The translations under genes and the position numbers were made by a program. From an uncultured Clostridia bacterium (lineage in GTDB: Bacteria > Bacillota > Clostridia > Lachnospirales > CAG-274): a stretch of 64,000 nucleotides of DNA. The notes under the pieces are model-generated. The model searched no databases. It saw nothing but the letters and a program-made list of their open reading frames with translations, and was not told the origin of the DNA. This document shows positions 1 to 64,000 of the stretch, piece after piece. The stretch is from NCBI GenBank assembly GCA_947627425.1, contig CANQVZ010000005.1, positions 6,117 through 70,116 on the forward strand, written 5' to 3'. How positions within the stretch are numbered: the stretch's first letter is position 1; each line of letters opens with the position of its first letter.

Positions 1-809
1 CGGCGTCCCTCGCTGTCGTTGAATATCCTGTCTATTATACCGCCCACGGAGCGTTCGCTCATAGTATAGCCGGGGCGTTCCACGTTCGTGCTCTCGCACA
101 TGAGCAGGAGCACACCCTTTTTTCCAAGCTCCGCAAAGCGCTGAAGATCTATCATATCCCCCTGTATGGGAGTGAAGTCGATCTTGAAATCGCCCGTATG
201 CACCACAACACCCACGGGTGTGGTGATGGCAAGGGCGGCGCTGTCGGCTATGGAATGTGTCGAGCGTATAAATTCCACCTTGAAGCTTTTGCCGAGCTTT
301 ATTACATCGCCCGCATTTACGCTGTTTCTTTCAACGCTGTTTAAAATATTGTGCTCCCTAAGCTTAGTCTCCACAAGCCCTATGGTGAGCTTTGTGCCGT
401 ATATAGGCACATTCAGCTCCTTAAGAAAATAGGGCAGAGAGCCTATGTGGTCCTCGTGTCCGTGAGTGAGCACCACTGCAAGCACCTTCTCTTTGTTCTT
501 GGTAAGATAAGAAAAATCAGGAATTACCAGATCGATACCAAGCATATCGTCCTCGGGAAAGGCAACTCCGCAGTCAACTATGAGTATTTCGTCCTCATAC
601 TCGAAGGCTGTTATATTCTTGCCTATCTCGTGAAGTCCGCCCAGAGGTATGACCTTAAGCTTTGAGGTCTCCTTAGCGGCTTTTTTGGACGCATTCTTCT
701 TTTCACCCTGCTTCTTTGAGTTCTGCTGCTTCTTCATCTCCGCCAGCAGAGCGTCAAAGTTGTTTTCCGAAGAATGCTTTGCATTATTTCTGAATTTTCT
801 GGTATACAA
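1..809 (-). CDS. rnj: Ribonuclease J (metallo-beta-lactamase/beta-CASP RNase), N-terminal ~269 aa; the gene continues beyond the window start
   Basis: Absent from the ORF track because it runs off the edge. Manual minus-strand translation gives KVIPLGGLHEIGKNITAFEYEDEILIVDCGVAFPEDDMLGIDLVIPDFSYLTKNKEKVLAVVLTHGHEDHIG, which contains the HxHxDH motif. A TTG start at 807-809 is preceded by GGAGGTGGA. An in-frame ATG further downstream is an alternative start. Confidence 0.8.
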   Translation of the reverse strand, partial: MYTRKFRNNAKHSSENNFDALLAEMKKQQNSKKQGEKKNASKKAAKETSKLKVIPLGGLHEIGKNITAFEYEDEILIVDCGVAFPEDDMLGIDLVIPDFSYLTKNKEKVLAVVLTHGHEDHIGSLPYFLKELNVPIYGTKLTIGLVETKLREHNILNSVERNSVNAGDVIKLGKSFKVEFIRSTHSIADSAALAITTPVGVVVHTGDFKIDFTPIQGDMIDLQRFAELGKKGVLLLMCESTNVERPGYTMSERSVGGIIDRIFNDSEGR

Positions 810-860
810 AATTCCACCTCCATATGATTATTATGTATTTGTCCGTTCATTATTTATCGC

Positions 861-890
861 ACAACAATAACAAGACCCCGAACGGTCTTG
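861..890 (-). terminator. Putative intrinsic terminator after the DUF1292 gene
   Basis: Hairpin CAAGACC-N6-GGTCTTG at 871-890, followed on the minus strand by the T-rich run TTATTGTTGT. Confidence 0.4.
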
Positions 891-909
891 TTAAAAAATA
901 AGTTTTTGA

Positions 910-1233
910 TCAAAGCTTCATCTCGTATTCCGCGTCCTCGTTCTGAAGCATAATAAGAACTCTGTTGTATTCTGCGTCGTCCTCGACGGGTTCGTAGGTA
1001 CATTCGTCATCTCCCGAAGCCACTTCCTTAAAAATAAACGCCTCGGGCTCATCCTTGTCAAAATCCTCCGCCTTCACAAGCAGGAGATACCTTTGGTTCT
1101 CAATATCTATGCCGTCCATAACAAAGAAATCCGTTTCCCTGCCGTCCTCGTCGGTCATTGAAACCATATCGAAGGTCTCCTCCTGGTCTCCGAATAAATT
1201 AAGCTCGTCTATATTCAGCTTGTCGTCACTCAT
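910..1233 (-). CDS. DUF1292 family protein (YrzB-like, acidic)
   Basis: 107-aa acidic ORF. It occupies the conserved Firmicute position next to ruvX/yqgF and ireB. Confidence 0.7.
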   Translation of the reverse strand: MSDDKLNIDELNLFGDQEETFDMVSMTDEDGRETDFFVMDGIDIENQRYLLLVKAEDFDKDEPEAFIFKEVASGDDECTYEPVEDDAEYNRVLIMLQNEDAEYEMKL

Positions 1234-1236
1234 ATT

Positions 1237-1668
1237 TTACTCCTTATTATTTGCCAAAGAGTCAAGATAGCCCTGTAATATATACACCGCCGCCATCTTG
1301 TCTATGACATCCTTTCTTTTGGCTCTGGACACATCGGCTTCTATAAGCGACCTTTCCGCAGCCACCGTCGAAAGCCTTTCGTCCCACATCACAACGGGCA
1401 GTCCAAGCTCTTTTTTTATGCGCTTTTTAAAGGCTATGGTCTTTTTTGCTCTCTCTCCCTCGCTGTTGTCCATATTTTTGGGAAAGCCCAGCACTATTCT
1501 CTCCACATTGTATTCCTCGCATATGCCCTTTAAGCGTTCTATGCTCTTTTTTAAATTGTTCTCCTCGCTCCGCCTTATTATCTCTACTCCCTGAGCAGTC
1601 CATCCCAGAGGATCGCTCACGGCAACGCCTATGGTGACGGAACCGAAGTCCAAACCCAGTATACGCAT
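1237..1668 (-). CDS. ruvX: Holliday junction resolvase-like putative pre-16S rRNA nuclease RuvX/YqgF
   Basis: The N-terminus MRILGLDFGSVTIGVAVSD is typical of the YqgF family. 143 aa. Confidence 0.9.
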   Translation of the reverse strand: MRILGLDFGSVTIGVAVSDPLGWTAQGVEIIRRSEENNLKKSIERLKGICEEYNVERIVLGFPKNMDNSEGERAKKTIAFKKRIKKELGLPVVMWDERLSTVAAERSLIEADVSRAKRKDVIDKMAAVYILQGYLDSLANNKE

Positions 1669-1696
1669 ATTTTTACCGATCTTATAACATAATGCC

Positions 1697-1996
1697 TTAC
1701 AGATTATTCTGAATGTAGTAGTTTACGATCTCCTCAAGAAGCTCGTCCTGTTCTATGCGGGATACCTTTTTTCTGGCGTCCTTGTAGCTTGTGATGTATG
1801 TAGGATCGCCCGAAATGATATAGCCCACAAGTTGATTGACGGGGTTGTAGCCCTTTTCCTTCATTGCGTCGTATGCCTCGGCTATGACCTTGTTTATGGC
1901 TGAGCGCTCGACTACCGCCTCATCGCTGATAACGACATCCTTAAGAGCATCTTTAAGGTTGCTTATCTTTTGAGTTTCAGAAAAATTATTACTCAT
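1697..1996 (-). CDS. ireB: IreB family regulatory phosphoprotein (UPF0297)
   Basis: The sequence from MSNNFSETQKI through NPVNQLVGYIISGDPTYITS matches the UPF0297 core. The ATG start chosen at 1996 has an AGGAGG RBS. The track ORF extends to a GTG at 2041. Confidence 0.8.
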   Translation of the reverse strand: MSNNFSETQKISNLKDALKDVVISDEAVVERSAINKVIAEAYDAMKEKGYNPVNQLVGYIISGDPTYITSYKDARKKVSRIEQDELLEEIVNYYIQNNL

Positions 1997-2200
1997 AATA
2001 CACACCTCCTGTTTTAAAAGTAGGTTTTCTCCGTTCAACACTATTCTATTCTATTGTACTACACAATCGATAATTTTGCAACTTAAATATTTATTAACTT
2101 TGTGACAAGGTTCAACAAAAAAATATATTGCACAAAAAATATGGTTTATATGATGAGGAAACATAAAAGACCGCTGATATAGCGGTCTTTGCTGTTTGAA

Positions 2201-2662
2201 TCATAAATTTTGAAGCATTCTCTTTACTATCTCGCTCACGAGTTTGTTGTCAGCCTTGCCCTTTGTCTCGGCTGTGACTGTTCCCATCACCTTTCCCATG
2301 TCTCTCATGGTAGAGGCGCCCGTCTTTTTGATAGCCTCCGTGACGATGCCTTCGATCTCTGCTTCCGACAATTGCTCGGGAAGGTAAGCCTTCAGAAGCT
2401 CGATCTTTCTGTTTGCTTCGTCCACAAGATCCTGACGCTCCGCTCTCTTAAAATCGGGCAGTACGTCGTTTATCTTTTTTATTTCCTTGGATATAACGGA
2501 CAAAACACTGTTATCGTCAAGATCGTCTATTTTGTTGTCCTTTTCGATCTGGAGAACGCCGGCGCGCACGATCTGGATAATTTCTTTCCTTACGGTGTCC
2601 TTTTCCTTCATTGCGGCCTTAAGGTCATTAAAAAGCTGTTCCTTTAATGACATTGTGATCAC
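2201..2662 (-). CDS. GatB/YqeY domain-containing protein
   Basis: The sequence from MSLKEQLFNDLKAAMKEKD through ELLKAYLPEQLSEAEI is typical of YqeY. The start could be the GTG at 2662 or the ATG at 2653. Confidence 0.8.
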   Translation of the reverse strand: MITMSLKEQLFNDLKAAMKEKDTVRKEIIQIVRAGVLQIEKDNKIDDLDDNSVLSVISKEIKKINDVLPDFKRAERQDLVDEANRKIELLKAYLPEQLSEAEIEGIVTEAIKKTGASTMRDMGKVMGTVTAETKGKADNKLVSEIVKRMLQNL

Positions 2663-2685
2663 TGTCCTTTTGTGTAAAATGTAAA

Positions 2686-2862
2686 TTAGTTGTACTTACG
2701 CTTTCTTGCAGCCTCGGACTTCTTTTTACGCCTTACACTGGGCTTGTCATAGTGTTCTCTTTTTCTTATCTCGCCCATGATACCTGCTTTTGCACAGTTT
2801 CTTTTAAAACGGCGAAGAGCGCTATCTAATGACTCGTTTTCCTTAACTCTGACCTCAGACAT
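2686..2862 (-). CDS. rpsU: 30S ribosomal protein S21
   Basis: Below the ORF-track size cutoff. Manual translation gives [58 protein letters not shown] (58 aa), preceded by a GGAGGGAGGGAAG RBS. Confidence 0.9.
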
Positions 2863-2994
2863 TATTTCTTCCCTCCCTCCGGTTACATCAATCCTGTATA
2901 ATCATTAAACTATACACTACAAAATTATACACAATTTTTTGGATATAGTCAACCTCAAAATGGATATTTTTTTAATTTTTGTGTAATTTTTCTC

Positions 2995-3870
2995 CTATGC
3001 CTGCTCCTGTAAGAGTCTTAAAAGGTCGTTTTCCGTAAATTCATAGTCCTTGTTGCAGAAATGACAGTGCAGTGTCGCCTTGCCGTCCTCTTCTATTATT
3101 TTGGCTATTTCCTTTTTGCCAAGTGAAATGAGGGCTTTTTCTACTCTCTGTCTTGAGCAGTTGCAGTAGTATTCCACGGGGAGCTTGTCAAGTATATTAG
3201 GCTGCATATCCCCTATGAGATAGTCGGTTATGTCCTCGGGAGTCATGCCCTTTTCAAGCATTGTGGTGACAGGCTCTATCTCGTTAAGCTTTATTTCAAG
3301 CGAAAATATATCATCCTCGGTCGCCTCGGGCATAAGCTGAATTATAAAGCCTCCCGCCTGCTTTATGCTGTAATCTCTGTCTACAAGCACGCCAAGCGCC
3401 ACCGCAGACGGCGTTTGCTCGGACTTTGCGAAGTAATAGGTCAGATCCTCGGCTATTTCGCCCGTCTGTATGGGTATCTGTCCTATATACGGCTCCTTTA
3501 AGCCCATATCCTTCATAACGGTGAGCGTGCCGTTTCCTACGGCTGCGCCCACATCCAGCTTTCCGTCGGGCTTGAGAGGGATATCGACCTGCGGATCTCC
3601 CGCATAGCCCTTTACTCTCGCCTTGCTGTCGGCAGTCGCCGTTATTATTCCTGCGGGTCCGTCGCCCTTGAATTGAAGCGTCAGAAGGTCGTCTTCGCCC
3701 TTGAGCATAGAACCCATCATGGCTGCGCCCGTGAGCGCTCTGCCCAGAGCAGCCGATATAACGGGCGATGTCCTGTGATATTCAAATGCTTTCTGAACGG
3801 TGTCTTTTGTGGTAGCCACAAAAAGTCTTACGGCGCCGTTTCCCGCCGTCGATCTCAATATATAGTCCAT
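2995..3870 (-). CDS. hslO: Redox-regulated chaperone Hsp33
   Basis: 291 aa with the C-terminal zinc-centre motifs CNCS and CHFC. Confidence 0.9.
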   Translation of the reverse strand: MDYILRSTAGNGAVRLFVATTKDTVQKAFEYHRTSPVISAALGRALTGAAMMGSMLKGEDDLLTLQFKGDGPAGIITATADSKARVKGYAGDPQVDIPLKPDGKLDVGAAVGNGTLTVMKDMGLKEPYIGQIPIQTGEIAEDLTYYFAKSEQTPSAVALGVLVDRDYSIKQAGGFIIQLMPEATEDDIFSLEIKLNEIEPVTTMLEKGMTPEDITDYLIGDMQPNILDKLPVEYYCNCSRQRVEKALISLGKKEIAKIIEEDGKATLHCHFCNKDYEFTENDLLRLLQEQA

Positions 3871-3891
3871 TTTGTATTTTCCTTTCTTTTG

Positions 3892-4656
3892 TTATGCTCT
3901 GTTTTTTTGTATCTCTCTTGCCACAAAGAACACTCTTGTGCTCCTTTCGGTGGGCTTATGGAAGGTCAGCTCCTCGTACACGGCTTCAAATTTAAGCCCG
4001 GCTTTTTCGAGCAAGTCTATTATAACATCCGTATCGTAGCCCTTTTCATAGTGCAGCTCCTCGTGTCTTTCATAAAGACCATCGGCATTTTGTATGAAAA
4101 AATTGGTATAAAATTCGTTTATGTCAAGCTTTTCGTCATAGTAATTTTCACAGGTATATGCCGAATTGTCGTCTGTTTCACAGAAGCTGCCGCTGCCTAT
4201 CACATCCCTTAGCTTGTGTATGGTGTTCATATCGAACACAAACAGTCCGCCGGGCTCCAGATAGTTGTTCACGAGCCTGAAAACCTCGCAGAGCTCCTCG
4301 GGTTCGGTTATATAGTTGAGGCTGTCGCAGGTGGAAATGACTGCGTCTACCGTGCCGTAAAGCTCAAATTCCCGCATATCCTGATTAAGATAGAGTATGT
4401 CAAGTCCCTTTTTGGATGCCTTTTCCTGCGCTATGGCGAGCATCTCCTCCGAGTTGTCTATGCCTATCATGTCAAAGCCGTTTTCCGCAAGCCTCTGTGT
4501 CATGCTGCCCGTTCCGCAGCCTAAGTCGGCAATTATGTTAGTGTTGTTTGCAAGACCGTGTTTTTTGAAGATCTCTTTAATGTATTCTGTCCATCCGTCA
4601 TATGGAGTATCCTCCATAAACCTGTCGTAGACCAGAGCAAAAGTTTCGTATGCCAT
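3892..4656 (-). CDS. Class I SAM-dependent methyltransferase
   Basis: Motif I is IADLGCGTGSMT. 254 aa. Confidence 0.8.
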   Translation of the reverse strand: MAYETFALVYDRFMEDTPYDGWTEYIKEIFKKHGLANNTNIIADLGCGTGSMTQRLAENGFDMIGIDNSEEMLAIAQEKASKKGLDILYLNQDMREFELYGTVDAVISTCDSLNYITEPEELCEVFRLVNNYLEPGGLFVFDMNTIHKLRDVIGSGSFCETDDNSAYTCENYYDEKLDINEFYTNFFIQNADGLYERHEELHYEKGYDTDVIIDLLEKAGLKFEAVYEELTFHKPTERSTRVFFVAREIQKNRA

Positions 4657-4669
4657 ATTTAAAATTCAC

Positions 4670-5431
4670 CTATTTCCCCAATATCCATAGCTGCAGCACC
4701 GCAAGCACTTCCCTCAGATAGCAGGGCACTATCGATGTGATGGAAGTGGATGCGTTGTATGCCCGCGCATCAAGTCCGTTGAGCTTTGCCAGCTCTCCCG
4801 CCCTGTAGGAATGAAAGCTGTTTGTTATGTATGCCGTTTTATAGCCGCTGCCGAGCCTTTTATCCAGTATTTCCTTTGAAAGCTTGAAGTTTTCGTTGGT
4901 GGAGGTCGCCTTGTCCTCCATAATTATGCTTTCGTCGGGTATTCCTCTTTCCGTCAGATAGTCGTACATAGCCTTTGCTTCCGTAATGTCCTCCTGCGGA
5001 CCCTGTCCTCCGCTTACTATTATGAGGGCGTCGCTGTTGTTATTGTAATATTCTATTGCCTTTTCCAAGCGCCTTGCAAGCGTGAGCGTGGGCGCTGTTC
5101 CCATCACACCGCAGCCCAGCACTATCACGGCGTCCTCCGTACAGTCCGCCCTGTTTGTCTGCGGTATCAGCGCTATAACGGCTGTCATCACAGCAAAGAA
5201 CACCGCCGCAAGCAGGGTAAGACCCTTGCATATCTTTACAGCGGTATTGTCGGGCACGTTGAACCATAGCGCCATAGCCAGTCCCATTAAAATAGTGAGT
5301 AGCTTTCCCAGCGCAAAATTGGCTGCCAGACAGGAAAGGAGCATAAATATAAGTATCATTATGCCTGCCGCAGTTACAAAATATCGCATAAATTTCATAA
5401 AATCACCTTTATTGAAGTATATCCTTGTCAA
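4670..5431 (-). CDS. YdcF/ElyC/SanA (DUF218) family membrane protein
   Basis: N-terminal TM helices are followed by the DUF218 core, running from VIVLGCGV to IIVSGGQGPQE. Confidence 0.7.
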   Translation of the reverse strand: MTRIYFNKGDFMKFMRYFVTAAGIMILIFMLLSCLAANFALGKLLTILMGLAMALWFNVPDNTAVKICKGLTLLAAVFFAVMTAVIALIPQTNRADCTEDAVIVLGCGVMGTAPTLTLARRLEKAIEYYNNNSDALIIVSGGQGPQEDITEAKAMYDYLTERGIPDESIIMEDKATSTNENFKLSKEILDKRLGSGYKTAYITNSFHSYRAGELAKLNGLDARAYNASTSITSIVPCYLREVLAVLQLWILGK

Positions 5432-5534
5432 TTCTTGATTAATTCTAACTCCGGCTGCTTTTTGTTTTTTTAACTCTTAATATATGTAATTACCCGGTAG
5501 GCTTAATGTTCGGATAACAGTAAGGTTTGCTGTT

Positions 5535-6047
5535 TTAAAGTACACCAAATACAGAATTTACTATTCCCGACGGTCTTCCGAGCATATTCTTTGATATAGC
5601 TTCTTTCCCTATCAAATATACATACATTGTGTCGTCATCAGATTTTATACCCCAAGCATCAACATGAGAGCTGTCGTTGTATCTTTTTATTATATAAAGT
5701 CTTATGCCAAAGGAAACAATAATATTGTTTTTGGAAAAATCTATATCGGAACAATCAATTTGTGATAAATCAATATTTAATTCGTTGTCTGTTAAATCCT
5801 CTTCGCCTTCAATCAAAATCCATGTGGGATAATACAAGTATTTATTGTCTAATAAATCAACATATGCAGCTGAATTATATTTTAATTTTTCTGTAAGCTT
5901 GAAATGAATATAATTATTATAACAAAAATAATTCCAAAGCAGAATAAAAGCAACTATTATTGATATCAGTAAAAATAATAATTTTATAATAAAAGATTTA
6001 TGTTTTTCTCTTGTTGTATTCACCGGAATCATTTCTCCTGTTGCCAT
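5535..6047 (-). CDS. Hypothetical membrane-anchored protein in a strongly AT-rich segment
   Basis: 170-aa ORF with one N-terminal TM helix (FIIKLLFLLISIIVAFILLW). I recognise no family. Composition differs sharply from the neighbouring genes. Confidence 0.45.
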   Translation of the reverse strand: MATGEMIPVNTTREKHKSFIIKLLFLLISIIVAFILLWNYFCYNNYIHFKLTEKLKYNSAAYVDLLDNKYLYYPTWILIEGEEDLTDNELNIDLSQIDCSDIDFSKNNIIVSFGIRLYIIKRYNDSSHVDAWGIKSDDDTMYVYLIGKEAISKNMLGRPSGIVNSVFGVL

Positions 6048-6249
6048 ATATAATTAAAATCTCACTTTGAATATTATATATAATTTTCCTGAAGCTTTAA
6101 TATAAATATACAATAATAAAATGCAAAAGACAAGAGCTTTGCCGTATTTGTAATATATTTTTATGAAAACCGGACTGCATTGTATGGCGTGCCGCGTGTT
6201 AAGAAAATACTTGTTTATTGAATTTTTCAGCATAGACTATAAGTTTTGC

Positions 6250-6330
6250 TGCTCCCTTGCTTGTAGGGGAGACCTGCGGTCTCCCGCGGGCGACTACAAG
6301 TCGCCCCTACATTATGGGAAGTGCAGACCC
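6250..6330. repeat. GC-rich REP-like double-hairpin element
   Basis: Hairpin GGGAGACC-tgc-GGTCTCCC at 6267-6285 and hairpin GGGCGACT-aca-AGTCGCCC at 6288-6306 are nested inside GTAGGGG...CCCCTAC. Related hairpins occur at 62446-62464 and 62633-62651. Confidence 0.6.
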
Positions 6331-6394
6331 CTGCAATAAGCGGGAGCCGCTCCGCCGTATTTATTAAAAAATTGCTAACAAAACGCCCGCGTTA

Positions 6395-6423
6395 TTGACA
6401 AAGCCTGTTTTATCTGTTAAAAT
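6395..6423 (+). promoter_or_regulatory. Sigma-A type promoter of the thiS operon
   Basis: TTGACA (6395-6400), a 17-nt spacer, then TAAAAT (6418-6423). Confidence 0.6.
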
Positions 6424-6429
6424 ACTACC

Positions 6430-6545
6430 ATAATGTCAAGACACATTAAAGGGGTGTACCACCGCTCAGGCAAGGTACAGGAAGGCATAGCCCAATATGC
6501 CCGTTCTCTTTTTGTGTCCTTTTTTATTATTTATAAACGAGGTGA
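6430..6545 (+). promoter_or_regulatory. Structured thiS leader with embedded terminator. It is not a canonical TPP aptamer and is a candidate HMP-PP (thiS-motif) riboswitch.
   Basis: Hairpin GTACC-N13-GGTAC at 6456-6478. A bulged stem (GAAGGCATA / TATGCCCGTTC, 6481-6506) is followed by TCTTTTT. The CUGAGA and ACCUGAUCUGG elements of the TPP core are absent. Confidence 0.4.
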
Positions 6546-6549
6546 GGCT

Positions 6550-6750
6550 ATGATAAGAATAAACGGCGAAAACAAGCCCGAGGCGGAGGGCATGAGCGTG
6601 AGCGCATATATTGAGCTTGCGGGCTATCGCCCAGAAACCGTGGCAGTGGAGCTCAACGGCGAAATACTCAAGAAGGACAATTACAGCCGTGTTTTATGCG
6701 ACGGCGACAAAATGGAAATAGTTACGTTCATGGGCGGTGGATGTATATAA
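6550..6750 (+). CDS. thiS: Sulfur carrier protein ThiS
   Basis: 66 aa, from MIRINGENK to VTFMGGGCI. GGTGAGG RBS. The track ORF from 6433 is an upstream over-extension through the leader. Confidence 0.85.
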   Translation: MIRINGENKPEAEGMSVSAYIELAGYRPETVAVELNGEILKKDNYSRVLCDGDKMEIVTFMGGGCI

Positions 6751-6767
6751 AAAAGGAGATATGAAAA

Positions 6768-7532
6768 ATGGAAAAAGACAAGCTTATAATAGGCGGACAC
6801 GAATTTGATTCAAGATTTATACTCGGTTCGGGCAAGTATTCGCTCGAACTCATAAAGGCGGCTGTGGAAAATGCGGGAGCGCAGATAATAACGCTCGCTT
6901 TGAGGCGCGCCAATTCCGATGTGGACAACATTCTGGACTACATACCCAAGGGTGTTACGCTTCTTCCCAACACCTCGGGCGCAAGAAATGCCGAGGAGGC
7001 TGTGAGGATAGCGAGGCTCTCAAGGGAGCTGGGCTGCGGAGATTTTGTGAAAATAGAGATAATGCGCGATTCAAAATATCTCCTCCCCGAAAACTATGAA
7101 ACAATAAAGGCGACCGAGATACTTGCAAATGAGGGCTTTGTCGTAATGCCCTATATGTATCCCGACTTAAATGTCGCAAGAGACCTTAAAAATGCGGGCG
7201 CGGCGACCATTATGCCCCTCGGAGCGCCCATAGGCACAAACAAGGGCATAGTTACAAAGGAATTTATAAAGATATTGATTGAAGAAATAGACCTGCCCAT
7301 AATAGTTGACGCGGGAATAGGCAAGCCCTCTCACGCCTGCGAGGCTATGGAGATGGGCGCAGCCGCAGTCATGGCAAACACAGCCATAGCCACTGCGGGC
7401 GATATCCCCGCCATGGCGGAAGCCTTCAGAAAGGCTATAGAGGCGGGCAGAACGGCTTATCTTTCGGGTATGGGCAGAGTGAGGGACAGAGCAAGCGCCT
7501 CCTCACCGCTCACAGGATTTTTAAGGGATTGA
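6768..7532 (+). CDS. thiG: Thiazole synthase
   Basis: 254 aa. The sequence from [19 protein letters not shown] through [14 protein letters not shown] is typical of ThiG. Confidence 0.92.
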
Positions 7533-7543
7533 GGTAATGAAAA

Positions 7544-8701
7544 ATGAGTGAAGCAAGAATAGACCATATGACCTATCTCCCCGATATGGAGAATATAGGC
7601 TCGGATATACAGGACAGGGTAATAGCCGCTATGGAGAGCTACGACCCCGAAAAATATACTGCCGAGGATGTGAGGGCGGCTCTTGAAAAGGATGTGCTCA
7701 CACCCGAGGACTACGGCGCGCTTCTTTCTCCCGCCGCAACTCCTCTCATGGAGGAAATAGCGCAGAGGGCGCAGGCTGAAACCAGAAAGCACTTCGGCAG
7801 CAGCATACAGCTTTTCACACCGCTTTATATAGCGAATTACTGTGAGAATTACTGCATTTACTGCGGTTTTAACTGCCATAATAAGATCCACAGGGCAAAG
7901 CTTGACTACAGCGAGATAGAAAAGGAAATGCAGGCTATATCCTCCACGGGACTTGAGGAGGTGCTCATTCTCACGGGCGAAAGCCGTAAGATGTCCGATG
8001 TGGAGTACATAGGCGAGGCTTGCCGTATAGCCAAAAAATATTTCAAGGTCACGGGACTTGAGGTCTATCCCATGAATACCGATGAGTACAGATATCTGCA
8101 CGAGTGCGGGGCGGATTATGTTACCGTTTTCCAGGAGACCTACAATTCCGACAAGTACGAAACTCTGCACCTTGCGGGACACAAGAGGATATTTCCCTAT
8201 AGGTTCAACGCGCAGGAAAGAGCCATACGCGGAGGAATGAGGGGCGTTGGCTTTGCCGCCCTTCTGGGACTTTCCGATTTCAGAAAGGACGCCTTTGCTA
8301 CGGGCATACACGCCTATCTTATACAGCAGAAATATCCCCATGCGGACATAGCTTTTTCGTGTCCGAGGCTCAGACCCATAATAAACAACGACAAAATAAA
8401 TCCCAAGGATGTGCACGAAACACAGCTTTTGCAGGTGATGTGCGCTTATAGGATATTTATGCCCTTTGCAAGCCTCACCATATCCACAAGAGAGTGCGCG
8501 CGTTTTAGGGATAATTCCATAAAAATAGCGGCAACAAAGATTTCCGCGGGCGTGGACGTGGGCATAGGCGGACACGGCGACAACGAGAGAAAGGGCGACG
8601 AGCAGTTCGAGATAAGCGACGGCAGGAACGTAAAGGAAGTTTACGACGCCATAAAGGCGCAGGGACTTCAGCCCGTAATGAGCGAGTATATTTATCTGTA
8701 G
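7544..8701 (+). CDS. thiH: 2-iminoacetate synthase (radical SAM)
   Basis: 385 aa with the CxxxCxxC motif CENYCIYCGF. It lies in the thiSGH context. Confidence 0.9.
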   Translation: MSEARIDHMTYLPDMENIGSDIQDRVIAAMESYDPEKYTAEDVRAALEKDVLTPEDYGALLSPAATPLMEEIAQRAQAETRKHFGSSIQLFTPLYIANYCENYCIYCGFNCHNKIHRAKLDYSEIEKEMQAISSTGLEEVLILTGESRKMSDVEYIGEACRIAKKYFKVTGLEVYPMNTDEYRYLHECGADYVTVFQETYNSDKYETLHLAGHKRIFPYRFNAQERAIRGGMRGVGFAALLGLSDFRKDAFATGIHAYLIQQKYPHADIAFSCPRLRPIINNDKINPKDVHETQLLQVMCAYRIFMPFASLTISTRECARFRDNSIKIAATKISAGVDVGIGGHGDNERKGDEQFEISDGRNVKEVYDAIKAQGLQPVMSEYIYL

Positions 8702-8709
8702 GTGGCATC

Positions 8710-9255
8710 ATGTACAAAAAAATAGCCGTTACAAACAGAAAGCTTTGCGCAGACTTATTTTTACAGCTTGAAATTCTGAAACGCTCCGATTATGACTTTG
8801 TTATACTTCGTGAAAAGGATATGAGCGAGGCGGAATATGCTGTCATGGCTGAAAAAGCGCTTAAAATAATGGGCGAAAAGCTTATTCTGCACACATTCAT
8901 ACCCGTCTGCGAAAAGCTTGACTGCAAAAGGATACATCTTCCCCTTGCGCTTTTTGAAAAAAACATAGACGATATAAGCTCTTTTGAGCTTAAGGGCGCT
9001 TCAATACACAGCCTTGACGAGGCAAAGCAGGCGGAACGGCTCGGAGCGGACTATATAACGGCAAGCCATATTTTCGCTACCGACTGCAAGGCGGGACTGG
9101 AGCCGAAGGGGCTTGAATGGCTGAGCGATATATGCTCGTCCGTCGGCATACCCGTATACGCCCTTGGAGGCATAAATGAAAATAACGCCGAAGGCTGTAT
9201 AAAGGCGGGCGCAGACGGCGTTTGTATGATGAGTGGAGCTATGAAATACAAATAA
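8710..9255 (+). CDS. thiE: Thiamine-phosphate synthase family protein (ThiE/TenI-like, short)
   Basis: 181 aa. It has the TIM-barrel ThiE/TenI signature elements VILREKD and VYALGGIN and is the last gene of the thi cluster. ThiE and TenI cannot be distinguished by eye. Confidence 0.7.
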   Translation: MYKKIAVTNRKLCADLFLQLEILKRSDYDFVILREKDMSEAEYAVMAEKALKIMGEKLILHTFIPVCEKLDCKRIHLPLALFEKNIDDISSFELKGASIHSLDEAKQAERLGADYITASHIFATDCKAGLEPKGLEWLSDICSSVGIPVYALGGINENNAEGCIKAGADGVCMMSGAMKYK

Positions 9256-9260
9256 ACGTT

Positions 9261-9295
9261 AAAAAATCCTGTTTCACGAAGAAACAGGATTTTTT
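9261..9295. terminator. Bidirectional intrinsic terminator
   Basis: AAAAAATCCTGTTTC-acgaa-GAAACAGGATTTTTT. Confidence 0.85.
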
Positions 9296-9428
9296 ATGAA
9301 AAGAATCAATAATTGTTATTGCTCTCCCCCTATGAACATAATAGCATTTTTGCTATAACTTTATAAGTTAAATATTTTACAAAAATTTACTTAGAATTTT
9401 AAGCAATATATATAAACCTAAAGTTGGT

Positions 9429-11126
9429 TTAGCTTGCTTTTTCGTTCTTTTTCCTCTTTTTTCTGTTTTCCTTGCTTATAGTTACTATCTCCTTTGCAAC
9501 GGCGTAAGCCTCGTCCATTGTGTCAAAAAATCTCTCCTTGCCCATTCTCTTTTCACAGCCGAAGTTTTTGAGCACTTCTCTGGGCTGGGGCTGCAGCTCG
9601 GCATAGAGCACAAGTATATGGTGGTTCTTGGCGTAGTCTATCACAAATTTGAGGGAGTCGAGCAGCGTTCCGTCTATTATGGGCACATTTGTCATTCTGA
9701 GTATGAGCACATCGCTTTTTACATTCATTTTTTTCATTGTGTCCACAAAGCGTGTAGATGCGCCAAAGAACATAGGTCCTGCCAGCTCGTACACAAGTAT
9801 TTCGTTGTTTATATACTTGTAGGTGTCGTTTTCCTGAAGCTTTGATACGGTGTTTATATTGAAGCTTTCCGACATCTTCTTCATGAACAGGAACATAGCG
9901 AGCACCATACCCACCTCTATTGCGACCACGAGGTCAAATACCACAGTTAATACAAATGTGAGTATGAGTATTGCAAGGTCGCTTTTTGTAGTCCTTGCTA
10001 TCTCCGCAAATTCCTTGAATTCGCACATATTCCAGCTTACGACTATCAGTATGCCCGCAAGCGTGGGCATGGGTATGAGCTTTGCAAGAGGCAGGGCGAC
10101 AAGCATTATAATAAGCAGAGTTACGGCGTGTACCATACCCGCTATGGGAGTTCTTCCGCCGTTTCTTATGTTTGCCGCTGTTCTGGCTATCGCGCCCGTT
10201 GCGGGGAGACCGCCGAAGAGTGCAGAGCCTATGTTGGCTATACCCTGAGCAATAAGCTCCTGATTGGAATTGTGCTTGTCGCCCGTCATGCCGTCTGCCA
10301 CCACTGCGGAAAGCAGCGATTCTATTCCGGCGAGTATGGCAATAGTGAATGCGGGCTGTATGAGCGCCATTATATCCACTCCCGAAAGGTCGGGCAGATG
10401 AGGCACGGGTATATATGCCTTAAGGTCTGTAAACTTGGAGCCTATGGTATGTACGGAGGTTGCCATGCCGTTTTTCCGGAGTATGTACAGCGCGAGCGTA
10501 GTCGTCACAAGAGCTATGAGCGAGCCGGGTATTTTTTTGTTTATCTTGCCCCAAACAACGCTTATGACTATGCTTGCAATGCCTATTGCCGCAGCGGCGA
10601 TATTTATTTTGTCTATGTTTTGTATGTAGGCTATCCATTTGGGTATAAATTCGGAGCTTATACCCTCTATATCCATTCCCAGGAAGTCATTCAGCTGCGT
10701 TGAAAACAGCGTTACGGCGATACCCGTTGTGAAGCCCACCGTTATGGGGAAGGGTATGAATTTTATGACATCTCCCAGCTTCAATATGCCGAAGGCAACA
10801 AGGAATATGCCTGCCATAATTGTGGCTATTATAAGTCCGTCAATGCCGTATTGCTCTATTATGCCGCATATTATCACAACGAATGCCGCCGTAGGTCCGC
10901 CTATCTGTACACGGCTGCCGCCTAGGAAGGATATTATAAAGCCTGCGACTATTGCGGTTATAAGACCTATTTCGGGTCCCACTCCCGAGGATATGGCAAG
11001 AGCGATGGATAAGGGCAGGGCAACGATTGCCACTATAACGCCCGAAATTATGTCGTTTACAAGATTTTTCCCCTTGAGCTCCTGCGGGCTCTTTTTAATG
11101 ATCTCAAATAATTTTGGAATAAACAC
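9429..11126 (-). CDS. SulP family inorganic anion transporter with C-terminal STAS domain
   Basis: 565 aa. It is polytopic, with the SulP signature region GGLPATGAIARTAANIRNGGRTP and a STAS-like C-terminus. Confidence 0.88.
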   Translation of the reverse strand: MFIPKLFEIIKKSPQELKGKNLVNDIISGVIVAIVALPLSIALAISSGVGPEIGLITAIVAGFIISFLGGSRVQIGGPTAAFVVIICGIIEQYGIDGLIIATIMAGIFLVAFGILKLGDVIKFIPFPITVGFTTGIAVTLFSTQLNDFLGMDIEGISSEFIPKWIAYIQNIDKINIAAAAIGIASIVISVVWGKINKKIPGSLIALVTTTLALYILRKNGMATSVHTIGSKFTDLKAYIPVPHLPDLSGVDIMALIQPAFTIAILAGIESLLSAVVADGMTGDKHNSNQELIAQGIANIGSALFGGLPATGAIARTAANIRNGGRTPIAGMVHAVTLLIIMLVALPLAKLIPMPTLAGILIVVSWNMCEFKEFAEIARTTKSDLAILILTFVLTVVFDLVVAIEVGMVLAMFLFMKKMSESFNINTVSKLQENDTYKYINNEILVYELAGPMFFGASTRFVDTMKKMNVKSDVLILRMTNVPIIDGTLLDSLKFVIDYAKNHHILVLYAELQPQPREVLKNFGCEKRMGKERFFDTMDEAYAVAKEIVTISKENRKKRKKNEKAS

Positions 11127-11461
11127 TTTCTCTTTTCCTTTCCGTTTTATTTTGTATTTTTAATTCTAATTTAATTGTAGAGCTTTTAAGCCCAATAGTC
11201 AAGAGTATAAATTATAAATCGATATTTGAGATGAAAGTGTTTGTTCAGAAATATTCCAAATTCACAATAGATATATAAAACATAGAGCTTGAATCGCTTG
11301 CATATTGTAGTGCTCATCCCCCTATTCGTTTTCCGTCATAAATACTTAATATTCATTTACATTGCAAAAAGCTGTAAAATGTTGTATCATATATTTTAGG
11401 AAATTGTGTACGCTGTGCGAAGGCGCAGCGAAATTATAATTTTTGTACCGGAGGGATCGAA

Positions 11462-12493
11462 TTGATAGAAGTAAAAAATCTGACTAAGAAATTCGGAACG
11501 CATACGGCTGTGGACAACATATCCTTTGTTGTGAACGACGGCGAGATAGTGGGCTTTTTGGGACCTAACGGCGCGGGAAAGACCACAACAATGAATATGA
11601 TGACGGGCTTTATATCCTCCACGGAGGGTACCGTGAGGATAAACGGCTTCGATATACTTGAAGAACCCGTGAAGGCAAAAAAACAGCTCGGCTATCTGCC
11701 CGATGTTCCGCCCGTTTACGGCGACATGACGGTGGAGGAATATCTCCGCTTTGTGTGCGACTTAAAGGGCGTTAAAAAAGGCGACAGGGATTTTATGGTA
11801 AAGGATGTTACAAGCACCACGGGCATAAAGGATGTGTACAAGCGTCTTATAAAAAATCTCTCCAAGGGCTACAGGCAGAGAGTGGGACTTGCTCAGGCGC
11901 TCATAGGCGATCCCGATGTGCTTATACTCGACGAGCCAACATCCGGACTTGATCCTAAGCAGATAATAGAAATGCGCGAGCTTATCAAAAAGCTCGGCAA
12001 AAAGCACACCGTCATATTAAGCTCGCATATATTGAGCGAGGTGAGCGAGGTCTGCGACAAGATACTCATAATAAACAAGGGAAAATTGGTCGCCGTCGGC
12101 GGCACGGAGGAGCTCATGCATAAGGCGGACGGCAACGCCCAGCTGGTGACCGTAAAGGGCGACGCCTACAAAGCCGTTGAAAAGCTGAGAGAATGGAGTG
12201 CTGTTGAAGATGTGAGCATAGAAAACGACAACGGCGACGGCACATTCGACCTGAAGGTATACGGCAAAGAGGGCGCCGACATAAGAGAGATAATATTCGC
12301 GTCAATGGCAGAGGAATATATACCCGTGCTCATGCTCAAGCCCCTTTCAAGCGGACTTGAAGAAGTGTTCATGAACATAATAAACGGCTCTATGGACAAC
12401 AGCGAGGTAGAAAAGGAGCAGATTTCAATAGCCTTTGCGCAGGGCGGCGCGGAGAATGACGACGAAAACGGCAGCGAGGAGGCGCAGGAATAA
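11462..12493 (+). CDS. ABC transporter ATP-binding protein (GldA-like, ABC-2 type)
   Basis: Walker A GPNGAGKTT, signature LSKGYRQR, Walker B ILDEP. TTG start with a GGAGGG RBS. Confidence 0.9.
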   Translation: MIEVKNLTKKFGTHTAVDNISFVVNDGEIVGFLGPNGAGKTTTMNMMTGFISSTEGTVRINGFDILEEPVKAKKQLGYLPDVPPVYGDMTVEEYLRFVCDLKGVKKGDRDFMVKDVTSTTGIKDVYKRLIKNLSKGYRQRVGLAQALIGDPDVLILDEPTSGLDPKQIIEMRELIKKLGKKHTVILSSHILSEVSEVCDKILIINKGKLVAVGGTEELMHKADGNAQLVTVKGDAYKAVEKLREWSAVEDVSIENDNGDGTFDLKVYGKEGADIREIIFASMAEEYIPVLMLKPLSSGLEEVFMNIINGSMDNSEVEKEQISIAFAQGGAENDDENGSEEAQE

Positions 12494-13356
12494 TGCTTTC
12501 CATATTCAAAAAGGAAATAAGAACATATTTTACGACCGTTACGGGCTTCGGCTTTCTCGGCTTTATGGTGCTTATAACGGGTTATTTCTTTGTATCGCAG
12601 AACATTGTGGCGGCAAATCCAAGCTATAACGACAGCCTGGCAGGCTCCATGATAATGTTCCTCATACTCATACCCATACTTACAATGCGTCTTTTTGCGG
12701 ACGAAACAAGGCAGAAAACGGATCAGCTCCTGTTTTCGGCGCCCATAAAGGTAACGGACATTGTGGCGGGCAAGTTTTTGGCAGCCGTGGCGCTTTATCT
12801 CATAGGACTTGCAATAACGCTTGTTTTCCCCGTAATTCTTTCGCGCTACTGCGATATGGACTGGGGACTTACGGCGGTGGGACTTCTGGGATATTTTCTT
12901 ATGGGCGCCTGCCTCATAAGCGTAGGACTTTTTATATCCGTGCTCACGGACAATCAGATAGTGGCTGCCGCAGCGACATTCGCAGTGGTTTTTCTCCTGC
13001 TCATGATGGACAACATAGCGTCCTCGGCGCCAATAAACACCGTGTCGTCGCTTGTTTTTGCGGGAGCGCTTATAGCCGTCATAGCCATAGTGGTATACAA
13101 CAGCACCAAAAACATTGCCGCAGCAGGCATATTTGCCCTTCTCGGCTTTGTCATAACGGGAGTGCTTTATCTTTTCAAGCCTCTTATTTTCGACGGATTT
13201 ATAATAAAAGTGCTCGGATGGTTTTCCGTGCTCAACCGCTTTGAAAACTTCTATATGGGCGTTGTGTCCATATCCGACCTTGTGTATTATATCACCTTTT
13301 CCGTTGCATTTCTGTACCTTACAACAAATGTGATAGAAAAGAGAAGATGGAGCTAG
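12493..13356 (+). CDS. ABC-2 type transporter permease (GldF-like)
   Basis: 287-aa polytopic protein. Its start overlaps the stop of the ATPase gene. Confidence 0.8.
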   Translation: MLSIFKKEIRTYFTTVTGFGFLGFMVLITGYFFVSQNIVAANPSYNDSLAGSMIMFLILIPILTMRLFADETRQKTDQLLFSAPIKVTDIVAGKFLAAVALYLIGLAITLVFPVILSRYCDMDWGLTAVGLLGYFLMGACLISVGLFISVLTDNQIVAAAATFAVVFLLLMMDNIASSAPINTVSSLVFAGALIAVIAIVVYNSTKNIAAAGIFALLGFVITGVLYLFKPLIFDGFIIKVLGWFSVLNRFENFYMGVVSISDLVYYITFSVAFLYLTTNVIEKRRWS

Positions 13357-13368
13357 GAGGTCATATGA

Positions 13369-14775
13369 ATGAATAAACTTTTTAACGACAAAAGACTGAA
13401 ATACGGCGCTTATTCCGTTGTGGTAACTATAATATTCATAGCCATATTGATCGTTGTTAACCTCATTATAGGTCAGTTCAACAGGACATTCGACTTTACG
13501 GAGGAGGAAATATTCTCCCTCTCCGATGAAACAAAGTCGGTTCTCGACAATATTAATACGGACATAAATATATACACTCTTTTTCCCGCCAACAACACGG
13601 AAGCGGTGATTGGCAGAGTAAAGCAGATAATTGACCAATATACGCAGAACTGCAGCCACATAAAGACAGAAAACAGGGATCTTTATCTCCACCCCGATTT
13701 CGGCAAGCGCTACGCCTCCGAAAATGTCAGTGTGGACATAAACGGCATCATAGTGGAATGCGGAGATAAATTCAGAGTGATAAGCTACAGCGATTACTAT
13801 GATGAAAACGGCGTGCTGAGCCTCGAATCGGCTCTTACAAGCGCCCTGCAATATGTCAACATGGAGGTGTCGCCCACGGTGTATTTCATAAGCGGCCACG
13901 GCGAGCCCGACAGCTCCGCCTTCACCTCCCTTAACGACCAGCTCATGCTTGCAAACTACAATGTAAAGACGCTTGATCTCATAAAGAATGATATACCCGA
14001 GGATTGCACGGTGCTTTTCATAACGCCCGTAGACAGGGATTATTCGCAGGCGGAGAGAGAAAAGATAATGAATTATCTCAACAACGACGGCAGAGCCTTC
14101 CTTCTCCTCGGCGGAATAGATAAAGAAAAATGCCCCAACATTATGAGCATTGCGGCAGCCTACGGTCTTACGCTTGAGGACGGCTATGTATACGAGGGCG
14201 ACGAGTCGGCATATATGATGTATCCCTACGCCATACTCCCCTCTCTTTCGGAGCACAGCATAAACACGGGACTTACGGAAAAGAACTATCACACGCTTGC
14301 GGTAGCGTCGCAGAGCGTTGTCAAAACCGATATGCAGAAGCAGGGTCTTGTGACGGAGCCTCTGCTTTCGTCAAGCGTGGGAGCATATATAAAGGCTGAG
14401 GGCAACACCTCCGCAAACAAAGAGCCGGGCGACAAGACGGGACCCTTCGATATAACCGTGGCTGTTACCGACTCGACTTATACCGACAAGGAACACAGCA
14501 CAAAGCTCATAGTTTCGGGATGCAGCTACTATCTTATTGAGCCAAACATGGACGAAATGGTAAATAACGCCAACTCCACATTTGTTGTGAACGCCCTCAA
14601 CTGGCTCAACGACAACACAAAGAGCATTTACATCGCCCCCAAGCAGCTGAGCGGTTCGGCAGTTGTGACGGACGCGCGCTCGGTGACAAGGATAAAGATA
14701 ATAAGCTGGCTTGTCATACCCGGCATACTTTTCGGTCTGGGCTTCATTGTCTGGATAACAAGGAGAAATAAATAA
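13369..14775 (+). CDS. GldG-like ABC transporter auxiliary protein
   Basis: 468 aa with N- and C-terminal TM anchors around a large extracytoplasmic domain. The ATPase/permease/GldG gene order is the typical one. Confidence 0.7.
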   Translation: MNKLFNDKRLKYGAYSVVVTIIFIAILIVVNLIIGQFNRTFDFTEEEIFSLSDETKSVLDNINTDINIYTLFPANNTEAVIGRVKQIIDQYTQNCSHIKTENRDLYLHPDFGKRYASENVSVDINGIIVECGDKFRVISYSDYYDENGVLSLESALTSALQYVNMEVSPTVYFISGHGEPDSSAFTSLNDQLMLANYNVKTLDLIKNDIPEDCTVLFITPVDRDYSQAEREKIMNYLNNDGRAFLLLGGIDKEKCPNIMSIAAAYGLTLEDGYVYEGDESAYMMYPYAILPSLSEHSINTGLTEKNYHTLAVASQSVVKTDMQKQGLVTEPLLSSSVGAYIKAEGNTSANKEPGDKTGPFDITVAVTDSTYTDKEHSTKLIVSGCSYYLIEPNMDEMVNNANSTFVVNALNWLNDNTKSIYIAPKQLSGSAVVTDARSVTRIKIISWLVIPGILFGLGFIVWITRRNK

Positions 14776-16187
14776 TGCGAAACAGGTTATATGCCCTCGT
14801 GGGCGCAGTTATACTTCTGGCAGTGCTTTTAGGCGCTTATATCGTGATATCGGGCAGGAGCGAGGATACTTCAAGCGCCGAAGCACAGAGCCCGCTCACG
14901 GAGGAAATGGGCAATAAAATAGTGGACGGCAAGCCCGCCGAGAGCTTCACGCTCAAAAATGAAAACGGCGAGTTTGAATTTGTAAAAAAAGGCGACGAGT
15001 GGAGCATAAAGGGCTATGACAGCAGCTTCAGCGCTCCAGCCATATCGGAGATAGCGTCTGTTTTCACGGGTCTATATTCGGAGCGCGTTATAGAGGGCGA
15101 GGAGCTTTCAAAGTACGGTCTTGACAAGCCCGCCGCTTCGGCATCGGACGGAAATGTGGTCATAAATGCGGGCACGATCTCATCCGACGGCAAATATTAC
15201 TATGTGTCGCTTGACGGCGGAACGGATGTATACATGGTGAACAGCTCTGCCGTACAGCCCCTTTTTTACGGTCTTAACGACCTGATAGACAAATCCGTGC
15301 AGAAAATAGATACCGACTCCATACAGGAGCTTTCAATCGACTTTGCGGACGACGACGGCAAGAACAGGAATATATACATAGCCTATGACAAGGACGATCC
15401 CCTCGCAAGAGAATATGCCGAGAAAAACGGACTTGCGGCTCTCGTTATGCAAAAGCCTATAAAAAATATGCTTGTCTATCCCTACAATTTGCAGTCAAGC
15501 GTTCTGAGAAACGCATCCTCCCTCAATATAAAGGAGCTTGTGGACATAGCGCCCGACGATCTCGGCAAATACGGACTTGACAAGCCTAAATTCACGCTTT
15601 ATATGGCAGACAGAGAAAACAGCATAACAATAGCGGCGGGCAATACATTTACAACCGAAAACGGCGAATACGCTTATGTCCTCGTGAACGGCAGGAAAGA
15701 AGTGTTCACTATGGACCAAAAGGCGCTTGAGCCCTTTGAGAATGCCAGGATTGCCGACTTTGCCGAAAAATTCATATCCATTTATCAGCGCTCAAAGGTA
15801 AAGGAAATAGATATCGAGGGCGCACAAAGCTACAAGATAGAATTCAAAGCCGAGGGCGAAAACGACTTCCGCACGGAGGACGGCGCCACAAGGGACTACA
15901 GGAACACATACATAAACGGCAAGCTCATAGAAAAGGATGTATTTACGGACTTTTACGAGCTTATAGTGGGCATAGGCTTCGACGACATAGCTTACGGCAA
16001 AAAGCCCGAAGGCAAGCCCGAGCTTACAATAACCTTCAAGCTAACGGACGGCAGCAGCGACAAAGCCGAATATTACAGATATAACGACAGCTTCTACGCC
16101 GTTACAAAGGGCGAAGACACCGTTATGTATGTGGCGGAGCAGACTGTAAGGCGCGTGCTTAACACTGCCGCAAAACTTACAAAATAA
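14775..16187 (+). CDS. DUF4340 domain-containing protein
   Basis: 470 aa with an N-terminal TM helix. It holds the conserved fourth position after GldG-like genes. The family assignment is from memory of this gene order. Confidence 0.6.
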   Translation: MRNRLYALVGAVILLAVLLGAYIVISGRSEDTSSAEAQSPLTEEMGNKIVDGKPAESFTLKNENGEFEFVKKGDEWSIKGYDSSFSAPAISEIASVFTGLYSERVIEGEELSKYGLDKPAASASDGNVVINAGTISSDGKYYYVSLDGGTDVYMVNSSAVQPLFYGLNDLIDKSVQKIDTDSIQELSIDFADDDGKNRNIYIAYDKDDPLAREYAEKNGLAALVMQKPIKNMLVYPYNLQSSVLRNASSLNIKELVDIAPDDLGKYGLDKPKFTLYMADRENSITIAAGNTFTTENGEYAYVLVNGRKEVFTMDQKALEPFENARIADFAEKFISIYQRSKVKEIDIEGAQSYKIEFKAEGENDFRTEDGATRDYRNTYINGKLIEKDVFTDFYELIVGIGFDDIAYGKKPEGKPELTITFKLTDGSSDKAEYYRYNDSFYAVTKGEDTVMYVAEQTVRRVLNTAAKLTK

Positions 16188-16280
16188 TATTTGTTAATAG
16201 ATTGACTTTTTTCCAAATATATACTAAAATTAAATTAAATGAAACATCATTAACAAAAAGAAATGAAAGGGCGTGTAAAA

Positions 16281-17150
16281 ATGAATTACTATCAGAGTGC
16301 AACAAAGAGAAAATCCACAAGGCAGTTCAAGGACAAGGAAGTCTCCGCTTCTGTAATAAGCGAAATCAAGGAGTATTTCGGCAAGTGCAAGAGGCTGGTG
16401 CCCGATATCAATGTTGAAATGAGCGTGCTCGATATGAAGTCGGCTCCCGTGCTCACGGGCTGCGCAGGCTATGAGGACTATCTTATAGAGGCTCCTCAGT
16501 ACATACTCATTACATCCGAAAAGAGCGAATACTATCTTGAAAATGCGGGCTTTATAGGCGAAGACCTTATCCTTAAGCTTACCGACATGGGCATTGCTAC
16601 CTGCTGGGTAACCATAAGTGATGAAGCCAAGATGAAGGAAAGGCTCAGGATAGCCTCGGATATGGTGCCCGCAGGCTTTATAGCTATAGGCTATGAGGAC
16701 TCTGTTAAATCCATAAAGCGTCTTGACATAGTAAATCAGTCAAATGTAACATTGAAGAAGCGTTCAAGCTACGAGGCTCCCAAGCTTTTCATAGACGACG
16801 CCATTATAGCCGAGGATATGGGCATAAAGGGCGAGCCTTCAACTCTCGACCACTACACAGACCTCTATCAGGCTCTCGTGGCAGCCTGCTGTTCGCCTTC
16901 ATTTCTCAACAGACAGCCCTACCGCTTCATTATAAACGACGGTCTGTTCATGCTTGTGGAATTCAAGGACGATGAAACGGATGAGAACGACGCTCACCTC
17001 AATTTGGGTATACTTATGCTCAACTTCTACGGCGTGCTTTCCGAAAGAAGCGGCGTTTACGGCAAGTGGAGCCTTGATGTACCCGAAAGTGAAAAGGCAA
17101 AGGTTACCGTACCCGAGGGCGGAAAAATCGTTGCGGGCATAAAGATCTGA
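16281..17150 (+). CDS. Nitroreductase family protein
   Basis: The N-terminus MNYYQSATKRKSTRQF is typical of nitroreductases. The track ORF starts 6 codons earlier. Confidence 0.7.
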   Translation: MNYYQSATKRKSTRQFKDKEVSASVISEIKEYFGKCKRLVPDINVEMSVLDMKSAPVLTGCAGYEDYLIEAPQYILITSEKSEYYLENAGFIGEDLILKLTDMGIATCWVTISDEAKMKERLRIASDMVPAGFIAIGYEDSVKSIKRLDIVNQSNVTLKKRSSYEAPKLFIDDAIIAEDMGIKGEPSTLDHYTDLYQALVAACCSPSFLNRQPYRFIINDGLFMLVEFKDDETDENDAHLNLGILMLNFYGVLSERSGVYGKWSLDVPESEKAKVTVPEGGKIVAGIKI

Positions 17151-17288
17151 TATAAATAACTGCATAAAGGGATTCAGTTGCTCTGAGTCCCTTTTTATTT
17201 ATAATTATCGCTATTTTCACTTGACAAAAAAGGGAATATGTGGTTTAATCATAGTAAAACAGTATGAATTTATGCTTTGGAGTAAAAT

Positions 17289-18275
17289 ATGTCTTTAGTA
17301 AGGATAAATAATTTAAGCAAGACCTTCCACACGGCAAACGGCGATGTTAATGCGCTGAGGAACATAAATCTGAATATCGAAGAGGGCGATATATTCGGCA
17401 TTATAGGTCTTAGCGGCGCGGGCAAGTCCACGCTGGTAAGATGTATAAACTTTCTGGAGATACCCACGGACGGCACAGTTTATTTTGAGGATAAAGACCT
17501 CAAGGAGCTGAGCCACAAGGAGCTTCTCAGGGCAAGGCAGTCCATGGGCATGATATTCCAAGGGTTCAACCTACTGGAGCAGAGGACGGCTATCAAAAAC
17601 ATATGCTTTCCTCTTGAAATCGCGGGAGTGTCTAAGGCTGACGCCGAAAAAAGAGCAAGGGAGCTGCTTGAAATAGTGGGCTTAAGCGACAGGGAAAAGT
17701 CCTATCCCTCGCAGCTTTCGGGCGGTCAGAAGCAGAGAGTTGCCATTGCAAGAGCCTTGGCGACCAATCCAAAGGTGCTGCTCTGTGATGAGGCGACATC
17801 GGCGCTTGATCCCAACACAACGCGCTCCATACTTGCGCTTTTGAAGGAAATAAACGAAAAAATGGGTGTGACCGTAATAATAATCACTCATGAAATGAGC
17901 GTTATAGAGCAGATATGCAACAGGGTCGCAGTCATAGACAAAAGCCGCATAGTGGAGGAAGGCTCGGTAAGAGAGATATTTGCAAATCCGCAGTCGGATA
18001 TGGCAAGACAGCTCATACTGCCTAAGGGAGCCATAAAGTCCATTGACGACTTTGTTACTATAAGGCTTGTTTTTGACGGTCTTTCGTCATATCAACCGGT
18101 TATAGCAAATCTCGTTATGGAGTGCAATGTGCCGGTGAACATAATGTATGCAAACACAAAGGATGTCAACGGCACTGCGGCGGGAGAAATGATAATACAA
18201 ATCCCCGAGAGCTCCCTTGACAAGGTACGCGGATATCTTAAAAGGACAGGCATAAAATATAAGGAGGAGATGTAA
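17289..18275 (+). CDS. metN: Methionine ABC transporter ATP-binding protein
   Basis: Walker A GLSGAGKST, signature LSGGQKQR, and a C-terminal NIL domain. Confidence 0.9.
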   Translation: MSLVRINNLSKTFHTANGDVNALRNINLNIEEGDIFGIIGLSGAGKSTLVRCINFLEIPTDGTVYFEDKDLKELSHKELLRARQSMGMIFQGFNLLEQRTAIKNICFPLEIAGVSKADAEKRARELLEIVGLSDREKSYPSQLSGGQKQRVAIARALATNPKVLLCDEATSALDPNTTRSILALLKEINEKMGVTVIIITHEMSVIEQICNRVAVIDKSRIVEEGSVREIFANPQSDMARQLILPKGAIKSIDDFVTIRLVFDGLSSYQPVIANLVMECNVPVNIMYANTKDVNGTAAGEMIIQIPESSLDKVRGYLKRTGIKYKEEM

Positions 18276-18937
18276 TGGATATAAAAATGCTCGCCGATCT
18301 GCTCATAAGGGGCATGGGCGAAACTCTTTATATGACGCTTGGTTCTACATTTCTTGCCTATGTGATAGGTCTGCCCATGGGTATAATACTCAGCGTAACG
18401 GACAAGAACGGCATACGCCCAAACGCCGTTGTAAACACGGTTCTGGGCGTTATAGTCAACATATTGAGGTCTATACCCTTCATAATTCTTCTTGTTGCTA
18501 TCATACCCGTCACAAGATTTATAGTGGGCACCTCAATAGGCTCTACGGCGACCATAGTTCCTCTTGTGGCTGCGGCAGGTCCCTTCGTTGCGCGTATGGT
18601 GGAATCCTCCATAAAGGAGGTAGACCCCGGCGTTATAGAAGCGGCGCAGTCTATGGGCGCATCGAATATGAACATAATATTCAAGGTGCTCATTCCCGAG
18701 GCTAAGCCGTCGCTTATAGTAGGCAGCACAATAGCCGTTACCACAATACTGGGCTATTCCACAATGGCAGGCTTTGTGGGCGGCGGAGGCCTTGGTTCAA
18801 TCGCTATCAACTACGGATATTACAGATATCAGACCGATATTATGATGATAACCGTGGTTATGCTTGTTATCGTTGTACAGCTTTTCCAGGAAATAGGTAT
18901 GAGGATAACAAGAAAAACAGATAAAAGAATAAATTAA
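18275..18937 (+). CDS. metI: Methionine ABC transporter permease
   Basis: 220 aa, polytopic. Its start is coupled to the metN stop. Confidence 0.88.
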   Translation: MDIKMLADLLIRGMGETLYMTLGSTFLAYVIGLPMGIILSVTDKNGIRPNAVVNTVLGVIVNILRSIPFIILLVAIIPVTRFIVGTSIGSTATIVPLVAAAGPFVARMVESSIKEVDPGVIEAAQSMGASNMNIIFKVLIPEAKPSLIVGSTIAVTTILGYSTMAGFVGGGGLGSIAINYGYYRYQTDIMMITVVMLVIVVQLFQEIGMRITRKTDKRIN

Positions 18938-18955
18938 GAAAAGGAGTAATGCAAA

Positions 18956-19798
18956 ATGAAAAAATTCTTAACTGTTTTGGGTACTGTAGTATTGTCAGCT
19001 GCTCTCATAGCAGGCTGCGGAGCGCAGTCGGACAATGAGGGTTCGGCTGCGGAGAGCGCAGACGGCGGAAACACCGTCATAACGGTTGGCGCTTCGCCCG
19101 CTCCCCATGCGGAGATACTCGAGGCTGTAAAGCCCATGCTCGCCGAGCAGGGCATCGATTTACAGATAAAGGAATTCAACGACTATATCCTGCCCAATAA
19201 GGCAACGGAGGACGGCGAGATAGACGCCAACTACTTCCAGCACGGTCCCTACCTTGAGGACTTCAACAACGAAAACGGCACACACCTTGTTCCCGTTGCA
19301 GCCATACACTATGAGCCCTTCGGTCTTTACGCAGGCAAGACGGCTTCAATAGATGAGCTTGCGGACGGCGCAACAATAGCCGTTCCCAACGACGGCACAA
19401 ACGAGGCAAGAGCATTGATGCTCCTTGAGGCACAGGGACTCATCACTCTTAAAGAGGACGCAGGCTTCACAGCAACCAAGCTTGACATTGCCGAAAATCC
19501 CAAGAACCTCAACATACAGGAGATGGAGGCAGCTCAGATAGCAAGAGCGCTTGCCGATGTGGATATGGCAGTCATAAACGGCAACTACGCCATAGAAGCA
19601 GGTCTTAAGGTAAGCGACGCCGCAGCAGTAGAGGATAAGGACTCCGAGGCAGCTCAGACCTACGCAAATGTACTTGTTGTAAAGGAAGGCAACGAGAACA
19701 ACGAGGCTGTAAAGGCACTTGCCGACGCATTGCAGAGCGACACAGCAAAGGAATTTATGGAAACAACATATCAGGGCGCAGTAGTACCCATTTTCTGA
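18956..19798 (+). CDS. metQ: MetQ/NlpA family lipoprotein, methionine-binding
   Basis: Lipobox LIAGCG and the NlpA-family core running from GASPAPHAEIL to NYFQH. Confidence 0.88.
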   Translation: MKKFLTVLGTVVLSAALIAGCGAQSDNEGSAAESADGGNTVITVGASPAPHAEILEAVKPMLAEQGIDLQIKEFNDYILPNKATEDGEIDANYFQHGPYLEDFNNENGTHLVPVAAIHYEPFGLYAGKTASIDELADGATIAVPNDGTNEARALMLLEAQGLITLKEDAGFTATKLDIAENPKNLNIQEMEAAQIARALADVDMAVINGNYAIEAGLKVSDAAAVEDKDSEAAQTYANVLVVKEGNENNEAVKALADALQSDTAKEFMETTYQGAVVPIF

Positions 19799-19817
19799 TA
19801 AATTATGTTTTATATAT

Positions 19818-19853
19818 AAAAAACAGGAGAGCGTTATGCTCTCCCGTTTTTTT
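19818..19853. terminator. Bidirectional intrinsic terminator between convergent genes
   Basis: AAAAAACAGGAGAGC-gttat-GCTCTCCCGTTTTTTT. Confidence 0.85.
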
Positions 19854-19860
19854 ATTTCAT

Positions 19861-22446
19861 CTATTCATAAGTAAGGTCGACGCCCGTGAATACAAATCTG
19901 CCGCCCGTGCTGCCCTGATGATAAATCTCAAAGCCGCCGAAGCCCGTCTGATTTGTTATGGTGCCCGTAAGCTCCACAGGCTCTACCGCAGTGACTGTTC
20001 CGTCGTCACTCGTTGAAGTATAATCCGTTTCGATTTTGGCGCTGAGCTGTGTTCCCTTAAGGCTCAATGTTATAACACAATTTGACCTGAATGTTGAATC
20101 CATAGTCTTTATATCGCCTATGGGAGTGCCCTCGCCGTCCTTATATTCATAGAGCTGGAAGTCAACGCCGTTTGAGAGCGCCGAGCTTCTGGTATATCTT
20201 ATTCCGCAGCCCGTCTGTGTGTCGGGATCATACTTTATAAGAAGCTCCTGATACTGACCTGCGCTGCCAAAGCCCTGTCCCGCATTCTTTTCGGGAGTAA
20301 ACCTTGCAACAGCCGTCATATCGCCGTAATCTGCCGTCGGCTGAGTGTATATTGCTCTGCCGTATCTTGTACCCGTGATTATACCTACGGCATTGTCGGC
20401 ATATGTGCCCGCACCGTTATTATACCACCAGTTGCCTATGAAATTCCATCTGCCCGGCACAGTATCCTTTATACTGTTCAGAAGAGTGTTTCTGTAAGGC
20501 GTTGTGGTGCCGTCGCCGTTGTCTATTGCCGTACCGAGAGTTTCCTCCGTTATAAACGGCGGGTGAGTAACAACGCTTAAGAAATTGGTGCTGAGGTTAT
20601 TATTTACCATATCAGCCGTTATTACATCCGGATATACGAGCGAAACCGCCTCTCCGGGGTCGCTCAATTCGCTCTTGGGGGCTATAGACACCATAATATA
20701 CTTGCCTATGTCGCCCTTGCTGAAGGTATATGTCTTTGTGGGAATATCCCTCTTTGAATCAGCCATTATAAGCGGATTGCTTCCCTGCGCGTCATCACAG
20801 CGATACCAGCTTATAAGAGAGGTATCGTTTGAAGCGGAGCCCAGGTCAAGAGCATAGTCAATGCTGAGGCTGCCTTTATCCTGTTCGGGCTCTCCTCCGC
20901 TATAGCTTGGGTCGAGAATGCATTGCAATATCTCTGCCACATCCCGTGAATCAAGTATACCGTCTCCACTTTCGTCATATTTGTCAACCAGGCTTTCGTC
21001 ACTTTCAAGCACTGCCTTAAGCGCTGCTTCGGCATCCGCTATTTTGTATTTGCCTTCCTGTCCTGAGCTGCCCTCGTCCGTTATAAACTTAGGCTGCATT
21101 GTGAATGTGGGAGCGGGAAGTATACCCGGCTGAACCGTAACTACCGTTTTGTTCTTAACTCCGTTAGAAGCCGTTGCGGTCACAACAGCAGTCGTAACAT
21201 TAAGACTGTCGTTTGCAGCCGTAATAACGCAGCTGTTTCCGTTTGGTGCTATGGTTATGTCACCCTCGGCGGTAAAGCTTACGCTCTGGTCGGCTCCCGC
21301 GGGATAAACGGAGGCGTTTATTGTGACGGGATCATTTCCCGTTCTTACCGTAACAGCGTCATTTACATCTACATACATCGGCATAAAGCCCTTAGCCTCA
21401 TACTGCGTCTTTACGCCTGCGGGATCCCAGCCGTCGTTTCCTCTTAATATATTGTAGGGATTGAAGGCTTCAGCCTGCTCTGCCGTAAGCTCATAACCAC
21501 AGGTATTGTCTATGATTTCGGCAGGCGCTCCCTCATCATTTTTATTGTTATACGACCTGAACATGAACTGTCCCGGAAGTGTGGGCGTCCACTGATAAGC
21601 GCCCTTCTGTGTGGGTATTACGGAATTCATAACCGTTATGGTAGTCCAGCCCTTGCAGAAATATGTGGGTCTGGAATCGGAGGTCTTGTTGAGAAGGAAG
21701 GTACATTTGTTGAATACCACCTTGTTGCCTCCGCCCACTATATGATTGCTGAGAGAATTTATTGTGCTGTCCTCCCAATACTGCTCACCCAAACCGCCCA
21801 TAAAGTCGTTTGTACCCTGTACATAGCAATTCTTGAAATAAGAACGGGCATCACAGCTCATGGTATCGAGTATTGACATAAAATGACAATTTTCATATAT
21901 ATGCTTGTCGCCCATGCCTATGTAAGCAAATGCCTGTGTTTCAACATCAGACCTTCTTTTAAGCGCCTGCGACGGGTCCTTTTCAAACGGCACATCCATA
22001 TTGCAGTAATTATATATGGATATGTTCTTCATTGTAAGTCCCGTACAGCTTGACATGACCGACGCGCTGTTGGCATTTCCAGAAGCGCCCTGATTGTTGC
22101 CCCTGTTGTCGGCAAGCACAACATCCTCCGCCTTGTCGCTGTCGCCTATGATGGTGAGATAATCCTTATCTATTATAAGTCCGTTCACCTTATCATCGCC
22201 GTTCATGAGATAAACGCCCGGCTTTATCCTTATGACCGTGGGGTTGTCCTCCGTGCCTGCGGGCGCAGCCGCAACAGCCTCCTGAACTGTCTTATAGGTG
22301 TTCGCCGATGGGTCGCTTGCGGCTATAGACCTGTCGACTACAATCTCCGTACCCTCGGCGCCGAATGTCATACAGCCGAAGGACATAAGAGAAACAGCAG
22401 GCAGCAGAACACATGCCGCTAAAATTCTTTTTAAATTTCCTTTCAT
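19861..22446 (-). CDS. Secreted multidomain protein. It has an N-terminal pectinesterase-like (CE8 / pectin-lyase fold) beta-helix, an Ig-like region, a dockerin-like EF-hand segment and a large C-terminal beta-rich domain.
   Basis: It has a signal peptide. QGTNDFMGG resembles the CE8 motif QGTVDFIFG, and SILDTM sits at the position of YQDT. DESGDGILDSRDVAEILQCIL resembles a dockerin repeat. Confidence 0.6.
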   Translation of the reverse strand: MKGNLKRILAACVLLPAVSLMSFGCMTFGAEGTEIVVDRSIAASDPSANTYKTVQEAVAAAPAGTEDNPTVIRIKPGVYLMNGDDKVNGLIIDKDYLTIIGDSDKAEDVVLADNRGNNQGASGNANSASVMSSCTGLTMKNISIYNYCNMDVPFEKDPSQALKRRSDVETQAFAYIGMGDKHIYENCHFMSILDTMSCDARSYFKNCYVQGTNDFMGGLGEQYWEDSTINSLSNHIVGGGNKVVFNKCTFLLNKTSDSRPTYFCKGWTTITVMNSVIPTQKGAYQWTPTLPGQFMFRSYNNKNDEGAPAEIIDNTCGYELTAEQAEAFNPYNILRGNDGWDPAGVKTQYEAKGFMPMYVDVNDAVTVRTGNDPVTINASVYPAGADQSVSFTAEGDITIAPNGNSCVITAANDSLNVTTAVVTATASNGVKNKTVVTVQPGILPAPTFTMQPKFITDEGSSGQEGKYKIADAEAALKAVLESDESLVDKYDESGDGILDSRDVAEILQCILDPSYSGGEPEQDKGSLSIDYALDLGSASNDTSLISWYRCDDAQGSNPLIMADSKRDIPTKTYTFSKGDIGKYIMVSIAPKSELSDPGEAVSLVYPDVITADMVNNNLSTNFLSVVTHPPFITEETLGTAIDNGDGTTTPYRNTLLNSIKDTVPGRWNFIGNWWYNNGAGTYADNAVGIITGTRYGRAIYTQPTADYGDMTAVARFTPEKNAGQGFGSAGQYQELLIKYDPDTQTGCGIRYTRSSALSNGVDFQLYEYKDGEGTPIGDIKTMDSTFRSNCVITLSLKGTQLSAKIETDYTSTSDDGTVTAVEPVELTGTITNQTGFGGFEIYHQGSTGGRFVFTGVDLTYE

Positions 22447-22729
22447 TGTATTACCTCCATTCTTTTTTGTTTAATTTAATTATAAAACTTCTGTCACATA
22501 ATAGCTATGAAAAAATAATTTTCTAATCAAAAATTAACATATAGAGTTGGTTTAGGTAATAAACTGTAGATTCAGCACTTTTGTTATGCCGATTCTTACG
22601 CCATTTGGAGAACTTATATATGCATTATATAGCTCTCAGATGTCCGCTGCGAAAGAAATCGATTACGATGCATTCTCTCTCAGTCGCTATATAGGCATCG
22701 GCTCCCTTCGAGAGGGGCATTTTATTTTT

Positions 22730-23260
22730 TTACTTCACATCTATATGACACATCTTCATGGTGTCGAGTGCTTTTTGGTGGCTTTCGGGTGTAACGCCCG
22801 CGCAGCAGCTGCTATCTACGCTTATATTCACCTCGGGCATAAACGCCTTGAGGAGGAGGGCGTTGCTTATGACGCATATGTCCGTGCAAAGTCCTATAAG
22901 CTCTATTTCTATGGGCTCTTTCTCATTTTCAGTCTTAAGAAGCTCCGCAAGCTCCTTTGAGCCGAAAGTGGGCTTGTCTATAATGCGCGCTCCCCTAAGG
23001 GCTTTCTTTATTTCGCTCTGTATTTCCCAGCCGTCCGTTCCCTTTATGCAGTGTTTAACGGGAAGATGCTTTCCCTCGTTTGTGTCCATGTAGTTCTCGC
23101 TGTGTGTGTCCCTTGTGGCATATATGTTTTCGGAAGGGTAGGACTTTATTTTTCCTATGGCGTTTTTTACTATCGCCTGCGCCTCTTTTGTACCGAGAGC
23201 GCCGTCTATAAAGTCATTTTGCAGGTCTACGGCAATAAGTATTTTTTTCATATTTTTCAC
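22730..23260 (-). CDS. Isochorismatase-family cysteine hydrolase (nicotinamidase/pyrazinamidase-like)
   Basis: ILIAVDLQNDF and GLCTDICV fit the D-K-C triad context. Confidence 0.8.
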   Translation of the reverse strand: MKNMKKILIAVDLQNDFIDGALGTKEAQAIVKNAIGKIKSYPSENIYATRDTHSENYMDTNEGKHLPVKHCIKGTDGWEIQSEIKKALRGARIIDKPTFGSKELAELLKTENEKEPIEIELIGLCTDICVISNALLLKAFMPEVNISVDSSCCAGVTPESHQKALDTMKMCHIDVK

Positions 23261-23263
23261 TCC

Positions 23264-23878
23264 TCAAATTTTGGTTATTTTTTCTCTTACGCGCTTTCCG
23301 AAGGTTTTTTCGTATGGCATAATATATTCCTTATAGCCAAGGCGCTTTCCCTTTGAAAGCACCTCCATATCAGTGCCGAAAAGACAGACTTCAAGCCCTG
23401 TTTCGCTGAGTCCGTTCCTTTGGTAGAATTGTTTTCTTTTAAGTCTTTTCTCCAAATCGGGGCAGTCTGTTTTTGTGCTCTCTATTTCAAGATAGAATGT
23501 ATGATTTTTGTATCTCTCGGTCATTATTCCCAGAGCCTCGGAGCCTAAGCCTCTGCCTCTCATGCTCTTTTCTATGGCATAGTAGAGCAGAAGCGCCTTG
23601 TCCCCGCAGACGAGCATCACGGCAAATCCCGTAAAGCTTCTGTTTTGTATTATGCTGAGTATATCGAGTTTTCCCTTGAAGCTGTCTGCGATCATAAGCC
23701 AAAACGGCATTCTCTCGCACTTCGGGAAGGCTTCGTTATAAAGCTTTTTTACTCTGTGAATATCCTTAAGCGCCGTCTTTTTTATTTCCATGCTCATTGT
23801 AATGCTGTTGTGGTTTCCGTGACGTTTATCTGAGCCATATTTTCGGAAAGTATGGAAAGATTCCTGTATGTTATGCAC
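23264..23878 (-). CDS. GNAT family N-acetyltransferase
   Basis: Acetyl-CoA binding motif RGRGLGSEAL. The true start may be the internal ATG at 23797 (MSMEIKK). Confidence 0.7.
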   Translation of the reverse strand: MHNIQESFHTFRKYGSDKRHGNHNSITMSMEIKKTALKDIHRVKKLYNEAFPKCERMPFWLMIADSFKGKLDILSIIQNRSFTGFAVMLVCGDKALLLYYAIEKSMRGRGLGSEALGIMTERYKNHTFYLEIESTKTDCPDLEKRLKRKQFYQRNGLSETGLEVCLFGTDMEVLSKGKRLGYKEYIMPYEKTFGKRVREKITKI

Positions 23879-23944
23879 GCGAATATCACAAAGAGCACAA
23901 GCGCTATAACGAGCACTATTTCGGCTGTTTTTAAATTCTTTTTC

Positions 23945-25108
23945 TTATCCATTTTGTCTGCCTCCGAACCAGTTTTCTATGTCGCTCCAATTGCAGCTCA
24001 CGGAGCCTTGAGCAAAGAAGGGCTTTCCTCCGCCTCTGCCGTTTAAAGCGGAATTCATATCCTTAACAAATTGTCTTAGGTCGCCGTCCTTTTCGCACAC
24101 GGCGTATTTGTAGCCCTCGCCGTCACTTCCCGAAAATACTGCCGTAACGCCCTTACAGCCGCTTTCCATGAGCATATTTGCAAGATTTCTCACTGCGTTG
24201 GGGTCAAGACCCTTTTCGTTTATGAGCACATCGGATTTGCCCGCATATTCCCTTGTTATGCTTTCAAGCTTTGCGTTCTGTGCCTCCGTTAGGGCATTTT
24301 TAAGGGACTGATTTTCATTCAGCAGTCTTTCGACTGCGCCCGCAGTCTCCTTTACCTTTGCGGAGAGGAGGTTTGATATTTCCTTGTTCTGCTCCGCTAT
24401 CTCCGTTATGTGGTCAAAGGCGCGCTTTCCGCAGAGCATTTCTATCCTTACTCCGCCCTTGTGGCTCTGGCAGGAGAACATTTTTATTATGCCGAGTTCT
24501 CCGCTTCTTTTAACATGAGTGCCACAGCAGGCGCACATATCCGCTCTGGGAAATTCCACAAGCCTCACGCTGCCCTCAAGCTCCTTTTTGCTCCTGTAGT
24601 CTATATTTTTCAGCTCCTCGCCCTCGGCTGTGAATATTCTGCACTCCGTGTCCGACCACACATAGCGGTTGGCTTCAAGCTCTATCTCCTGCACCTGCGC
24701 CCATGTCAGCTCGCCGTCGAGGTCAAGAGTTATCATGTCCGCGCCCATGTGGAAGCCCACATTGTTGTAGCCGTATTTCCTGTGGAAAAGTCCGCTCACT
24801 ATGTGCTCCGCCGAGTGCTGCTGCATGAGATCGAAGCGCCTCTCCCAGTCTATAACGCCCTTTACGGCACTTCCCTTTTCAAGGGGCTTGTCTATGTAAT
24901 GTACGACATCCTCGCCTTTTTCGCCCACATATATTATGTCAGCATCGCCGAGCGTACCCATATCGCAGGGCTGACCTCCGCCCTCGGGATAGAAGGCAGT
25001 GTTGTCGAGTATGGCGGCGTAGCCTTTTTTGTCCTCCTCACAGCTTAAGACCGTGGCTGTAAATTCCTTCATATAAGCGTCCTTGTAATATAATCTGTTC
25101 ATGTCCAT
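23945..25108 (-). CDS. Alanyl-tRNA editing protein, AlaX-L type (tRNA synthetase class II core-less, SAD plus DHHA1)
   Basis: Zinc motifs HSAEH and CCGTHV. 387 aa. Confidence 0.8.
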   Translation of the reverse strand: MDMNRLYYKDAYMKEFTATVLSCEEDKKGYAAILDNTAFYPEGGGQPCDMGTLGDADIIYVGEKGEDVVHYIDKPLEKGSAVKGVIDWERRFDLMQQHSAEHIVSGLFHRKYGYNNVGFHMGADMITLDLDGELTWAQVQEIELEANRYVWSDTECRIFTAEGEELKNIDYRSKKELEGSVRLVEFPRADMCACCGTHVKRSGELGIIKMFSCQSHKGGVRIEMLCGKRAFDHITEIAEQNKEISNLLSAKVKETAGAVERLLNENQSLKNALTEAQNAKLESITREYAGKSDVLINEKGLDPNAVRNLANMLMESGCKGVTAVFSGSDGEGYKYAVCEKDGDLRQFVKDMNSALNGRGGGKPFFAQGSVSCNWSDIENWFGGRQNG

Positions 25109-25122
25109 AATATTCTCTCCTT

Positions 25123-26433
25123 TTATATCAATTTGGCATACATAGTTTCCTCCGCCGCAATTTCGGTAAGCCTTACCGTTTCAATGCGGTTTGACAGCTC
25201 TCTGTCCGTTTTCACGAGCACCTTTATATAGTTTTCGGTGTGTCCCTCTTGGTAATCTCCGTTTTTTCTTTCAAAGAGCACAGCTGTTTTTCTGCCTATG
25301 AAAGCCGACATAAATTCTCTGTTGAGCCTTTCGCTAAGCTCCAGCATTTTGTGCGTCCTGTCGTTTTTAACCTCGGGAGCGACCTGCGGGCGCATCCTTG
25401 CGGCAGGCGTTCCGGGCTTGGGAGAGTAGGGGAATACGTGTATTTTGCTTAGCCTCACCCTTTCGGCAAAGGCATAGCTTTCTTTAAAGTCCTCGTCGGT
25501 CTCCGTGGGGAAGCCCACTATTATGTCCGTGGTTATAGCCGCGTCGGGATATACCCGCCTTATGTTTTCGCATACAGCCTCGTATTCCTCGGCGGTGTAG
25601 CGCCTGTTCATGGCTTTGAGCGTTCTGCTGCAGCCGCTCTGCAGTGAAAGATGGAAATGCCCGCATACCTTTTCAAGCGCCGACATTCTCTTAAGAAATT
25701 CATCGTCCACAGCCTTTGGCTCCATGGAGCTGAAGCGTATGCGCTCTATGCCCTCCGTGCCGTGCACTCTTTCCACTATATCCGCAAGGGATATGTCCCC
25801 CAAGTCCAAGCCGTAGCTTGCAACGTGTATGCCCGTCAGCACTATTTCCTTGAAGCCGTTTTCGGCAAGCCTTTTTACCTCGCTTATTATGTCGTTGGGC
25901 TGTCTGCTCCTTACGGGTCCTCTTGCGTAGGGTATTATGCAGTAGGAGCAATAGCGGTTGCAGCCCTCCTGTATCTTTATGTAGGCTCTTGTCCTGTCCT
26001 TGAGCTTTGTTATTTTAAGCGGTTCAAATGTATTTTCGCTCTTTATGTCGCTCACGGCATTCAGCGCGCCCTGTTCGGGATCGTAGCTTTCCACAATGTC
26101 AACTATGTTGGCTCTGTTTTTTGTGCCTATTATTATGTTTATGCCCTCTATGCTCATTACTTCCTCGGGCGATGTCTGGGTGTAGCAGCCGGCGGCAACT
26201 ATTATTGCGCTGTCGTTGAGCCGTCTTGCGCGCCTTATCATCTGGCGCGATTTTTTGTCGCCGAAGTTGGTGACGGTGCAAGTGTTTATGACATATATAT
26301 CCGCCTTTTTGTCAAAGTCGGTGATCTCATAGCCTCTTGAAGCAAAAAGCTCCGCCATTGCCTCGCTGTCATAAAAATTGACCTTACAGCCGAGAGTTGC
26401 AAATGCAATTTTTTTCATATTTATTCTCTCCAT
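25123..26433 (-). CDS. mtaB: tRNA t6A37 methylthiotransferase MtaB (radical SAM, MiaB-like)
   Basis: UPF0004 N-domain, radical SAM motif CNRYCSYC, and a TRAM-like C-terminus. The likely start is MKKIAFATLGC at 26418. Confidence 0.85.
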   Translation of the reverse strand: MERINMKKIAFATLGCKVNFYDSEAMAELFASRGYEITDFDKKADIYVINTCTVTNFGDKKSRQMIRRARRLNDSAIIVAAGCYTQTSPEEVMSIEGINIIIGTKNRANIVDIVESYDPEQGALNAVSDIKSENTFEPLKITKLKDRTRAYIKIQEGCNRYCSYCIIPYARGPVRSRQPNDIISEVKRLAENGFKEIVLTGIHVASYGLDLGDISLADIVERVHGTEGIERIRFSSMEPKAVDDEFLKRMSALEKVCGHFHLSLQSGCSRTLKAMNRRYTAEEYEAVCENIRRVYPDAAITTDIIVGFPTETDEDFKESYAFAERVRLSKIHVFPYSPKPGTPAARMRPQVAPEVKNDRTHKMLELSERLNREFMSAFIGRKTAVLFERKNGDYQEGHTENYIKVLVKTDRELSNRIETVRLTEIAAEETMYAKLI

Positions 26434-26524
26434 AGTAAAAAAATTGAAAAATACTATTTCTATTTTAACAGAAATATGTTATATTTAAAAGTAGAATTTA
26501 ATATTTTTTTTAAGGAGTTTGCAT

Positions 26525-27946
26525 ATGGCTAAAACAATTGATGAAAAAAAGCTGGTAGAGCTTGTGGAATACAGATTAAAGGATGTGCTTCTGACACTTA
26601 TATATGATGTTGCGGACAATGCCGCGTTAAAATCGGAATATGTACTGCCAAAGTGCATATCGGAAATATACGACGACATAAGCAAAGCCTATATAAAGCT
26701 TGGAGATGTATTTGAAACAACGGAAAGGTCGGAGTTTGAGGCAGAGCTTAAGGACATAACGGACAAAATAGTAAAAAGCGCCGTCAATATAAACAGATAT
26801 ACATCCTCCAACGAGGCTCTGGGTCAGAAAGCGCTGCGTATGTATAAGCTTTCGGACATAGAGGAAATAGGAGACGAGGTGCCTCTCAACAACGGCAGAG
26901 TGGCAGAGCTGGTAAAGGGATATGTAAGCGGGCTTAAGGATGACTATGCCGACAACTTCAAGAAGGCGGAAATAATATCCTCTCTCCCGCTTAGAATGAC
27001 AAGAGATCGCTTTGCCGACTATGTAAGGCGCGGTGTAAAGCTGCTTGCAGACGGACTTCCCGAAGGCTTTGCGCAGTCGAGCATTTCGAGACTGAAGGAT
27101 ATATTTTATGCCGACTGTGAAAATGAATTCCAAAAGGACCTTCCTCTTATGTATGAAAAGCTCAAGTCCACGGAGGAGAGCCTTTCGGAGCTTGACAGCG
27201 AGGCGCTTACAGAAGCTATGGATGACATAGACGGCAATTTGAGCGCACTTGGCGAAATGTACAACATTCTTGAGTTTTATTACAGCCACGTTATAGATAT
27301 GAGTATACTTTCGCTCTTTGTTGTGGACTCGGATCTTATATTCGGCGACGATATGGTGCTCAAGGATCTTTACTTTGCGCTTAAGGAAATGCTTTCAACG
27401 GGCGATAAGAGCCTCAAGGATGATATTCTGGAAAGAACGGGCGATGAGATAAGCGACCGTTTTGACAAATTCAGACCGCAGGAGGAGAAAATGCTCAAGC
27501 TTATTAATTCTCTTAAGAGCGAGGAATATGAAGCGCTTGACGAAAACATAAAAACCACACTGAATGTCAGCAATACTATCAACAGTATGTATTCCGGCGA
27601 GCTAAACGAGCGAATTATGCTTGCGGGCGGTGAGGATGAGGACATTGACAAGGCTGTAGATGGTCTTATAGAATATATAAATAATGTCACGGAGAATATG
27701 CAAAACAGCGAAAAAAAGCTTATCAAGCAGATCTTTCTGGGACATATCCCCACGCCTATGTCAAATGAGGAGCTTTGCGAATATTGCGGTTATGCTCTTG
27801 ACGGTATAAACGACAAAAGCATAAGTCTTATGACCTACAGCGATATTTTCCATATCATTGATGATGAGGATGATGAGGATGACGAGCATGAGCATCATCA
27901 CCATCATCATGACCATGAGCATTGCGGCTGCGGGCATGAACATTAA
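26525..27946 (+). CDS. Hypothetical acidic helical protein with a His/Cys-rich C-terminal tail
   Basis: 473 aa. AAGGAG RBS 7 nt upstream of the ATG at 26525. The tail is DDEDDEDDEHEHHHHHHDHEHCGCGHEH. I recognise no family. Confidence 0.7.
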   Translation: MAKTIDEKKLVELVEYRLKDVLLTLIYDVADNAALKSEYVLPKCISEIYDDISKAYIKLGDVFETTERSEFEAELKDITDKIVKSAVNINRYTSSNEALGQKALRMYKLSDIEEIGDEVPLNNGRVAELVKGYVSGLKDDYADNFKKAEIISSLPLRMTRDRFADYVRRGVKLLADGLPEGFAQSSISRLKDIFYADCENEFQKDLPLMYEKLKSTEESLSELDSEALTEAMDDIDGNLSALGEMYNILEFYYSHVIDMSILSLFVVDSDLIFGDDMVLKDLYFALKEMLSTGDKSLKDDILERTGDEISDRFDKFRPQEEKMLKLINSLKSEEYEALDENIKTTLNVSNTINSMYSGELNERIMLAGGEDEDIDKAVDGLIEYINNVTENMQNSEKKLIKQIFLGHIPTPMSNEELCEYCGYALDGINDKSISLMTYSDIFHIIDDEDDEDDEHEHHHHHHDHEHCGCGHEH

Positions 27947-27957
27947 TATTGTTTAAA

Positions 27958-27997
27958 TAAAAAAATTCAGTACCCAATAAAGGATACTGAATTTTTT
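27958..27997. repeat. Left copy of the 40-bp direct repeat (terminator hairpin) bounding the islet
   Basis: TAAAAAAATTCAGTACCCAATAAAGGATACTGAATTTTTT is identical to 31545-31584. It forms the stem TTCAGTA...TACTGAA, flanked by an A-run and a T-run. Confidence 0.9.
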
Positions 27998-28142
27998 CAT
28001 GTTTAAGGCTGTTTAAGTTGCTATGTGTTTAATATATGTTGAAAATACATTAACTATTATACAGCTTTTATATTTGCAACATAAATACATGGTTTATTTA
28101 TATTTTGTTATTATCCAAATGAAAATTTTTAAAAGAATTAAA

Positions 28143-28171
28143 TTGACAAGTTTGTGGAAATATGATAGAAT
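28143..28171 (+). promoter_or_regulatory. Sigma-A type promoter of the HTH-ImmA gene
   Basis: TTGACA, a 17-nt spacer, then TAGAAT. Confidence 0.5.
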
Positions 28172-28235
28172 AAAGTTGTTACCAAATAGGTAAGAAAAAT
28201 AAAAAAATTGAGTTTCAAAGAAAGGGCTATGTGAT

Positions 28236-29324
28236 ATGAATGTTGCAATTGAAACCAAATATCCGGGAATGATTTTGCAGGAAGAACTTTTACATCAGTC
28301 AATGTCACAGAAAGAACTTGCACTTAGAACCGGAGTGACAGAAAAACACATAAGCACTGTGATAAATGGGTTAAAGAATATATCACCATCGTTTGCACGA
28401 AAATTAGACATTGCACTTGGGTCTAAAAAGGGATATTGGCAGGAAATACAAGCCCAATATGATCAGCAGCAAATTGAATATGAAGAAGAAAATGGAATAA
28501 CTCAAAATGAACTTGATATTTTAACACGATTAAAAGATATTATTGACTATTTTATACATAAGGGTATATTGTTTAATAATTGTGGCAAAGCTCAGAAAGT
28601 TATTCAACTTCGTAGCGTACTTCGTGTAAATAATCTAATGTCAATTGAAAAAATCAGCTATAATGCGTCTTATCGTGCTCAAATAAAAAAATGTACCAAT
28701 ATTGATCGATATGTATTGTTTGCATGGCAAAGGTTGTGTGAAATAAATACAGAAAATATTGATGTTAAAAATTCTTTTGACCGTGACAAATTGTGTCAAA
28801 GTATTGAGGATATTAAAAATGTGATGTTTATGCAAGACATTAATGATGGAATATGCCGTCTAAAAGAAATATTTTTGGAATGTGGTGTCGCTTTTGATGT
28901 TGTACGACATTTTCATGGAGCACCTGTTCAAGGATTTATTAAAGAAACGGATTGTGGAAAGATTATTTTATGTCTTACAATAAGAGGAAAAAAAGCAGAT
29001 AGATTTTGGTTTAGTTTGTTTCATGAAGTTGGGCATTTACTAAACGGAGATTATAATATACGCTTTGTGGATTTTAGTTCAGTTAAAAATGAGAATGAGG
29101 AAAAGGCAGACTTGTTTGCGAGAAATATTTTGATTTCCCCTGATAAGTATCGTTTATTTATTGAAAGTGGTAAATACACAAATTTACTTGCGATTAAGCA
29201 ATTTTCAGTGGATGTTCACATTCCATATTGGATAGTTATTGGAAGACTTCATAATGACGAATGGCTTGATTGGAGTACATTTAATGATGAGATACCAAGT
29301 TATAGTTGGGTAGATGAATTTTAA
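28236..29324 (+). CDS. Fusion protein: N-terminal HigA/XRE-type HTH plus C-terminal ImmA/IrrE (COG2856, M78) zinc metallopeptidase
   Basis: The HTH region is PGMILQEELLHQSMSQKELALRTGVTEKHISTVINGLKNISPSFARKLDIALG. The HExxH motif is FSLFHEVGHLLNGD. 362 aa. Confidence 0.85.
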   Translation: MNVAIETKYPGMILQEELLHQSMSQKELALRTGVTEKHISTVINGLKNISPSFARKLDIALGSKKGYWQEIQAQYDQQQIEYEEENGITQNELDILTRLKDIIDYFIHKGILFNNCGKAQKVIQLRSVLRVNNLMSIEKISYNASYRAQIKKCTNIDRYVLFAWQRLCEINTENIDVKNSFDRDKLCQSIEDIKNVMFMQDINDGICRLKEIFLECGVAFDVVRHFHGAPVQGFIKETDCGKIILCLTIRGKKADRFWFSLFHEVGHLLNGDYNIRFVDFSSVKNENEEKADLFARNILISPDKYRLFIESGKYTNLLAIKQFSVDVHIPYWIVIGRLHNDEWLDWSTFNDEIPSYSWVDEF

Positions 29325-29559
29325 TGTAAATGCAACAATATAGGAGGCGGTTAAATTGCCCTATTTAAAAATTGACACAGAGAAAACGCATTGAAAAGCT
29401 GTTGGCGCAGCAAAACAATGCGTTTAGGAAATTATGCTTGCGCATAAATATACTACAACATTAGTATGGCATAGTTTCTTCCCTGTTGTCAATAGACAAT
29501 TTAAACAAAAATATATTTATTAATTTGAATTACCTGCGGGGAAGAAAGGAGTTATACTG

Positions 29560-30315
29560 TTGAAAAAAAACAAAAATCTTGAAAAGCTATTGAATTTGAG
29601 TTATCTTAAATTTGCCAATAAGACTGTTTCTCGTGGTTGTATGGATATGCCAGCCATAAACTGTAATATTTCGGTTTTTCCGGATTATATTGCTTTGTAT
29701 GGGCAGAAAAATCTTTATCACAAGACAGTTCACACAGCAGTTGCGTTCTTTCAATACGATAGTGATTTTGATGGAAAGAATGGCTTGTATTGGGCAATAT
29801 ATTATGATGTAAAAGAACGTTTAAAATATTTTAAAGAACGTTTTAAGGGAGTAAAATATGTTATTATCCCTGATTTTTCAGAACTTGGCGACATTCATAA
29901 AATAGAGAATAATTATCGTCTGTTTAAAGGGCGTATTATTGGATTGTGGTTTATGTTTGAGATTGGTGCGGTTGTTATACCGAACATTACTTTTCCTACT
30001 GCAGAAAGCAAGGATTTTGCTCTCGATGGATATGAAGAATGCTCTGTAGCAGCAATCAGTACCAAAGGTCATATGGATGATTTTGCTGAAAATATGCGAT
30101 TACGTGAAAATATTCGTTTAACTGTTGATAAGTTACCAAACTTAAAGGCATTTATAGTATATGATGTGTGTGGGACAAATGATGCAACTTTTGATACATT
30201 TTCTTATGCCAGAGAAAAGAATATAGAGATAATTATACCGGATAACGCACTTAAAAGTCGCAATATAGCTTTACATGAAAAAAGATGTGAAGTTAAAAAG
30301 GCGGTGATAATATGA
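29560..30315 (+). CDS. Hypothetical protein, possibly DUF4417 family
   Basis: 251 aa. TTG start with a GAAAGGAG RBS. The segment from YVIIPDFSELGD to VVIPNITF resembles my recollection of DUF4417. The family call needs an HMM search. Confidence 0.6.
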   Translation: MKKNKNLEKLLNLSYLKFANKTVSRGCMDMPAINCNISVFPDYIALYGQKNLYHKTVHTAVAFFQYDSDFDGKNGLYWAIYYDVKERLKYFKERFKGVKYVIIPDFSELGDIHKIENNYRLFKGRIIGLWFMFEIGAVVIPNITFPTAESKDFALDGYEECSVAAISTKGHMDDFAENMRLRENIRLTVDKLPNLKAFIVYDVCGTNDATFDTFSYAREKNIEIIIPDNALKSRNIALHEKRCEVKKAVII

Positions 30316-30854
30316 ATCATGCAAATTCGGGACTTGCACATGGGACAAGTGGTTCTCCACAGCTTACTATAGAAAATGGTGAAATGGCAGTTAAAGCAAA
30401 GGAAAATGCAGATAGTGTATTAAAAACATATCCGGGCAATCGAACATACGAAGAATATGTGGATTTAGCAAGAGATCCATCGCACGGGAATAAAGTTCTT
30501 CCTCAGGGACGTAAAGAAAGAATGATTGGTTTAGATCTTGAACATCAAGGGAAACTACATAAAATTGTTCGTGACCCACAAAAGGATAAGGGAGCAGAAT
30601 TTATTGATGTTTATACAGGTATTAAATGGGACATAAAGAGCTTTGTTTCTCATCCTAATGGCTTGAATTCTGCTAAGGGTGCGTTTAGGTTGGATAGAGC
30701 TATTGCAAAAATAGAAAAGGAATTTGTCAATAATCACAATGTAATTATTGATACTCGAAGGCTTGTTAAATCTGATAGACAGGCACTTATGAAAGAAGTA
30801 AATGACAGAGGTTATTCAAATAAAATTATTTGGTATCATAAGAAGGGGGAATAA
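30312..30854 (+). CDS. Hypothetical small protein with a PD-(D/E)xK-like motif arrangement (putative nuclease/toxin)
   Basis: 180 aa. Its start overlaps the upstream stop as ATGA. The residues LDLEHQG, then AEFID, 9 residues, then WDIKS fit an E...D...(D/E)xK pattern. This is motif-level evidence only. Confidence 0.55.
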   Translation: MNHANSGLAHGTSGSPQLTIENGEMAVKAKENADSVLKTYPGNRTYEEYVDLARDPSHGNKVLPQGRKERMIGLDLEHQGKLHKIVRDPQKDKGAEFIDVYTGIKWDIKSFVSHPNGLNSAKGAFRLDRAIAKIEKEFVNNHNVIIDTRRLVKSDRQALMKEVNDRGYSNKIIWYHKKGE

Positions 30855-30857
30855 CGA

Positions 30858-31460
30858 GTGAACAATAATCTTGAAGATATTTTTAAAAGACATAAAATAT
30901 GGCTTGATTCAGAAAACGATGATGGCAGACAACTTGTTCTTGAGAATATTAATATGGAAATACTTACTGATGAACAGATGAAATTGTTATGCGAATCAGT
31001 TCTTATTGAATGTAATTTTACGAATTTGCATCTTAATAATAAAGATTTTTATCATATAGAAATGCATTCATGTACTTTTAATAACAATATATTTGAAGTA
31101 ATATATTTAATTAAAAGTGAGATAAATGATACGCGGTTTACAGATGTAACAATTAATAATTCAAACTTCAGTAATGCAGAATTTTTTGATTGTAATTTTT
31201 CAAACTGTGATATAAAAGATTCAACATTTATAAATGCGGGTGTTTGGAACCCTGTTTTTAGTGAATGTATTTTTGAAAATGTGGATTTTGATAATGCTTA
31301 CTTTGAAAATGTTAGAATATCAAAAACTAAATTTAAAAATCCAATCAACCTTAAAAAGGTAAAAAAACTTACCTTAAACATAGGAACAGATGAAACCCCA
31401 CAGTTATTGAATACAGAGAAGTCAATAGAATGGATTGAAACAAACTTAATATTAAAATAA
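30858..31460 (+). CDS. Pentapeptide repeat-containing protein
   Basis: 200 aa. GTG start 3 nt after the upstream stop, with an AGGGGG RBS. It has consecutive A(D/N)LxX-like pentads, for example CNFTNLHLNNKDFYH, NSNFSNAEFFDCNFSNCDIKDSTF and ENVDFDNAYFENVRI. Confidence 0.85.
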   Translation: MNNNLEDIFKRHKIWLDSENDDGRQLVLENINMEILTDEQMKLLCESVLIECNFTNLHLNNKDFYHIEMHSCTFNNNIFEVIYLIKSEINDTRFTDVTINNSNFSNAEFFDCNFSNCDIKDSTFINAGVWNPVFSECIFENVDFDNAYFENVRISKTKFKNPINLKKVKKLTLNIGTDETPQLLNTEKSIEWIETNLILK

Positions 31461-31544
31461 TGTAATTATTATCCTCAAAGAAGATTACCCACAGAAAAAA
31501 TAGAAAAGAGTGGTTGTATTTCAAATAAAATTTGTTCTTGTTGT

Positions 31545-31584
31545 TAAAAAAATTCAGTACCCAATAAAGGATACTGAATTTTTT
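31545..31584. repeat. Right copy of the 40-bp direct repeat (terminator hairpin) bounding the islet
   Basis: Identical to 27958-27997. It also serves as the terminator between the convergent pentapeptide-repeat and LRR genes. Confidence 0.9.
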
Positions 31585-31614
31585 TGATGTTCTTTTATTT
31601 AGTTTTTAATTTTT

Positions 31615-33582
31615 TTATTTTACCTTATAGGTAGCTGTTCTTGTGCTGTCGTCCCATTCAATGGCAACCTCAAGCGCGCTGCCCAAAGCCCTGAACGGTA
31701 CGAACATTCTGTCGTTCACAATCTCGGCTTTAACGCCGTTTTCCATTTCTCTCGGGCTGTTGCCTACGAGCATTATATTACTTCCCGCAGTGAACTTTAT
31801 TACCTTGCTGCCCGTGGTTATTGTGGCTGTCTTTGTTGCCTGATCCCAGCTTACAGCCTTTGAATTGTCGGCGTCCTCAACATCTCCGCCCGCTATCGCA
31901 AGCGCCACAAATCTGAGAGGAACAAGAGTTGAATTGCTTGAAGCCTGAATATAAGCCGCCGAGTCGGTTTCATAGCTCTTGCTGCCTATTGTAATGGCTT
32001 TCTTGCCTATTGCTACCTTTACATCAGCTGAAAGCAGAGCCTCTGTTGTTGTCTCGGTCACGGCTTCTTTGAGCTTTGTTGTTGCTTCGGTGGCTGCCTC
32101 CGTTGTTGTTGTGGAAGTCTTTGCGTTTGATGAACGGCTGGGACCGCTTCCGCCGCCGCCGGAGGTCGTTCTCTTGTATGTAGTTGTCTCTGTGCCCGTT
32201 TCCTTTACAGCTGTAGTTGTTTCCGTGCTTGACTCCGCAACAGTAGTGGTCTGCGGCTTTGTAGTGGGCGCAGCTGTTGTCGGCTGAGTAGTAGGCTCCT
32301 TAGTAGTTGTCTGCGTGGTAGTCTGTGTAGTGGGAGCCTTAGTCGTAGTCTGAGTAGTCTGCGGCTTGGTAGTCGGCGCAGCCGTGGTTGGTGTGGCCGT
32401 AGTCGGCTGAGTAGTGGGCTCCTTAGTAGTTGACTGAGTAGTAGTCTGTGTAGTGGGAGCCTTTGTTGTAGCCTGAGTAGTCTGCGGCTTTGTAGTGGGC
32501 GCAGCTGTAGTCGGCTGAGTAGTAGGCTCCTTTGTAGTTGCTTGAGTAGTTGTCTGTGTCGTTGTAGTAGTCGTAGTTGTGGTGGTTGTCGTTGTAGTCG
32601 TAGTGGTTGTGGTAGTTGTAGTCGTAGCGGGATTCATGTATTCGATTTTGAATCCGTTAGCTATAGCGAAGTCCTCTGCCGCTGACGGCTGCCATACCTT
32701 GAATACGAGCTTTTCTTTGTTACAATTAAGAAATGCGTTTGTATTTATTGACAATACAGAATCGGGTATGGTTATGCTTTCAAGACCATCGCAGCTTGAA
32801 AATGCGCGATCGCCTATAGATATTACGGAATCGGGTATAACAATATCCTTAAGACCATCGCATCCTGAAAAAGCAGATGCTCCTATTGTGATTATTGTGT
32901 CGGGTATCTCCACATCCGTAAGCATTGTACATCCACTAAATGTGCTGTCGGCTATTGTGAGATAATTCTCATTCTTTGGAAGCTTTATGCTGCTGAGCAC
33001 GCTGCAGCTCAAAAATGCACCGCTGCCTATTGCCGCAATGCTGTCCGGGAGATTTATGGAAGCAAGCGACTTACAGCTTTTGAAAGCATCAGAACCGATC
33101 GATGTGATGCCTTCGGGAAGTGTTACCTTTGCAAGTACACTACAGTCTGAGAAAGCACTTCTGTCAAGACTTAAAAGTCCTTCGGAAAAAGTTACGCTTG
33201 CAAGACTATCGCAATTGTAAAAGGCAAGTGAATGAACACTTTTTACGGTAACGCCCTCTATTTCCGAGGGTATGTTTGCAACAACAATGTTTGAATCCGC
33301 ATCCGTTATCTCGCCCGTTGCGGTATCAAATGTAATGCTTCCGCCTGTCACCTGATACTGAACCTTTGTGCTTGCTGCGGCAAGCTCCGTAACATTGTCG
33401 CTCATTACATCGGCTTCGGCGGTCACTTCATTCGCGTCCGCTTCAATTTCCGCCTCGGGAGCGTAAACATCGCTGTCATCGGCAGACACTGCGTTTAAGC
33501 TTGCTCCTATAACGGCGAATGCCAGAGCAAGACTTATCAGTTTTTTAAACTTCATTTTCTTTTCCTCCTTGTTAGTATTCAA
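31615..33582 (-). CDS. Cell-surface protein: signal peptide, BspA-type leucine-rich repeats, Thr-rich linker, and a C-terminal copper amine oxidase N-terminal-like domain
   Basis: LRR_5-like repeats such as IPSEIEGVTVKSVHSLAFYNCDSLASVTF and LPEGITSIGSDAFKSCKSLASINLP. A poly-Thr/TTKEPTTQ linker. The C-terminal segment runs from LVPLRFVALAIAGG to RMFVPFRALGSAL. Confidence 0.85.
   Translation of the reverse strand: MNTNKEEKKMKFKKLISLALAFAVIGASLNAVSADDSDVYAPEAEIEADANEVTAEADVMSDNVTELAAASTKVQYQVTGGSITFDTATGEITDADSNIVVANIPSEIEGVTVKSVHSLAFYNCDSLASVTFSEGLLSLDRSAFSDCSVLAKVTLPEGITSIGSDAFKSCKSLASINLPDSIAAIGSGAFLSCSVLSSIKLPKNENYLTIADSTFSGCTMLTDVEIPDTIITIGASAFSGCDGLKDIVIPDSVISIGDRAFSSCDGLESITIPDSVLSINTNAFLNCNKEKLVFKVWQPSAAEDFAIANGFKIEYMNPATTTTTTTTTTTTTTTTTTTTTTTQTTTQATTKEPTTQPTTAAPTTKPQTTQATTKAPTTQTTTQSTTKEPTTQPTTATPTTAAPTTKPQTTQTTTKAPTTQTTTQTTTKEPTTQPTTAAPTTKPQTTTVAESSTETTTAVKETGTETTTYKRTTSGGGGSGPSRSSNAKTSTTTTEAATEATTKLKEAVTETTTEALLSADVKVAIGKKAITIGSKSYETDSAAYIQASSNSTLVPLRFVALAIAGGDVEDADNSKAVSWDQATKTATITTGSKVIKFTAGSNIMLVGNSPREMENGVKAEIVNDRMFVPFRALGSALEVAIEWDDSTRTATYKVK
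32245..32625 (-). repeat. In-frame tandem repeats encoding the poly-Thr and TTKEPTTQPTTAAPTTKPQ linker
   Basis: A run of about 22 Thr codons is followed by roughly three copies of a ~36-aa (~108-nt) Thr/Pro/Gln unit. Confidence 0.8.
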
Positions 33583-33599
33583 AATGTAAATTCATAACA

Positions 33600-33628
33600 A
33601 TTATAATACGCGTTTTGAATATTGTCAA
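33600..33628 (-). promoter_or_regulatory. Consensus sigma-A promoter of the LRR surface protein gene
   Basis: On the minus strand: TTGACA, a 17-nt spacer, then TATAAT. Confidence 0.6.
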
Positions 33629-33704
33629 GGGCATAATATTCTTTTTGAGTATAAATATAAGCAAAAATCAAATTATAATATAATGAAAACAGGGATGTGA
33701 TAAT

Positions 33705-34028
33705 ATGAACTTTGGGGAGAAACTCAGCAGTATTCTGGAAAGCAAGGAAATATCGCAGAAGGAATTTGCTTACACATTGAATATTGCACCTTCAACACTC
33801 AACGGCTATATAAAAAACAGGCGCCAGCCCGACTTTGAAACGCTCAGGAATATGGCGTTTGTACTGAATGTTTCGATTGACTTTCTGCTTGAGAATAACG
33901 ACGGCGGAGGTTTTGACATTACCGCCCGTGAAATATCGCTTGTTTCAAAGCTAAGGAATATGGACAAAAAGCAGAGAGACATAATATATGACCTTGTAAA
34001 TATAGTTTCGGTGAGAAATAACAAATAA
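33705..34028 (+). CDS. XRE family HTH transcriptional regulator
   Basis: HTH_3-type sequence SQKEFAYTLNIAPSTLNGYIKNRRQPDFETLRNMAFVLNVSIDFLL. 107 aa. Confidence 0.85.
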   Translation: MNFGEKLSSILESKEISQKEFAYTLNIAPSTLNGYIKNRRQPDFETLRNMAFVLNVSIDFLLENNDGGGFDITAREISLVSKLRNMDKKQRDIIYDLVNIVSVRNNK

Positions 34029-34087
34029 ATATTCGTTTTGAATATTAAAGCCGACGCAATACGCATCGGCTTTATTTTTTTTATGGT

Positions 34088-34999
34088 TTATTCTGTTTTT
34101 ATATATTTCGGTTCTCTTTTTACCATTATATCCACTGCGTGATTTATTACCTCTATATTTGCCTCGTTGAGATCTCCGCCGTATTCTCCGTCCGTTGTCC
34201 ACTTTATGAAATCGGGGCTTTCTATACTTATACGGCTTGTCTTGAAGCTGTGGAAAAGGCTGTTGTCAAAGCTCTTTTCGGCAAGACAGGCAATAATATC
34301 CTTAAGTATGTTTATATTGTGCGGTTTCCTTATAAGCAGCACCTCAAAAAGTCCGTCGTTAAGCTCAGCGTAGTTCTCAAACAATACCTTTATGCCCGCT
34401 ATGCTGTTTGAGTTGGACACAAGTCCGAGTATGACCTCATCCTCTATCACTCCGCCGTCCCAGCTTGCCTTTATTTTGTAGGTCTTTATATTGCCTAGCT
34501 CCTTTAATCCCGTGAGTATATATGCCTGATAGCCAAGTATATTTTTTATGGTCTGGGGCGTTTCATATGCTATGCTCGTGAATGCTCCGAAGCCTGCCAC
34601 ATAAGAAAAATATCTGCCGTTTATATTGCCTATGTCTATGCTGAAGGGCTTGCCGTCAACCGCCGTCATGAAGCTATCTCTTATGTCGGAGGGTATGCCG
34701 CTGCTCGCCGCAAAGTCGTTTGTGGAGCCGCAAGGTATATATCCCAGCAGCGGGCGCTTTTTAAGGCGCATAAGTCCGTTTATGGCTTCGTTAAGGCTGC
34801 CGTCGCCTCCGCAGCACACAATGTTGTCATAGCTGCTTCCCGTTCTTTCTATTATATCCGTTATATGTCCGCTGTACTGCGAGGTGTATACGGTCACTTC
34901 AAAGCCCTTGCTGTTGTAATAGCTTATCATGTCCGCAAGACATCCGCTTATTATGCCCCTGCCGGAATGCAGGTTTGCTGTTATGAGAAGTTTTTTCAC
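34088..34999 (-). CDS. Diacylglycerol kinase family lipid kinase (YegS/BmrU type)
   Basis: GGDGSLNEAINGL motif. The preferred start is the GTG at 34999, which has a GGGAGGG RBS. The track ORF extends to 35023. Confidence 0.85.
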   Translation of the reverse strand: MKKLLITANLHSGRGIISGCLADMISYYNSKGFEVTVYTSQYSGHITDIIERTGSSYDNIVCCGGDGSLNEAINGLMRLKKRPLLGYIPCGSTNDFAASSGIPSDIRDSFMTAVDGKPFSIDIGNINGRYFSYVAGFGAFTSIAYETPQTIKNILGYQAYILTGLKELGNIKTYKIKASWDGGVIEDEVILGLVSNSNSIAGIKVLFENYAELNDGLFEVLLIRKPHNINILKDIIACLAEKSFDNSLFHSFKTSRISIESPDFIKWTTDGEYGGDLNEANIEVINHAVDIMVKREPKYIKTE

Positions 35000-35434
35000 A
35001 TTCTTACCCTCCCTTTTTATCACATAATATCACAAATATTGCTTTCATACAAGTATATAGCGGAAAAAAGTGTAAACACTAGCTATAGAGGCGAATTTTA
35101 CCCGACGGCAGCGGGCGCCATGCAGTCTAAAACAGCTTGCAGCCCACGCTTTAAAGCGGTTTTTCCCTACAGATGCCGTGATAATGGACTTCCGAGTTCA
35201 CAAAAAATATACATCTTATGGTTGTTTTGCATAAAATATTGTTTTAGTTTAACATAAAAATTGTTAAAATAGAGAGTTCTAAAAATTGGCATTTTATGTT
35301 ATAATGTTACCATTGCTTGATATAAGTTTCACAATGTTATAAATGTGTCATTTGTATCGGGGCTTTGATGATGTTTTAAATACGGAGGCGATAAACACTG
35401 CGCTTCCATAGGCATTTGAAAGGAGAAACAAAAA

Positions 35435-36643
35435 ATGTTAAACAAGAAAAGCGTAGACGATTTGAATGTAAAGGGTCAGAAGGTCCTCGTAAGATGCGAT
35501 TTCAACGTACCCATCCAGGACGGAGTTATCACCGATGACAACAGAATAGTTGCCGCTCTGCCCACTATCAATAAGCTCATTGCCGACGGCGCAAGAGTTA
35601 TACTTTGCTCACATCTCGGCAAGCCCAAGGAGCCTTCGGAGGAATTCACACTTGCTCCCGTTGCAAAAAGACTTTCCGAAAAGCTTGGCAAGGAGGTTGT
35701 ATTTGCCGCAGATGATGAGGTCGTAGGTCCCAACGCAAGAGCAGCCGTTGACGCTATGAAGGACGGCGATGTAGTTCTTTTACAGAACACAAGATTCCGC
35801 AAGGAAGAAACAAAGAACGGCGATGAGTTCAGCAAGGATCTTGCTTCTCTCGCTGATATATATGTAAACGACGCTTTCGGTTCGTCACACAGAGCGCACT
35901 GCTCAACCGTAGGCGTTACAAAGTTTGTTAAAGAGGCAGCCGTAGGCTACCTTATGCAGAAGGAAATAGATTACCTCGGCAATGCCGTAAACAATCCCGC
36001 AAGACCTTTTGCGGCTATCATCGGCGGCGCAAAGGTAAGCAGCAAGATAGATGTTATCAATAACCTTCTCGACAAGGTCGATATACTCATCATTGGCGGC
36101 GGTATGGGCTATACCTTCTTCAAGTCAATGGGCTACAATGTAGGCAAGAGTATTCTTGAGGAGGATAAGCTTGAGGTCGCTCGTCAGATAATGCAGAAGG
36201 CAAAGGACAAGGGCGTTAAGTTCTATCTTTCTATCGATACCGTTGTAACGAGCGATTTCGGTCAGGGCAAGCCCAAGCACATCGTTGAAAGACCCCAAAA
36301 TCCTGCAGATCCCTACATTGGCGACAATGAAGAGGGCGTAGATATTGGCGTTAAGTCAAGGGCGCTCTTTGCAGACGCTCTTAAGGACGCAAAGACCGTT
36401 GTATGGAACGGACCTATGGGTGTATTCGAGGTTCCCGACTACGCAGAGGGTACAAAGGCTATAGCTAAGGCTCTTGCAGAGCTTGACGCAACTACCATCA
36501 TAGGCGGCGGCGACTCCACCGCAGCTGTAAATCAGCTTGGTTTTGGCGACAAGATGAGCCATATTTCCACAGGCGGCGGCGCTTCGCTTGAATTCCTTGA
36601 GGGCAAGGAGCTTCCTGGCGTTGCAGCAGCTGACGATAAATAA
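35435..36643 (+). CDS. pgk: Phosphoglycerate kinase
   Basis: 402 aa. The sequence runs from [10 protein letters not shown] to the end LEGKELPGV. Confidence 0.95.
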
Positions 36644-36668
36644 AATATTTAACCGTTTGTTAATAAAA

Positions 36669-36692
36669 AGGCTGTTGAGATTTCAACAGCCT
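36669..36692 (+). terminator. Hairpin between pgk and tpiA (weak or partial terminator)
   Basis: AGGCTGTTGA-gatt-TCAACAGCCT without a clear U-tract. Confidence 0.35.
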
Positions 36693-36778
36693 TGTAGTAT
36701 AATCATAAGTATATAAATATTTACAGTTGTACTGTAAATTGTAAGGTAAAAACACTACATAGAGAGGGGAAATCCATT

Positions 36779-37525
36779 ATGAGAAAAAGAATGGTCGCAG
36801 GCAATTGGAAAATGAACAAAACTCCCAGAGAAGCGGTAGATCTTGTTATGCTTCTTAAGGATAAGATCGACAGAGAGGACATAGATGTTGTTCTCTGCGT
36901 TCCCGCAATAAATCTTATTGCCGTTGCCGACACTATCATGCACACCAACATAAAGCTCGGCGCAGAAAATCTGCATTATGAAAACTGCGGAGCTTACACA
37001 GGCGAAACATCAGCCACAATGCTCAAGGAAATAGGCGTAAGCTATGTTATAGTTGGTCATTCCGAGAGAAGAAGCTATTTTAAGGAAAGCGACGAGATCG
37101 TCAACAAAAAGGTGCTTAAGGCGTTTGAATACGGCATCACTCCCATTATGTGCGTAGGCGAGAGCCTTGAGGAGAGAGAGGACGCCATAACCGTTGAGAA
37201 GATCAGAATACAGGTAAAGAAGGGTCTTAAGGGACTTACCGATAAGCAGGCGGAAAATGTTGTCATAGCTTACGAGCCTATATGGGCTATAGGCACAGGT
37301 AAGGTTGCCACAAACGAGCAGGCACAGGAAATATGCCATGCCATAAGAGAATGTCTTACCGAAATGTTCGGCAAGGATATAGCCGAAAAGACAAGAATAC
37401 TCTACGGCGGCAGCGTAAACGGCAAGAATGCCGATGAGCTCTTCGCAATGCCCGATATCGACGGCGGACTTGTGGGCGGCGCCAGCCTTAAGGAGGACTT
37501 TGCAAACATTGTAAATGCAGAGTAA
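36779..37525 (+). CDS. tpiA: Triose-phosphate isomerase
   Basis: AGNWKMN, VGHSERR and [11 protein letters not shown] motifs. Confidence 0.95.
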
Positions 37526-37557
37526 GCCATTTTTCAGCAGTAAAAGGAGACAAAACA

Positions 37558-39099
37558 ATGAGTAAAAAACCGACAGTTTTAATGATTTTAGACGGCTTCG
37601 GGCTTAATGACAATGTGGAGGGCAACGCCGTAAAGCAGGCAAATACTCCCGTCATTGATTCTCTTATGGCGGATTATCCCTTTGTCAAGGGCTATGCCAG
37701 CGGTCTTTCCGTAGGTCTTCCCGACGGACAGATGGGCAATTCCGAGGTAGGTCATCTCAATATGGGCGCAGGCAGAGTCATATATCAGGACCTTACAAAG
37801 ATAACAAAGTCCATAGAGGACGGAGATTTCTTTGAAAATAAGGAGCTTATGGACGCGGTGAACAACTGCAAGGAGCATGATTCCGCGCTTCACCTCTACG
37901 GTCTGCTTTCGCCCGGCGGCGTTCACAGCCACATCACCCATGTGTACGCACTTTTGAAGCTTGCCAAGATGAACGGACTTGAAAAGGTATATGTTCATTG
38001 CTTCCTTGACGGCAGAGACACGCCTCCCGCATCAGCAAGAGGATATATTGCCGAGCTTGAAGAAAAGATGAAGGAAATAGGCGTGGGCAGCGTTGCTACC
38101 ATATCGGGCAGATACTATGCCATGGACAGAGATAAGAGATGGGACAGAGTTGAAAAGGCTTACAGAGCACTTGTTCTGGGCGAGGGCGATACGGCTGATT
38201 CTGCCGACGAGTGCATGGCAAATTCATACGGCAAGGAAGTCTTTGACGAATTTGTGGTACCCTGCGTGATATTAAAGGACGGAAAGCCCACAGCCACAAT
38301 AAAAGAAAACGACTCTATCATTTTCTTCAATTTCAGACCCGACAGGGCGAGAGAAATAACAAGAGCCTTCTGCGATGTGGACTTTGACGGCTTTGAAAGA
38401 CCCAAGGGATATTTCCCCGTAAAGTATGTATGCTTCACGGATTATGATGTTACTATAGAGAACAAGGAAGTAGCCTTTAAGAAGGAGAGCATAACAAACA
38501 CTCTCGGAGAATATCTTTCAAAGCTTGGTCTCAAGCAGGCAAGAATAGCCGAAACTGAGAAGTATGCGCATGTTACCTTCTTCTTCAACGGCGGAGTTGA
38601 GGAGCCTAACGAGGGCGAGGACAGAATACTTGTGCCTTCACCCAAGGTAGCCACATATGACCTCCAGCCCGAAATGAGCGCAATACAGGTTACCGATAAG
38701 CTCATAGAGGCGATAGAGAGCGGAAAGTATGATGTAATAATAATAAATTATGCCAACCCCGACATGGTAGGACACACTGGAATAATGCCCGCCGCAATAA
38801 AGGCTGTCGAGACCATAGATTCCTGCCTCGGCAGAGTTATGCAGAGCCTTAAAAAGGTAGACGGTCAGATGTTCCTCTGCGCAGATCATGGCAACAGCGA
38901 TCAGCTCATAGACTATGAAACGGGCAAGCCCTTCACGGCTCACACCACAAATCCCGTGCCCTTTATACTCATCAACTGCGACAAGGCAAAGGGACTTATG
39001 GAGGACGGTAAGCTCTGCGATATAGCGCCTACGCTTCTGGATATGATGGATATAGAAAAGCCGAAGGAAATGACGGGTCATTCGCTTCTTATCAAATAA
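37558..39099 (+). CDS. gpmI: 2,3-bisphosphoglycerate-independent phosphoglycerate mutase
   Basis: 513 aa. The sequence runs from LMILDGFG through GNSEVGHLNMGAGR. Confidence 0.95.
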   Translation: MSKKPTVLMILDGFGLNDNVEGNAVKQANTPVIDSLMADYPFVKGYASGLSVGLPDGQMGNSEVGHLNMGAGRVIYQDLTKITKSIEDGDFFENKELMDAVNNCKEHDSALHLYGLLSPGGVHSHITHVYALLKLAKMNGLEKVYVHCFLDGRDTPPASARGYIAELEEKMKEIGVGSVATISGRYYAMDRDKRWDRVEKAYRALVLGEGDTADSADECMANSYGKEVFDEFVVPCVILKDGKPTATIKENDSIIFFNFRPDRAREITRAFCDVDFDGFERPKGYFPVKYVCFTDYDVTIENKEVAFKKESITNTLGEYLSKLGLKQARIAETEKYAHVTFFFNGGVEEPNEGEDRILVPSPKVATYDLQPEMSAIQVTDKLIEAIESGKYDVIIINYANPDMVGHTGIMPAAIKAVETIDSCLGRVMQSLKKVDGQMFLCADHGNSDQLIDYETGKPFTAHTTNPVPFILINCDKAKGLMEDGKLCDIAPTLLDMMDIEKPKEMTGHSLLIK

Positions 39100-39162
39100 A
39101 AAGCAAAAATTTATATAAATTTTTAATAAATGTATAGATTTTTTGTGTAATATAGGTTATAA

Positions 39163-40542
<1,380 letters not shown>

Positions 40543-40555
40543 TATCACATTTAGA

Positions 40556-40578
40556 GCCGCCCGAAAGGGCGGTTTTTT
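40556..40578 (+). terminator. Intrinsic terminator after eno
   Basis: CCGCCC-gaaa-GGGCGG followed by TTTTTT. Confidence 0.85.
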
Positions 40579-40667
40579 GTTGCACATTGCTGTAGAAAAT
40601 GTTGACGATATAGCTTTAACATGATAAAATAAATAGAGAGTTGTAGAGAAGAAAGGAGGACTGCATA

Positions 40668-41123
40668 ATGCTGACCGAGGAAATGCTGTGTAATGGAACA
40701 CTATTAGGCATTTGCAGCAAGTTAAAAGAGGCAAATTTAACAGATGATGTGGTAGTATGTCTTGGCAGTGCTGCCGGTTTGATGTGTTTGTCCAATCAAT
40801 TTACTACACGCAAAGTCTATGTGTATACAGATTTAGATGAAGCACAGTTGCCGCCGCAAGTGGAAAAGGTCAATGTAGATTATCATAACAAGGATACTGT
40901 AAAAGTGCGAGGGTTCACCTGTACCTCTGCAACCCAAACAATTCTGGATTTACTGGAGTTCACCGAGGATATTGGCAATCAGGATTTGTATGAGTCTTTG
41001 TGGATGTATTACACAACACATGGCGACTCCTTTGCCGAGCTTGTAAGCTTGCTGAACAGTAGGCAGAAAGCTACATTTCAGATTTACGAGGAGGATGCTA
41101 TACATTATAAGGATGAGAGGTGA
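40668..41123 (+). CDS. Hypothetical protein, putative AbiEi-like antitoxin partner
   Basis: 151 aa. Its stop overlaps the start of the AbiEii-like gene by 4 nt. The call rests on gene context only. Confidence 0.4.
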   Translation: MLTEEMLCNGTLLGICSKLKEANLTDDVVVCLGSAAGLMCLSNQFTTRKVYVYTDLDEAQLPPQVEKVNVDYHNKDTVKVRGFTCTSATQTILDLLEFTEDIGNQDLYESLWMYYTTHGDSFAELVSLLNSRQKATFQIYEEDAIHYKDER

Positions 41124-41884
41124 TCAGCTTGAACAATTCCTATGATAACCCCATTGCATTACTTAATTTGATGAAACAGTTAATGTGTACATTAGCCTAT
41201 AGTGGTACACCTTTAGTATTTAAGGGAGAGAATTTGCTTCTAAATGTTCTAGATGGTAAAAATATGGATAAAAGCCTATTTCGCTTAACTCAAGATATAG
41301 ATGCTAACTGGACACAGGGAAATCCAAGTGTCTCCTTTATTGTATCTGAGTTAAGTAAAGCTTTGCATCTAGTGGATCCAAGTTTGCAAGTTGTCCCTTT
41401 GAAGGCTCATATAGATAATGGTATGATAACTTTTGTTGTAATGCAGGGTGCCGGTGGTTTATTCAGCATAGATATACTTATAGCAAATCCGGTATTTTAC
41501 TGTGAATATACAATAGATGGACAAGCGGTAAAGGGTGCAACACTTGAAAAAATGCTTGCTGACAAGATTAAAGTTCTCTCAACAGATATAATATATCGTA
41601 GAGGCAAAGACCTGTTTGACATATATGCGCTGTCACATATTAAGGGGTATACAACTCTGAATATACTAAAAGTAATGTCTGTATGCAGTTATGTTTTGGG
41701 AAATTTTGACTGCTTTTCCAACATCAAAAAATTAGAAAGAGCCTATGAACAAGTAAGTACATTGGGAGAACGCCCGCCGTTTGTCCATGTATGTCAAAGG
41801 GTACAGAAATTTGTATATCCTTTTATGTTTAGAACAAAATCGAACTACATGTGGAATGGAAATTCTTGGGTTGATTATCAGTAA
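41120..41884 (+). CDS. Nucleotidyltransferase AbiEii/AbiGii (DUF1814) toxin family protein
   Basis: 254 aa. The N-terminal sequence from LVFKGENLLLNVL through FRLTQDIDANW resembles the FKGGTAL and S-DID motifs of DUF1814. Confidence 0.55.
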   Translation: MISLNNSYDNPIALLNLMKQLMCTLAYSGTPLVFKGENLLLNVLDGKNMDKSLFRLTQDIDANWTQGNPSVSFIVSELSKALHLVDPSLQVVPLKAHIDNGMITFVVMQGAGGLFSIDILIANPVFYCEYTIDGQAVKGATLEKMLADKIKVLSTDIIYRRGKDLFDIYALSHIKGYTTLNILKVMSVCSYVLGNFDCFSNIKKLERAYEQVSTLGERPPFVHVCQRVQKFVYPFMFRTKSNYMWNGNSWVDYQ

Positions 41885-41932
41885 TAAAAAGGACACCTCT
41901 TTATGAAGTGTCCTTAATTTATTCATATTACT

Positions 41933-43243
41933 TTAAAATCTCCACTGGCAGTTATAAGCTGTTGCTTGCCATCTTTGAGCAGTTGCATTCCACTTGTAGG
42001 TACACCAACCACCTAGACCAAATGATTGAAGTTCACCATCGGTTTTACCAGGTGTGGTAGGCTTGTAAGCTTCCTGTATCTTGTCCCATTCATCACTCCA
42101 GTGTCCCTCACCTGTTTCTGGGTTGACACGATATGTTGCACCAAGTCCACCAAACACACCTGTTGAAGTGCAGTTAGTTTCATCAAAAACACTGCCTTCT
42201 TTTATTGTGCTGTTGATTCTTGGAAGTCTACGACCAAGTTCAGTTGCTACAGGCTGTCCTTCACCAAGAACTCCACCTGTTCCAACCTTAAGCACGGTAC
42301 TCTTGCCATTGGCATCTACAAATGTATCACCTGGTACAGCTTCTCGTCTGTCAGCATCTGACTGGTTAAGTGTGCCTACCTGAACTCCTGCATAGGGGTC
42401 TTTCTTTTCAATTTTTATGACTTTACTTGTGTCACGCTTGCTAGGATTGCTTAAAGCATATATGAGAACCGCACTATCTTCTCTTGTGAGGTTCATTTGA
42501 GGATTGAAGTTACTGTTCTGGTCGCCATGACCTATACCTAAAATGTAAAGTTTGGCAATAGAAGCTCTGTTTGACATGTCTTCATTCCAGTCACCAATCA
42601 TAGCCTCAAGGTCATAATCATTTTGAATACTGCCCTCAACTTTTTCACCTTTGAGCTTTTCTATGCAGTCAACCATTATGTCGGCTGCTTCCTCTCTGAG
42701 AATTGGTTGCGTCCACTTGTTGCCATTACCACTGTCTTTAAAGGCCGTACCTATGCCAAGATAAGAGCTTCCAATTATTAAGTCCTTGCCCCAAAGTCCA
42801 TTAAGATTATCAACAGCTACAGAATCATCATAAAATGATATTCCCTCCGGTTCAGGAACTTTAGACTTTTTAATTGCTTCGTTTATCTTGATTAAACCTG
42901 GGTCGCAGGCGTTTACGCACATTGATAGGAACTCTTGTCGCGTTATGGTACCCTGTGGTCTGAAGGTGTTGTCTTCGGGGTAGCCCTTTATTGAACCGAT
43001 GTTTACCAGGCTCTCAACGGATTCCCTCGAATAGTCCCTTATCTTGGCATCATCCCGGAACTGTGTGGCAGCTTCTACCTCTTCATGGAAAAGTTCGCCT
43101 ACAGGAGAGTTTACACTTCCTAATGCCAAACTGATGCCTAAGCAAATTGCTAAGTTCTTTAATACAAGCTTATTCATTACCTTTTTTATCGGTCTTTCCT
43201 TCCGGCGAATGCCGGGCTGATTCTGTTTCATACAAATCACCAT
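41933..43243 (-). CDS. S-layer homology (SLH) domain surface protein with an uncharacterised C-terminal domain
   Basis: Signal peptide MNKLVLKNLAICLGISLALGS. SLH-like segments FRDDAKIRDYSRESVESLVNIGSIKGYPEDNTFRPQGTITRQEFLSM and NFNPQMNLTREDSAVLIYAL. Confidence 0.7.
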   Translation of the reverse strand: MVICMKQNQPGIRRKERPIKKVMNKLVLKNLAICLGISLALGSVNSPVGELFHEEVEAATQFRDDAKIRDYSRESVESLVNIGSIKGYPEDNTFRPQGTITRQEFLSMCVNACDPGLIKINEAIKKSKVPEPEGISFYDDSVAVDNLNGLWGKDLIIGSSYLGIGTAFKDSGNGNKWTQPILREEAADIMVDCIEKLKGEKVEGSIQNDYDLEAMIGDWNEDMSNRASIAKLYILGIGHGDQNSNFNPQMNLTREDSAVLIYALSNPSKRDTSKVIKIEKKDPYAGVQVGTLNQSDADRREAVPGDTFVDANGKSTVLKVGTGGVLGEGQPVATELGRRLPRINSTIKEGSVFDETNCTSTGVFGGLGATYRVNPETGEGHWSDEWDKIQEAYKPTTPGKTDGELQSFGLGGWCTYKWNATAQRWQATAYNCQWRF

Positions 43244-43492
43244 TCCTTTCTTATATTTTATGTCTTGAAAGTTGACCTAAAAAATTTGTTTCTACTGACA
43301 ATATCTTATATGCCTGTACAATATAACAAGTTCATTGAATTTAGTATAACATATTTTTCAAAATTTTCAATAGTACAATGAGCTAAGACAACTCTTATTG
43401 ATTTGTACATAAGCTGCTCTATGCGCTTTGTAAACCCCGTTTCTTTTAAATGCCCGCCTCATAGAATTAAAAAAATATTTTATAATAGTTAT

Positions 43493-43705
43493 TTAGTCGT
43501 CATTCTCTCTGTATACAATATCAACCAAAGAAATCATTGCTCTTGTGAGTATTATTTCTGTTTCAATACGCATATATGTTACAATATGTTCCACATCGCG
43601 CCTTTCAAAAACATCTATCTTGCCGTTTTGGTAAACCTCTTCCGCAATTTCCTCTATTAAATAGGGAAGTTCTTTTTTTATGATATTATTGAGTTTATTT
43701 GACAT
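43493..43705 (-). CDS. Hypothetical small protein (70 aa)
   Basis: ORF with a GGAGGA RBS upstream. I recognise no family. Confidence 0.4.
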   Translation of the reverse strand: MSNKLNNIIKKELPYLIEEIAEEVYQNGKIDVFERRDVEHIVTYMRIETEIILTRAMISLVDIVYRENDD

Positions 43706-43998
43706 ATTATCCTCCGTTTGTCCCTCCTGCGCGAAATAAATATATCAATATTATGACAAAATATAAATACTAAAAAAGAAAATTTTTGAATAAAAATGCA
43801 ATTTTTTTGAATTTTTAAGTGTAAAATTTAATTTTATACACTAAAACGCTCTGTTTGCTTTATTATATAAACCGTCATTTGCTTTTTGCACGCCACCCCT
43901 TCACCGTGCAACATCACAAAAGGGCGTTGCAAAATCTTCATAGTATGTTATAATAATATATAATGAAAATATAGCTTAATATAGGGAGAAGATACAGT

Positions 43999-44172
43999 AT
44001 GTCATCAAACAATTATAATAGCAACATTAAGAATCTGAAAGGTTCCTTAGCTGTTGAGGGAATATATTTAACAGATGAGGCTATGCTCAATCTGGAGCGT
44101 CTTGCAAGTGGTAATGCTTCATGTTCACAGCTCGTTGAAGAAATAAAGCAAAAATATATTCAAGAGGTGTGA
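43999..44172 (+). CDS. VbhA-type antitoxin of a Fic toxin
   Basis: Below the ORF-track cutoff. Manual translation gives MSSNNYNSNIKNLKGSLAVEGIYLTDEAMLNLERLASGNASCSQLVEEIKQKYIQEV. SLAVEG matches the inhibitory motif (S/T)xxxE(G/N). GGGAGA RBS. The stop lies 5 nt before the fic start. Confidence 0.75.
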   Translation: MSSNNYNSNIKNLKGSLAVEGIYLTDEAMLNLERLASGNASCSQLVEEIKQKYIQEV

Positions 44173-44177
44173 TATAA

Positions 44178-44774
44178 ATGTTTTCAAGATATGAAGTTTA
44201 CACAACTGTTCAGTCGTTATATTGTTATCCCGACACAGATGTACTCATAAACAAGCTCAACATAAGAGATGCAAAATTACTAAAAAAGGCAGAGGCTGAG
44301 ATAACTGCAATAAAACAACTTGAACTTTTGCAAAATCCTATTGCCGGAAACTTAACAAAGACACACTTGTTTAATATTCATAAATTTATATTTGAGGACA
44401 TTTATCCGTTTGCCGGAAAAATAAGGCGGGAAAAAATAAGTAAAGCCGATACAATGTTCTACCCTCCGGATTTGATAAATAGCGAACTTAATAAATTATT
44501 TGGACTAATCAAACAGAAAAATATGCTGAATGAGAAAAATGTAAATAGAATTTTTGATAATTCTGCTTATGTTATGGCAGAGCTTAATATAATACATCCG
44601 TTCAGAGAGGGAAATGGCAGAGCAATTCGTGAGTTTATACGTTTGATGCTTAAAAGAACAGGTTATGATTTAAACTGGGGCAATGCTGATAAGACAGAAA
44701 TATTAGAGGCGTCTATTGCCTCTGTTTATAATTATAAAGTATTGGCAGATGTGTTAAAAAAGTGTATACAGTAA
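44178..44774 (+). CDS. fic: Fic family protein (class I Fic toxin, AMP-transferase type)
   Basis: Fic motif HPFREGNGRAIR. 198 aa. Confidence 0.88.
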   Translation: MFSRYEVYTTVQSLYCYPDTDVLINKLNIRDAKLLKKAEAEITAIKQLELLQNPIAGNLTKTHLFNIHKFIFEDIYPFAGKIRREKISKADTMFYPPDLINSELNKLFGLIKQKNMLNEKNVNRIFDNSAYVMAELNIIHPFREGNGRAIREFIRLMLKRTGYDLNWGNADKTEILEASIASVYNYKVLADVLKKCIQ

Positions 44775-44837
44775 AATTTATAATGAAAAAAATATAGCCA
44801 TACCGACAATTAAGCGAACAGAAACAAAAATAATAAT

Positions 44838-44968
44838 CAGAGAAGGAAGGCAGTGTTTTTGGTGAAACTAACTGTACTTCAACAGGTGTGTTTGGTGGAC
44901 TTGGCGTGACCTACCGTGTCAATCCCGACACAGGTGAGGTTCACCGGAGCAATGAATGGGATAAAATA
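44838..44968 (+). pseudogene. Fragment homologous to the 3' part of the SLH protein gene (41933-43243), in inverted orientation
   Basis: It encodes EGSVFGETNCTSTGVFGGLGVTYRVNPDTGEVHRSNEWDKI, compared with EGSVFDETNCTSTGVFGGLGATYRVNPETGEGHWSDEWDKI in the intact gene. There is no start codon, and stops lie immediately upstream. Confidence 0.75.
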
Positions 44969-44984
44969 ACTATATGCTCTGCAC

Positions 44985-45012
44985 AAAAAAAAGAAGCACT
45001 TTACTGTGCTTC
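44985..45012 (-). terminator. Intrinsic terminator downstream of tRNA-Ser
   Basis: On the minus strand: GAAGCAC-agtaaa-GTGCTTC followed by TTTTTTTT. Confidence 0.75.
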
Positions 45013-45021
45013 GATAAAGAG

Positions 45022-45109
45022 CGGAGTAGGAGAGATTTGAACTCTCGCGCCGCGCAAACGACCTACTCCCTTAGCAGGGGAGCCCCTTCAGCCACTTGGG
45101 TACTACTCC
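45022..45109 (-). tRNA. tRNA-Ser (anticodon GCU), class II with a long variable arm; CCA not encoded
   Basis: Manual cloverleaf. Acceptor stem GGAGTAG/CTACTCC. Anticodon stem-loop CTCCC-CTGCTAA-GGGAG. T arm GAGAG-TTCAAAT-CTCTC. Confidence 0.85.
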
Positions 45110-45178
45110 ATACCAAACCGCTGTGATTTACAACGCTTAATAAGTATAGCATATAAAGAATAAACTGTCAAGACTTTT

Positions 45179-45691
45179 TTATAACAAAACAAAGAAAATA
45201 CAGCCCGAAATTAAGCTTATAAGCCATCCGCAGAGCACATCAAGAGGATAGTGTACGCCCGTCATTATCCTTGAAAGCCCCGTAAAAAATGAGAAGACTA
45301 TAAGAAGCGGTACAACCTTGGGAAACACAAGGATATACGAGAGCGATATTATCATGGAGCTGCAGGCGTGATTGCTGGGAAACGACCCGCTTTCGCCGTG
45401 CTCCACAAGCTTTTCTACGCCGTCCGTTAAAAACGGTCTGGGTTTGTTCAGAATTTTCCTCAATATCGTGTTGAAAACAAGGGTAAAAAAGGGAACGGCA
45501 ATTATTTTCACTATTCCCTCTTTTCCCGTCATGTACAGTGCTGATATGCCCGCAATATATATGATTATGAATGCGGGCTTTGAAAGCTGTGTTATGAATA
45601 CGGCTGTTTTTTCAGCCCATTTGTTTTTTGCCGTGAAGAAATATATTTTCTCAAAAAGCCTTTTATTCATTCCAAACACCGTCAAATACAA
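45179..45691 (-). CDS. PAP2 family phosphatase (undecaprenyl-diphosphatase-like)
   Basis: PAP2 motifs KxxxxxxRP (KILNKPRP), PSNH and SRIMTGVHYPLD. It overlaps the dapF 3' end. An alternative start is at 45670. Confidence 0.8.
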   Translation of the reverse strand: MYLTVFGMNKRLFEKIYFFTAKNKWAEKTAVFITQLSKPAFIIIYIAGISALYMTGKEGIVKIIAVPFFTLVFNTILRKILNKPRPFLTDGVEKLVEHGESGSFPSNHACSSMIISLSYILVFPKVVPLLIVFSFFTGLSRIMTGVHYPLDVLCGWLISLISGCIFFVLL

Positions 45692-46535
45692 AGGTCGCGG
45701 GACCCGTCATATAAACATGGTCATCCTTTTCACTCCACTCTATTGTGAGAGTGCCGCCCAAAAGCTTTACATCAACAGGCACTCTGGGGCAAAGTCCTCT
45801 GAGGTTTGCAGCTACCACCGTTGCGCAGGTGCCCGTACCGCAGGCCCATGTCTCGCCCGCACCTCTTTCCCATACTCTCATGTCCAGATGAGTGCTGTCC
45901 TTAAATCTGGCAAATTCCACATTTGTTTTCCGCGGGAAAGCCGTGTTCACTTCTAATGAAGGTCCGTAGTATTCGACCGCAAAGTCCTTCACATCCTCAT
46001 CAATAAAAGTAACTGCATGAGGATTGCCCATCGAAACGCAGGTGAAGTCAAATTCCCTGTCTTGTGAGGCAAGCTTAAGCGACATAACGGCGCTTACGCC
46101 GTCTATTTTTGAAGCTGTCGCTTCGGCATTTACGGGAACCTCCGCAGGCGTAAGTATGGGTTTGCCCATATCCACCGTGAGCATTTCAGCCTCGCCCTTG
46201 TCGTTCGGGTGTACCTCTATCACCTTTATTCCCGCAAGAGTTTCAAGCCTTATGGGGTTCTTTTTTATAATGCCTCTGTCATATACATATCTGCCCACGC
46301 ATCTTGACGCATTGCCGCACATCTCCGCCTCCGAGCCGTCGGAATTGAACATTCTCATCTTGCAGTCGTTTTCATCATTGTCCGGAGGACATATGAGCAC
46401 AAGCCCGTCCGAGCCTATGCCGAAATGCCTGTCGCTCATTGCCTTTGAAAGCGTCGACGGGTCAGCCACCTTTTCCTCAAAACAGTTTATATACACATAG
46501 TCGTTTCCGCAGCCGTGCATTTTTGTAAATTTCAT
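45663..46535 (-). CDS. dapF: Diaminopimelate epimerase
   Basis: MKFTKMHGCGNDYVYIN, with the two catalytic Cys contexts GNASRC and ACGTG. GGGAGAG RBS before 46535. The track ORF extends to 46577. Confidence 0.92.
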   Translation of the reverse strand: MKFTKMHGCGNDYVYINCFEEKVADPSTLSKAMSDRHFGIGSDGLVLICPPDNDENDCKMRMFNSDGSEAEMCGNASRCVGRYVYDRGIIKKNPIRLETLAGIKVIEVHPNDKGEAEMLTVDMGKPILTPAEVPVNAEATASKIDGVSAVMSLKLASQDREFDFTCVSMGNPHAVTFIDEDVKDFAVEYYGPSLEVNTAFPRKTNVEFARFKDSTHLDMRVWERGAGETWACGTGTCATVVAANLRGLCPRVPVDVKLLGGTLTIEWSEKDDHVYMTGPATFVFDGVWNE

Positions 46536-46644
46536 TCTATCACTCTCCCTGCTTGTTTTATATATATAAAATACCATAAAACGGCATTGATTTCAAGAAA
46601 AAAATATGCTCCTCCCGTATAAAAAGAGGAGCCTAAAAATTTTT

Positions 46645-47220
46645 TTATTTCACGGCAATGTTTGCGTAGCCCTCGGGCACCTTGCCGTTGAATATAGTAT
46701 TTACCAGCAGGAGCCGTCTGTTAATGTTCATTTCCTTTCCCTTGAAGGGCGTCACTATGGTGACGCTGCATTTTATGTTGAGCCATACCTGATAGGATAC
46801 CTGATTCACACCTGCCGATGTAAGCTCCGTTTCGTAGTCCGCCTGAGCGTCGCCTACAGACGAAATATGCAGAGGTATGTCGAAGCCCAGTCTTGAAAAC
46901 AGGGGCACGCCGCTGAAGGCTCCCGACGGCACGGTTATCTCGTGCTGCGAAAGCTCGTTCATTTTCTCCGAAAGCCTTGCCGTTATCCTGTTTGTGAGCT
47001 GATTTATGAGCAGAGAATCTATGTCTATATGGCTTAAATCCCGTCCCTCTATTTCCCTTGTGAAGTCGCTTGTCTTTATCTGCATTTCATCTATGACCAT
47101 GTCCACGGCGTCGCTTATCTCGCGGTTTATCTTTGTGACGGCGTATTTGCTGCACATATCGCTTATTATGGGCAGCACAAATCTGTTAAAAGCAAAAGCG
47201 GCAAAAACGACCGTAAACAT
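46645..47220 (-). CDS. yunB: Sporulation protein YunB
   Basis: The 191-aa ORF matches the YunB family layout. The true start may lie 12 codons upstream at a non-ATG codon (see findings). Confidence 0.75.
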   Translation of the reverse strand: MFTVVFAAFAFNRFVLPIISDMCSKYAVTKINREISDAVDMVIDEMQIKTSDFTREIEGRDLSHIDIDSLLINQLTNRITARLSEKMNELSQHEITVPSGAFSGVPLFSRLGFDIPLHISSVGDAQADYETELTSAGVNQVSYQVWLNIKCSVTIVTPFKGKEMNINRRLLLVNTIFNGKVPEGYANIAVK

Positions 47221-47399
47221 AAGTATTAATGCGGTTGTAAAAATTAGTTTTTTTATATGATCGTCTCCTTTTTTTCTTTTTTATAAAAATTTTTCTTTAT
47301 ATATTGTGATTTTTCTGATATAATCATATAAAGGGCAAGTTTATATTTATGCATTTATTTTGAATGCCGTTAAATATATATTTTAAGGAGGGGTGTAAT

Positions 47400-50300
47400 A
47401 TGAATCCACCTGACGAGAAAATTGGAGAGGATTTAGGGGGAACCAAGATCTTAAACAATACCCACTATGAAGAGGAGATAAAAAGGCGCAGCAGTGCCGT
47501 GGCTTCTGACAAAGAAGAGAGTGCCGAAAGACCCGTGCGCAGAAGACCGCCGCAGAACGGCAGACCGAGGTCGTCCGTAAAGACGGCAAAGCGCACAAAG
47601 GGCAAGGTGCGCCATAGCTCGGAGGGCGGAGTGCTCGCGCTTCTGGGACTTAAAAAGAAGAAAAAGAAGACGCATCCAAAGCGCAGACCACATACCGCGG
47701 GAGAGGCACGGCAAAGACCCGCCTCCGCTCACGGAGAGGGCAGAGCGTCAGCTTCGCTTATACCCGAAAAGAGGACGCCTTCGTCAGAGCATTCCGAGAG
47801 GAGACCGCAGGCTGACAGACCCGAAAGAAGGACACAGTCCGCAGTGTCGGAGAAAGCATCTGTGCCCGCTGCGGAGCATACCGATAAAAAGCCGTCGACA
47901 GCGCAGAGCGAAAGAAAAACGACTTCTGCGCCCGATATCAGGGACAAAAAGCAAGGTACGGCAGCTCAGCCCGAAGGCAACAGAGAACAGCGCAGAGAAA
48001 ACAAGCCTGCACCGAGCGGTGCGCCCGAAAACAGGGCAGACAAGAGCAAAGAAAGCAGCGCCAAGCAGATCGCGGCAGCAACGGAAAATGGGACAGGCAG
48101 TGCTCCCTCCGAGAGGAGAATGCCTCACAGCGCTTCTGCGCCCGTAAGGAGAACACAGCACGTTGCCGCTCCCAAGCTCAGGTCCAAGACGGAGCAGGAT
48201 AATTCAGAGCATCTCGGTCTGCATACGCAGGGACATAAGCATAAAAACAAGAATAAGGAAAAGTCAAAGCCATTTACTGTTTTCCTTACCGCAATGCTTA
48301 TGATAGCCATTATGATAGGCTTTGCGCTTTGCGGAGGTCTTGTCGGCGCATATGTGGGCATCATAAACAGTATACCCGAAATGGGTATCGTGAGCATAAA
48401 GCCGGGTACATATACCTCAATAATATATGATAACAACGGTAATGAAGTAAGCAAGCTCCACGGCGATGAGAACAGAGAATATGTCACTCTCGACCAGATA
48501 CCCAAAAATATGCAGCAGGCGGTCATCGCCATAGAGGACGAAAGATTTTACGAGCACAACGGCGTGGATATACAGGGCTTTGCAAGAGCTGCTTATTCCA
48601 CTCTCACGGGTAAGCAGATGCAGGGCGGTTCCACAATAACCCAGCAGCTCATAAAAAACAATGTCACAAAGGTAACGCACAATACGGTAAAGAGTAAAAT
48701 AAAGGAGCAGTATCTCGCTCTTAAATATGAGAAAGAGCTGAAGCAGGCGTACGGCTCGAAGGAGGAGGCAAAGAATTACATTCTTGAGCTTTATCTCAAT
48801 ACCATTGGTCTGGGACACGGCTACAGCGGTATAAAGACTGCCGCAGAGGGCTACTTCGGCAAGGAGCCGAGCCAGCTTACTTTGGCGGAATGCGCTTGTC
48901 TTGCGGGCATCACCAACAATCCCTCGCTTTATTCGCCGAGGTCGCAGCCCGAAAACAACAAGAGACGACAGACCATAATTCTCAACTATATGCTCTCTCA
49001 GGGCAGGATCACTCAGGAGGAGTACGATCAAGCCATAAACGAGGATATATATTCCAATATCAAAAAGACCGACACATCGAGCGGAGATGACGAAGCGGGC
49101 GATACGGTCATACATTCGTATTATGAGGATGCTCTTATATCGCAGATATCCGAGGATCTTCAGAATAAATACAACTGGTCTGTGGAGGAGGCAAACAATG
49201 TCATTTATAACGGCGGTCTCCAGATACAGTCAAATCTCGATCCCGCAATACAGAAGATAGTTGACGACGAGTACAATAACGATGCCAATTTCCCGCACGT
49301 GTACTACTGCATAGATATTGACTACAGAGTGTCCGTAGAGGATACCTCCACGGGAGAGCAGACTCACAGCCAATACAATCAGTTTGCACGCTCCGAGGAG
49401 GGCGCAAGAGGTTGGGTAGCCGATAAGAAGGCTTCTATTGAGGCAAGCCTCGGACCCAATCAGAAAATAGTTGCCGAGAAGGCTTATTACAACAAGCAGC
49501 CGCAGTCGGCAATGGCAATAATAGATTATCACACAGGCGAGATAAAGGCTATCGCGGGCGGACGAGGCGAAAAGAAGGTAAACAGAGCCTTCAACAGAGC
49601 TACGGATGCGGCAAGACAGCCCGGCTCCGTATTCAAGGTGCTTGCGGCTTACGCTCCGTCCATAGACCTCGGAAAGCTCAGCAACGCTTCGACTATAGTC
49701 GACGAGCCTTATACTACTGCCGACGGCTATACGCCCAAGAACTGGTACCAGGGCTACAGAGGTCCCGTAAATCCCAGAACGGGTATAAAGAACTCAATGA
49801 ATATAGTTGCGGTAAAGATAATGGTGGAGACGGGCATAGACCTCTGCTACAATTATCTTCTCAACTTCGGCTTTACCACGCTTGAAAATGACAACCATGC
49901 GGCGACCGCACTCGGCGGACTTACCAACGGCGTCACTCAGGTCGAGGTAGCCGCAGCCTTCGGAACCATAGCAAATTACGGACAGTATATAAAGCCCTGC
50001 TTCTATGACAAGGTGCTTGACCACGACGGCAATGTTCTCCTTGAAAACACTATGGAGAAAAAACAGGTGCTGAAGGAATCCACGGGCTATATACTTACCG
50101 AAATGATGAAGGATGTTATCAAATCCGGTACCGGTACAAAGGCATCCTTGGGCGCTATGCCCGTTGCAGGCAAGACGGGTACCACGACGGATTCAAAGGA
50201 TCTTACATTCGTAGGATATACGCCTTATTATGTGTGCAGTATATGGTTCGGCTACGACAGATATGACAACACGGTGAGAAACATGAACAATGTCAATCAG

Positions 50301-50891
50301 TCGCAGCATATGGTCGTATGGCGCGACGTTATGACAAAGATACATCAAAATCTTCCCGTAAAGGACTTCCAGATGCCGGATAGCGTTGTCAAGGCAACAG
50401 TCTGCAAGATATCGGGTCAGCTTGCCCGTTCGGGCTGCCCCGCAGTTACGGATTACTTTGACAAGGCATCGGTAAGCTCATACTGCTCGGGACACAAGGG
50501 CCACAGCGGTGTGGTATTCTCCGGCAATAATTATTATAACGGTTCGGGTTCATCCTCGGAAGGCTCGGGCAGCAGCTCGACACGGAAGAATTCAAGCAGT
50601 TCATCAAGCAGCTCTTCATCGAAGAAGAATACCGAAAGCAGCGATACCGATAATAGCGATGACGGCTCGTCATCGGCTAATGATACCGGCTCATCGGATA
50701 GCTCGGGCAGCGGCACAGATACCGCTCCCGCAGAACAGGCGCCCGCAGAACAGGCACCTGCTGAACAAGCACCCGCAGAGCAGGCACCCGCAGAACAGGC
50801 GCCCGCAGAGCCCGCTCCCGCTGCGGCAGAACCGGCTCCGGCTCCCGCTCCCGCGGATGCGGCTCCCGCCGAAGCCAACGCCGGCGCATAA
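47400..50891 (+). CDS. Class A penicillin-binding protein (GT51 transglycosylase plus transpeptidase) with a long disordered N-terminal extension and a low-complexity C-terminus
   Basis: GT51 motifs EDERFYEHNGVD and GGSTITQQL. Transpeptidase motifs SVFK and KTGTT. AAGGAGGGG RBS before the ATG at 47400. Confidence 0.9.
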   Translation: MNPPDEKIGEDLGGTKILNNTHYEEEIKRRSSAVASDKEESAERPVRRRPPQNGRPRSSVKTAKRTKGKVRHSSEGGVLALLGLKKKKKKTHPKRRPHTAGEARQRPASAHGEGRASASLIPEKRTPSSEHSERRPQADRPERRTQSAVSEKASVPAAEHTDKKPSTAQSERKTTSAPDIRDKKQGTAAQPEGNREQRRENKPAPSGAPENRADKSKESSAKQIAAATENGTGSAPSERRMPHSASAPVRRTQHVAAPKLRSKTEQDNSEHLGLHTQGHKHKNKNKEKSKPFTVFLTAMLMIAIMIGFALCGGLVGAYVGIINSIPEMGIVSIKPGTYTSIIYDNNGNEVSKLHGDENREYVTLDQIPKNMQQAVIAIEDERFYEHNGVDIQGFARAAYSTLTGKQMQGGSTITQQLIKNNVTKVTHNTVKSKIKEQYLALKYEKELKQAYGSKEEAKNYILELYLNTIGLGHGYSGIKTAAEGYFGKEPSQLTLAECACLAGITNNPSLYSPRSQPENNKRRQTIILNYMLSQGRITQEEYDQAINEDIYSNIKKTDTSSGDDEAGDTVIHSYYEDALISQISEDLQNKYNWSVEEANNVIYNGGLQIQSNLDPAIQKIVDDEYNNDANFPHVYYCIDIDYRVSVEDTSTGEQTHSQYNQFARSEEGARGWVADKKASIEASLGPNQKIVAEKAYYNKQPQSAMAIIDYHTGEIKAIAGGRGEKKVNRAFNRATDAARQPGSVFKVLAAYAPSIDLGKLSNASTIVDEPYTTADGYTPKNWYQGYRGPVNPRTGIKNSMNIVAVKIMVETGIDLCYNYLLNFGFTTLENDNHAATALGGLTNGVTQVEVAAAFGTIANYGQYIKPCFYDKVLDHDGNVLLENTMEKKQVLKESTGYILTEMMKDVIKSGTGTKASLGAMPVAGKTGTTTDSKDLTFVGYTPYYVCSIWFGYDRYDNTVRNMNNVNQSQHMVVWRDVMTKIHQNLPVKDFQMPDSVVKATVCKISGQLARSGCPAVTDYFDKASVSSYCSGHKGHSGVVFSGNNYYNGSGSSSEGSGSSSTRKNSSSSSSSSSSKKNTESSDTDNSDDGSSSANDTGSSDSSGSGTDTAPAEQAPAEQAPAEQAPAEQAPAEQAPAEPAPAAAEPAPAPAPADAAPAEANAGA
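50724..50888 (+). repeat. 15-nt in-frame tandem repeats (APAEQ, five copies, plus an Ala/Pro tail) at the PBP C-terminus
   Basis: GCxCCxGCAGAACAG units are repeated directly in the sequence. Confidence 0.8.
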
Positions 50892-50908
50892 TAGACACTA
50901 TAACTTAT

Positions 50909-50947
50909 CTGCCCATAGACGGTGCGCCGCCTGTGGGCAGTTTTTTT
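50909..50947 (+). terminator. Intrinsic terminator after the PBP gene
   Basis: CTGCCCA...TGGGCAG stem followed by TTTTTTT. Confidence 0.75.
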
Positions 50948-51000
50948 GATATCATAATAAATTTTTTACATAAATATATGGCAGTATGAATAAAAAACTA

Positions 51001-51029
51001 TTTACAATACAAGATTTTTTTGATAAAAT
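51001..51029 (+). promoter_or_regulatory. Putative promoter of the atp operon
   Basis: TTTACA, a 17-nt spacer, then TAAAAT. Confidence 0.45.
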
Positions 51030-51146
51030 TATATATATGGAAAAATACGGAAGGCTCAATGCTGTTTTGTTTGTATCGGGCGCATAAATTGTACGCCGAA
51101 AAGGATTTTATTTCCGATATGGGATATAATTATTTTAGGTGATCGT

Positions 51147-51437
51147 ATGAATAAGGATTCTACAAAGGCAATAGCTTTGTTTACACAGGTCGCGGTATCC
51201 ATGCTGGTGCCAATATTTATATGCTTTTTTGCGGGAAGGACCATAGACAGGCTTTTGGGCACGGAGGGTATTTTCCTTATCATACTGACCGTGCTTGGCA
51301 TACTGGCGGGCTTTCGCAGCGTATATATGCTGGTGCGCGGCTTTTACAAGGGAAAGGATACCTATATCGATATGAACAAAATAAAACATGAGCTTAGAGA
51401 TTCGGAGAGCGATGATGATGACGAAGGAAGTAATTAA
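51147..51437 (+). CDS. atpZ: AtpZ/AtpI family small membrane protein
   Basis: Two TM helices (FTQVAVSMLVPIFICFFAG and FLIILTVLGILAGF). It is the first gene of the atp operon. Confidence 0.7.
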   Translation: MNKDSTKAIALFTQVAVSMLVPIFICFFAGRTIDRLLGTEGIFLIILTVLGILAGFRSVYMLVRGFYKGKDTYIDMNKIKHELRDSESDDDDEGSN

Positions 51438-51801
51438 GACAAGGAACTCTCTCATGCTTATAACGGCGGTGCTCGGCATAGTCTGCATAGCCGTGGGCGC
51501 TTTTTTTGCGGAGAGCCTTATAAAATGGGCGCTTGGCATAGCCATAGGTGTGCTGATATGCATTTTCAGGATACTTTCTATGACAAGGAGCCTTTCAAAG
51601 GCGGCGGATATGCAGCCGGACGATGCAAAGAACTATGCGCGCGCGCAGTATATGTTCCGCTATATCATTACATTTGCCGCAGCGGCGGTGGTGTGCTATA
51701 TGGGGTTTGCAAGCCCCCTGGGTGTGATTGTTGGGCTGATATTATTGCAGCCTGCAGTATATATTTATAATTTCATTGACGGAAGAAAGACGCAGAGCTG
51801 A
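51412..51801 (+). CDS. atpI: ATP synthase subunit I
   Basis: Four-TM small protein preceding atpB. The start chosen is MMMTKEV. The track ORF begins at 51388. Confidence 0.7.
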   Translation: MMMTKEVIKTRNSLMLITAVLGIVCIAVGAFFAESLIKWALGIAIGVLICIFRILSMTRSLSKAADMQPDDAKNYARAQYMFRYIITFAAAAVVCYMGFASPLGVIVGLILLQPAVYIYNFIDGRKTQS

Positions 51802-51842
51802 ATTCCGTCTTAAAAATAATATGGAAAGGAGGAAATGCTGCT

Positions 51843-52616
51843 TTGGGACTTCATTTATTAGAGGTTAAGAGCTTAGTCGGTCATCTTATAGGCTGGAACA
51901 CCACTCCCGCCGAGGGGCTGGATGCCAATGCCAGAATAATTGAAAAGCTGCATTTTGGCTCGACCGAGGTATGGATAACGGAAACAGTGGTAAATACCTG
52001 GATATTTATGGCTGCACTTATAATCTTAGCTGTTATACTCAGAATTAAAATGAAGAATTACAAAAATAAGCCGAGCGGACTACAGAATGTCGTGGAGCTT
52101 GCCATAGAATATATGGACTCCTTTGTCAAAAGTGCCATGACGGAAAAATATGCCTATTTCGGCAACTGGTTTTTCGGTGTGTTCGTGCTTATACTGGTGA
52201 GCAATTTAAGCGGACTTTTAGGCTTCAGACCGCCTACGGCGGATCTCTGTACCACTGCCGCCATCACGTTTACCACCTTCTTTTTGATTCACTTCATGGG
52301 TATAAAAACAGGCAAAGGCGGTTACTTCAAGGGCTATCTTGAGCCGCTGCCGTTCCTGCTGCCCATCAATATCATAAGTGAGCTGGCAACGCCCATCTCA
52401 TTGAGTTTCCGTTTGTTCGGCAACATTCTGGGCGGTATGATAATCATGGCGATGGTCTACATGGCGCTTGGTTCGCTTCCGGGCATTGCCAAAATATTCA
52501 ACATCGGTGTACCGTCCGTTCTTCATGTCTACTTTGATGTGTTTGCGGGCTGTATACAGACAGTCATCTTCGTAATGCTGTCTATGACATTTATTAAGGA
52601 TAAAATTCCGGATTAG
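51843..52616 (+). CDS. atpB: F0F1 ATP synthase subunit a
   Basis: Conserved LSFRLFGNILGG motif. Confidence 0.92.
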   Translation: MGLHLLEVKSLVGHLIGWNTTPAEGLDANARIIEKLHFGSTEVWITETVVNTWIFMAALIILAVILRIKMKNYKNKPSGLQNVVELAIEYMDSFVKSAMTEKYAYFGNWFFGVFVLILVSNLSGLLGFRPPTADLCTTAAITFTTFFLIHFMGIKTGKGGYFKGYLEPLPFLLPINIISELATPISLSFRLFGNILGGMIIMAMVYMALGSLPGIAKIFNIGVPSVLHVYFDVFAGCIQTVIFVMLSMTFIKDKIPD

Positions 52617-52647
52617 TGCGCTGATCCGAAACCACAAATTTTATTAA

Positions 52648-52941
<294 letters not shown>

Positions 52942-52976
52942 TTTTTTAAAAATTTTGCCTGAAAGGAGGTCATAAG

Positions 52977-53482
52977 GTGGAAGGTTATGTTATAATGCTG
53001 GATCAGCAGACGCTTATACAGGTCGCTATTCAGATAATAAACACTTGCATATTGTGCTTTGCATTGTCAAAGCTTCTCTATAAGCCTGTCACTAATTTCC
53101 TCAATGCCAGAAAGGAAAGGATAGCCGAGCAGATAGACTCTGCGGAGGCAAGGCTCAGCGAGGCGGAGGCATTAAAGGCCGAATATGAGAACAAATTAAA
53201 GGATATTGAGACCGAAAAGAATTCTATTCTTGAAAAGGCTAGGGCTCAGGCTGACATAAACAGCAGACAGATAATTTCCGATGCCAGGACAGAGGCTGAA
53301 AATATCCATACCAGAGCAATGACTGATATAAAGAGAGAAGAAGAAAAAGCGAAGGACGAAATCAAAAAGCAGATCATCGAGGTTTCTTCACTGGTATCGG
53401 GCAAGTTTATTGCCGCAAAGATGACAGAGGAGGAGCAGAACAAGCTTGTTGATGACGCCATCTCGGGTTTGGAGGGTGTTGA

Positions 53483-53495
<13 letters not shown>
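52977..53495 (+). CDS. atpF: F0F1 ATP synthase subunit b
   Basis: N-terminal TM helix followed by a long charged helix. Operon position supports the call. Confidence 0.88.
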
Positions 53496-55557
<2,062 letters not shown>

Positions 55558-55569
55558 CGAGGTGATATT

Positions 55570-57847
<2,278 letters not shown>

Positions 57848-57861
57848 TAAGGGGTGATTTT

Positions 57862-58266
57862 ATGGCAAATAAGCTGTCCCTTAAAATTATAACGCCCACC
57901 CGCAATATGTTTGAGGGCGAGGTAGATATGGTAGTTATGAGGACCAAAAGCGGTGATGTGGGTATACTCCACGGTCATCAGCCTATGGTAACCATTCTGG
58001 ACTACGGCGTGCTCACTATCAAAAACGACGGCGAGGACAAACAGGCTGCCGTGCTCGGCGGCTTTGCGGAGATAAGCTCGGAGGGTATGTCCGTGCTTAC
58101 GGACGCCGCAGAGTGGTCAAACGAAATTGATGTTGTAAGAGCGGAGCAGGCTAAGGAAAGAGCGGAAGCAAGGCTTAAGACGGTTCAGGCAAACATAGAT
58201 GTTCAGAGAGCGGAGCTTTCTCTCAAGAGAGCGCTTGTAAGGCTCAGTCTGGGCGGAAGAAAATAA
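57862..58266 (+). CDS. atpC: F0F1 ATP synthase subunit epsilon
   Basis: 134 aa. It is the last gene of the operon. Confidence 0.92.
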   Translation: MANKLSLKIITPTRNMFEGEVDMVVMRTKSGDVGILHGHQPMVTILDYGVLTIKNDGEDKQAAVLGGFAEISSEGMSVLTDAAEWSNEIDVVRAEQAKERAEARLKTVQANIDVQRAELSLKRALVRLSLGGRK

Positions 58267-58278
58267 TAATATTTTTAA

Positions 58279-58316
58279 ATAAGAGCGGTGCGTTTTGTGA
58301 TACCGCTCTTATTTTA
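58279..58316 (+). terminator. Intrinsic terminator of the atp operon
   Basis: AAGAGCGGT-N12-ACCGCTCTT followed by ATTTTA. Confidence 0.75.
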
Positions 58317-58452
58317 TGCTTTTGTATAATTATGCATAAAATGCATAAAAATTGAAAAAATTTTCATTCATTTTGCTTTATTTCTTGACTGTACAGTAAA
58401 AATTTGGTATCATTACATTAAATAATTTATTAATATAAGGAGGAATTTTACA

Positions 58453-59268
58453 ATGAAGAAATTTTTAAGCTTGCTTCTTGCAGGTACAATGCTCTTTTCA
58501 ATGGCAGGCTGCGGCGCAGCTGAGGAGCCTGCTGCCGATAACGGCGCAGACGAGACTGCCGCAGAGGACAGCGCAGCTGTTGACACGGTTCAGGACGGTC
58601 TCCTCATCTGGGGTACAAACGCAGCTTTTGAGCCTTATGAGTACATGGAAGGCGATTCCGTTGTGGGTATCGACGCAGAGATAGCAGACGCTATCGCAGC
58701 AAAGCTTGGTCTCACGGCACAGGTAGAGAATATGGACTTTGACGCTATCGTTCCCGCAGTTACAACGGGCAAGGTAGATATCGGTCTTGCAGGCATGACA
58801 ATTGATGAGGACAGACTTAAGAATGTAAACTTCTCTACACCCTACGTTGAGGCAGGTCAGGCTATAATCGTAAAGGACGGCTCCGACATTGCTTCCGCTG
58901 CCGATCTTTCGGGCAAGGTAATAGGCGTTCAGAGAGGCACAACAGGTGACGAATATGTATCGGACGATGCAAACGGCGTAGGCGCAGCAAGCGTTGAGAG
59001 ATATGCAAACGGTCCCGACGCTGCTCAGGCTCTCCTTACTGATAAGATCGATGCCGTTGTTATAGACAACGAACCCGCTAAGAAGCTTGTTGCAAATGCA
59101 GACGGTCTTGTTAAGCTTGATGAAACTCTTACATCCGAGCAGTATGCCATAGCTGTAGCTAAGGACAACACAGCTCTTCTTGACGCTGTAAACAATGCCC
59201 TTGCAGAGTTAGAGGCAGACGGCACGCTTCAGACTATATTTGACAAGTATCTCAATACCGAGGAATAA
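58453..59268 (+). CDS. Polar amino acid ABC transporter substrate-binding lipoprotein (family 3)
   Basis: Lipobox FSMAGCG and the SBP_bac_3-like core. Confidence 0.85.
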   Translation: MKKFLSLLLAGTMLFSMAGCGAAEEPAADNGADETAAEDSAAVDTVQDGLLIWGTNAAFEPYEYMEGDSVVGIDAEIADAIAAKLGLTAQVENMDFDAIVPAVTTGKVDIGLAGMTIDEDRLKNVNFSTPYVEAGQAIIVKDGSDIASAADLSGKVIGVQRGTTGDEYVSDDANGVGAASVERYANGPDAAQALLTDKIDAVVIDNEPAKKLVANADGLVKLDETLTSEQYAIAVAKDNTALLDAVNNALAELEADGTLQTIFDKYLNTEE

Positions 59269-59333
59269 ATATAACCGTAGAATGATCCATATAAAAGGGT
59301 GTGCGCGTCACACCCTTATTTTGAGGTAAATTT

Positions 59334-60113
59334 ATGTTAGACACAATTTATAAAATACTTGCTTTTTTCACCTCCGACGCTACGGCTGACAGGTGGTTCG
59401 AGCAGATATACGACAATTTCATAAAGGACGACAGATGGACATGGCTCATGAAGGGTCTTTGGGTAACCATCCGTCTTACATTCTTCGCTTTTATTTTTGG
59501 CTTTCTTTTAGGTCTTATAATAGCCATCATAAGAGTAAGCCACGACAAAAGAGTTGTTATGCCCCGCCAGAGCTTTTTGCAGAGACTCGGAGGCATAATA
59601 CTGAGCATACTCAACACCATATGCAAGATATATCTCAATATCATTCAGGGCACGCCTACCATCGTGCAGATAATGATAATTTACTTTGTTATTCTTGCAA
59701 GCTCCACAAATAAGATAGGCGTTGCCATACTGGGCTTCACCATCAACTCCAGCGCATACGTTGCCGAGATAATAAGAGGCGGCATAAACGGCGTAGACCA
59801 AGGACAGATGGAGGCGGGCAGAAGTCTTGGTTTCGGCTACATACCCACAATGATATTCATTATCATACCGCAGGCATTAAAGAGTGCGCTCCCTGCACTT
59901 TGCAACGAGCTTGTAGTGCTTTTGAAGGAGACCTCCGTTGCCAGCATGGTAGCGCTTCAGGATCTTCTTGCTGCGGCTATGCTCATAAGGGGCAGAACGG
60001 CAAACGCCTTCCTTCCTCTTATTGCGGCTGCAATAATCTACTTTGTAATAGTTTCTATTTTAAGAGCTATTTCGGCAAGGCTTGAAAGGAGGCTGAACTC
60101 AGGTGACAGATAA
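59334..60113 (+). CDS. Amino acid ABC transporter permease (His/Glu/Gln/Arg/opine family)
   Basis: EAA-loop region [23 protein letters not shown]. Confidence 0.85.
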
Positions 60114-60846
60114 TAAAACTCCTCTCATAAGAGTTGAAAATCTTACAAAAAAATTCAGCACAACTACCGCTTTGGACAATATAAGCAACAATATATACAA
60201 CGGCGAGGTGGTTGTTGTCATAGGGCCATCGGGTTCGGGCAAGTCCACTTTTTTAAGATGCCTCAATCTCCTTGAAGTGCCTACCGACGGCAGGATATAT
60301 TTTGAGGGTACGGACATAACGGATCCCCACAACAACATAAATAAGCACAGGCAGAAAATGGGTATGGTTTTCCAGCAGTTCAATCTTTTCCCGCATATGA
60401 CCATACTCAGAAACCTCACCATAGGTCCCATGAAGCTTCTCAAAAAGAGCAAGGAAGAAGCCGAGAAAAAGGCGTTGGAGCTTTTGGACAGAGTAGGACT
60501 TGCCGACAGAGCAGGCTCTTATCCCAATCAGCTTTCGGGCGGACAGAAGCAGAGAGTTGCCATAGTGCGTGCGCTCTGCATGGAGCCGGATGTTATGCTT
60601 TTTGACGAGCCTACCTCCGCACTTGACCCCGAAATGGTGGGCGAGGTGCTCGATGTTATGAAGATGCTTGCCAAAAACAATATGACAATGGTGGTCGTTA
60701 CTCACGAAATGGGCTTTGCCCGTGAGGTCGGCTCAAGAGTTATATTTATGGAAAAGGGCAAGATAATAGAAGAAAACGAGCCCAAGGAATTTTTTGAAAA
60801 TCCCAAGAGCGAAAGACTTAAGAACTTCCTCAATGTGGTGCTTTAG
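60103..60846 (+). CDS. Amino acid ABC transporter ATP-binding protein (GlnQ-like)
   Basis: Walker [10 protein letters not shown], signature LSGGQKQR, Walker [12 protein letters not shown]. Confidence 0.92.
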
Positions 60847-60848
60847 TA

Positions 60849-60877
60849 TTGACAAATGCTTACAAAGCATTTATAAT
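60849..60877 (+). promoter_or_regulatory. Consensus sigma-A promoter of thiC
   Basis: TTGACA, a 17-nt spacer, then TATAAT. Confidence 0.65.
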
Positions 60878-60892
60878 AATTATAAATAATTA

Positions 60893-61007
60893 TATTGCAG
60901 GGGTACCTAATCATGGTTGAGAAACACCCTTTGAACCTGGCGGTTAATACCGTAGTAGGGAGCAAAAACGAATTTATGGCGTTCGGCTTTTGCCGAGCGC
61001 TTTTTTT
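60893..61007 (+). promoter_or_regulatory. TPP (THI-box) riboswitch with terminator expression platform
   Basis: The aptamer core is GGGGTACC...GGTTGAGAAACACCCTTTGAACCTGGCGGTTAATACCGTAGTAGGGAGC. The terminator is GCGTTCGGC-tttt-GCCGAGCGC followed by TTTTTTT (60979-61007). Confidence 0.85.
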
Positions 61008-61055
61008 AAGCAAAAGGTCAGTCCTGCATTTATCATTTCAAGCGGAGGTAAAAAT

Positions 61056-62378
61056 ATGAGAAATTATGCTACACAGTTGGACGCGGCAAAAAAGGGCATC
61101 ATCACAAGGGAAATGGAAATAGTTGCCAAGAAGGAGTACAAAACTCCCGAGCAGATAAGGGAGCTTGTGGCAAGGGGTACGGTGTGTATACCCGCCAACA
61201 TCAACCACACCGCTCTTGACCCCGAGGGCATAGGCGAGGATATGCGCACAAAGATAAATGTAAACCTCGGCATTTCGGGCGACTGCAAGGACTATACAAT
61301 GGAAATGAACAAGGTCAAAATGGCTATAGAATACGGCGCAGAGGCTATAATGGACCTTAGCAACTACGGCAAGACAAACACCTTCAGAAAGGAGCTTGTC
61401 GCCATGTCTCCCGCCATGATAGGCACTGTGCCCATGTATGATGCTATAGGCTATCTTGAAAAGGACCTTATGCAGATAACGGCAAAGGAATTTCTGGAGG
61501 TAGTGGAGGCCCATGCCAAGGAGGGCGTTGACTTCATGACCATTCATGCGGGCATCAACAAGAGGGCGGTTGAGTCCTTCAAGAGGGATAAAAGAAGGAT
61601 GAACATTGTTTCAAGGGGCGGTTCTCTCCTCTTTGCATGGATGGAGATGACCGGCAATGAAAATCCCTTCTATGAATTTTATGATGATGTGCTTGAAATA
61701 CTCAGAAAATATGATGTTACCATTTCTCTGGGCGATGCTTTAAGACCGGGCTGCAATGACGACGCCACGGACGCGGGACAGATAGCGGAGCTTATAGAGC
61801 TTGGATATCTCACAAAGAGAGCTTGGGAAAAGGATGTTCAGGTAATGGTAGAGGGTCCCGGACATATGGCAATTGACGAGATTGCGGCAAATATGAAGCT
61901 CCAGAAGAGGCTCTGCCACAATGCGCCTTTCTATGTTCTCGGACCTATAGTTACGGATATTTTCCCTGGCTATGACCATATCACCTCCGCGATAGGCGGA
62001 GCTATAGCCGCTTCAAACGGCGCGGACTTCCTCTGCTATGTTACGCCTGCCGAGCACCTCAGACTTCCCGATGAAGCCGATGTAAAGGAGGGCATAATAG
62101 CCAGCAAAATAGCCGCCCATGCCGCTGATATAGCCAATAAATATCCCCACGCAAGGGATATAGACAACGCCATGTCGGACGCAAGACACGCCCTTGACTG
62201 GGAAAAAATGTTTGAGCTTGCCGTTGATGGCAAAAAGGCAAGAGAATATTACGAGAGCGTTCCGCCAGCAGAAAGACATACCTGCTCAATGTGCGGTAAG
62301 ATGTGCGCCGTAAGAACCACAAATATGATACTCGACGGCAAAAAGGTGGAATTTTGTAAAGAAGACGGCAGCTGTTAA
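61056..62378 (+). CDS. thiC: Phosphomethylpyrimidine synthase
   Basis: 440 aa, beginning [21 protein letters not shown], with the C-terminal CSMCGKMC cluster motif. GGAGGT RBS. The track ORF from 60990 over-extends into the riboswitch terminator. Confidence 0.93.
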
Positions 62379-62385
62379 AAAATCA

Positions 62386-62652
62386 ATAATGACGGGCTTT
62401 TGGTTTTGGCACAAAGCTAGGTAAAACCTCTGCCCTTGCCCGTAGGGGCGTGCATTGCACGCCCGATTGCATGGCGATATTCTCCCGCCATGCTAGAATG
62501 TATGAAGCAGTGTATCCCCGCCCGTCTTATCGATTTCCCCGCTCGCTGATGAAAGGCTCGCTTAGGAAATGATAATGACGGGCTTTTGGATTTTGGCACA
62601 AAACTAGGTAGAACCACTGCCTTTGCCTGTATGGGCGACTTGTAGTCGCCCG
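62386..62652. repeat. Two tandem copies (period ~186 bp) of an ~80-bp element that ends in a GC-rich hairpin
   Basis: ATAATGACGGGCTTTTGG(A)TTTTGGCACAAA(G/A)CTAGGTA...GCC(C/T)GTA(G/T)GGGCG-hairpin at 62386-62465 and 62572-62652. The hairpins are GGGCGTGCA-t-TGCACGCCC and GGGCGACT-tgt-AGTCGCCC. Confidence 0.75.
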
Positions 62653-62664
62653 TTTTCCCGCATG

Positions 62665-62699
62665 AAAACACCCTCCCATTCGGGAGGGCATTTATTTTC
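62665..62699. terminator. Bidirectional intrinsic terminator
   Basis: CCCTCCC-attc-GGGAGGG is flanked by an A-rich run on one side and a T-rich run on the other. Confidence 0.75.
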
Positions 62700-62703
62700 G
62701 CTT

Positions 62704-62898
62704 TTACTTATCGCTTTCTTTTTCCGCTGACATCTGAGCGTTATACAATTCATATATAACCTCTGTCAAAAGCTGTTCTATGCTGTCATAGAATTCAGCC
62801 ATAAGCAATTCCGTTGTCCTTGAGACAGGCGAATCGGAAGAATTGTAGATCCTGTCTGCGGCTTCGACGATTAAATTATGTATCTCGTCTCTTGACAT
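62704..62898 (-). CDS. Hypothetical small protein (64 aa)
   Basis: The MSRDEIHN start is preceded by an AAAGGGGTGAG RBS. The track ORF extends to 63027. A remnant of a paralogue C-terminus lies at 22595-22665. Confidence 0.5.
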   Translation of the reverse strand: MSRDEIHNLIVEAADRIYNSSDSPVSRTTELLMAEFYDSIEQLLTEVIYELYNAQMSAEKESDK

Positions 62899-63242
62899 AA
62901 AGCTCACCCCTTTCGTAATGTTTTTGAGTAGTTTCAACTCATATAAACATTTTACACCAAAAAATTCCATAAGTGAAGTAACAAATAGTATTATTCTATG
63001 AACATTTCGAAAATCTTTTGTTAACATTCTCTAATGGAGGCGTTATGGTGAACTTATGTCCGACTTTTTAAGTTTTTTATATTTCTTTATATCTCCTTTT
63101 TATCCCTTCGTCAAAATAAAAATATCACAAATATCTGTTCTGTACAAGTATATATAAAAAATTTTTATCACACCCAAGAAACAGAAATTTTATATTTTCC
63201 TCAAAACGGGAAAATACAAACCACTTTGCGACCGTCTCAAAC

Positions 63243-63383
63243 TATACTTTAGGACGGTCATTTTTCTTTTTATTTTTATAGTCAAATTGTACCATAATAT
63301 GATTATATTGTCAATATAATTTGGATATAATTTATATAATTTGGGGGAAATAAAAGGACTTTTTGGAACCGTCCTAAAGTATA
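63243..63383. promoter_or_regulatory. 16-bp perfect inverted repeats flanking a consensus promoter (candidate invertible promoter)
   Basis: IR-L is TATACTTTAGGACGGT (63243-63258). IR-R is ACCGTCCTAAAGTATA (63368-63383). Between them, on the minus strand, lies TTGACA (63314-63309), a 17-nt spacer, then TACAAT (63291-63286). Confidence 0.5.
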
Positions 63384-63413
63384 CATTAAGACGTGTTAAA
63401 AAGGAGGAATTTT

Positions 63414-64000
63414 ATGAAGATCAAACAAACCGCAGGCTTTATATTATCTTTTGCTATAGCTATATCAAGCCTTAATGTGGGATTTGCAGGAGAATCAGAG
63501 AAAAAAGATTTAATTGACATTTCTGCAATAGACATTGTTACATCATATTCTGCTGTTGATAATTTCATAAGTTTAGCTTCAGCATCCAATATAACGGAAT
63601 ATTCTGTTGAAAACGGCAAAATATATTTTGATACTGCCACAGGTACAATTATTGGCTGCGACAAAGATGTAACTGCTGTTGATATACCCAATTATATAAA
63701 TGGTGCAACAGTAAGAGAAATAGGGGATTATGCATTTAATGGAACAAGAGTTAAATCTATAAATATACCGGACAGTATTATATCAATAGGAAATTCGGCT
63801 TTCTTAAATTGCACCGGACTTGAAAAAATAAATATTCCTTCAAATATCAACTATATAGGGGATTATGCATTTTCGGGTTGCAGTATATTGAAAAATATTG
63901 AAGTGCCGGACGGTATCACATCTATAAGTGATTATACATTTTACAAATGCGGTATAAATGAAATCAAATTGCCGACCGGATTGAGTAACATAGGAAAACA
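63414..64000 (+). CDS. BspA-type leucine-rich repeat surface protein, N-terminal part; continues past the window end
   Basis: Absent from the ORF track because it runs off the edge. Manual translation gives MKIKQTAGFILSFAIAISSLNVGFA (signal peptide) followed by LRR_5-like units such as IPNYINGATVREIGDYAFNGTRVKSINIPDSIISIGNSAFLNCTGLEKINIP. AAGGAGG RBS. Confidence 0.8.
   Translation, partial: MKIKQTAGFILSFAIAISSLNVGFAGESEKKDLIDISAIDIVTSYSAVDNFISLASASNITEYSVENGKIYFDTATGTIIGCDKDVTAVDIPNYINGATVREIGDYAFNGTRVKSINIPDSIISIGNSAFLNCTGLEKINIPSNINYIGDYAFSGCSILKNIEVPDGITSISDYTFYKCGINEIKLPTGLSNIGK

Follow-up and report, generated by a model that had tools for sequence, protein, structure and literature searches.

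A predicted toxin–immunity islet without a recombinase lies between two direct copies of a native terminator in a Clostridia genome

Here we show that a 3.5-kb, low-GC islet in the genome of an uncultured Clostridia bacterium is a discrete insertion at an intergenic terminator, that the perfect 40-bp repeat bounding it is of native origin, and that the islet has no recognisable recombinase, no terminal inverted repeats and no att core shared with its relatives. We put at about 0.5 the probability that it is a recent foreign operon, captured non-site-specifically at the native terminator with a long target duplication.

A duplicated terminator bounds the islet

The islet lies in a 64-kb stretch of DNA (the window). 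The features of the site are as follows; L002 and L117 are two related species discussed below.

26519–27946, plus strand: core gene on the left flank, encoding an acidic 475-aa protein with a His-rich tail; in L002 and L117 its orthologues are followed by a single hairpin
27958–27997, no strand assigned: left repeat copy, a bidirectional terminator hairpin made of A7, stem TTCAGTA, loop, stem TACTGAA and T6
27998–31544, plus strand: inserted islet body, 3547 bp, 30.8% GC; L002 and L117 have no such insert at the orthologous site
31545–31584, no strand assigned: right repeat copy, followed by the native right flank TGATGTTCTTTTAT
31615–33582, minus strand: right flanking gene for a 655-aa surface protein with BspA-type LRR, a Thr-rich linker and Cu_amine_oxidN1; convergent with the 475-aa gene

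The repeat, TAAAAAAATTCAGTACCCAATAAAGGATACTGAATTTTTT, occurs exactly twice, as direct copies on the plus strand that are identical at 40/40 positions. Both positions had been given in an earlier note on this DNA and were confirmed by an exact search and by one allowing ≤3 mismatches, which found no third copy within the 64-kb window; shuffled sequences gave an expectation of 0 matches. The 40-mer folds as an A-run/stem-loop/T-run hairpin, both as RNA (−16.2 kcal/mol, z = −5.0) and as DNA (−10.5 kcal/mol, z = −5.7). The repeat has a sharp edge, ending ≤1 nt from the base of the palindrome, and in the 60 nt on either side the two copies showed no similarity beyond chance (p = 0.8 and 0.9). The left copy is now the predicted terminator of the 475-aa gene (whose start lies at 26519 or 26525), and the right copy would serve both the islet operon on the plus strand and the LRR-type gene on the minus strand.

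The hairpin was absent from 135 of the 139 loci compared, the remaining four have only the orthologous site, and it was not found in viral, genome and metagenome collections. The earlier proposal that the 40-mer might mark other cassettes, like membership of a dispersed REP/MITE-type family with many copies across a genome, was followed in the 64-kb window and in relatives: the former has just the two copies and the latter only the orthologous site.

Inside the islet the GC content is 30.8%, against 45.0% in the rest of the window, as the description of a low-GC islet had it. No inverted repeats were detected at its ends (terminal-inverted-repeat test, p = 0.5). In agreement with the earlier note, none of the four islet proteins is similar to a recombinase or transposase (Pfam, PADLOC, NCBIfam and phrog profiles, and the model of ORF2), and a further 10 ORFs of the window likewise include no recombinase-like protein.

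Sister species carry the empty site

The empty site is present in L002 (87% nucleotide identity) and in the more distant L117. Both have one hairpin and no islet within the gene order AlaX–MiaB–475-aa gene, convergent with an LRR-type gene as in the window. The check proposed earlier, a search of related genomes for a single hairpin, therefore succeeded in two species, and in both the two convergent genes share one terminator, as had been predicted for the site without the islet. The hairpin stem AAAAAAATTCAGTAT(C)C..GGATACTGAATTTTTTT is common to the window, L002 and L117, the left-copy stem being orthologous to their single hairpin, and the right flank is also the same: TGATGTTCTTTTAT matches the empty site of L002. 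At this fast-evolving intergenic site the loop differs in each sister species. The two window copies share one lineage-specific stem mismatch (GTACCC, against GTATCC in L002 and GTATC in L117) and their loops match, which indicates that they derive from one native sequence.

One hairpin with this stem in each sister species marks the window repeat as a duplicated native terminator rather than an att site brought in from outside. The earlier note's reading of a discrete insertion into an intergenic terminator is thereby upheld. Between the two forms that the note had offered for the repeat, attL/attR-like ends or a very long target duplication, the native hairpin and the lineage-specific changes shared by both copies favour the latter.

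The islet carries a predicted regulated toxin–immunity module

The islet had been described as carrying only a four-gene module. Its four ORFs, all in the same orientation, are indeed present; in addition, the minus strand between ORF1 and ORF2 carries a small-RNA candidate.

28143–28171, plus strand: ORF1 promoter, TTGACA, 17 nt, TAGAAT, with an extended TG; 11 of 12 consensus positions
28179–28193, no strand assigned: operator-like palindrome TTACCAAATAGGTAA, between the promoter and ORF1
28236–29324, plus strand: ORF1, 362 aa, HigA/XRE-type HTH fused to an M78 (ImmA/IrrE) HExxH peptidase domain
29379–29492, minus strand: candidate small RNA gene, ~78 nt, antisense-oriented between ORF1 and ORF2
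29560–30315, plus strand: ORF2, 251 aa, DUF4417; the stop codon overlaps the start of ORF3
30312–30854, plus strand: ORF3, 180 aa, small polymorphic toxin with a conserved 35-aa N-terminal leader and a C-terminal toxin domain
30858–31460, plus strand: ORF4, 200 aa, pentapeptide-repeat protein (Pfam Pentapeptide_4, 2e-15)

ORF1 matches HTH_3 (6e-8) and Peptidase_M78 (1e-5) in Pfam, HigA in NCBIfam, and PD-Lambda-2_B (1.3e-22), RmrA and capP in PADLOC; in relatives its counterpart is two genes, one for the HTH and one for the M78 part. It is predicted to be a signal-responsive repressor of the module. The −10 element of its promoter is conserved in two related islets (L090 and L122), and the TTACC..GGTAA part of the palindrome is unchanged across three diverged islets, making it a candidate binding site for the ORF1 HTH domain. 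The small-RNA candidate has conserved −35 (TTGACA) and −10 elements, would fold into two hairpins and has an intrinsic terminator GCGCATTG..CAATGCGTTTTCTCT; six diverged islets keep both promoter and structure, 6 of the 24 pairs show compensatory changes, and no Rfam family matched it.

ORF2 matches DUF4417 (Pfam, 1.6e-13) as well as phrog_8680 and phrog_940, and has >200 homologues; in phages DUF4417 is often fused to ParB-like nuclease or CTPase domains. Its AF2 model is an alpha/beta barrel-like fold (pLDDT 86.9) that matches TIM barrels weakly and shows no similarity to transposase or integrase folds. No fold was assignable to ORF3. Its toxin domain has nine invariant residues (E69, R70, E77, D88, D99, D107, K109, E137 and D147), and the D..DxK motif suggests a nuclease. 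The leader also precedes Ntox50, AHH, Tox-GHH and other C-termini and begins about 35 toxin clusters (clustered at 50% identity), and the ORF3 C-terminal domain in turn ends an LXG-type protein and other proteins of 375–400 aa. Among the loci that reach past an ORF3-type toxin domain, the great majority have an ORF4 homologue next, whatever the toxin N-terminus, and the LXG-type locus L106 is one of them. ORF4 is therefore predicted to be the cognate immunity protein and is possibly a DNA mimic.

The module has the hallmarks of a polymorphic toxin system: one conserved N-terminal region precedes different C-terminal toxin domains, the toxin domain is found on other delivery scaffolds as well, and a predicted immunity gene lies downstream. 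Like LXG/T7SS, CDI, Rhs and MafB systems, it combines a conserved N-terminal part with swappable C-terminal domains (Ntox50, AHH, Tox-GHH and ORF3 type) and places the immunity gene directly downstream; one related locus (L118) also holds an orphan toxin/immunity cassette that keeps leader-coding homology. Unlike them, it has an N-terminal part of only ~35 residues on toxins of only ~160–200 aa, neither a signal peptide nor linked secretion genes were found for the toxin, and the toxins are always translationally coupled to a DUF4417 protein under an HTH/M78 switch. ORF1 has the same two domains, with the HExxH motif, as ImmR/ImmA of ICEBs1, CapH/CapP of CBASS and PD-lambda-2B (PMC9519451), and matches the PD-Lambda-2_B profile across nearly its full length. 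The module was nevertheless rejected as a PD-lambda-2 defence system (HigB-like A, HTH-peptidase B and P4-antitoxin-like C), since only B matches: HigB-like and P4-antitoxin-like partners are missing, a different set of genes is controlled, PADLOC gave no matches for ORF2–4, and no ORF lies upstream of ORF1. The module may have an addiction or abortive-infection role, as suggested by the context of one related islet (L130), which lies among Schlafen-like ATPase, RlaP and YafQ/ParE genes.

Related islets occur at unrelated sites

Some relatives of the module ride serine-recombinase elements; others are 'naked' islets, chromosomal and lacking a recombinase, at unrelated sites (L090, L099, L118, L122, L096/L102 and L130). 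The same compact recombinase-less module at so many unrelated sites makes the earlier suggestion of a decayed element unlikely. GC content was 5–13 points below the flanks in six of the seven naked relatives scored, the exception being L099 (4 points).

Long flanking direct repeats of unrelated sequence are present at three of the seven independent naked islets: the window (40/40), L130 (70/73 bp) and L122 (26/27 bp). In 1.29 Mb of control sequence there was only one other repeat pair of such kind. The L130 repeat includes the terminator that comes after the neighbouring RlaP gene. A hairpin-targeting mechanism, also raised in the earlier note, does not hold generally, because the 27-bp flanking repeat of one related islet does not fold. 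Nor is a flanking repeat universal: L090, L099 and L118 have none, and L096/L102 have an inverted 74-bp hairpin repeat in place of a direct one. Some such repeats may pre-exist independently of insertion, as a third, diverged copy of the L130 hairpin lies close to that islet and a 115-bp repeat surrounds housekeeping genes in L020. No shared end motifs, terminal inverted repeats or subterminal structures were found among the islets.

Comparison with known mobile elements

The cis-mobilisable elements (CIMEs) of streptococcal ICEs and trans-mobilised islands are likewise discrete accessory DNA with perfect direct target repeats and no internal recombination genes, and the islet, with its 40/40 repeats at both ends, could in principle excise through them in the same way. 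In CIMEs, by contrast, the repeat is a conserved att core that a cognate integrase-bearing element also carries, and it usually lies where a conserved gene has its 3′ end. The islet repeat is an intergenic terminator peculiar to its lineage, the repeats of related islets are of other sequence, and no cognate element came to light. An att core common to related elements was not recovered, the L130 and L122 repeats being unrelated and the viral, genome and metagenome collections lacking the hairpin.

The pdif (XerC/XerD) modules of Acinetobacter plasmids and IMEX are also small, often toxin–antitoxin, lacking their own recombinase and bounded by short palindromes. The islet resembles them as a small recombinase-less gene module with palindromic bounds. 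The Xer site of pdif modules is a conserved 28-bp sequence that usually comes in inverted pairs; in the islet family the boundary sequences vary from locus to locus and consist of local DNA duplicated in direct orientation. Insertion beside a palindrome that duplicates a 14–48-bp unit recalls CRISPR repeat duplication by Cas1–Cas2 and casposons, and Cas1–Cas2 prefers cruciform-adjacent AT-rich sites. The islet differs in being a 3.5-kb insert with no Cas1 and no inverted ends, and a fixed molecular ruler would not give repeats of 27, 40 and 73 bp. An integron cassette was rejected: no GTTRRRY core (of the R''/R' pair RYYYAAC..GTTRRRY of attC) lies in or beside the 40-mer, the islet is a single unit with its own promoter rather than an array, and no integrase (IntI) was found within the 64 kb, where ten other ORFs were checked.

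IS1549 and IS1634 produce long variable target duplications of 8–514 bp by no accepted mechanism (PMC2266710). The islet family likewise shows long flanking repeats of variable length (27, 40 and 73 bp), and the 40-bp duplication of native sequence in the window is far above the usual 2–14 bp and inside the IS1634/IS1549 range. These are, however, DDE-transposase elements with terminal inverted repeats, and the islet has neither (no transposase domains; inverted repeats, p = 0.5).

Origin of the islet

In the capture reading that we favour, the incoming operon would be a regulated DUF4417, polymorphic toxin and immunity module, and it would have been captured where two convergent core genes shared their native bidirectional terminator. 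The event would have duplicated 40 bp of target DNA across the terminator palindrome, either by a staggered break that was filled in and joined to the incoming DNA or by a replication template switch at the hairpin. Such break-repair or template-switch chemistry is putative, and it counts against the reading that, to our knowledge, the chemistry for 27–73-nt staggers is not established in bacteria outside IS1634/IS1549. The duplication would have given each of the three transcription units its own terminator, and the toxin–immunity pair would make loss costly, both favouring retention. Later spread may have proceeded by homologous recombination in the flanking core genes.

Also against capture, Campbell-type integration through an att core would also leave 40 bp of identity. 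The repeats would then be attL and attR, left when a circle with one 40-bp copy integrated site-specifically or by short homology (RecA/RecT type), with the recombinase supplied in trans as for CIMEs or Xer-dependent modules; precise excision through the repeats would be possible. Perfect 40-bp direct repeats around DNA with no recombinase inside are as expected, phage single-strand-annealing recombinases need only 35–50 bp of homology, and close relatives of the module ride large-serine-recombinase elements, so that helpers exist in the same gene pool. We nevertheless regard this origin as doubtful. The hairpin is native to a fast-evolving site whose loop differs in each sister species, and an incoming element would therefore have needed this lineage's exact 40-mer. 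No other hairpin copy was found in the window or in the viral, genome and metagenome collections, and of 139 loci four have the orthologous site and the rest none. Repeats flanking related islets are unlike the 40-mer and unlike each other, and serine recombinases do not leave a long repeat. Integration of this kind accounts for spread within the species, but not for the first insertion.

It is improbable, on present evidence, that the module family is a mobile element of a new kind, autonomous or helper-dependent and of no known recombinase class, making variable 27–73-bp target duplications, often across intrinsic terminators. DUF4417, the HTH–M78 protein or a dedicated helper would cut the target with a long variable stagger and join the element to it, DUF4417 being the candidate catalytic or targeting component as a conserved enzyme-like barrel often fused to ParB-like nuclease/CTPase domains in phages. 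Recurrence of the compact module at many unrelated sites without a known recombinase, long flanking repeats at 3/7 of them and the IS1549 and IS1634 precedent (8–514 bp; PMC2266710) agree with this, but conserved ends, terminal inverted repeats and subterminal structures were not found, the DUF4417 model is unlike any transposase or integrase fold, and the module is plainly cargo on serine-recombinase elements. No near-identical copies were seen at different sites, so recent transposition is not demonstrated. We give still less weight to a terminator that was already tandem, or part of a local hairpin family, before the islet landed between the copies or the whole interval was exchanged by homology: related genomes do have repeated intergenic hairpins (three copies in L130, an inverted pair in L096, 115-bp repeats in L020), yet both sister species have a single hairpin at the site, the window has no other copy, and the two copies are identical although the site evolves quickly. 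Joining of low-GC foreign DNA to the chromosome through a shared 40-mer during assembly or binning is very improbable. The source is probably a metagenome-assembled genome and GC jumps abruptly at the repeat, but two independent assemblies from other samples, L081 and L082 (ENA ERZ27248999 and ERZ27249013), are 100% identical to the window over 4565 and 3870 bp and read across both repeat copies into both unique flanks, which argues against a one-off artefact; moreover, typical reads and the final k-mer both exceed the 40 bp of the repeat in length.

Discussion

Small defence, toxin–antitoxin and toxin–immunity islets often lie between core genes without an integrase, and their arrival is usually credited vaguely to recombination. 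The site described here gives an unusually clean before-and-after view, with one native terminator in two sister species and the terminator duplicated around a foreign operon in the window. The cargo has an undescribed architecture that is widespread in gut and rumen Clostridia, in which DUF4417 is combined with swappable toxins that share a 35-residue leader, with cognate immunity and with control by an ImmR/ImmA-like switch and a candidate antisense RNA, and it gives DUF4417 its first functional context. Long flanking duplications of unrelated sequence in some, though not all, related islets of other gut Clostridia hint at an undescribed route of DNA insertion. Candidate processes are the repair of breaks at palindromes, a template switch and the action of an unknown enzyme. 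If a defined process lies behind the duplications, it would offer a testable route of recombinase-free gene capture.

A duplicated terminator hairpin brackets a low-GC islet

The 40-mer TAAAAAAATTCAGTACCCAATAAAGGATACTGAATTTTTT occurs exactly twice in the window, in identical copies, as the earlier note had claimed, and on the same strand; with up to three mismatches allowed no third copy is present in the window, and none is expected by chance. Each copy folds into the terminator-type hairpin that had been proposed, with an A-run, a stem-loop and a T-run (RNA, −16.2 kcal/mol, z = −5.0; DNA, −10.5 kcal/mol, z = −5.7), and the duplicated 40 bp covers the terminator palindrome, give or take 1 nt. 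Beyond the repeat, the 60 nt to each side of one copy resemble those of the other no more than shuffled sequence would, so that the idea of an extended or decayed repeat of >40 bp was dropped, and a search for terminal inverted repeats at the two islet ends returned none. Main features of the locus:

26519/26525–27946, plus strand: gene for a 475-aa protein (left flank)
27958–27997: left copy of the 40-mer
28143–28171: strong promoter ahead of ORF1
28179–28193: palindrome TTACCAAATAGGTAA ahead of ORF1
28236–29324: ORF1, regulator
29379–29492, minus strand: candidate small RNA (~78 nt) in the ORF1–ORF2 spacer, with promoter and intrinsic terminator
29560–30315: ORF2, DUF4417 protein
30312–30854: ORF3, predicted toxin, overlapping the ORF2 stop
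30858–31460: ORF4, pentapeptide-repeat protein
31545–31584: right copy of the 40-mer
31615–33582, minus strand: LRR-type gene (right flank)

The 3547-bp interior is indeed AT-rich (30.8% GC versus 45.0% in the remainder of the window) and contains four co-oriented ORFs, on which the flanking genes converge. The description of its content as a four-gene module only was right for the ORFs but left out the candidate small RNA on the minus strand. No recombinase was found in the islet, in agreement with the earlier note, or in ten other ORFs of the window. Two assemblies from different rabbit-gut samples (ENA ERZ27248999 and ERZ27249013) match the window at 100% identity through the two repeats and on into the unique sequence at each side, which shows that the structure is no accident of assembly, and we regard an artefact as exceedingly improbable. 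The junction expected at an empty site is ...GAACATTAATATTGTTTAAA + 40-mer + TGATGTTCTTTTATTTAG, and that expected in an excised circle is ...AAATTTGTTCTTGTTGT + 40-mer + CATGTTTAAGGCTG.

The C-terminal tail of the 475-aa protein (DDEDDEDDEHEHHHHHHDHEHCGCGHEH; 27860–27946) is acidic and rich in His. Rfam returned nothing real on the islet, a sub-threshold Thr_leader match being a spurious combination of the His-codon tail and the terminator.

Empty sites in sister species

A scan for the neighbouring MiaB-like gene retrieved relatives among rabbit-gut metagenome-assembled Clostridia. In one of them (L002), with a left flank 87% identical to the window at the nucleotide level, the alignment breaks off at the stop codon of the 475-aa gene and picks up again in the LRR-type gene, with a single hairpin between the two. 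A homologue of the 475-aa protein led to a more distant species (L117), which has the gene order of the window (AlaX, MiaB, 478 aa, convergent 611-aa gene, HTH, DAG kinase) and likewise a single hairpin at the site. The stem AAAAAAATTCAGTA..TACTGAATTTTTT(T) is common to all three lineages, as is the right flank G(A/G)(T/A)GTTCTTTT; the loop reads CCCAATAAAGG in the window, TTTTAGC in L002 and TATGAC in L117. The stem pattern is present once each in L002 and L117 and twice each in the window and the two identical assemblies, and is absent from all 135 other loci. The hairpin is therefore a native, conserved bidirectional terminator and the islet a lineage-specific insertion, so that the discrete insertion at an intergenic terminator put forward in the earlier note is borne out by two genomes with the same neighbours, one hairpin between the convergent genes and no islet. 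These empty sites were verified for the window islet only.

Both copies in the window carry the same derived stem mismatch, GTACCC (GTATCC in L002, GTATC in L117), and the same loop, and therefore both come from one native sequence. Judged by these sequences, the copies point to duplication of the target, not to an att core imported by the element.

L001, at 90% nucleotide identity the closest relative, was set aside as an empty site because its contig ends 140 bp past the stop codon; what follows the 475-aa orthologue there (L001 1–140) is unrelated, GC-rich sequence with hairpins. Exact-protein look-ups with four flanking proteins for strain variants gave no match, the hairpin 26-mer had 0 matches in metagenome, genome and viral collections, and a homologue search with the 475-aa flank protein found no conspecific variant, the nearest proteins being 77%, 75% and 67% identical.

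The module carried by the islet

ORF1 is a fusion of a HigA/XRE-type HTH to an M78 (ImmA/IrrE) HExxH peptidase domain, matched over nearly its whole length by the PD-Lambda-2_B profile; PD-lambda-2B has been described as just such an Xre–peptidase fusion (PMC9519451). Membership of PD-lambda-2 was ruled out, as the HigB-like and P4-antitoxin-like partners are missing. In the ORF1 region, diverged relatives have kept the −10 element, both arms of the palindrome and the RBS. The minus strand of the ORF1–ORF2 spacer encodes a candidate antisense small RNA, laid out as a conserved −35/−10 promoter, two hairpins and an intrinsic terminator; six diverged islets retain the arrangement, 6 of 24 pairs showing compensatory changes, and no match to an Rfam family was obtained. 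The plus strand ahead of ORF2 has a conserved anti-RBS/RBS pairing, CTTCCC..GGGAAG.

The confidently modelled ORF2 protein (pLDDT 86.9) has an alpha/beta barrel-like fold with only weak TIM-barrel matches, and we tentatively describe DUF4417 as TIM-barrel-like; solved structures gave no sequence match, and a fold search with the model gave no significant PDB match. D67, D71, D105, E116, K169 and D202 are invariant in DUF4417. ORF3, for which no family assignment was obtained, begins with a leader of ~35 residues, MNHANSGLAHGTSGSPQLT.ENGEMA.KAKENE, that recurs at the N-terminus of many small proteins (~35 leader-initiated clusters at 50% identity) with unrelated C-terminal toxin domains (Ntox50, AHH, Tox-GHH and others). 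Its own C-terminal domain (residues 38–180) also ends an LXG-type protein and other proteins of 375–400 aa. Invariant residues of ORF3 include D99 and D107-x-K109, which tentatively suggest a PD-(D/E)xK-type nuclease, a suggestion only, since nothing in the PDB came significantly close to the model (pLDDT 80.6). The great majority of loci that reach past the ORF3-type toxin domain have a homologue of ORF4 after it, whatever the N-terminus of the toxin; such a placement is characteristic of cognate immunity proteins, the role predicted for ORF4.

The immunity protein is ~50% identical to its relatives, and the adjacent toxin and DUF4417 proteins 75–80%; the lower value would fit faster or diversifying evolution. 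The leader also weakly matches (29–44% identity, up to 13 stretches) the interior of 500–3300-aa proteins (P0221, P0226, P0227 and similar), and may have a relative among the repeat units of giant surface or toxin proteins. In one related islet (L118) the leader-coding segment occurs three times (6012–6098, 7459–7545 and 8897–8983) and precedes orphan toxin/immunity cassettes, in the manner of classical polymorphic toxin loci; the later copies head a Tox-GHH toxin with small downstream ORFs, and a remnant. Such a layout would be suited to toxin switching through recombination.

Distribution of the module and its flanking repeats

Relatives at 70–80% protein identity occur in two settings. In rumen metagenomes (L083–L088, L097, L098) the module lies inside elements with genes for a large serine recombinase, SSB and type I restriction. 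Elsewhere (L090, L099, L118, L122, L096/L101/L102, L130–L139) it forms naked islets among ordinary chromosomal genes with no recombinase, for example between azlC and a GH31 gene in L090 and between divergent asp23 and rpmB in L122. Six of the seven naked relatives scored are 5–13 points lower in GC than their surroundings, and L099 only 4 lower. Searches with the islet DNA found no match in plasmids or phages, and those with the DUF4417 protein none in plasmids; in phages and viral contigs the latter has distant matches only (26–35% identity).

Each naked islet was searched for repeats joining its left and right borders, and as a control 1.29 Mb (the window and 80 unrelated loci) was scanned for exact direct repeats ≥20 bp long and 2.5–6 kb apart. 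Repeats found outside the window:

L130, 4472–4544 and 7676–7748: direct, 73 bp, 70/73 identical
L122, 3637–3663 and 8583–8609: direct, 27 bp, one mismatch, does not fold
L096 (also L101, L102), 6494–6572 and 10178–10254: inverted pair, 74–80 bp, 86–88% identical
L020 (control), 4279–4394 and 6874–6989: exact direct, 115 bp, rich in GC hairpins

The L130 repeat comprises an intrinsic-terminator hairpin (z = −4.8) and 26 nt of 3′ tail, with its right copy just downstream of the RlaP gene and the module between the Schlafen-like ATPase and RlaP genes. The pair is kept in nine other strain contigs (L131–L139) except L136, where a deletion has removed the left copy and the start of the neighbouring gene. 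In L096 and L102 each arm of the inverted pair contains a terminator hairpin, and a 36-bp direct repeat (89% identity) is also present. L096, a human-gut relative, has a truncated DUF4417 gene and tandem-like CCGCAC-rich repeats nearby. No flanking repeats were found at L090, L099 or L118, or at the recombinase-borne copies.

The control yielded only two pairs, the window 40-mer and the one in L020, so that long direct repeats at three (the window, L130 and L122) of the seven independent islets, on which the family-level pattern rests, are far above background. The repeats of different islets are unrelated in sequence, and across islets there are no conserved element ends or end motif, the promoter, operator and RBS alone being conserved.

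A third, diverged copy of the L130 hairpin lies at 3027–3071. The L020 pair, in another rabbit-gut Clostridia MAG, encloses four genes of housekeeping type, which encode two TauE-like half-transporters, a YbaK-type deacylase and endonuclease III. As these two cases show, some hairpin repeats are independent of the module, and the L020 pair means that hairpin-bearing repeats can also flank non-mobile genes.

Origin of the islet

The best-supported reading, to which we give a probability of about 0.5, is non-site-specific capture of the islet with duplication of its target. Identical repeat copies and an unameliorated GC content mark the insertion as discrete and recent. Capture could have begun with opposite-strand nicks around the hairpin, the gaps being filled in and the ends joined to incoming DNA; alternatively, replication could have switched templates at the hairpin, passing into donor DNA and then returning upstream. 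The duplication would supply one terminator each for the 475-aa gene, the islet operon and the LRR-type gene, and a toxin–immunity pair would penalise loss of the islet; both could favour retention. Hairpin targeting, raised in the earlier note, agrees with the window repeat but not with that of L122, which does not fold. Resolution of a cruciform at the palindrome base also fits the window within 1 nt; it was rejected as a general mechanism because the L130 repeat continues for 26 nt beyond its hairpin, and that of L122 has no hairpin.

The earlier note had left the choice between attL/attR-like ends and a very long target duplication. The shared derived mismatch and loop favour duplication, and no att core is common to the module family. 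An att or Campbell cycle, driven by a trans-acting recombinase or by short-homology recombination, accounts for the perfect 40-bp repeat and for possible excision, but it explains neither why a foreign element should carry the private terminator of this lineage nor why related islets have unrelated repeats, and we consider it unlikely. Compact, recombinase-less islets with long repeats do recur, which suggests a new integration activity, self-encoded or helper-dependent; the sole precedent for such duplications, IS1549 and IS1634 with duplications of 8–514 bp by an unknown mechanism (PMC2266710), however has a DDE transposase and inverted repeats, both absent here, which leaves this explanation rather doubtful. 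That tandem hairpins were already present before the insertion seems less probable still. Overall, we see a modest chance that the mechanism of mobility is new.

Other loci in the window

A second low-GC patch (43000–45110, 32–34%) adjoins tRNA-Ser(GCT) at 45021–45109 and contains a 198-aa Fic/DOC protein (44178–44774) with an HPFxxGNGR motif; no integrase was seen nearby. At 40668–41884 two overlapping genes encode proteins of 151 and 254 aa, and the pair may be an AbiE-like toxin–antitoxin, since the second protein weakly matches the AbiEii nucleotidyltransferase toxin (E = 6e-4).

Relation to known systems

The islet resembles CIME and pdif modules as an integrase-less, repeat-bounded cassette, but lacks their defining feature, a conserved recombination site shared across elements; with IS1634-type elements it would have only the long, variable duplication in common. 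DUF4417 appears in the literature only as a phage-enriched domain, often with ParB-CTPase fold fusions. The DUF4417 papers searched do not link it to toxins, and no description of the DUF4417/leader–toxin/switch architecture was found in the literature searched. PADLOC models did not match ORF2–4. In L130 the module neighbours Schlafen-like ATPase, RlaP and YafQ/ParE genes, a setting that points to conflict or defence.

All functional assignments here are computational. Given the shared leader, the swappable toxins and the downstream immunity gene, we read the module as a regulated polymorphic toxin–immunity system, in which a short leader is predicted to couple exchangeable toxins to DUF4417. 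At the sequence level the cargo satisfies the criteria for such systems, from which it differs in its unusually short leader, the obligatory coupling of the toxin to DUF4417, and the ImmR/ImmA-type switch with a candidate antisense RNA. Abortive infection, addiction and antagonism between cells are all candidate roles.

Follow-up and report, generated by a model that had tools for sequence, protein, structure and literature searches.

The four open reading frames considered here occupy positions 28236–31460 of the window, by which we mean the whole 64,000-nt stretch of DNA that was analysed, and all four are present at these coordinates. They represent one copy of a widespread and apparently undescribed cassette of gut and rumen bacteria. 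The features of the locus are the following:

27958–27997, left copy of the perfect direct repeat (40 nt) at the borders of the islet
28143–28171, plus strand, sigma-70-like promoter, the best of the region (TTGACA-17-TAGAAT with an upstream TG)
28236–29324, plus strand, g1, fused XRE::M78 protein of 362 aa
29325–29559, plus strand, spacer or leader of exactly 235 nt
29545–29551, plus strand, Shine–Dalgarno (SD) sequence AAAGGAG of g2, 3′ partner of a conserved anti-SD helix
29560–30315, plus strand, g2, DUF4417 protein of 251 aa with a TTG start
30312–30854, plus strand, g3, toxin of 180 aa
30312–30419, plus strand, N-module of g3, residues 1–36 (MNHANSGLAHGTSGSPQLTIENGEMAVKAKENADSV), common to toxins with unrelated C-termini
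30444–30854, plus strand, toxin domain of g3, residues ~45–180, an uncharacterised alpha/beta domain
30858–31460, plus strand, g4, pentapeptide-repeat protein of 200 aa with a GTG start
31545–31584, right copy of this repeat

The GC content is 0.24–0.36 over about 27750–31500 as compared with 0.42–0.54 in the flanks, and the left copy of the repeat is itself a terminator-like hairpin between A and T runs. The promoter, identified as a consensus match only (11 of 12 positions), lies 65 nt upstream of g1. Since many homologues of g2, g3 and g4 with 50–80% identity occur in the same order elsewhere, these are genuine genes and not chance reading frames. The exact quartet of fused XRE::M78 protein, DUF4417 protein, g3-type toxin and pentapeptide-repeat protein co-occurs in other genomes (L014, L027 and L032) and a generalised form of the order recurs in further ones; the block is a conserved toxin-type operon, in agreement with the preliminary description, which had proposed a toxin or defence module. 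It had also known of no named system with this gene set; indeed, none of the named defence systems matches the whole cassette, and experimental precedent is absent, because PADLOC v2 contains no model for g2–g4.

The cassette, of which the block is one copy, is a compact polymorphic toxin–immunity unit that has spread horizontally. Its third gene, whose ATG overlaps the g2 stop codon as ATGA (30312), encodes a small polymorphic toxin made up of a largely disordered N-module, which co-evolves with DUF4417, and a freely exchangeable C-terminal domain. The module is conserved over ~35 residues (core …SGLAHGTSGSPQ…); in the g3 model residues 1–23 are disordered and a helix spans residues 20–35. 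About 27 proteins match g3 over the N-terminal ~32 aa alone, their unrelated C-termini including Ntox50, AHH and Tox-GHH. Searched with a profile, 1.84 billion representative proteins yielded the module in 125 clusters, in all but one of which it occupies residues 1–36 of proteins of 33–280 aa; the sole exception, a 677-aa repeat protein, is probably spurious. Behind the module stand EndoU, AHH, GHH, Ntox50, DUF6883 and other C-terminal domains, of which some three quarters have no annotation; all toxin domains recognisable in the family target nucleic acids. In 71 of 80 species genomes the N-module reading frame starts −19 to +41 nt from the end of the DUF4417 match. The identity of the module tracks that of DUF4417 (slope 0.96) and not the toxin type (coefficient 0.009), and nine toxin types are found among the 15 loci with a DUF4417 protein >68% identical to that of the window. 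The N-module resembles an adaptor peptide. A short constant module linking fast-changing effector domains with an invariant core is reminiscent of the effector-associated-domain (EAD) logic seen in diversifying conflict systems (Kaur, Burroughs, Iyer & Aravind 2020, PMC7159879); however, whereas EADs pair homotypically with a copy in a core NTPase, DUF4417 contains no second copy of the N-module, the cassette's core is not an NTPase and immunity proteins are present.

Family and fold searches with the g3 toxin domain (residues 45–180, model pLDDT > 87) gave no significant match, and endonuclease-like folds were weakly enriched in BFVD. Residues E69, R70, E77, R87, D88, W106, D107, K109, E137 and D147 are invariant. 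In the preliminary description g3 was a small nuclease-like protein of the PD-(D/E)xK type. That it is a toxin is upheld, albeit not a simple one, given its two-part construction; the WDIKS motif stands, W106, D107 and K109 being invariant among 26 homologues, but the PD-(D/E)xK label is unproven, with no significant sequence or fold match behind it.

The g4 gene begins 3 nt 3′ of the g3 stop codon. Its product matches Pentapeptide_4 (E=2.4e-15) and Pentapeptide (E=2.7e-12) and carries conserved non-repeat extensions at both the N- and C-termini. Pairs of loci with the same toxin had the same immunity gene in 154 cases and different ones in 19; for pairs with different toxins the corresponding numbers were 0 and 1367. 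Toxin cluster 4 is always followed by immunity cluster 4, the g3/g4-type pairing is retained in L010 at 52%/31% identity, and all seven metagenomic relatives of g4 lie directly 3′ of a g3-type toxin. As the next gene thus covaries strictly with the toxin type, g4 encodes the immunity protein cognate to the g3-type toxin, which bears out the idea that the pentapeptide protein is a built-in immunity component. Protection of topoisomerases, known from other pentapeptide-repeat proteins, finds no such backing: g4 scores far below the cut-offs for Qnr (29.9 against 240 bits) and MfpA (18.3 against 360 bits). It shares pentapeptide repeats (Pfam) with Qnr, MfpA, AlbG and McbG but its partner is one specific toxin domain rather than a gyrase poison. 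It could plausibly act as a DNA-shaped decoy that blocks a DNA-binding toxin.

The constant part of the cassette is g2, a stand-alone DUF4417 protein (PF14386, 51 bits, cut-off 28.9) whose gene is translationally coupled to the small toxin gene and whose TTG start is kept in close relatives. The homologue set comprised 200 proteins, and 101 genome loci were collected. Because DUF4417 is constant while the toxins vary, it behaves as a core or adaptor subunit that co-evolves with the toxin N-module, and not as a second effector, the role initially assigned to it. The model of g2 (pLDDT 85.5, pTM 0.84) is predicted to be β/α-barrel-like; its top fold matches are TIM barrels (TM ≤ 0.41), and it has no solved relative and no sequence relative in the PDB. 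Phage relatives of DUF4417 occur as fusions with proteins that are ParB-like or annotated as DNA methylases, a hint of DNA-directed activity.

The 235-nt spacer between g1 and g2 is a conserved RNA leader, one helix of which occludes the ribosome-binding site of the DUF4417 gene. In the window it folds with z = −4.41 relative to dinucleotide shuffles, and contains hairpin 1 (29384–29425), another hairpin and an anti-SD segment (UUUCUUCCC, 29475–29483) whose pairing partner is the ribosome-binding region of g2, where AAAGGAG lies 8 nt upstream of the start codon. In alignment A7, analysed with RNAalifold, 96.2% of cells were paired (95.5% in the anti-SD helix, helix 5) versus 41–61% when the partners were slid; seven pairs showed double changes and many AU<->GU changes occurred. 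Spacer length is kept at 226–330 nt in most loci with an XRE/M78 regulator.

In g1, a HigA/XRE-type HTH domain (residues ~9–81; HTH_3, E=6.1e-8; HigA TIGR02607, E=4.8e-13) is joined to an M78/ImmA-type zinc peptidase (Peptidase_M78, E=1.3e-5) with HEVGH at residues 263–267 (nt 29022–29036); g1 also matches the capP model (9e-6). Orthologous fused proteins are encoded 5′ of DUF4417 in L012, L014, L027, L032 and others; most other loci carry a split HTH and peptidase pair, with capH (9.5e-11) and capP (5.6e-11) as top PADLOC matches. An XRE plus HExxH regulator, fused or split, lies upstream in about 42 loci. Even closely related cassettes differ in their regulator, which may be fused, a split CapH/CapP-like pair or an unrelated c1 protein, and a copy embedded in a BREX locus has none. 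Accordingly, g1 is part of a swappable regulator module, fused here and split into a CapH/CapP-like pair in most relatives. Pairs of the CapH/CapP type are known to switch immune operons (CBASS and others; compare ImmR/ImmA of ICEBs1 and DdrO/IrrE); there, as here, genes for an HTH repressor and an M78 zinc peptidase directly precede the controlled operon. The window's pair differs in being fused, in its HigA-type HTH and in the additional RNA leader, and what it controls is a toxin–immunity operon rather than a known immune system; for this pair, cleavage and single-stranded DNA sensing are putative, by analogy.

We favour, with a probability of about 0.55, the reading that the cassette is a polymorphic toxin–immunity system with an intracellular, toxin–antitoxin-like role in abortive infection or addiction. 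The HTH domain would repress the operon until the M78 peptidase is switched on by DNA damage or by single-stranded DNA of phage origin; cleavage of the HTH, as in ImmA/ImmR and CapP/CapH, would then increase transcription. Basal levels of DUF4417 and toxin may be kept low by the leader together with the weak TTG start. DUF4417 would bind the N-module and, as a sensor, activator or enzymatic partner, set the moment at which the toxin breaks away from its immunity protein. Once released, the toxin, in the window probably a nuclease blocked by the DNA-mimicking pentapeptide protein, would attack nucleic acid within the producing cell, the net effect being that of an abortive-infection or addiction module.

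Action inside the cell is most likely. DUF4417 and the toxins have no signal peptide or transmembrane segment, and no secretion genes were found in the nine contexts examined, including the window. Architecture and toxin clusters are the same in isolates of both monoderm and diderm bacteria (Ruminococcus flavefaciens FD-1, Eubacterium ruminantium, Lachnospira multipara and Fibrobacter intestinalis). One copy, the one lacking a regulator, sits between PglX and PglZ of the BREX locus, and others adjoin type I restriction–modification (R-M) systems or lie in a Schlafen/RlaP/ParE/Fic island. The nucleic acid-directed toxin domains point the same way, as does the finding of no orphan g4 immunity gene, albeit in a small sample. 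By analogy, so would the CapH/CapP-type switches and the ImmA-type proteins of RosmerTA and PD-lambda-2. Against this reading, only about four of the nine sampled contexts are defence or toxin–antitoxin islands, the others, including the window, being solitary islets among housekeeping genes; no strong promoter was found in the window's spacer, which counts against the proposed model; and it is hard to see the toxin winning if it is co-induced with its immunity protein. Moreover, immunity proteins are usually lacking in defence systems with swappable effectors, whereas dedicated immunity genes, their duplication and the presence of displaced orphan cassettes classically mark polymorphic toxin systems that act between cells.

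Alternatively, and this we regard as possible if rather doubtful, the cassette could encode a bacteriocin-like or contact-delivered toxin for intercellular antagonism, with immunity shielding sister cells, the N-module acting as an export or loading signal and DUF4417 as a dedicated adaptor, export or release factor. Expression would be stress-induced and followed by release, as with SOS-induced colicins and pyocins; DNA-damage-type regulation is a property of colicin operons and a parallel in favour of this alternative. The likeness to polymorphic toxin systems such as CdiA-CT/CdiI, Rhs, MafB and LXG (Zhang, de Souza, Anantharaman, Iyer & Aravind 2012, PMC3482391) extends to a constant N-terminus with variable nuclease or deaminase C-termini (EndoU, AHH, GHH, Ntox50, Ntox28), also seen in T5SS, T6SS, T7SS and MuF toxins, to a covarying immunity gene directly downstream, to duplicated immunity genes and to 5′-truncated, displaced orphans that keep a short constant stretch (L006 and L106/L107). 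In one protein (P0030) the g3 toxin domain follows a prepilin-type N-terminus, which suggests extracellular use of this domain elsewhere. The restriction of the family to dense gut and rumen communities and the glycoside-hydrolase TIM barrels among the weak DUF4417 fold matches would also fit. However, the constant part of the cassette toxins measures only ~35 residues on a 140–200-aa protein, too short for receptor binding plus translocation, and never occurs in large delivery proteins. Lysis and receptor-binding genes, like secretion genes, are absent from the nine contexts; no link to known delivery routes exists, and coupling to the DUF4417 gene is obligatory. The XRE/M78 switch and structured leader are further differences, and an architecture unchanged across monoderm and diderm phyla disfavours an envelope-specific route.

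An improbable reading, put forward in the preliminary description, is a peptidase-gated operon resembling RosmerTA or PD-lambda-2, in which g1 would be the antitoxin or gate, with DUF4417 and g3 as two effectors. Its attraction is the nearly full-length match of g1 to the PD-Lambda-2_B model (1.3e-22); the B component of PD-lambda-2 (Vassallo et al. 2022, PMC9519451) is a HigA-like HTH fused to an M78 peptidase, is itself toxic and belongs to a system that needs extra components. Similarly, in the two-gene anti-phage system RosmerTA (RmrT/RmrA; Millman et al. 2022; PMC10440598), correctly named in that description, the RmrA antitoxin, with its HTH and ImmA-type peptidase, partners highly diverse toxins. 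Yet g1 alone matches either system. Its RmrA matches are weak (at least 3.5e-6), and the HigB-like A and P4-antitoxin-like C components of PD-lambda-2 and any match to RmrT are missing; the cassette has instead unrelated partner genes, a constant DUF4417 and its own covarying immunity protein. Because the regulator is replaceable and a dedicated immunity gene is already there, g1 is unlikely to be the antitoxin.

We consider it likewise improbable that the islet is a purely selfish element persisting by post-segregational killing without host benefit, DUF4417 serving its insertion or maintenance on DNA: the compactness and low GC content of the islets, their perfect 40-nt repeats on either side, the lack of mobility genes, the solitary insertions between housekeeping genes in several genomes and the phage DUF4417 fusions would suit such an element, but plasmids and viral contigs, the usual homes of addiction modules, yielded one weak match and one locus in 2.9 million, respectively, and addiction alone leaves unexplained the rapid turnover of toxin domains with orphan cassettes, the elaborate stress-type regulator and leader, and the repeated placement in defence loci.

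All four open reading frames reported in the preliminary description were recovered at the coordinates it had assigned to them, and can be listed as follows.

28236–29324: g1, 362 amino acids (aa), a HigA/XRE-type helix-turn-helix (HTH) domain (HTH_3, 6.1e-8; TIGR02607, 4.8e-13) with an M78 peptidase domain (1.3e-5)
29022–29036: HEVGH of g1 (residues 263–267)
29325–29559: spacer of 235 nt between g1 and g2
29560: TTG start of g2, the DUF4417 gene, with an AAAGGAG Shine–Dalgarno sequence ahead
30312–30854: g3, the putative toxin, starting within an ATGA that overlaps the stop codon of g2
30858–31460: g4, a pentapeptide-repeat protein, with a GTG start 3 nt past the stop codon of g3

The genes of this cassette are real, since they have homologues at 50–80% identity and their order is kept elsewhere. 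They occupy a 3.6-kb islet of low GC content (0.24–0.36 across ~27750–31500, as compared with 0.42–0.54 outside) bounded by a perfect 40-nt direct repeat (27958–27997 and 31545–31584), each copy of which constitutes a hairpin flanked by runs of A and T, as in a terminator. The islet encodes neither an integrase nor a transposase.

g3 gave no match in Pfam, NCBIfam, PHROGs or PADLOC. Its homologues form two classes: about 40 are alike over their full length (50–80% identity), and about 27 resemble it only over the first ~32 residues (MNHANSGLAHGTSGSPQLTLENGEMAAKAKENE; 70–90% identity), their C-termini being unrelated. Several of the latter C-termini are domains of polymorphic toxins (Ntox50, AHH, Tox-GHH and a CxxC deaminase-like domain). 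Furthermore, in the homologous protein P0030 the C-terminal domain of g3 stands behind a type IV pilin-like (prepilin N_methyl) N-terminus; judging from this sequence, the organism concerned may use a pilus-type machine to display or export the toxin domain. The two classes of homologues and P0030 together indicate that g3 is a two-part protein, composed of a conserved N-terminal module of about 35 residues (the N-module, which in g3 includes the peptide SGLAHGTSGSPQ) and a swappable toxin domain. When 1.84 billion representative proteins were searched with an N-module profile, 125 clusters were matched. In all of them except one the N-module forms residues 1–36 of proteins of 33–280 aa, the exception being a 677-aa repeat protein that is probably a spurious match; nowhere among the 125 clusters was the module internal or part of a large delivery protein. 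The N-module itself has no match in Pfam, and a word-indexed search with its alignment returned only fragments of 41–77 aa. A known domain (DUF6883, Ntox50, EndoU, AHH, Ntox28, DUF4258 or PBECR1) is present in only about one quarter of 54 full-length representatives, and every toxin domain that can be recognised on an N-module acts on nucleic acids. For about three quarters of the attached toxin domains, and for most of the corresponding immunity proteins, Pfam has no family (proteins P0212–P0320 and the toxin clusters). In Fibrobacter intestinalis (locus L068, 4975–6492), what looks like an N-module protein of 505 aa arises artefactually from a masked run of N that connects an EndoU-type toxin with its immunity gene; directly downstream of this pair lies a DNA methyltransferase gene.

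The partner of the N-module is g2, which passes the Pfam gathering threshold for DUF4417 (PF14386) with 51 bits against 28.9. Scanning with a DUF4417 alignment, at one genome per species, yielded 101 loci, 80 of which were kept. They are almost all of gut or rumen origin and belong to Bacillota, Actinomycetota, Fibrobacterota, Bacteroidota (assignments that need caution), Spirochaetota and Pseudomonadota; isolates among them are Ruminococcus flavefaciens FD-1, Eubacterium ruminantium ATCC 17233, Lachnospira multipara, Fibrobacter intestinalis ATCC 43854 and Pseudoscardovia radai. As a comparison of locus L035 with L040, L046, L052 and L058 revealed, in contigs binned as 'Bacteroidaceae' or 'bacterium' both the GC-rich leaders and the N-modules are almost the same as in a Coriobacteriaceae isolate, which reflects either very recent transfer or mis-binning.

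The neighbourhood that the preliminary description took to be a module does recur across genomes. An HMM-detectable N-module reading frame begins between −19 and +41 nt from the end of the DUF4417 match in 71 of the 80 loci, visibly divergent versions of the module are present in four further ones, and an XRE-type HTH with an HExxH (M78) peptidase lies upstream on the same strand in about 42 loci. The identity of the N-module tracks that of DUF4417 (ordinary least squares slope 0.96; Spearman 0.52) independently of toxin type (coefficient 0.009), and the 15 loci that exceed 68% identity to the window in DUF4417 have nine different toxin types among them. The constant unit of the cassette consists of DUF4417 and the N-module, which co-evolve, and its exchangeable unit of the toxin domain together with the immunity gene.

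The structural model of DUF4417 (pLDDT 85.5, pTM 0.84) alternates beta and alpha elements. Its best fold matches by Foldseek are TIM barrels, albeit weak (TM <= 0.41; Endo IV at E = 0.05), and neither sequence nor profile searches retrieved a relative from the PDB. Active sites of TIM-barrel enzymes are located at the C-terminal ends of the strands. The invariant polar residues of DUF4417 (D42, D105, S107, E116, R120, S167, K169, D202 and N229) would lie on these ends of the predicted strands or closely behind them, as read from the secondary-structure map rather than from a computed surface. Distant phage relatives (25–33% identity) are found within proteins annotated as DNA methylase or ParB-like, or as gene 1 of mycobacteriophages. 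Kinship with DpdA/TGT was considered, phage DUF4417 being fused to ParB-like domains in the manner of DpdB/DpdA; the best 50 fold matches included no TGT. In the literature searched, the papers that name DUF4417 do so only as a ParB fusion partner without known function, and we found no description tying it to toxins.

Clustering gave 16 groups of toxin C-termini and 18 groups of next genes. Both were the same in 154 pairs of loci, the toxin only in 19, and both differed in 1367; there was no pair with different toxins and the same next gene. A g3-type toxin is always followed by a pentapeptide protein of ~200 aa. This pairing is kept in the copy of locus L010, where the toxin is 52% and the pentapeptide protein 31% identical to those of the window, and in 7 of the 7 readable metagenome loci retrieved with the g4 alignment. 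Covariation and constant pairing identify g4 as the cognate immunity protein, in agreement with the earlier proposal that the pentapeptide protein is a built-in immunity component; judging from the covariation, g3 would be neutralised by the adjacent g4. Among domain models, g4 passes only the generic pentapeptide ones of Pfam and falls below the NCBIfam cut-offs of the topoisomerase protectors Qnr (29.9 bits against 240) and MfpA (18.3 against 360). Some loci bear signs of cassette turnover. In L006 (8524–10831), two paralogous immunity genes precede a 5′-truncated Tox-GHH gene which keeps only 'QLTIEN' of the N-module and has an immunity gene of its own, together with a DUF7674 protein. In L106 (1427–2690) and L107 (3331–4594), a g3-type toxin and its immunity gene stand behind a 32-aa remnant of DUF4417.

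The cassette displays three of the four features that define a polymorphic toxin system (Zhang et al. 2012): homologues with a like N-terminus and a differing C-terminal toxin domain, a covarying immunity gene directly downstream (also in the metagenome loci), and stand-alone or displaced toxin cassettes for recombination, here those of L006, L106 and L107. The fourth, a trafficking domain or a link to secretion (T2SS, T5SS, T6SS, T7SS, PVC, MuF and others), was not found on the N-module or in the nine contexts examined, and no trafficking route listed in PMC3482391 fits. We class the block as a polymorphic toxin–immunity cassette with an unprecedented constant partner.

The preliminary description had called g3 PD-(D/E)xK-like. 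Members of this class have an alpha-beta-beta-beta-alpha-beta core with D...(D/E)xK at the beta2–beta3 hairpin, and fold similarity to known members. In the model of g3 (pLDDT 81), residues 1–23 are disordered, a helix spans residues 20–35 and residues 45–180 form a confident alpha-beta-beta-beta-alpha-beta-alpha-beta domain. This topology is compatible with the assignment, as are the invariant D88, D107 and K109 and the nearly invariant D99, which would suit a PD-(D/E)xK hairpin. A significant match by sequence or fold was not obtained. Foldseek retrieved nothing significant from the PDB (best E = 0.11) and only sub-threshold entries from BFVD (best 1.3e-3), many of them endonuclease-like or of Vsr, VRR-NUC, DUF2726 or restriction-enzyme type, all below significance; the toxin domain has no relative in the PDB by sequence or profile, and none in Pfam by profile. 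That g3 is a nuclease is plausible but unproven. A recurrent weak match to AAA_33 was set aside, as it covers only the C-terminal beta-alpha-beta segment and g3 has no P-loop.

The regulator upstream is fused (~360 aa) in about 14 loci, among them the window, L012, L014, L027 and L032, and split into an HTH protein of 100–140 aa and a peptidase of 170–200 aa in the remaining ones. In a minority of loci, and in the copy embedded in a BREX locus, its place is taken by an unrelated protein of ~125–190 aa (c1), for which neither Pfam nor PADLOC gave a match. The best PADLOC matches of the split pair of L092 are capH (9.5e-11) and capP (5.6e-11), and those of g1 are PD-Lambda-2_B (1.3e-22), then RmrA (3.5e-6) and capP (9e-6). 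As in CapH/CapP, an HTH protein and an M78 peptidase stand directly upstream of the operon that they would regulate. The likeness to PD-lambda-2 is confined to its B component, a HigA-like HTH fused to an M78 peptidase, which g1 matches with residues 20–352 against profile positions 70–386 of 402. For the A component, an upstream HigB-like toxin, there is no open reading frame in 27998–28235 and no PADLOC match, and for the P4-antitoxin-like C component none of g2, g3 and g4 has a PD-Lambda-2 match at E <= 0.1. RosmerTA shares with g1 the RmrA architecture of HTH and ImmA-type peptidase, but the RmrA matches are weak (3.5e-6 to 0.016), well below that of PD-Lambda-2_B. In RosmerTA, a two-gene system, the adjacent RmrT toxin is neutralised by RmrA; the cassette gave no RmrT match, and its toxin has its own covarying immunity gene. 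Membership of either system was rejected because the partner components are absent. PADLOC v2 matches g1 only and has no model matching g2–g4; as first supposed, no named system in it corresponds to the quartet.

Most loci with an XRE/M78 regulator have 226–330 nt between the peptidase gene and DUF4417. The RNAalifold consensus of 16 aligned spacers contains three helices: hairpin 1 (window 29384–29425), a second hairpin, and a long-range helix in which a conserved CUCCUUU pairs with AAAGGAG, the Shine–Dalgarno sequence of DUF4417. On the consensus structure, for which the aligned related sequences served both as source and as test of pairing, 96.2% of cells are paired as compared with 41–61% when the partners are slid; seven pairs have changed on both sides, which was reached in 1 of 500 shuffles. 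The spacer of the window has a fold z of −4.41, and in its minimum free energy structure UUUCUUCCC (29475–29483) pairs with GGGAAGAAAGG, overlapping the Shine–Dalgarno sequence. The spacers of close relatives hold a palindrome, GTTATGAT-nT-AATCATAAC, containing an extended −10-like TGATATAAT. Possibly this palindrome is also a DNA operator or promoter, in addition to its RNA role, and the two readings are compatible; RNA pairing is favoured over the operator reading since many of the one-sided substitutions are of the AU<->GU type, after which only sense-strand RNA can still pair. No convincing promoter was found in the spacer of the window, and the best promoter-like site (28143–28171) is upstream of g1. 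A leader-peptide attenuator in the spacer is possible: a short open reading frame (29355–29393; TTG start; MPYLKIDTEKTH and stop) follows AGGAGG and ends in the 5′ arm of hairpin 1. A leader peptide was not adopted, as comparable frames (ending …KTH) exist in only 11 of 16 close relatives. The weak TTG start of DUF4417 (29560 in the window; columns ~238–243 of the spacer alignment A7) is kept in close relatives, and this conservation suggests, at the level of sequence, that weak translation of DUF4417, and with it of the coupled toxin, is selected for.

Several copies of the cassette lie within regions of defence or toxin–antitoxin (TA) genes. In L010 (6626–9144), a whole c1-type cassette, consisting of 124-aa and 85-aa proteins, DUF4417, a g3-type toxin and the pentapeptide immunity protein, is inserted into a BREX locus, with PglX on one side and PglZ on the other. 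The cassette of L001–L005 belongs to an element that encodes a serine recombinase and has a type I restriction–modification (R-M) shufflon as its neighbour; that of L092–L095 lies among Schlafen/AlbA ATPases, RlaP, YafQ/ParE, Fic/VbhA and IS605 TnpB, and that of L096–L099 adjoins an SNF2/SWIM helicase, with a type I R-M system 4 kb away. In L006, L100, L102, L103 and the window, the cassette stands alone among housekeeping genes. No secretion, lysis or mobility genes belonging to the cassette were found in the nine contexts examined, and it occurs in only 1 of 2.9 million viral contigs, with 1 weak match among plasmids. The type I R-M locus of L001–L005 (10795–16400), with several HsdS genes and fragments and a tyrosine recombinase, is a shufflon-like, phase-variable specificity system, and its arrangement varies between otherwise identical contigs.

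We favour a function within the producing cell, where the cassette would serve abortive infection or addiction as a module of the toxin–antitoxin kind, and would put the probability of this reading at roughly 0.55. In its favour are an envelope-independent distribution, the absence of export features, a regulator of defence type and the settings in BREX and R-M loci and TA islands. The HTH would be the repressor of the operon, and the M78 peptidase, by analogy with ImmA/ImmR and CapP/CapH, would lift repression upon DNA damage or in response to single-stranded DNA. The leader and the TTG start would keep basal translation of DUF4417 and of the coupled toxin limited, DUF4417 would bind the disordered N-module and so control the activity of the toxin, and the pentapeptide protein, plausibly a DNA mimic, would keep the toxin inactive. 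The main rival is intercellular antagonism, whose classical signature consists of immunity genes, immunity duplications and orphan cassettes, and to which the presence of the g3 domain on the pilin-like carrier P0030 also points; we consider it rather unlikely. The original model, in which g1 is the gate or antitoxin and DUF4417 an effector, is improbable, as the regulator can be exchanged, unlike the immunity gene, which covaries with the toxin, and as DUF4417 stays constant while toxin types vary. A purely selfish addiction islet appears equally doubtful.

One may tentatively suggest that DUF4417 is an enzyme or sensor docking the disordered N-terminal peptide of interchangeable toxins, in an unrecognised, envelope-independent mode of arming or release. 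This could be a new anti-phage system with a swappable effector and built-in immunity, or else a delivery route common to monoderm and diderm gut bacteria. The family would then comprise some hundred toxin and immunity domains awaiting characterisation, among them a DNA-mimicking pentapeptide protein that inhibits a nuclease. The cassette would give DUF4417 its first functional context. It would also add to the polymorphic toxin catalogue a constant module that is tied to no known secretion machine and is found across the monoderm/diderm divide. Guilt by association would mark roughly a hundred toxin domains without annotation in bacteria of gut and rumen, along with the corresponding immunity proteins; together they are a large pool of candidates for new domains. 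A pentapeptide-repeat protein acting as toxin-specific immunity would widen the idea of DNA mimicry past topoisomerase protection, and the regulator would be a further example of CapH/CapP-type control, here joined with an RNA leader. The cassette touches on the question of whether polymorphic-type toxin–immunity cassettes are also intracellular defence or addiction modules, and raises a testable one, namely by what means toxins of this sort become armed in the absence of a secretion system.

Finally, the islet of the window has housekeeping neighbours: an AlaX-type editing protein, an MtaB-type radical-SAM enzyme, a BspA-LRR surface protein, a DAG-kinase-like protein and PGK. Directly upstream (26519–27946, +) is the gene of a 475-aa protein with a His-rich tail (…DEHEHHHHHHDHEHCGCGHEH) and without confident family; a search for an empty site by means of this exact protein gave no entry for it. 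An Rfam match to Thr_leader at 27880–28000 is sub-threshold (31 bits against 55) and probably spurious, arising by chance from the His-codon run of this protein and the terminator hairpin, and the only other Rfam match, mir-598, was likewise sub-threshold and rejected as chance. The downstream neighbour (31615–33582, −) is the BspA-type LRR surface protein, which has a Thr/Pro-rich repeat region of ~200 aa and a Cu_amine_oxidN1 domain. Beyond it (33705–34028, +) lies a stand-alone XRE-family HTH protein of 107 aa, unrelated to the islet.
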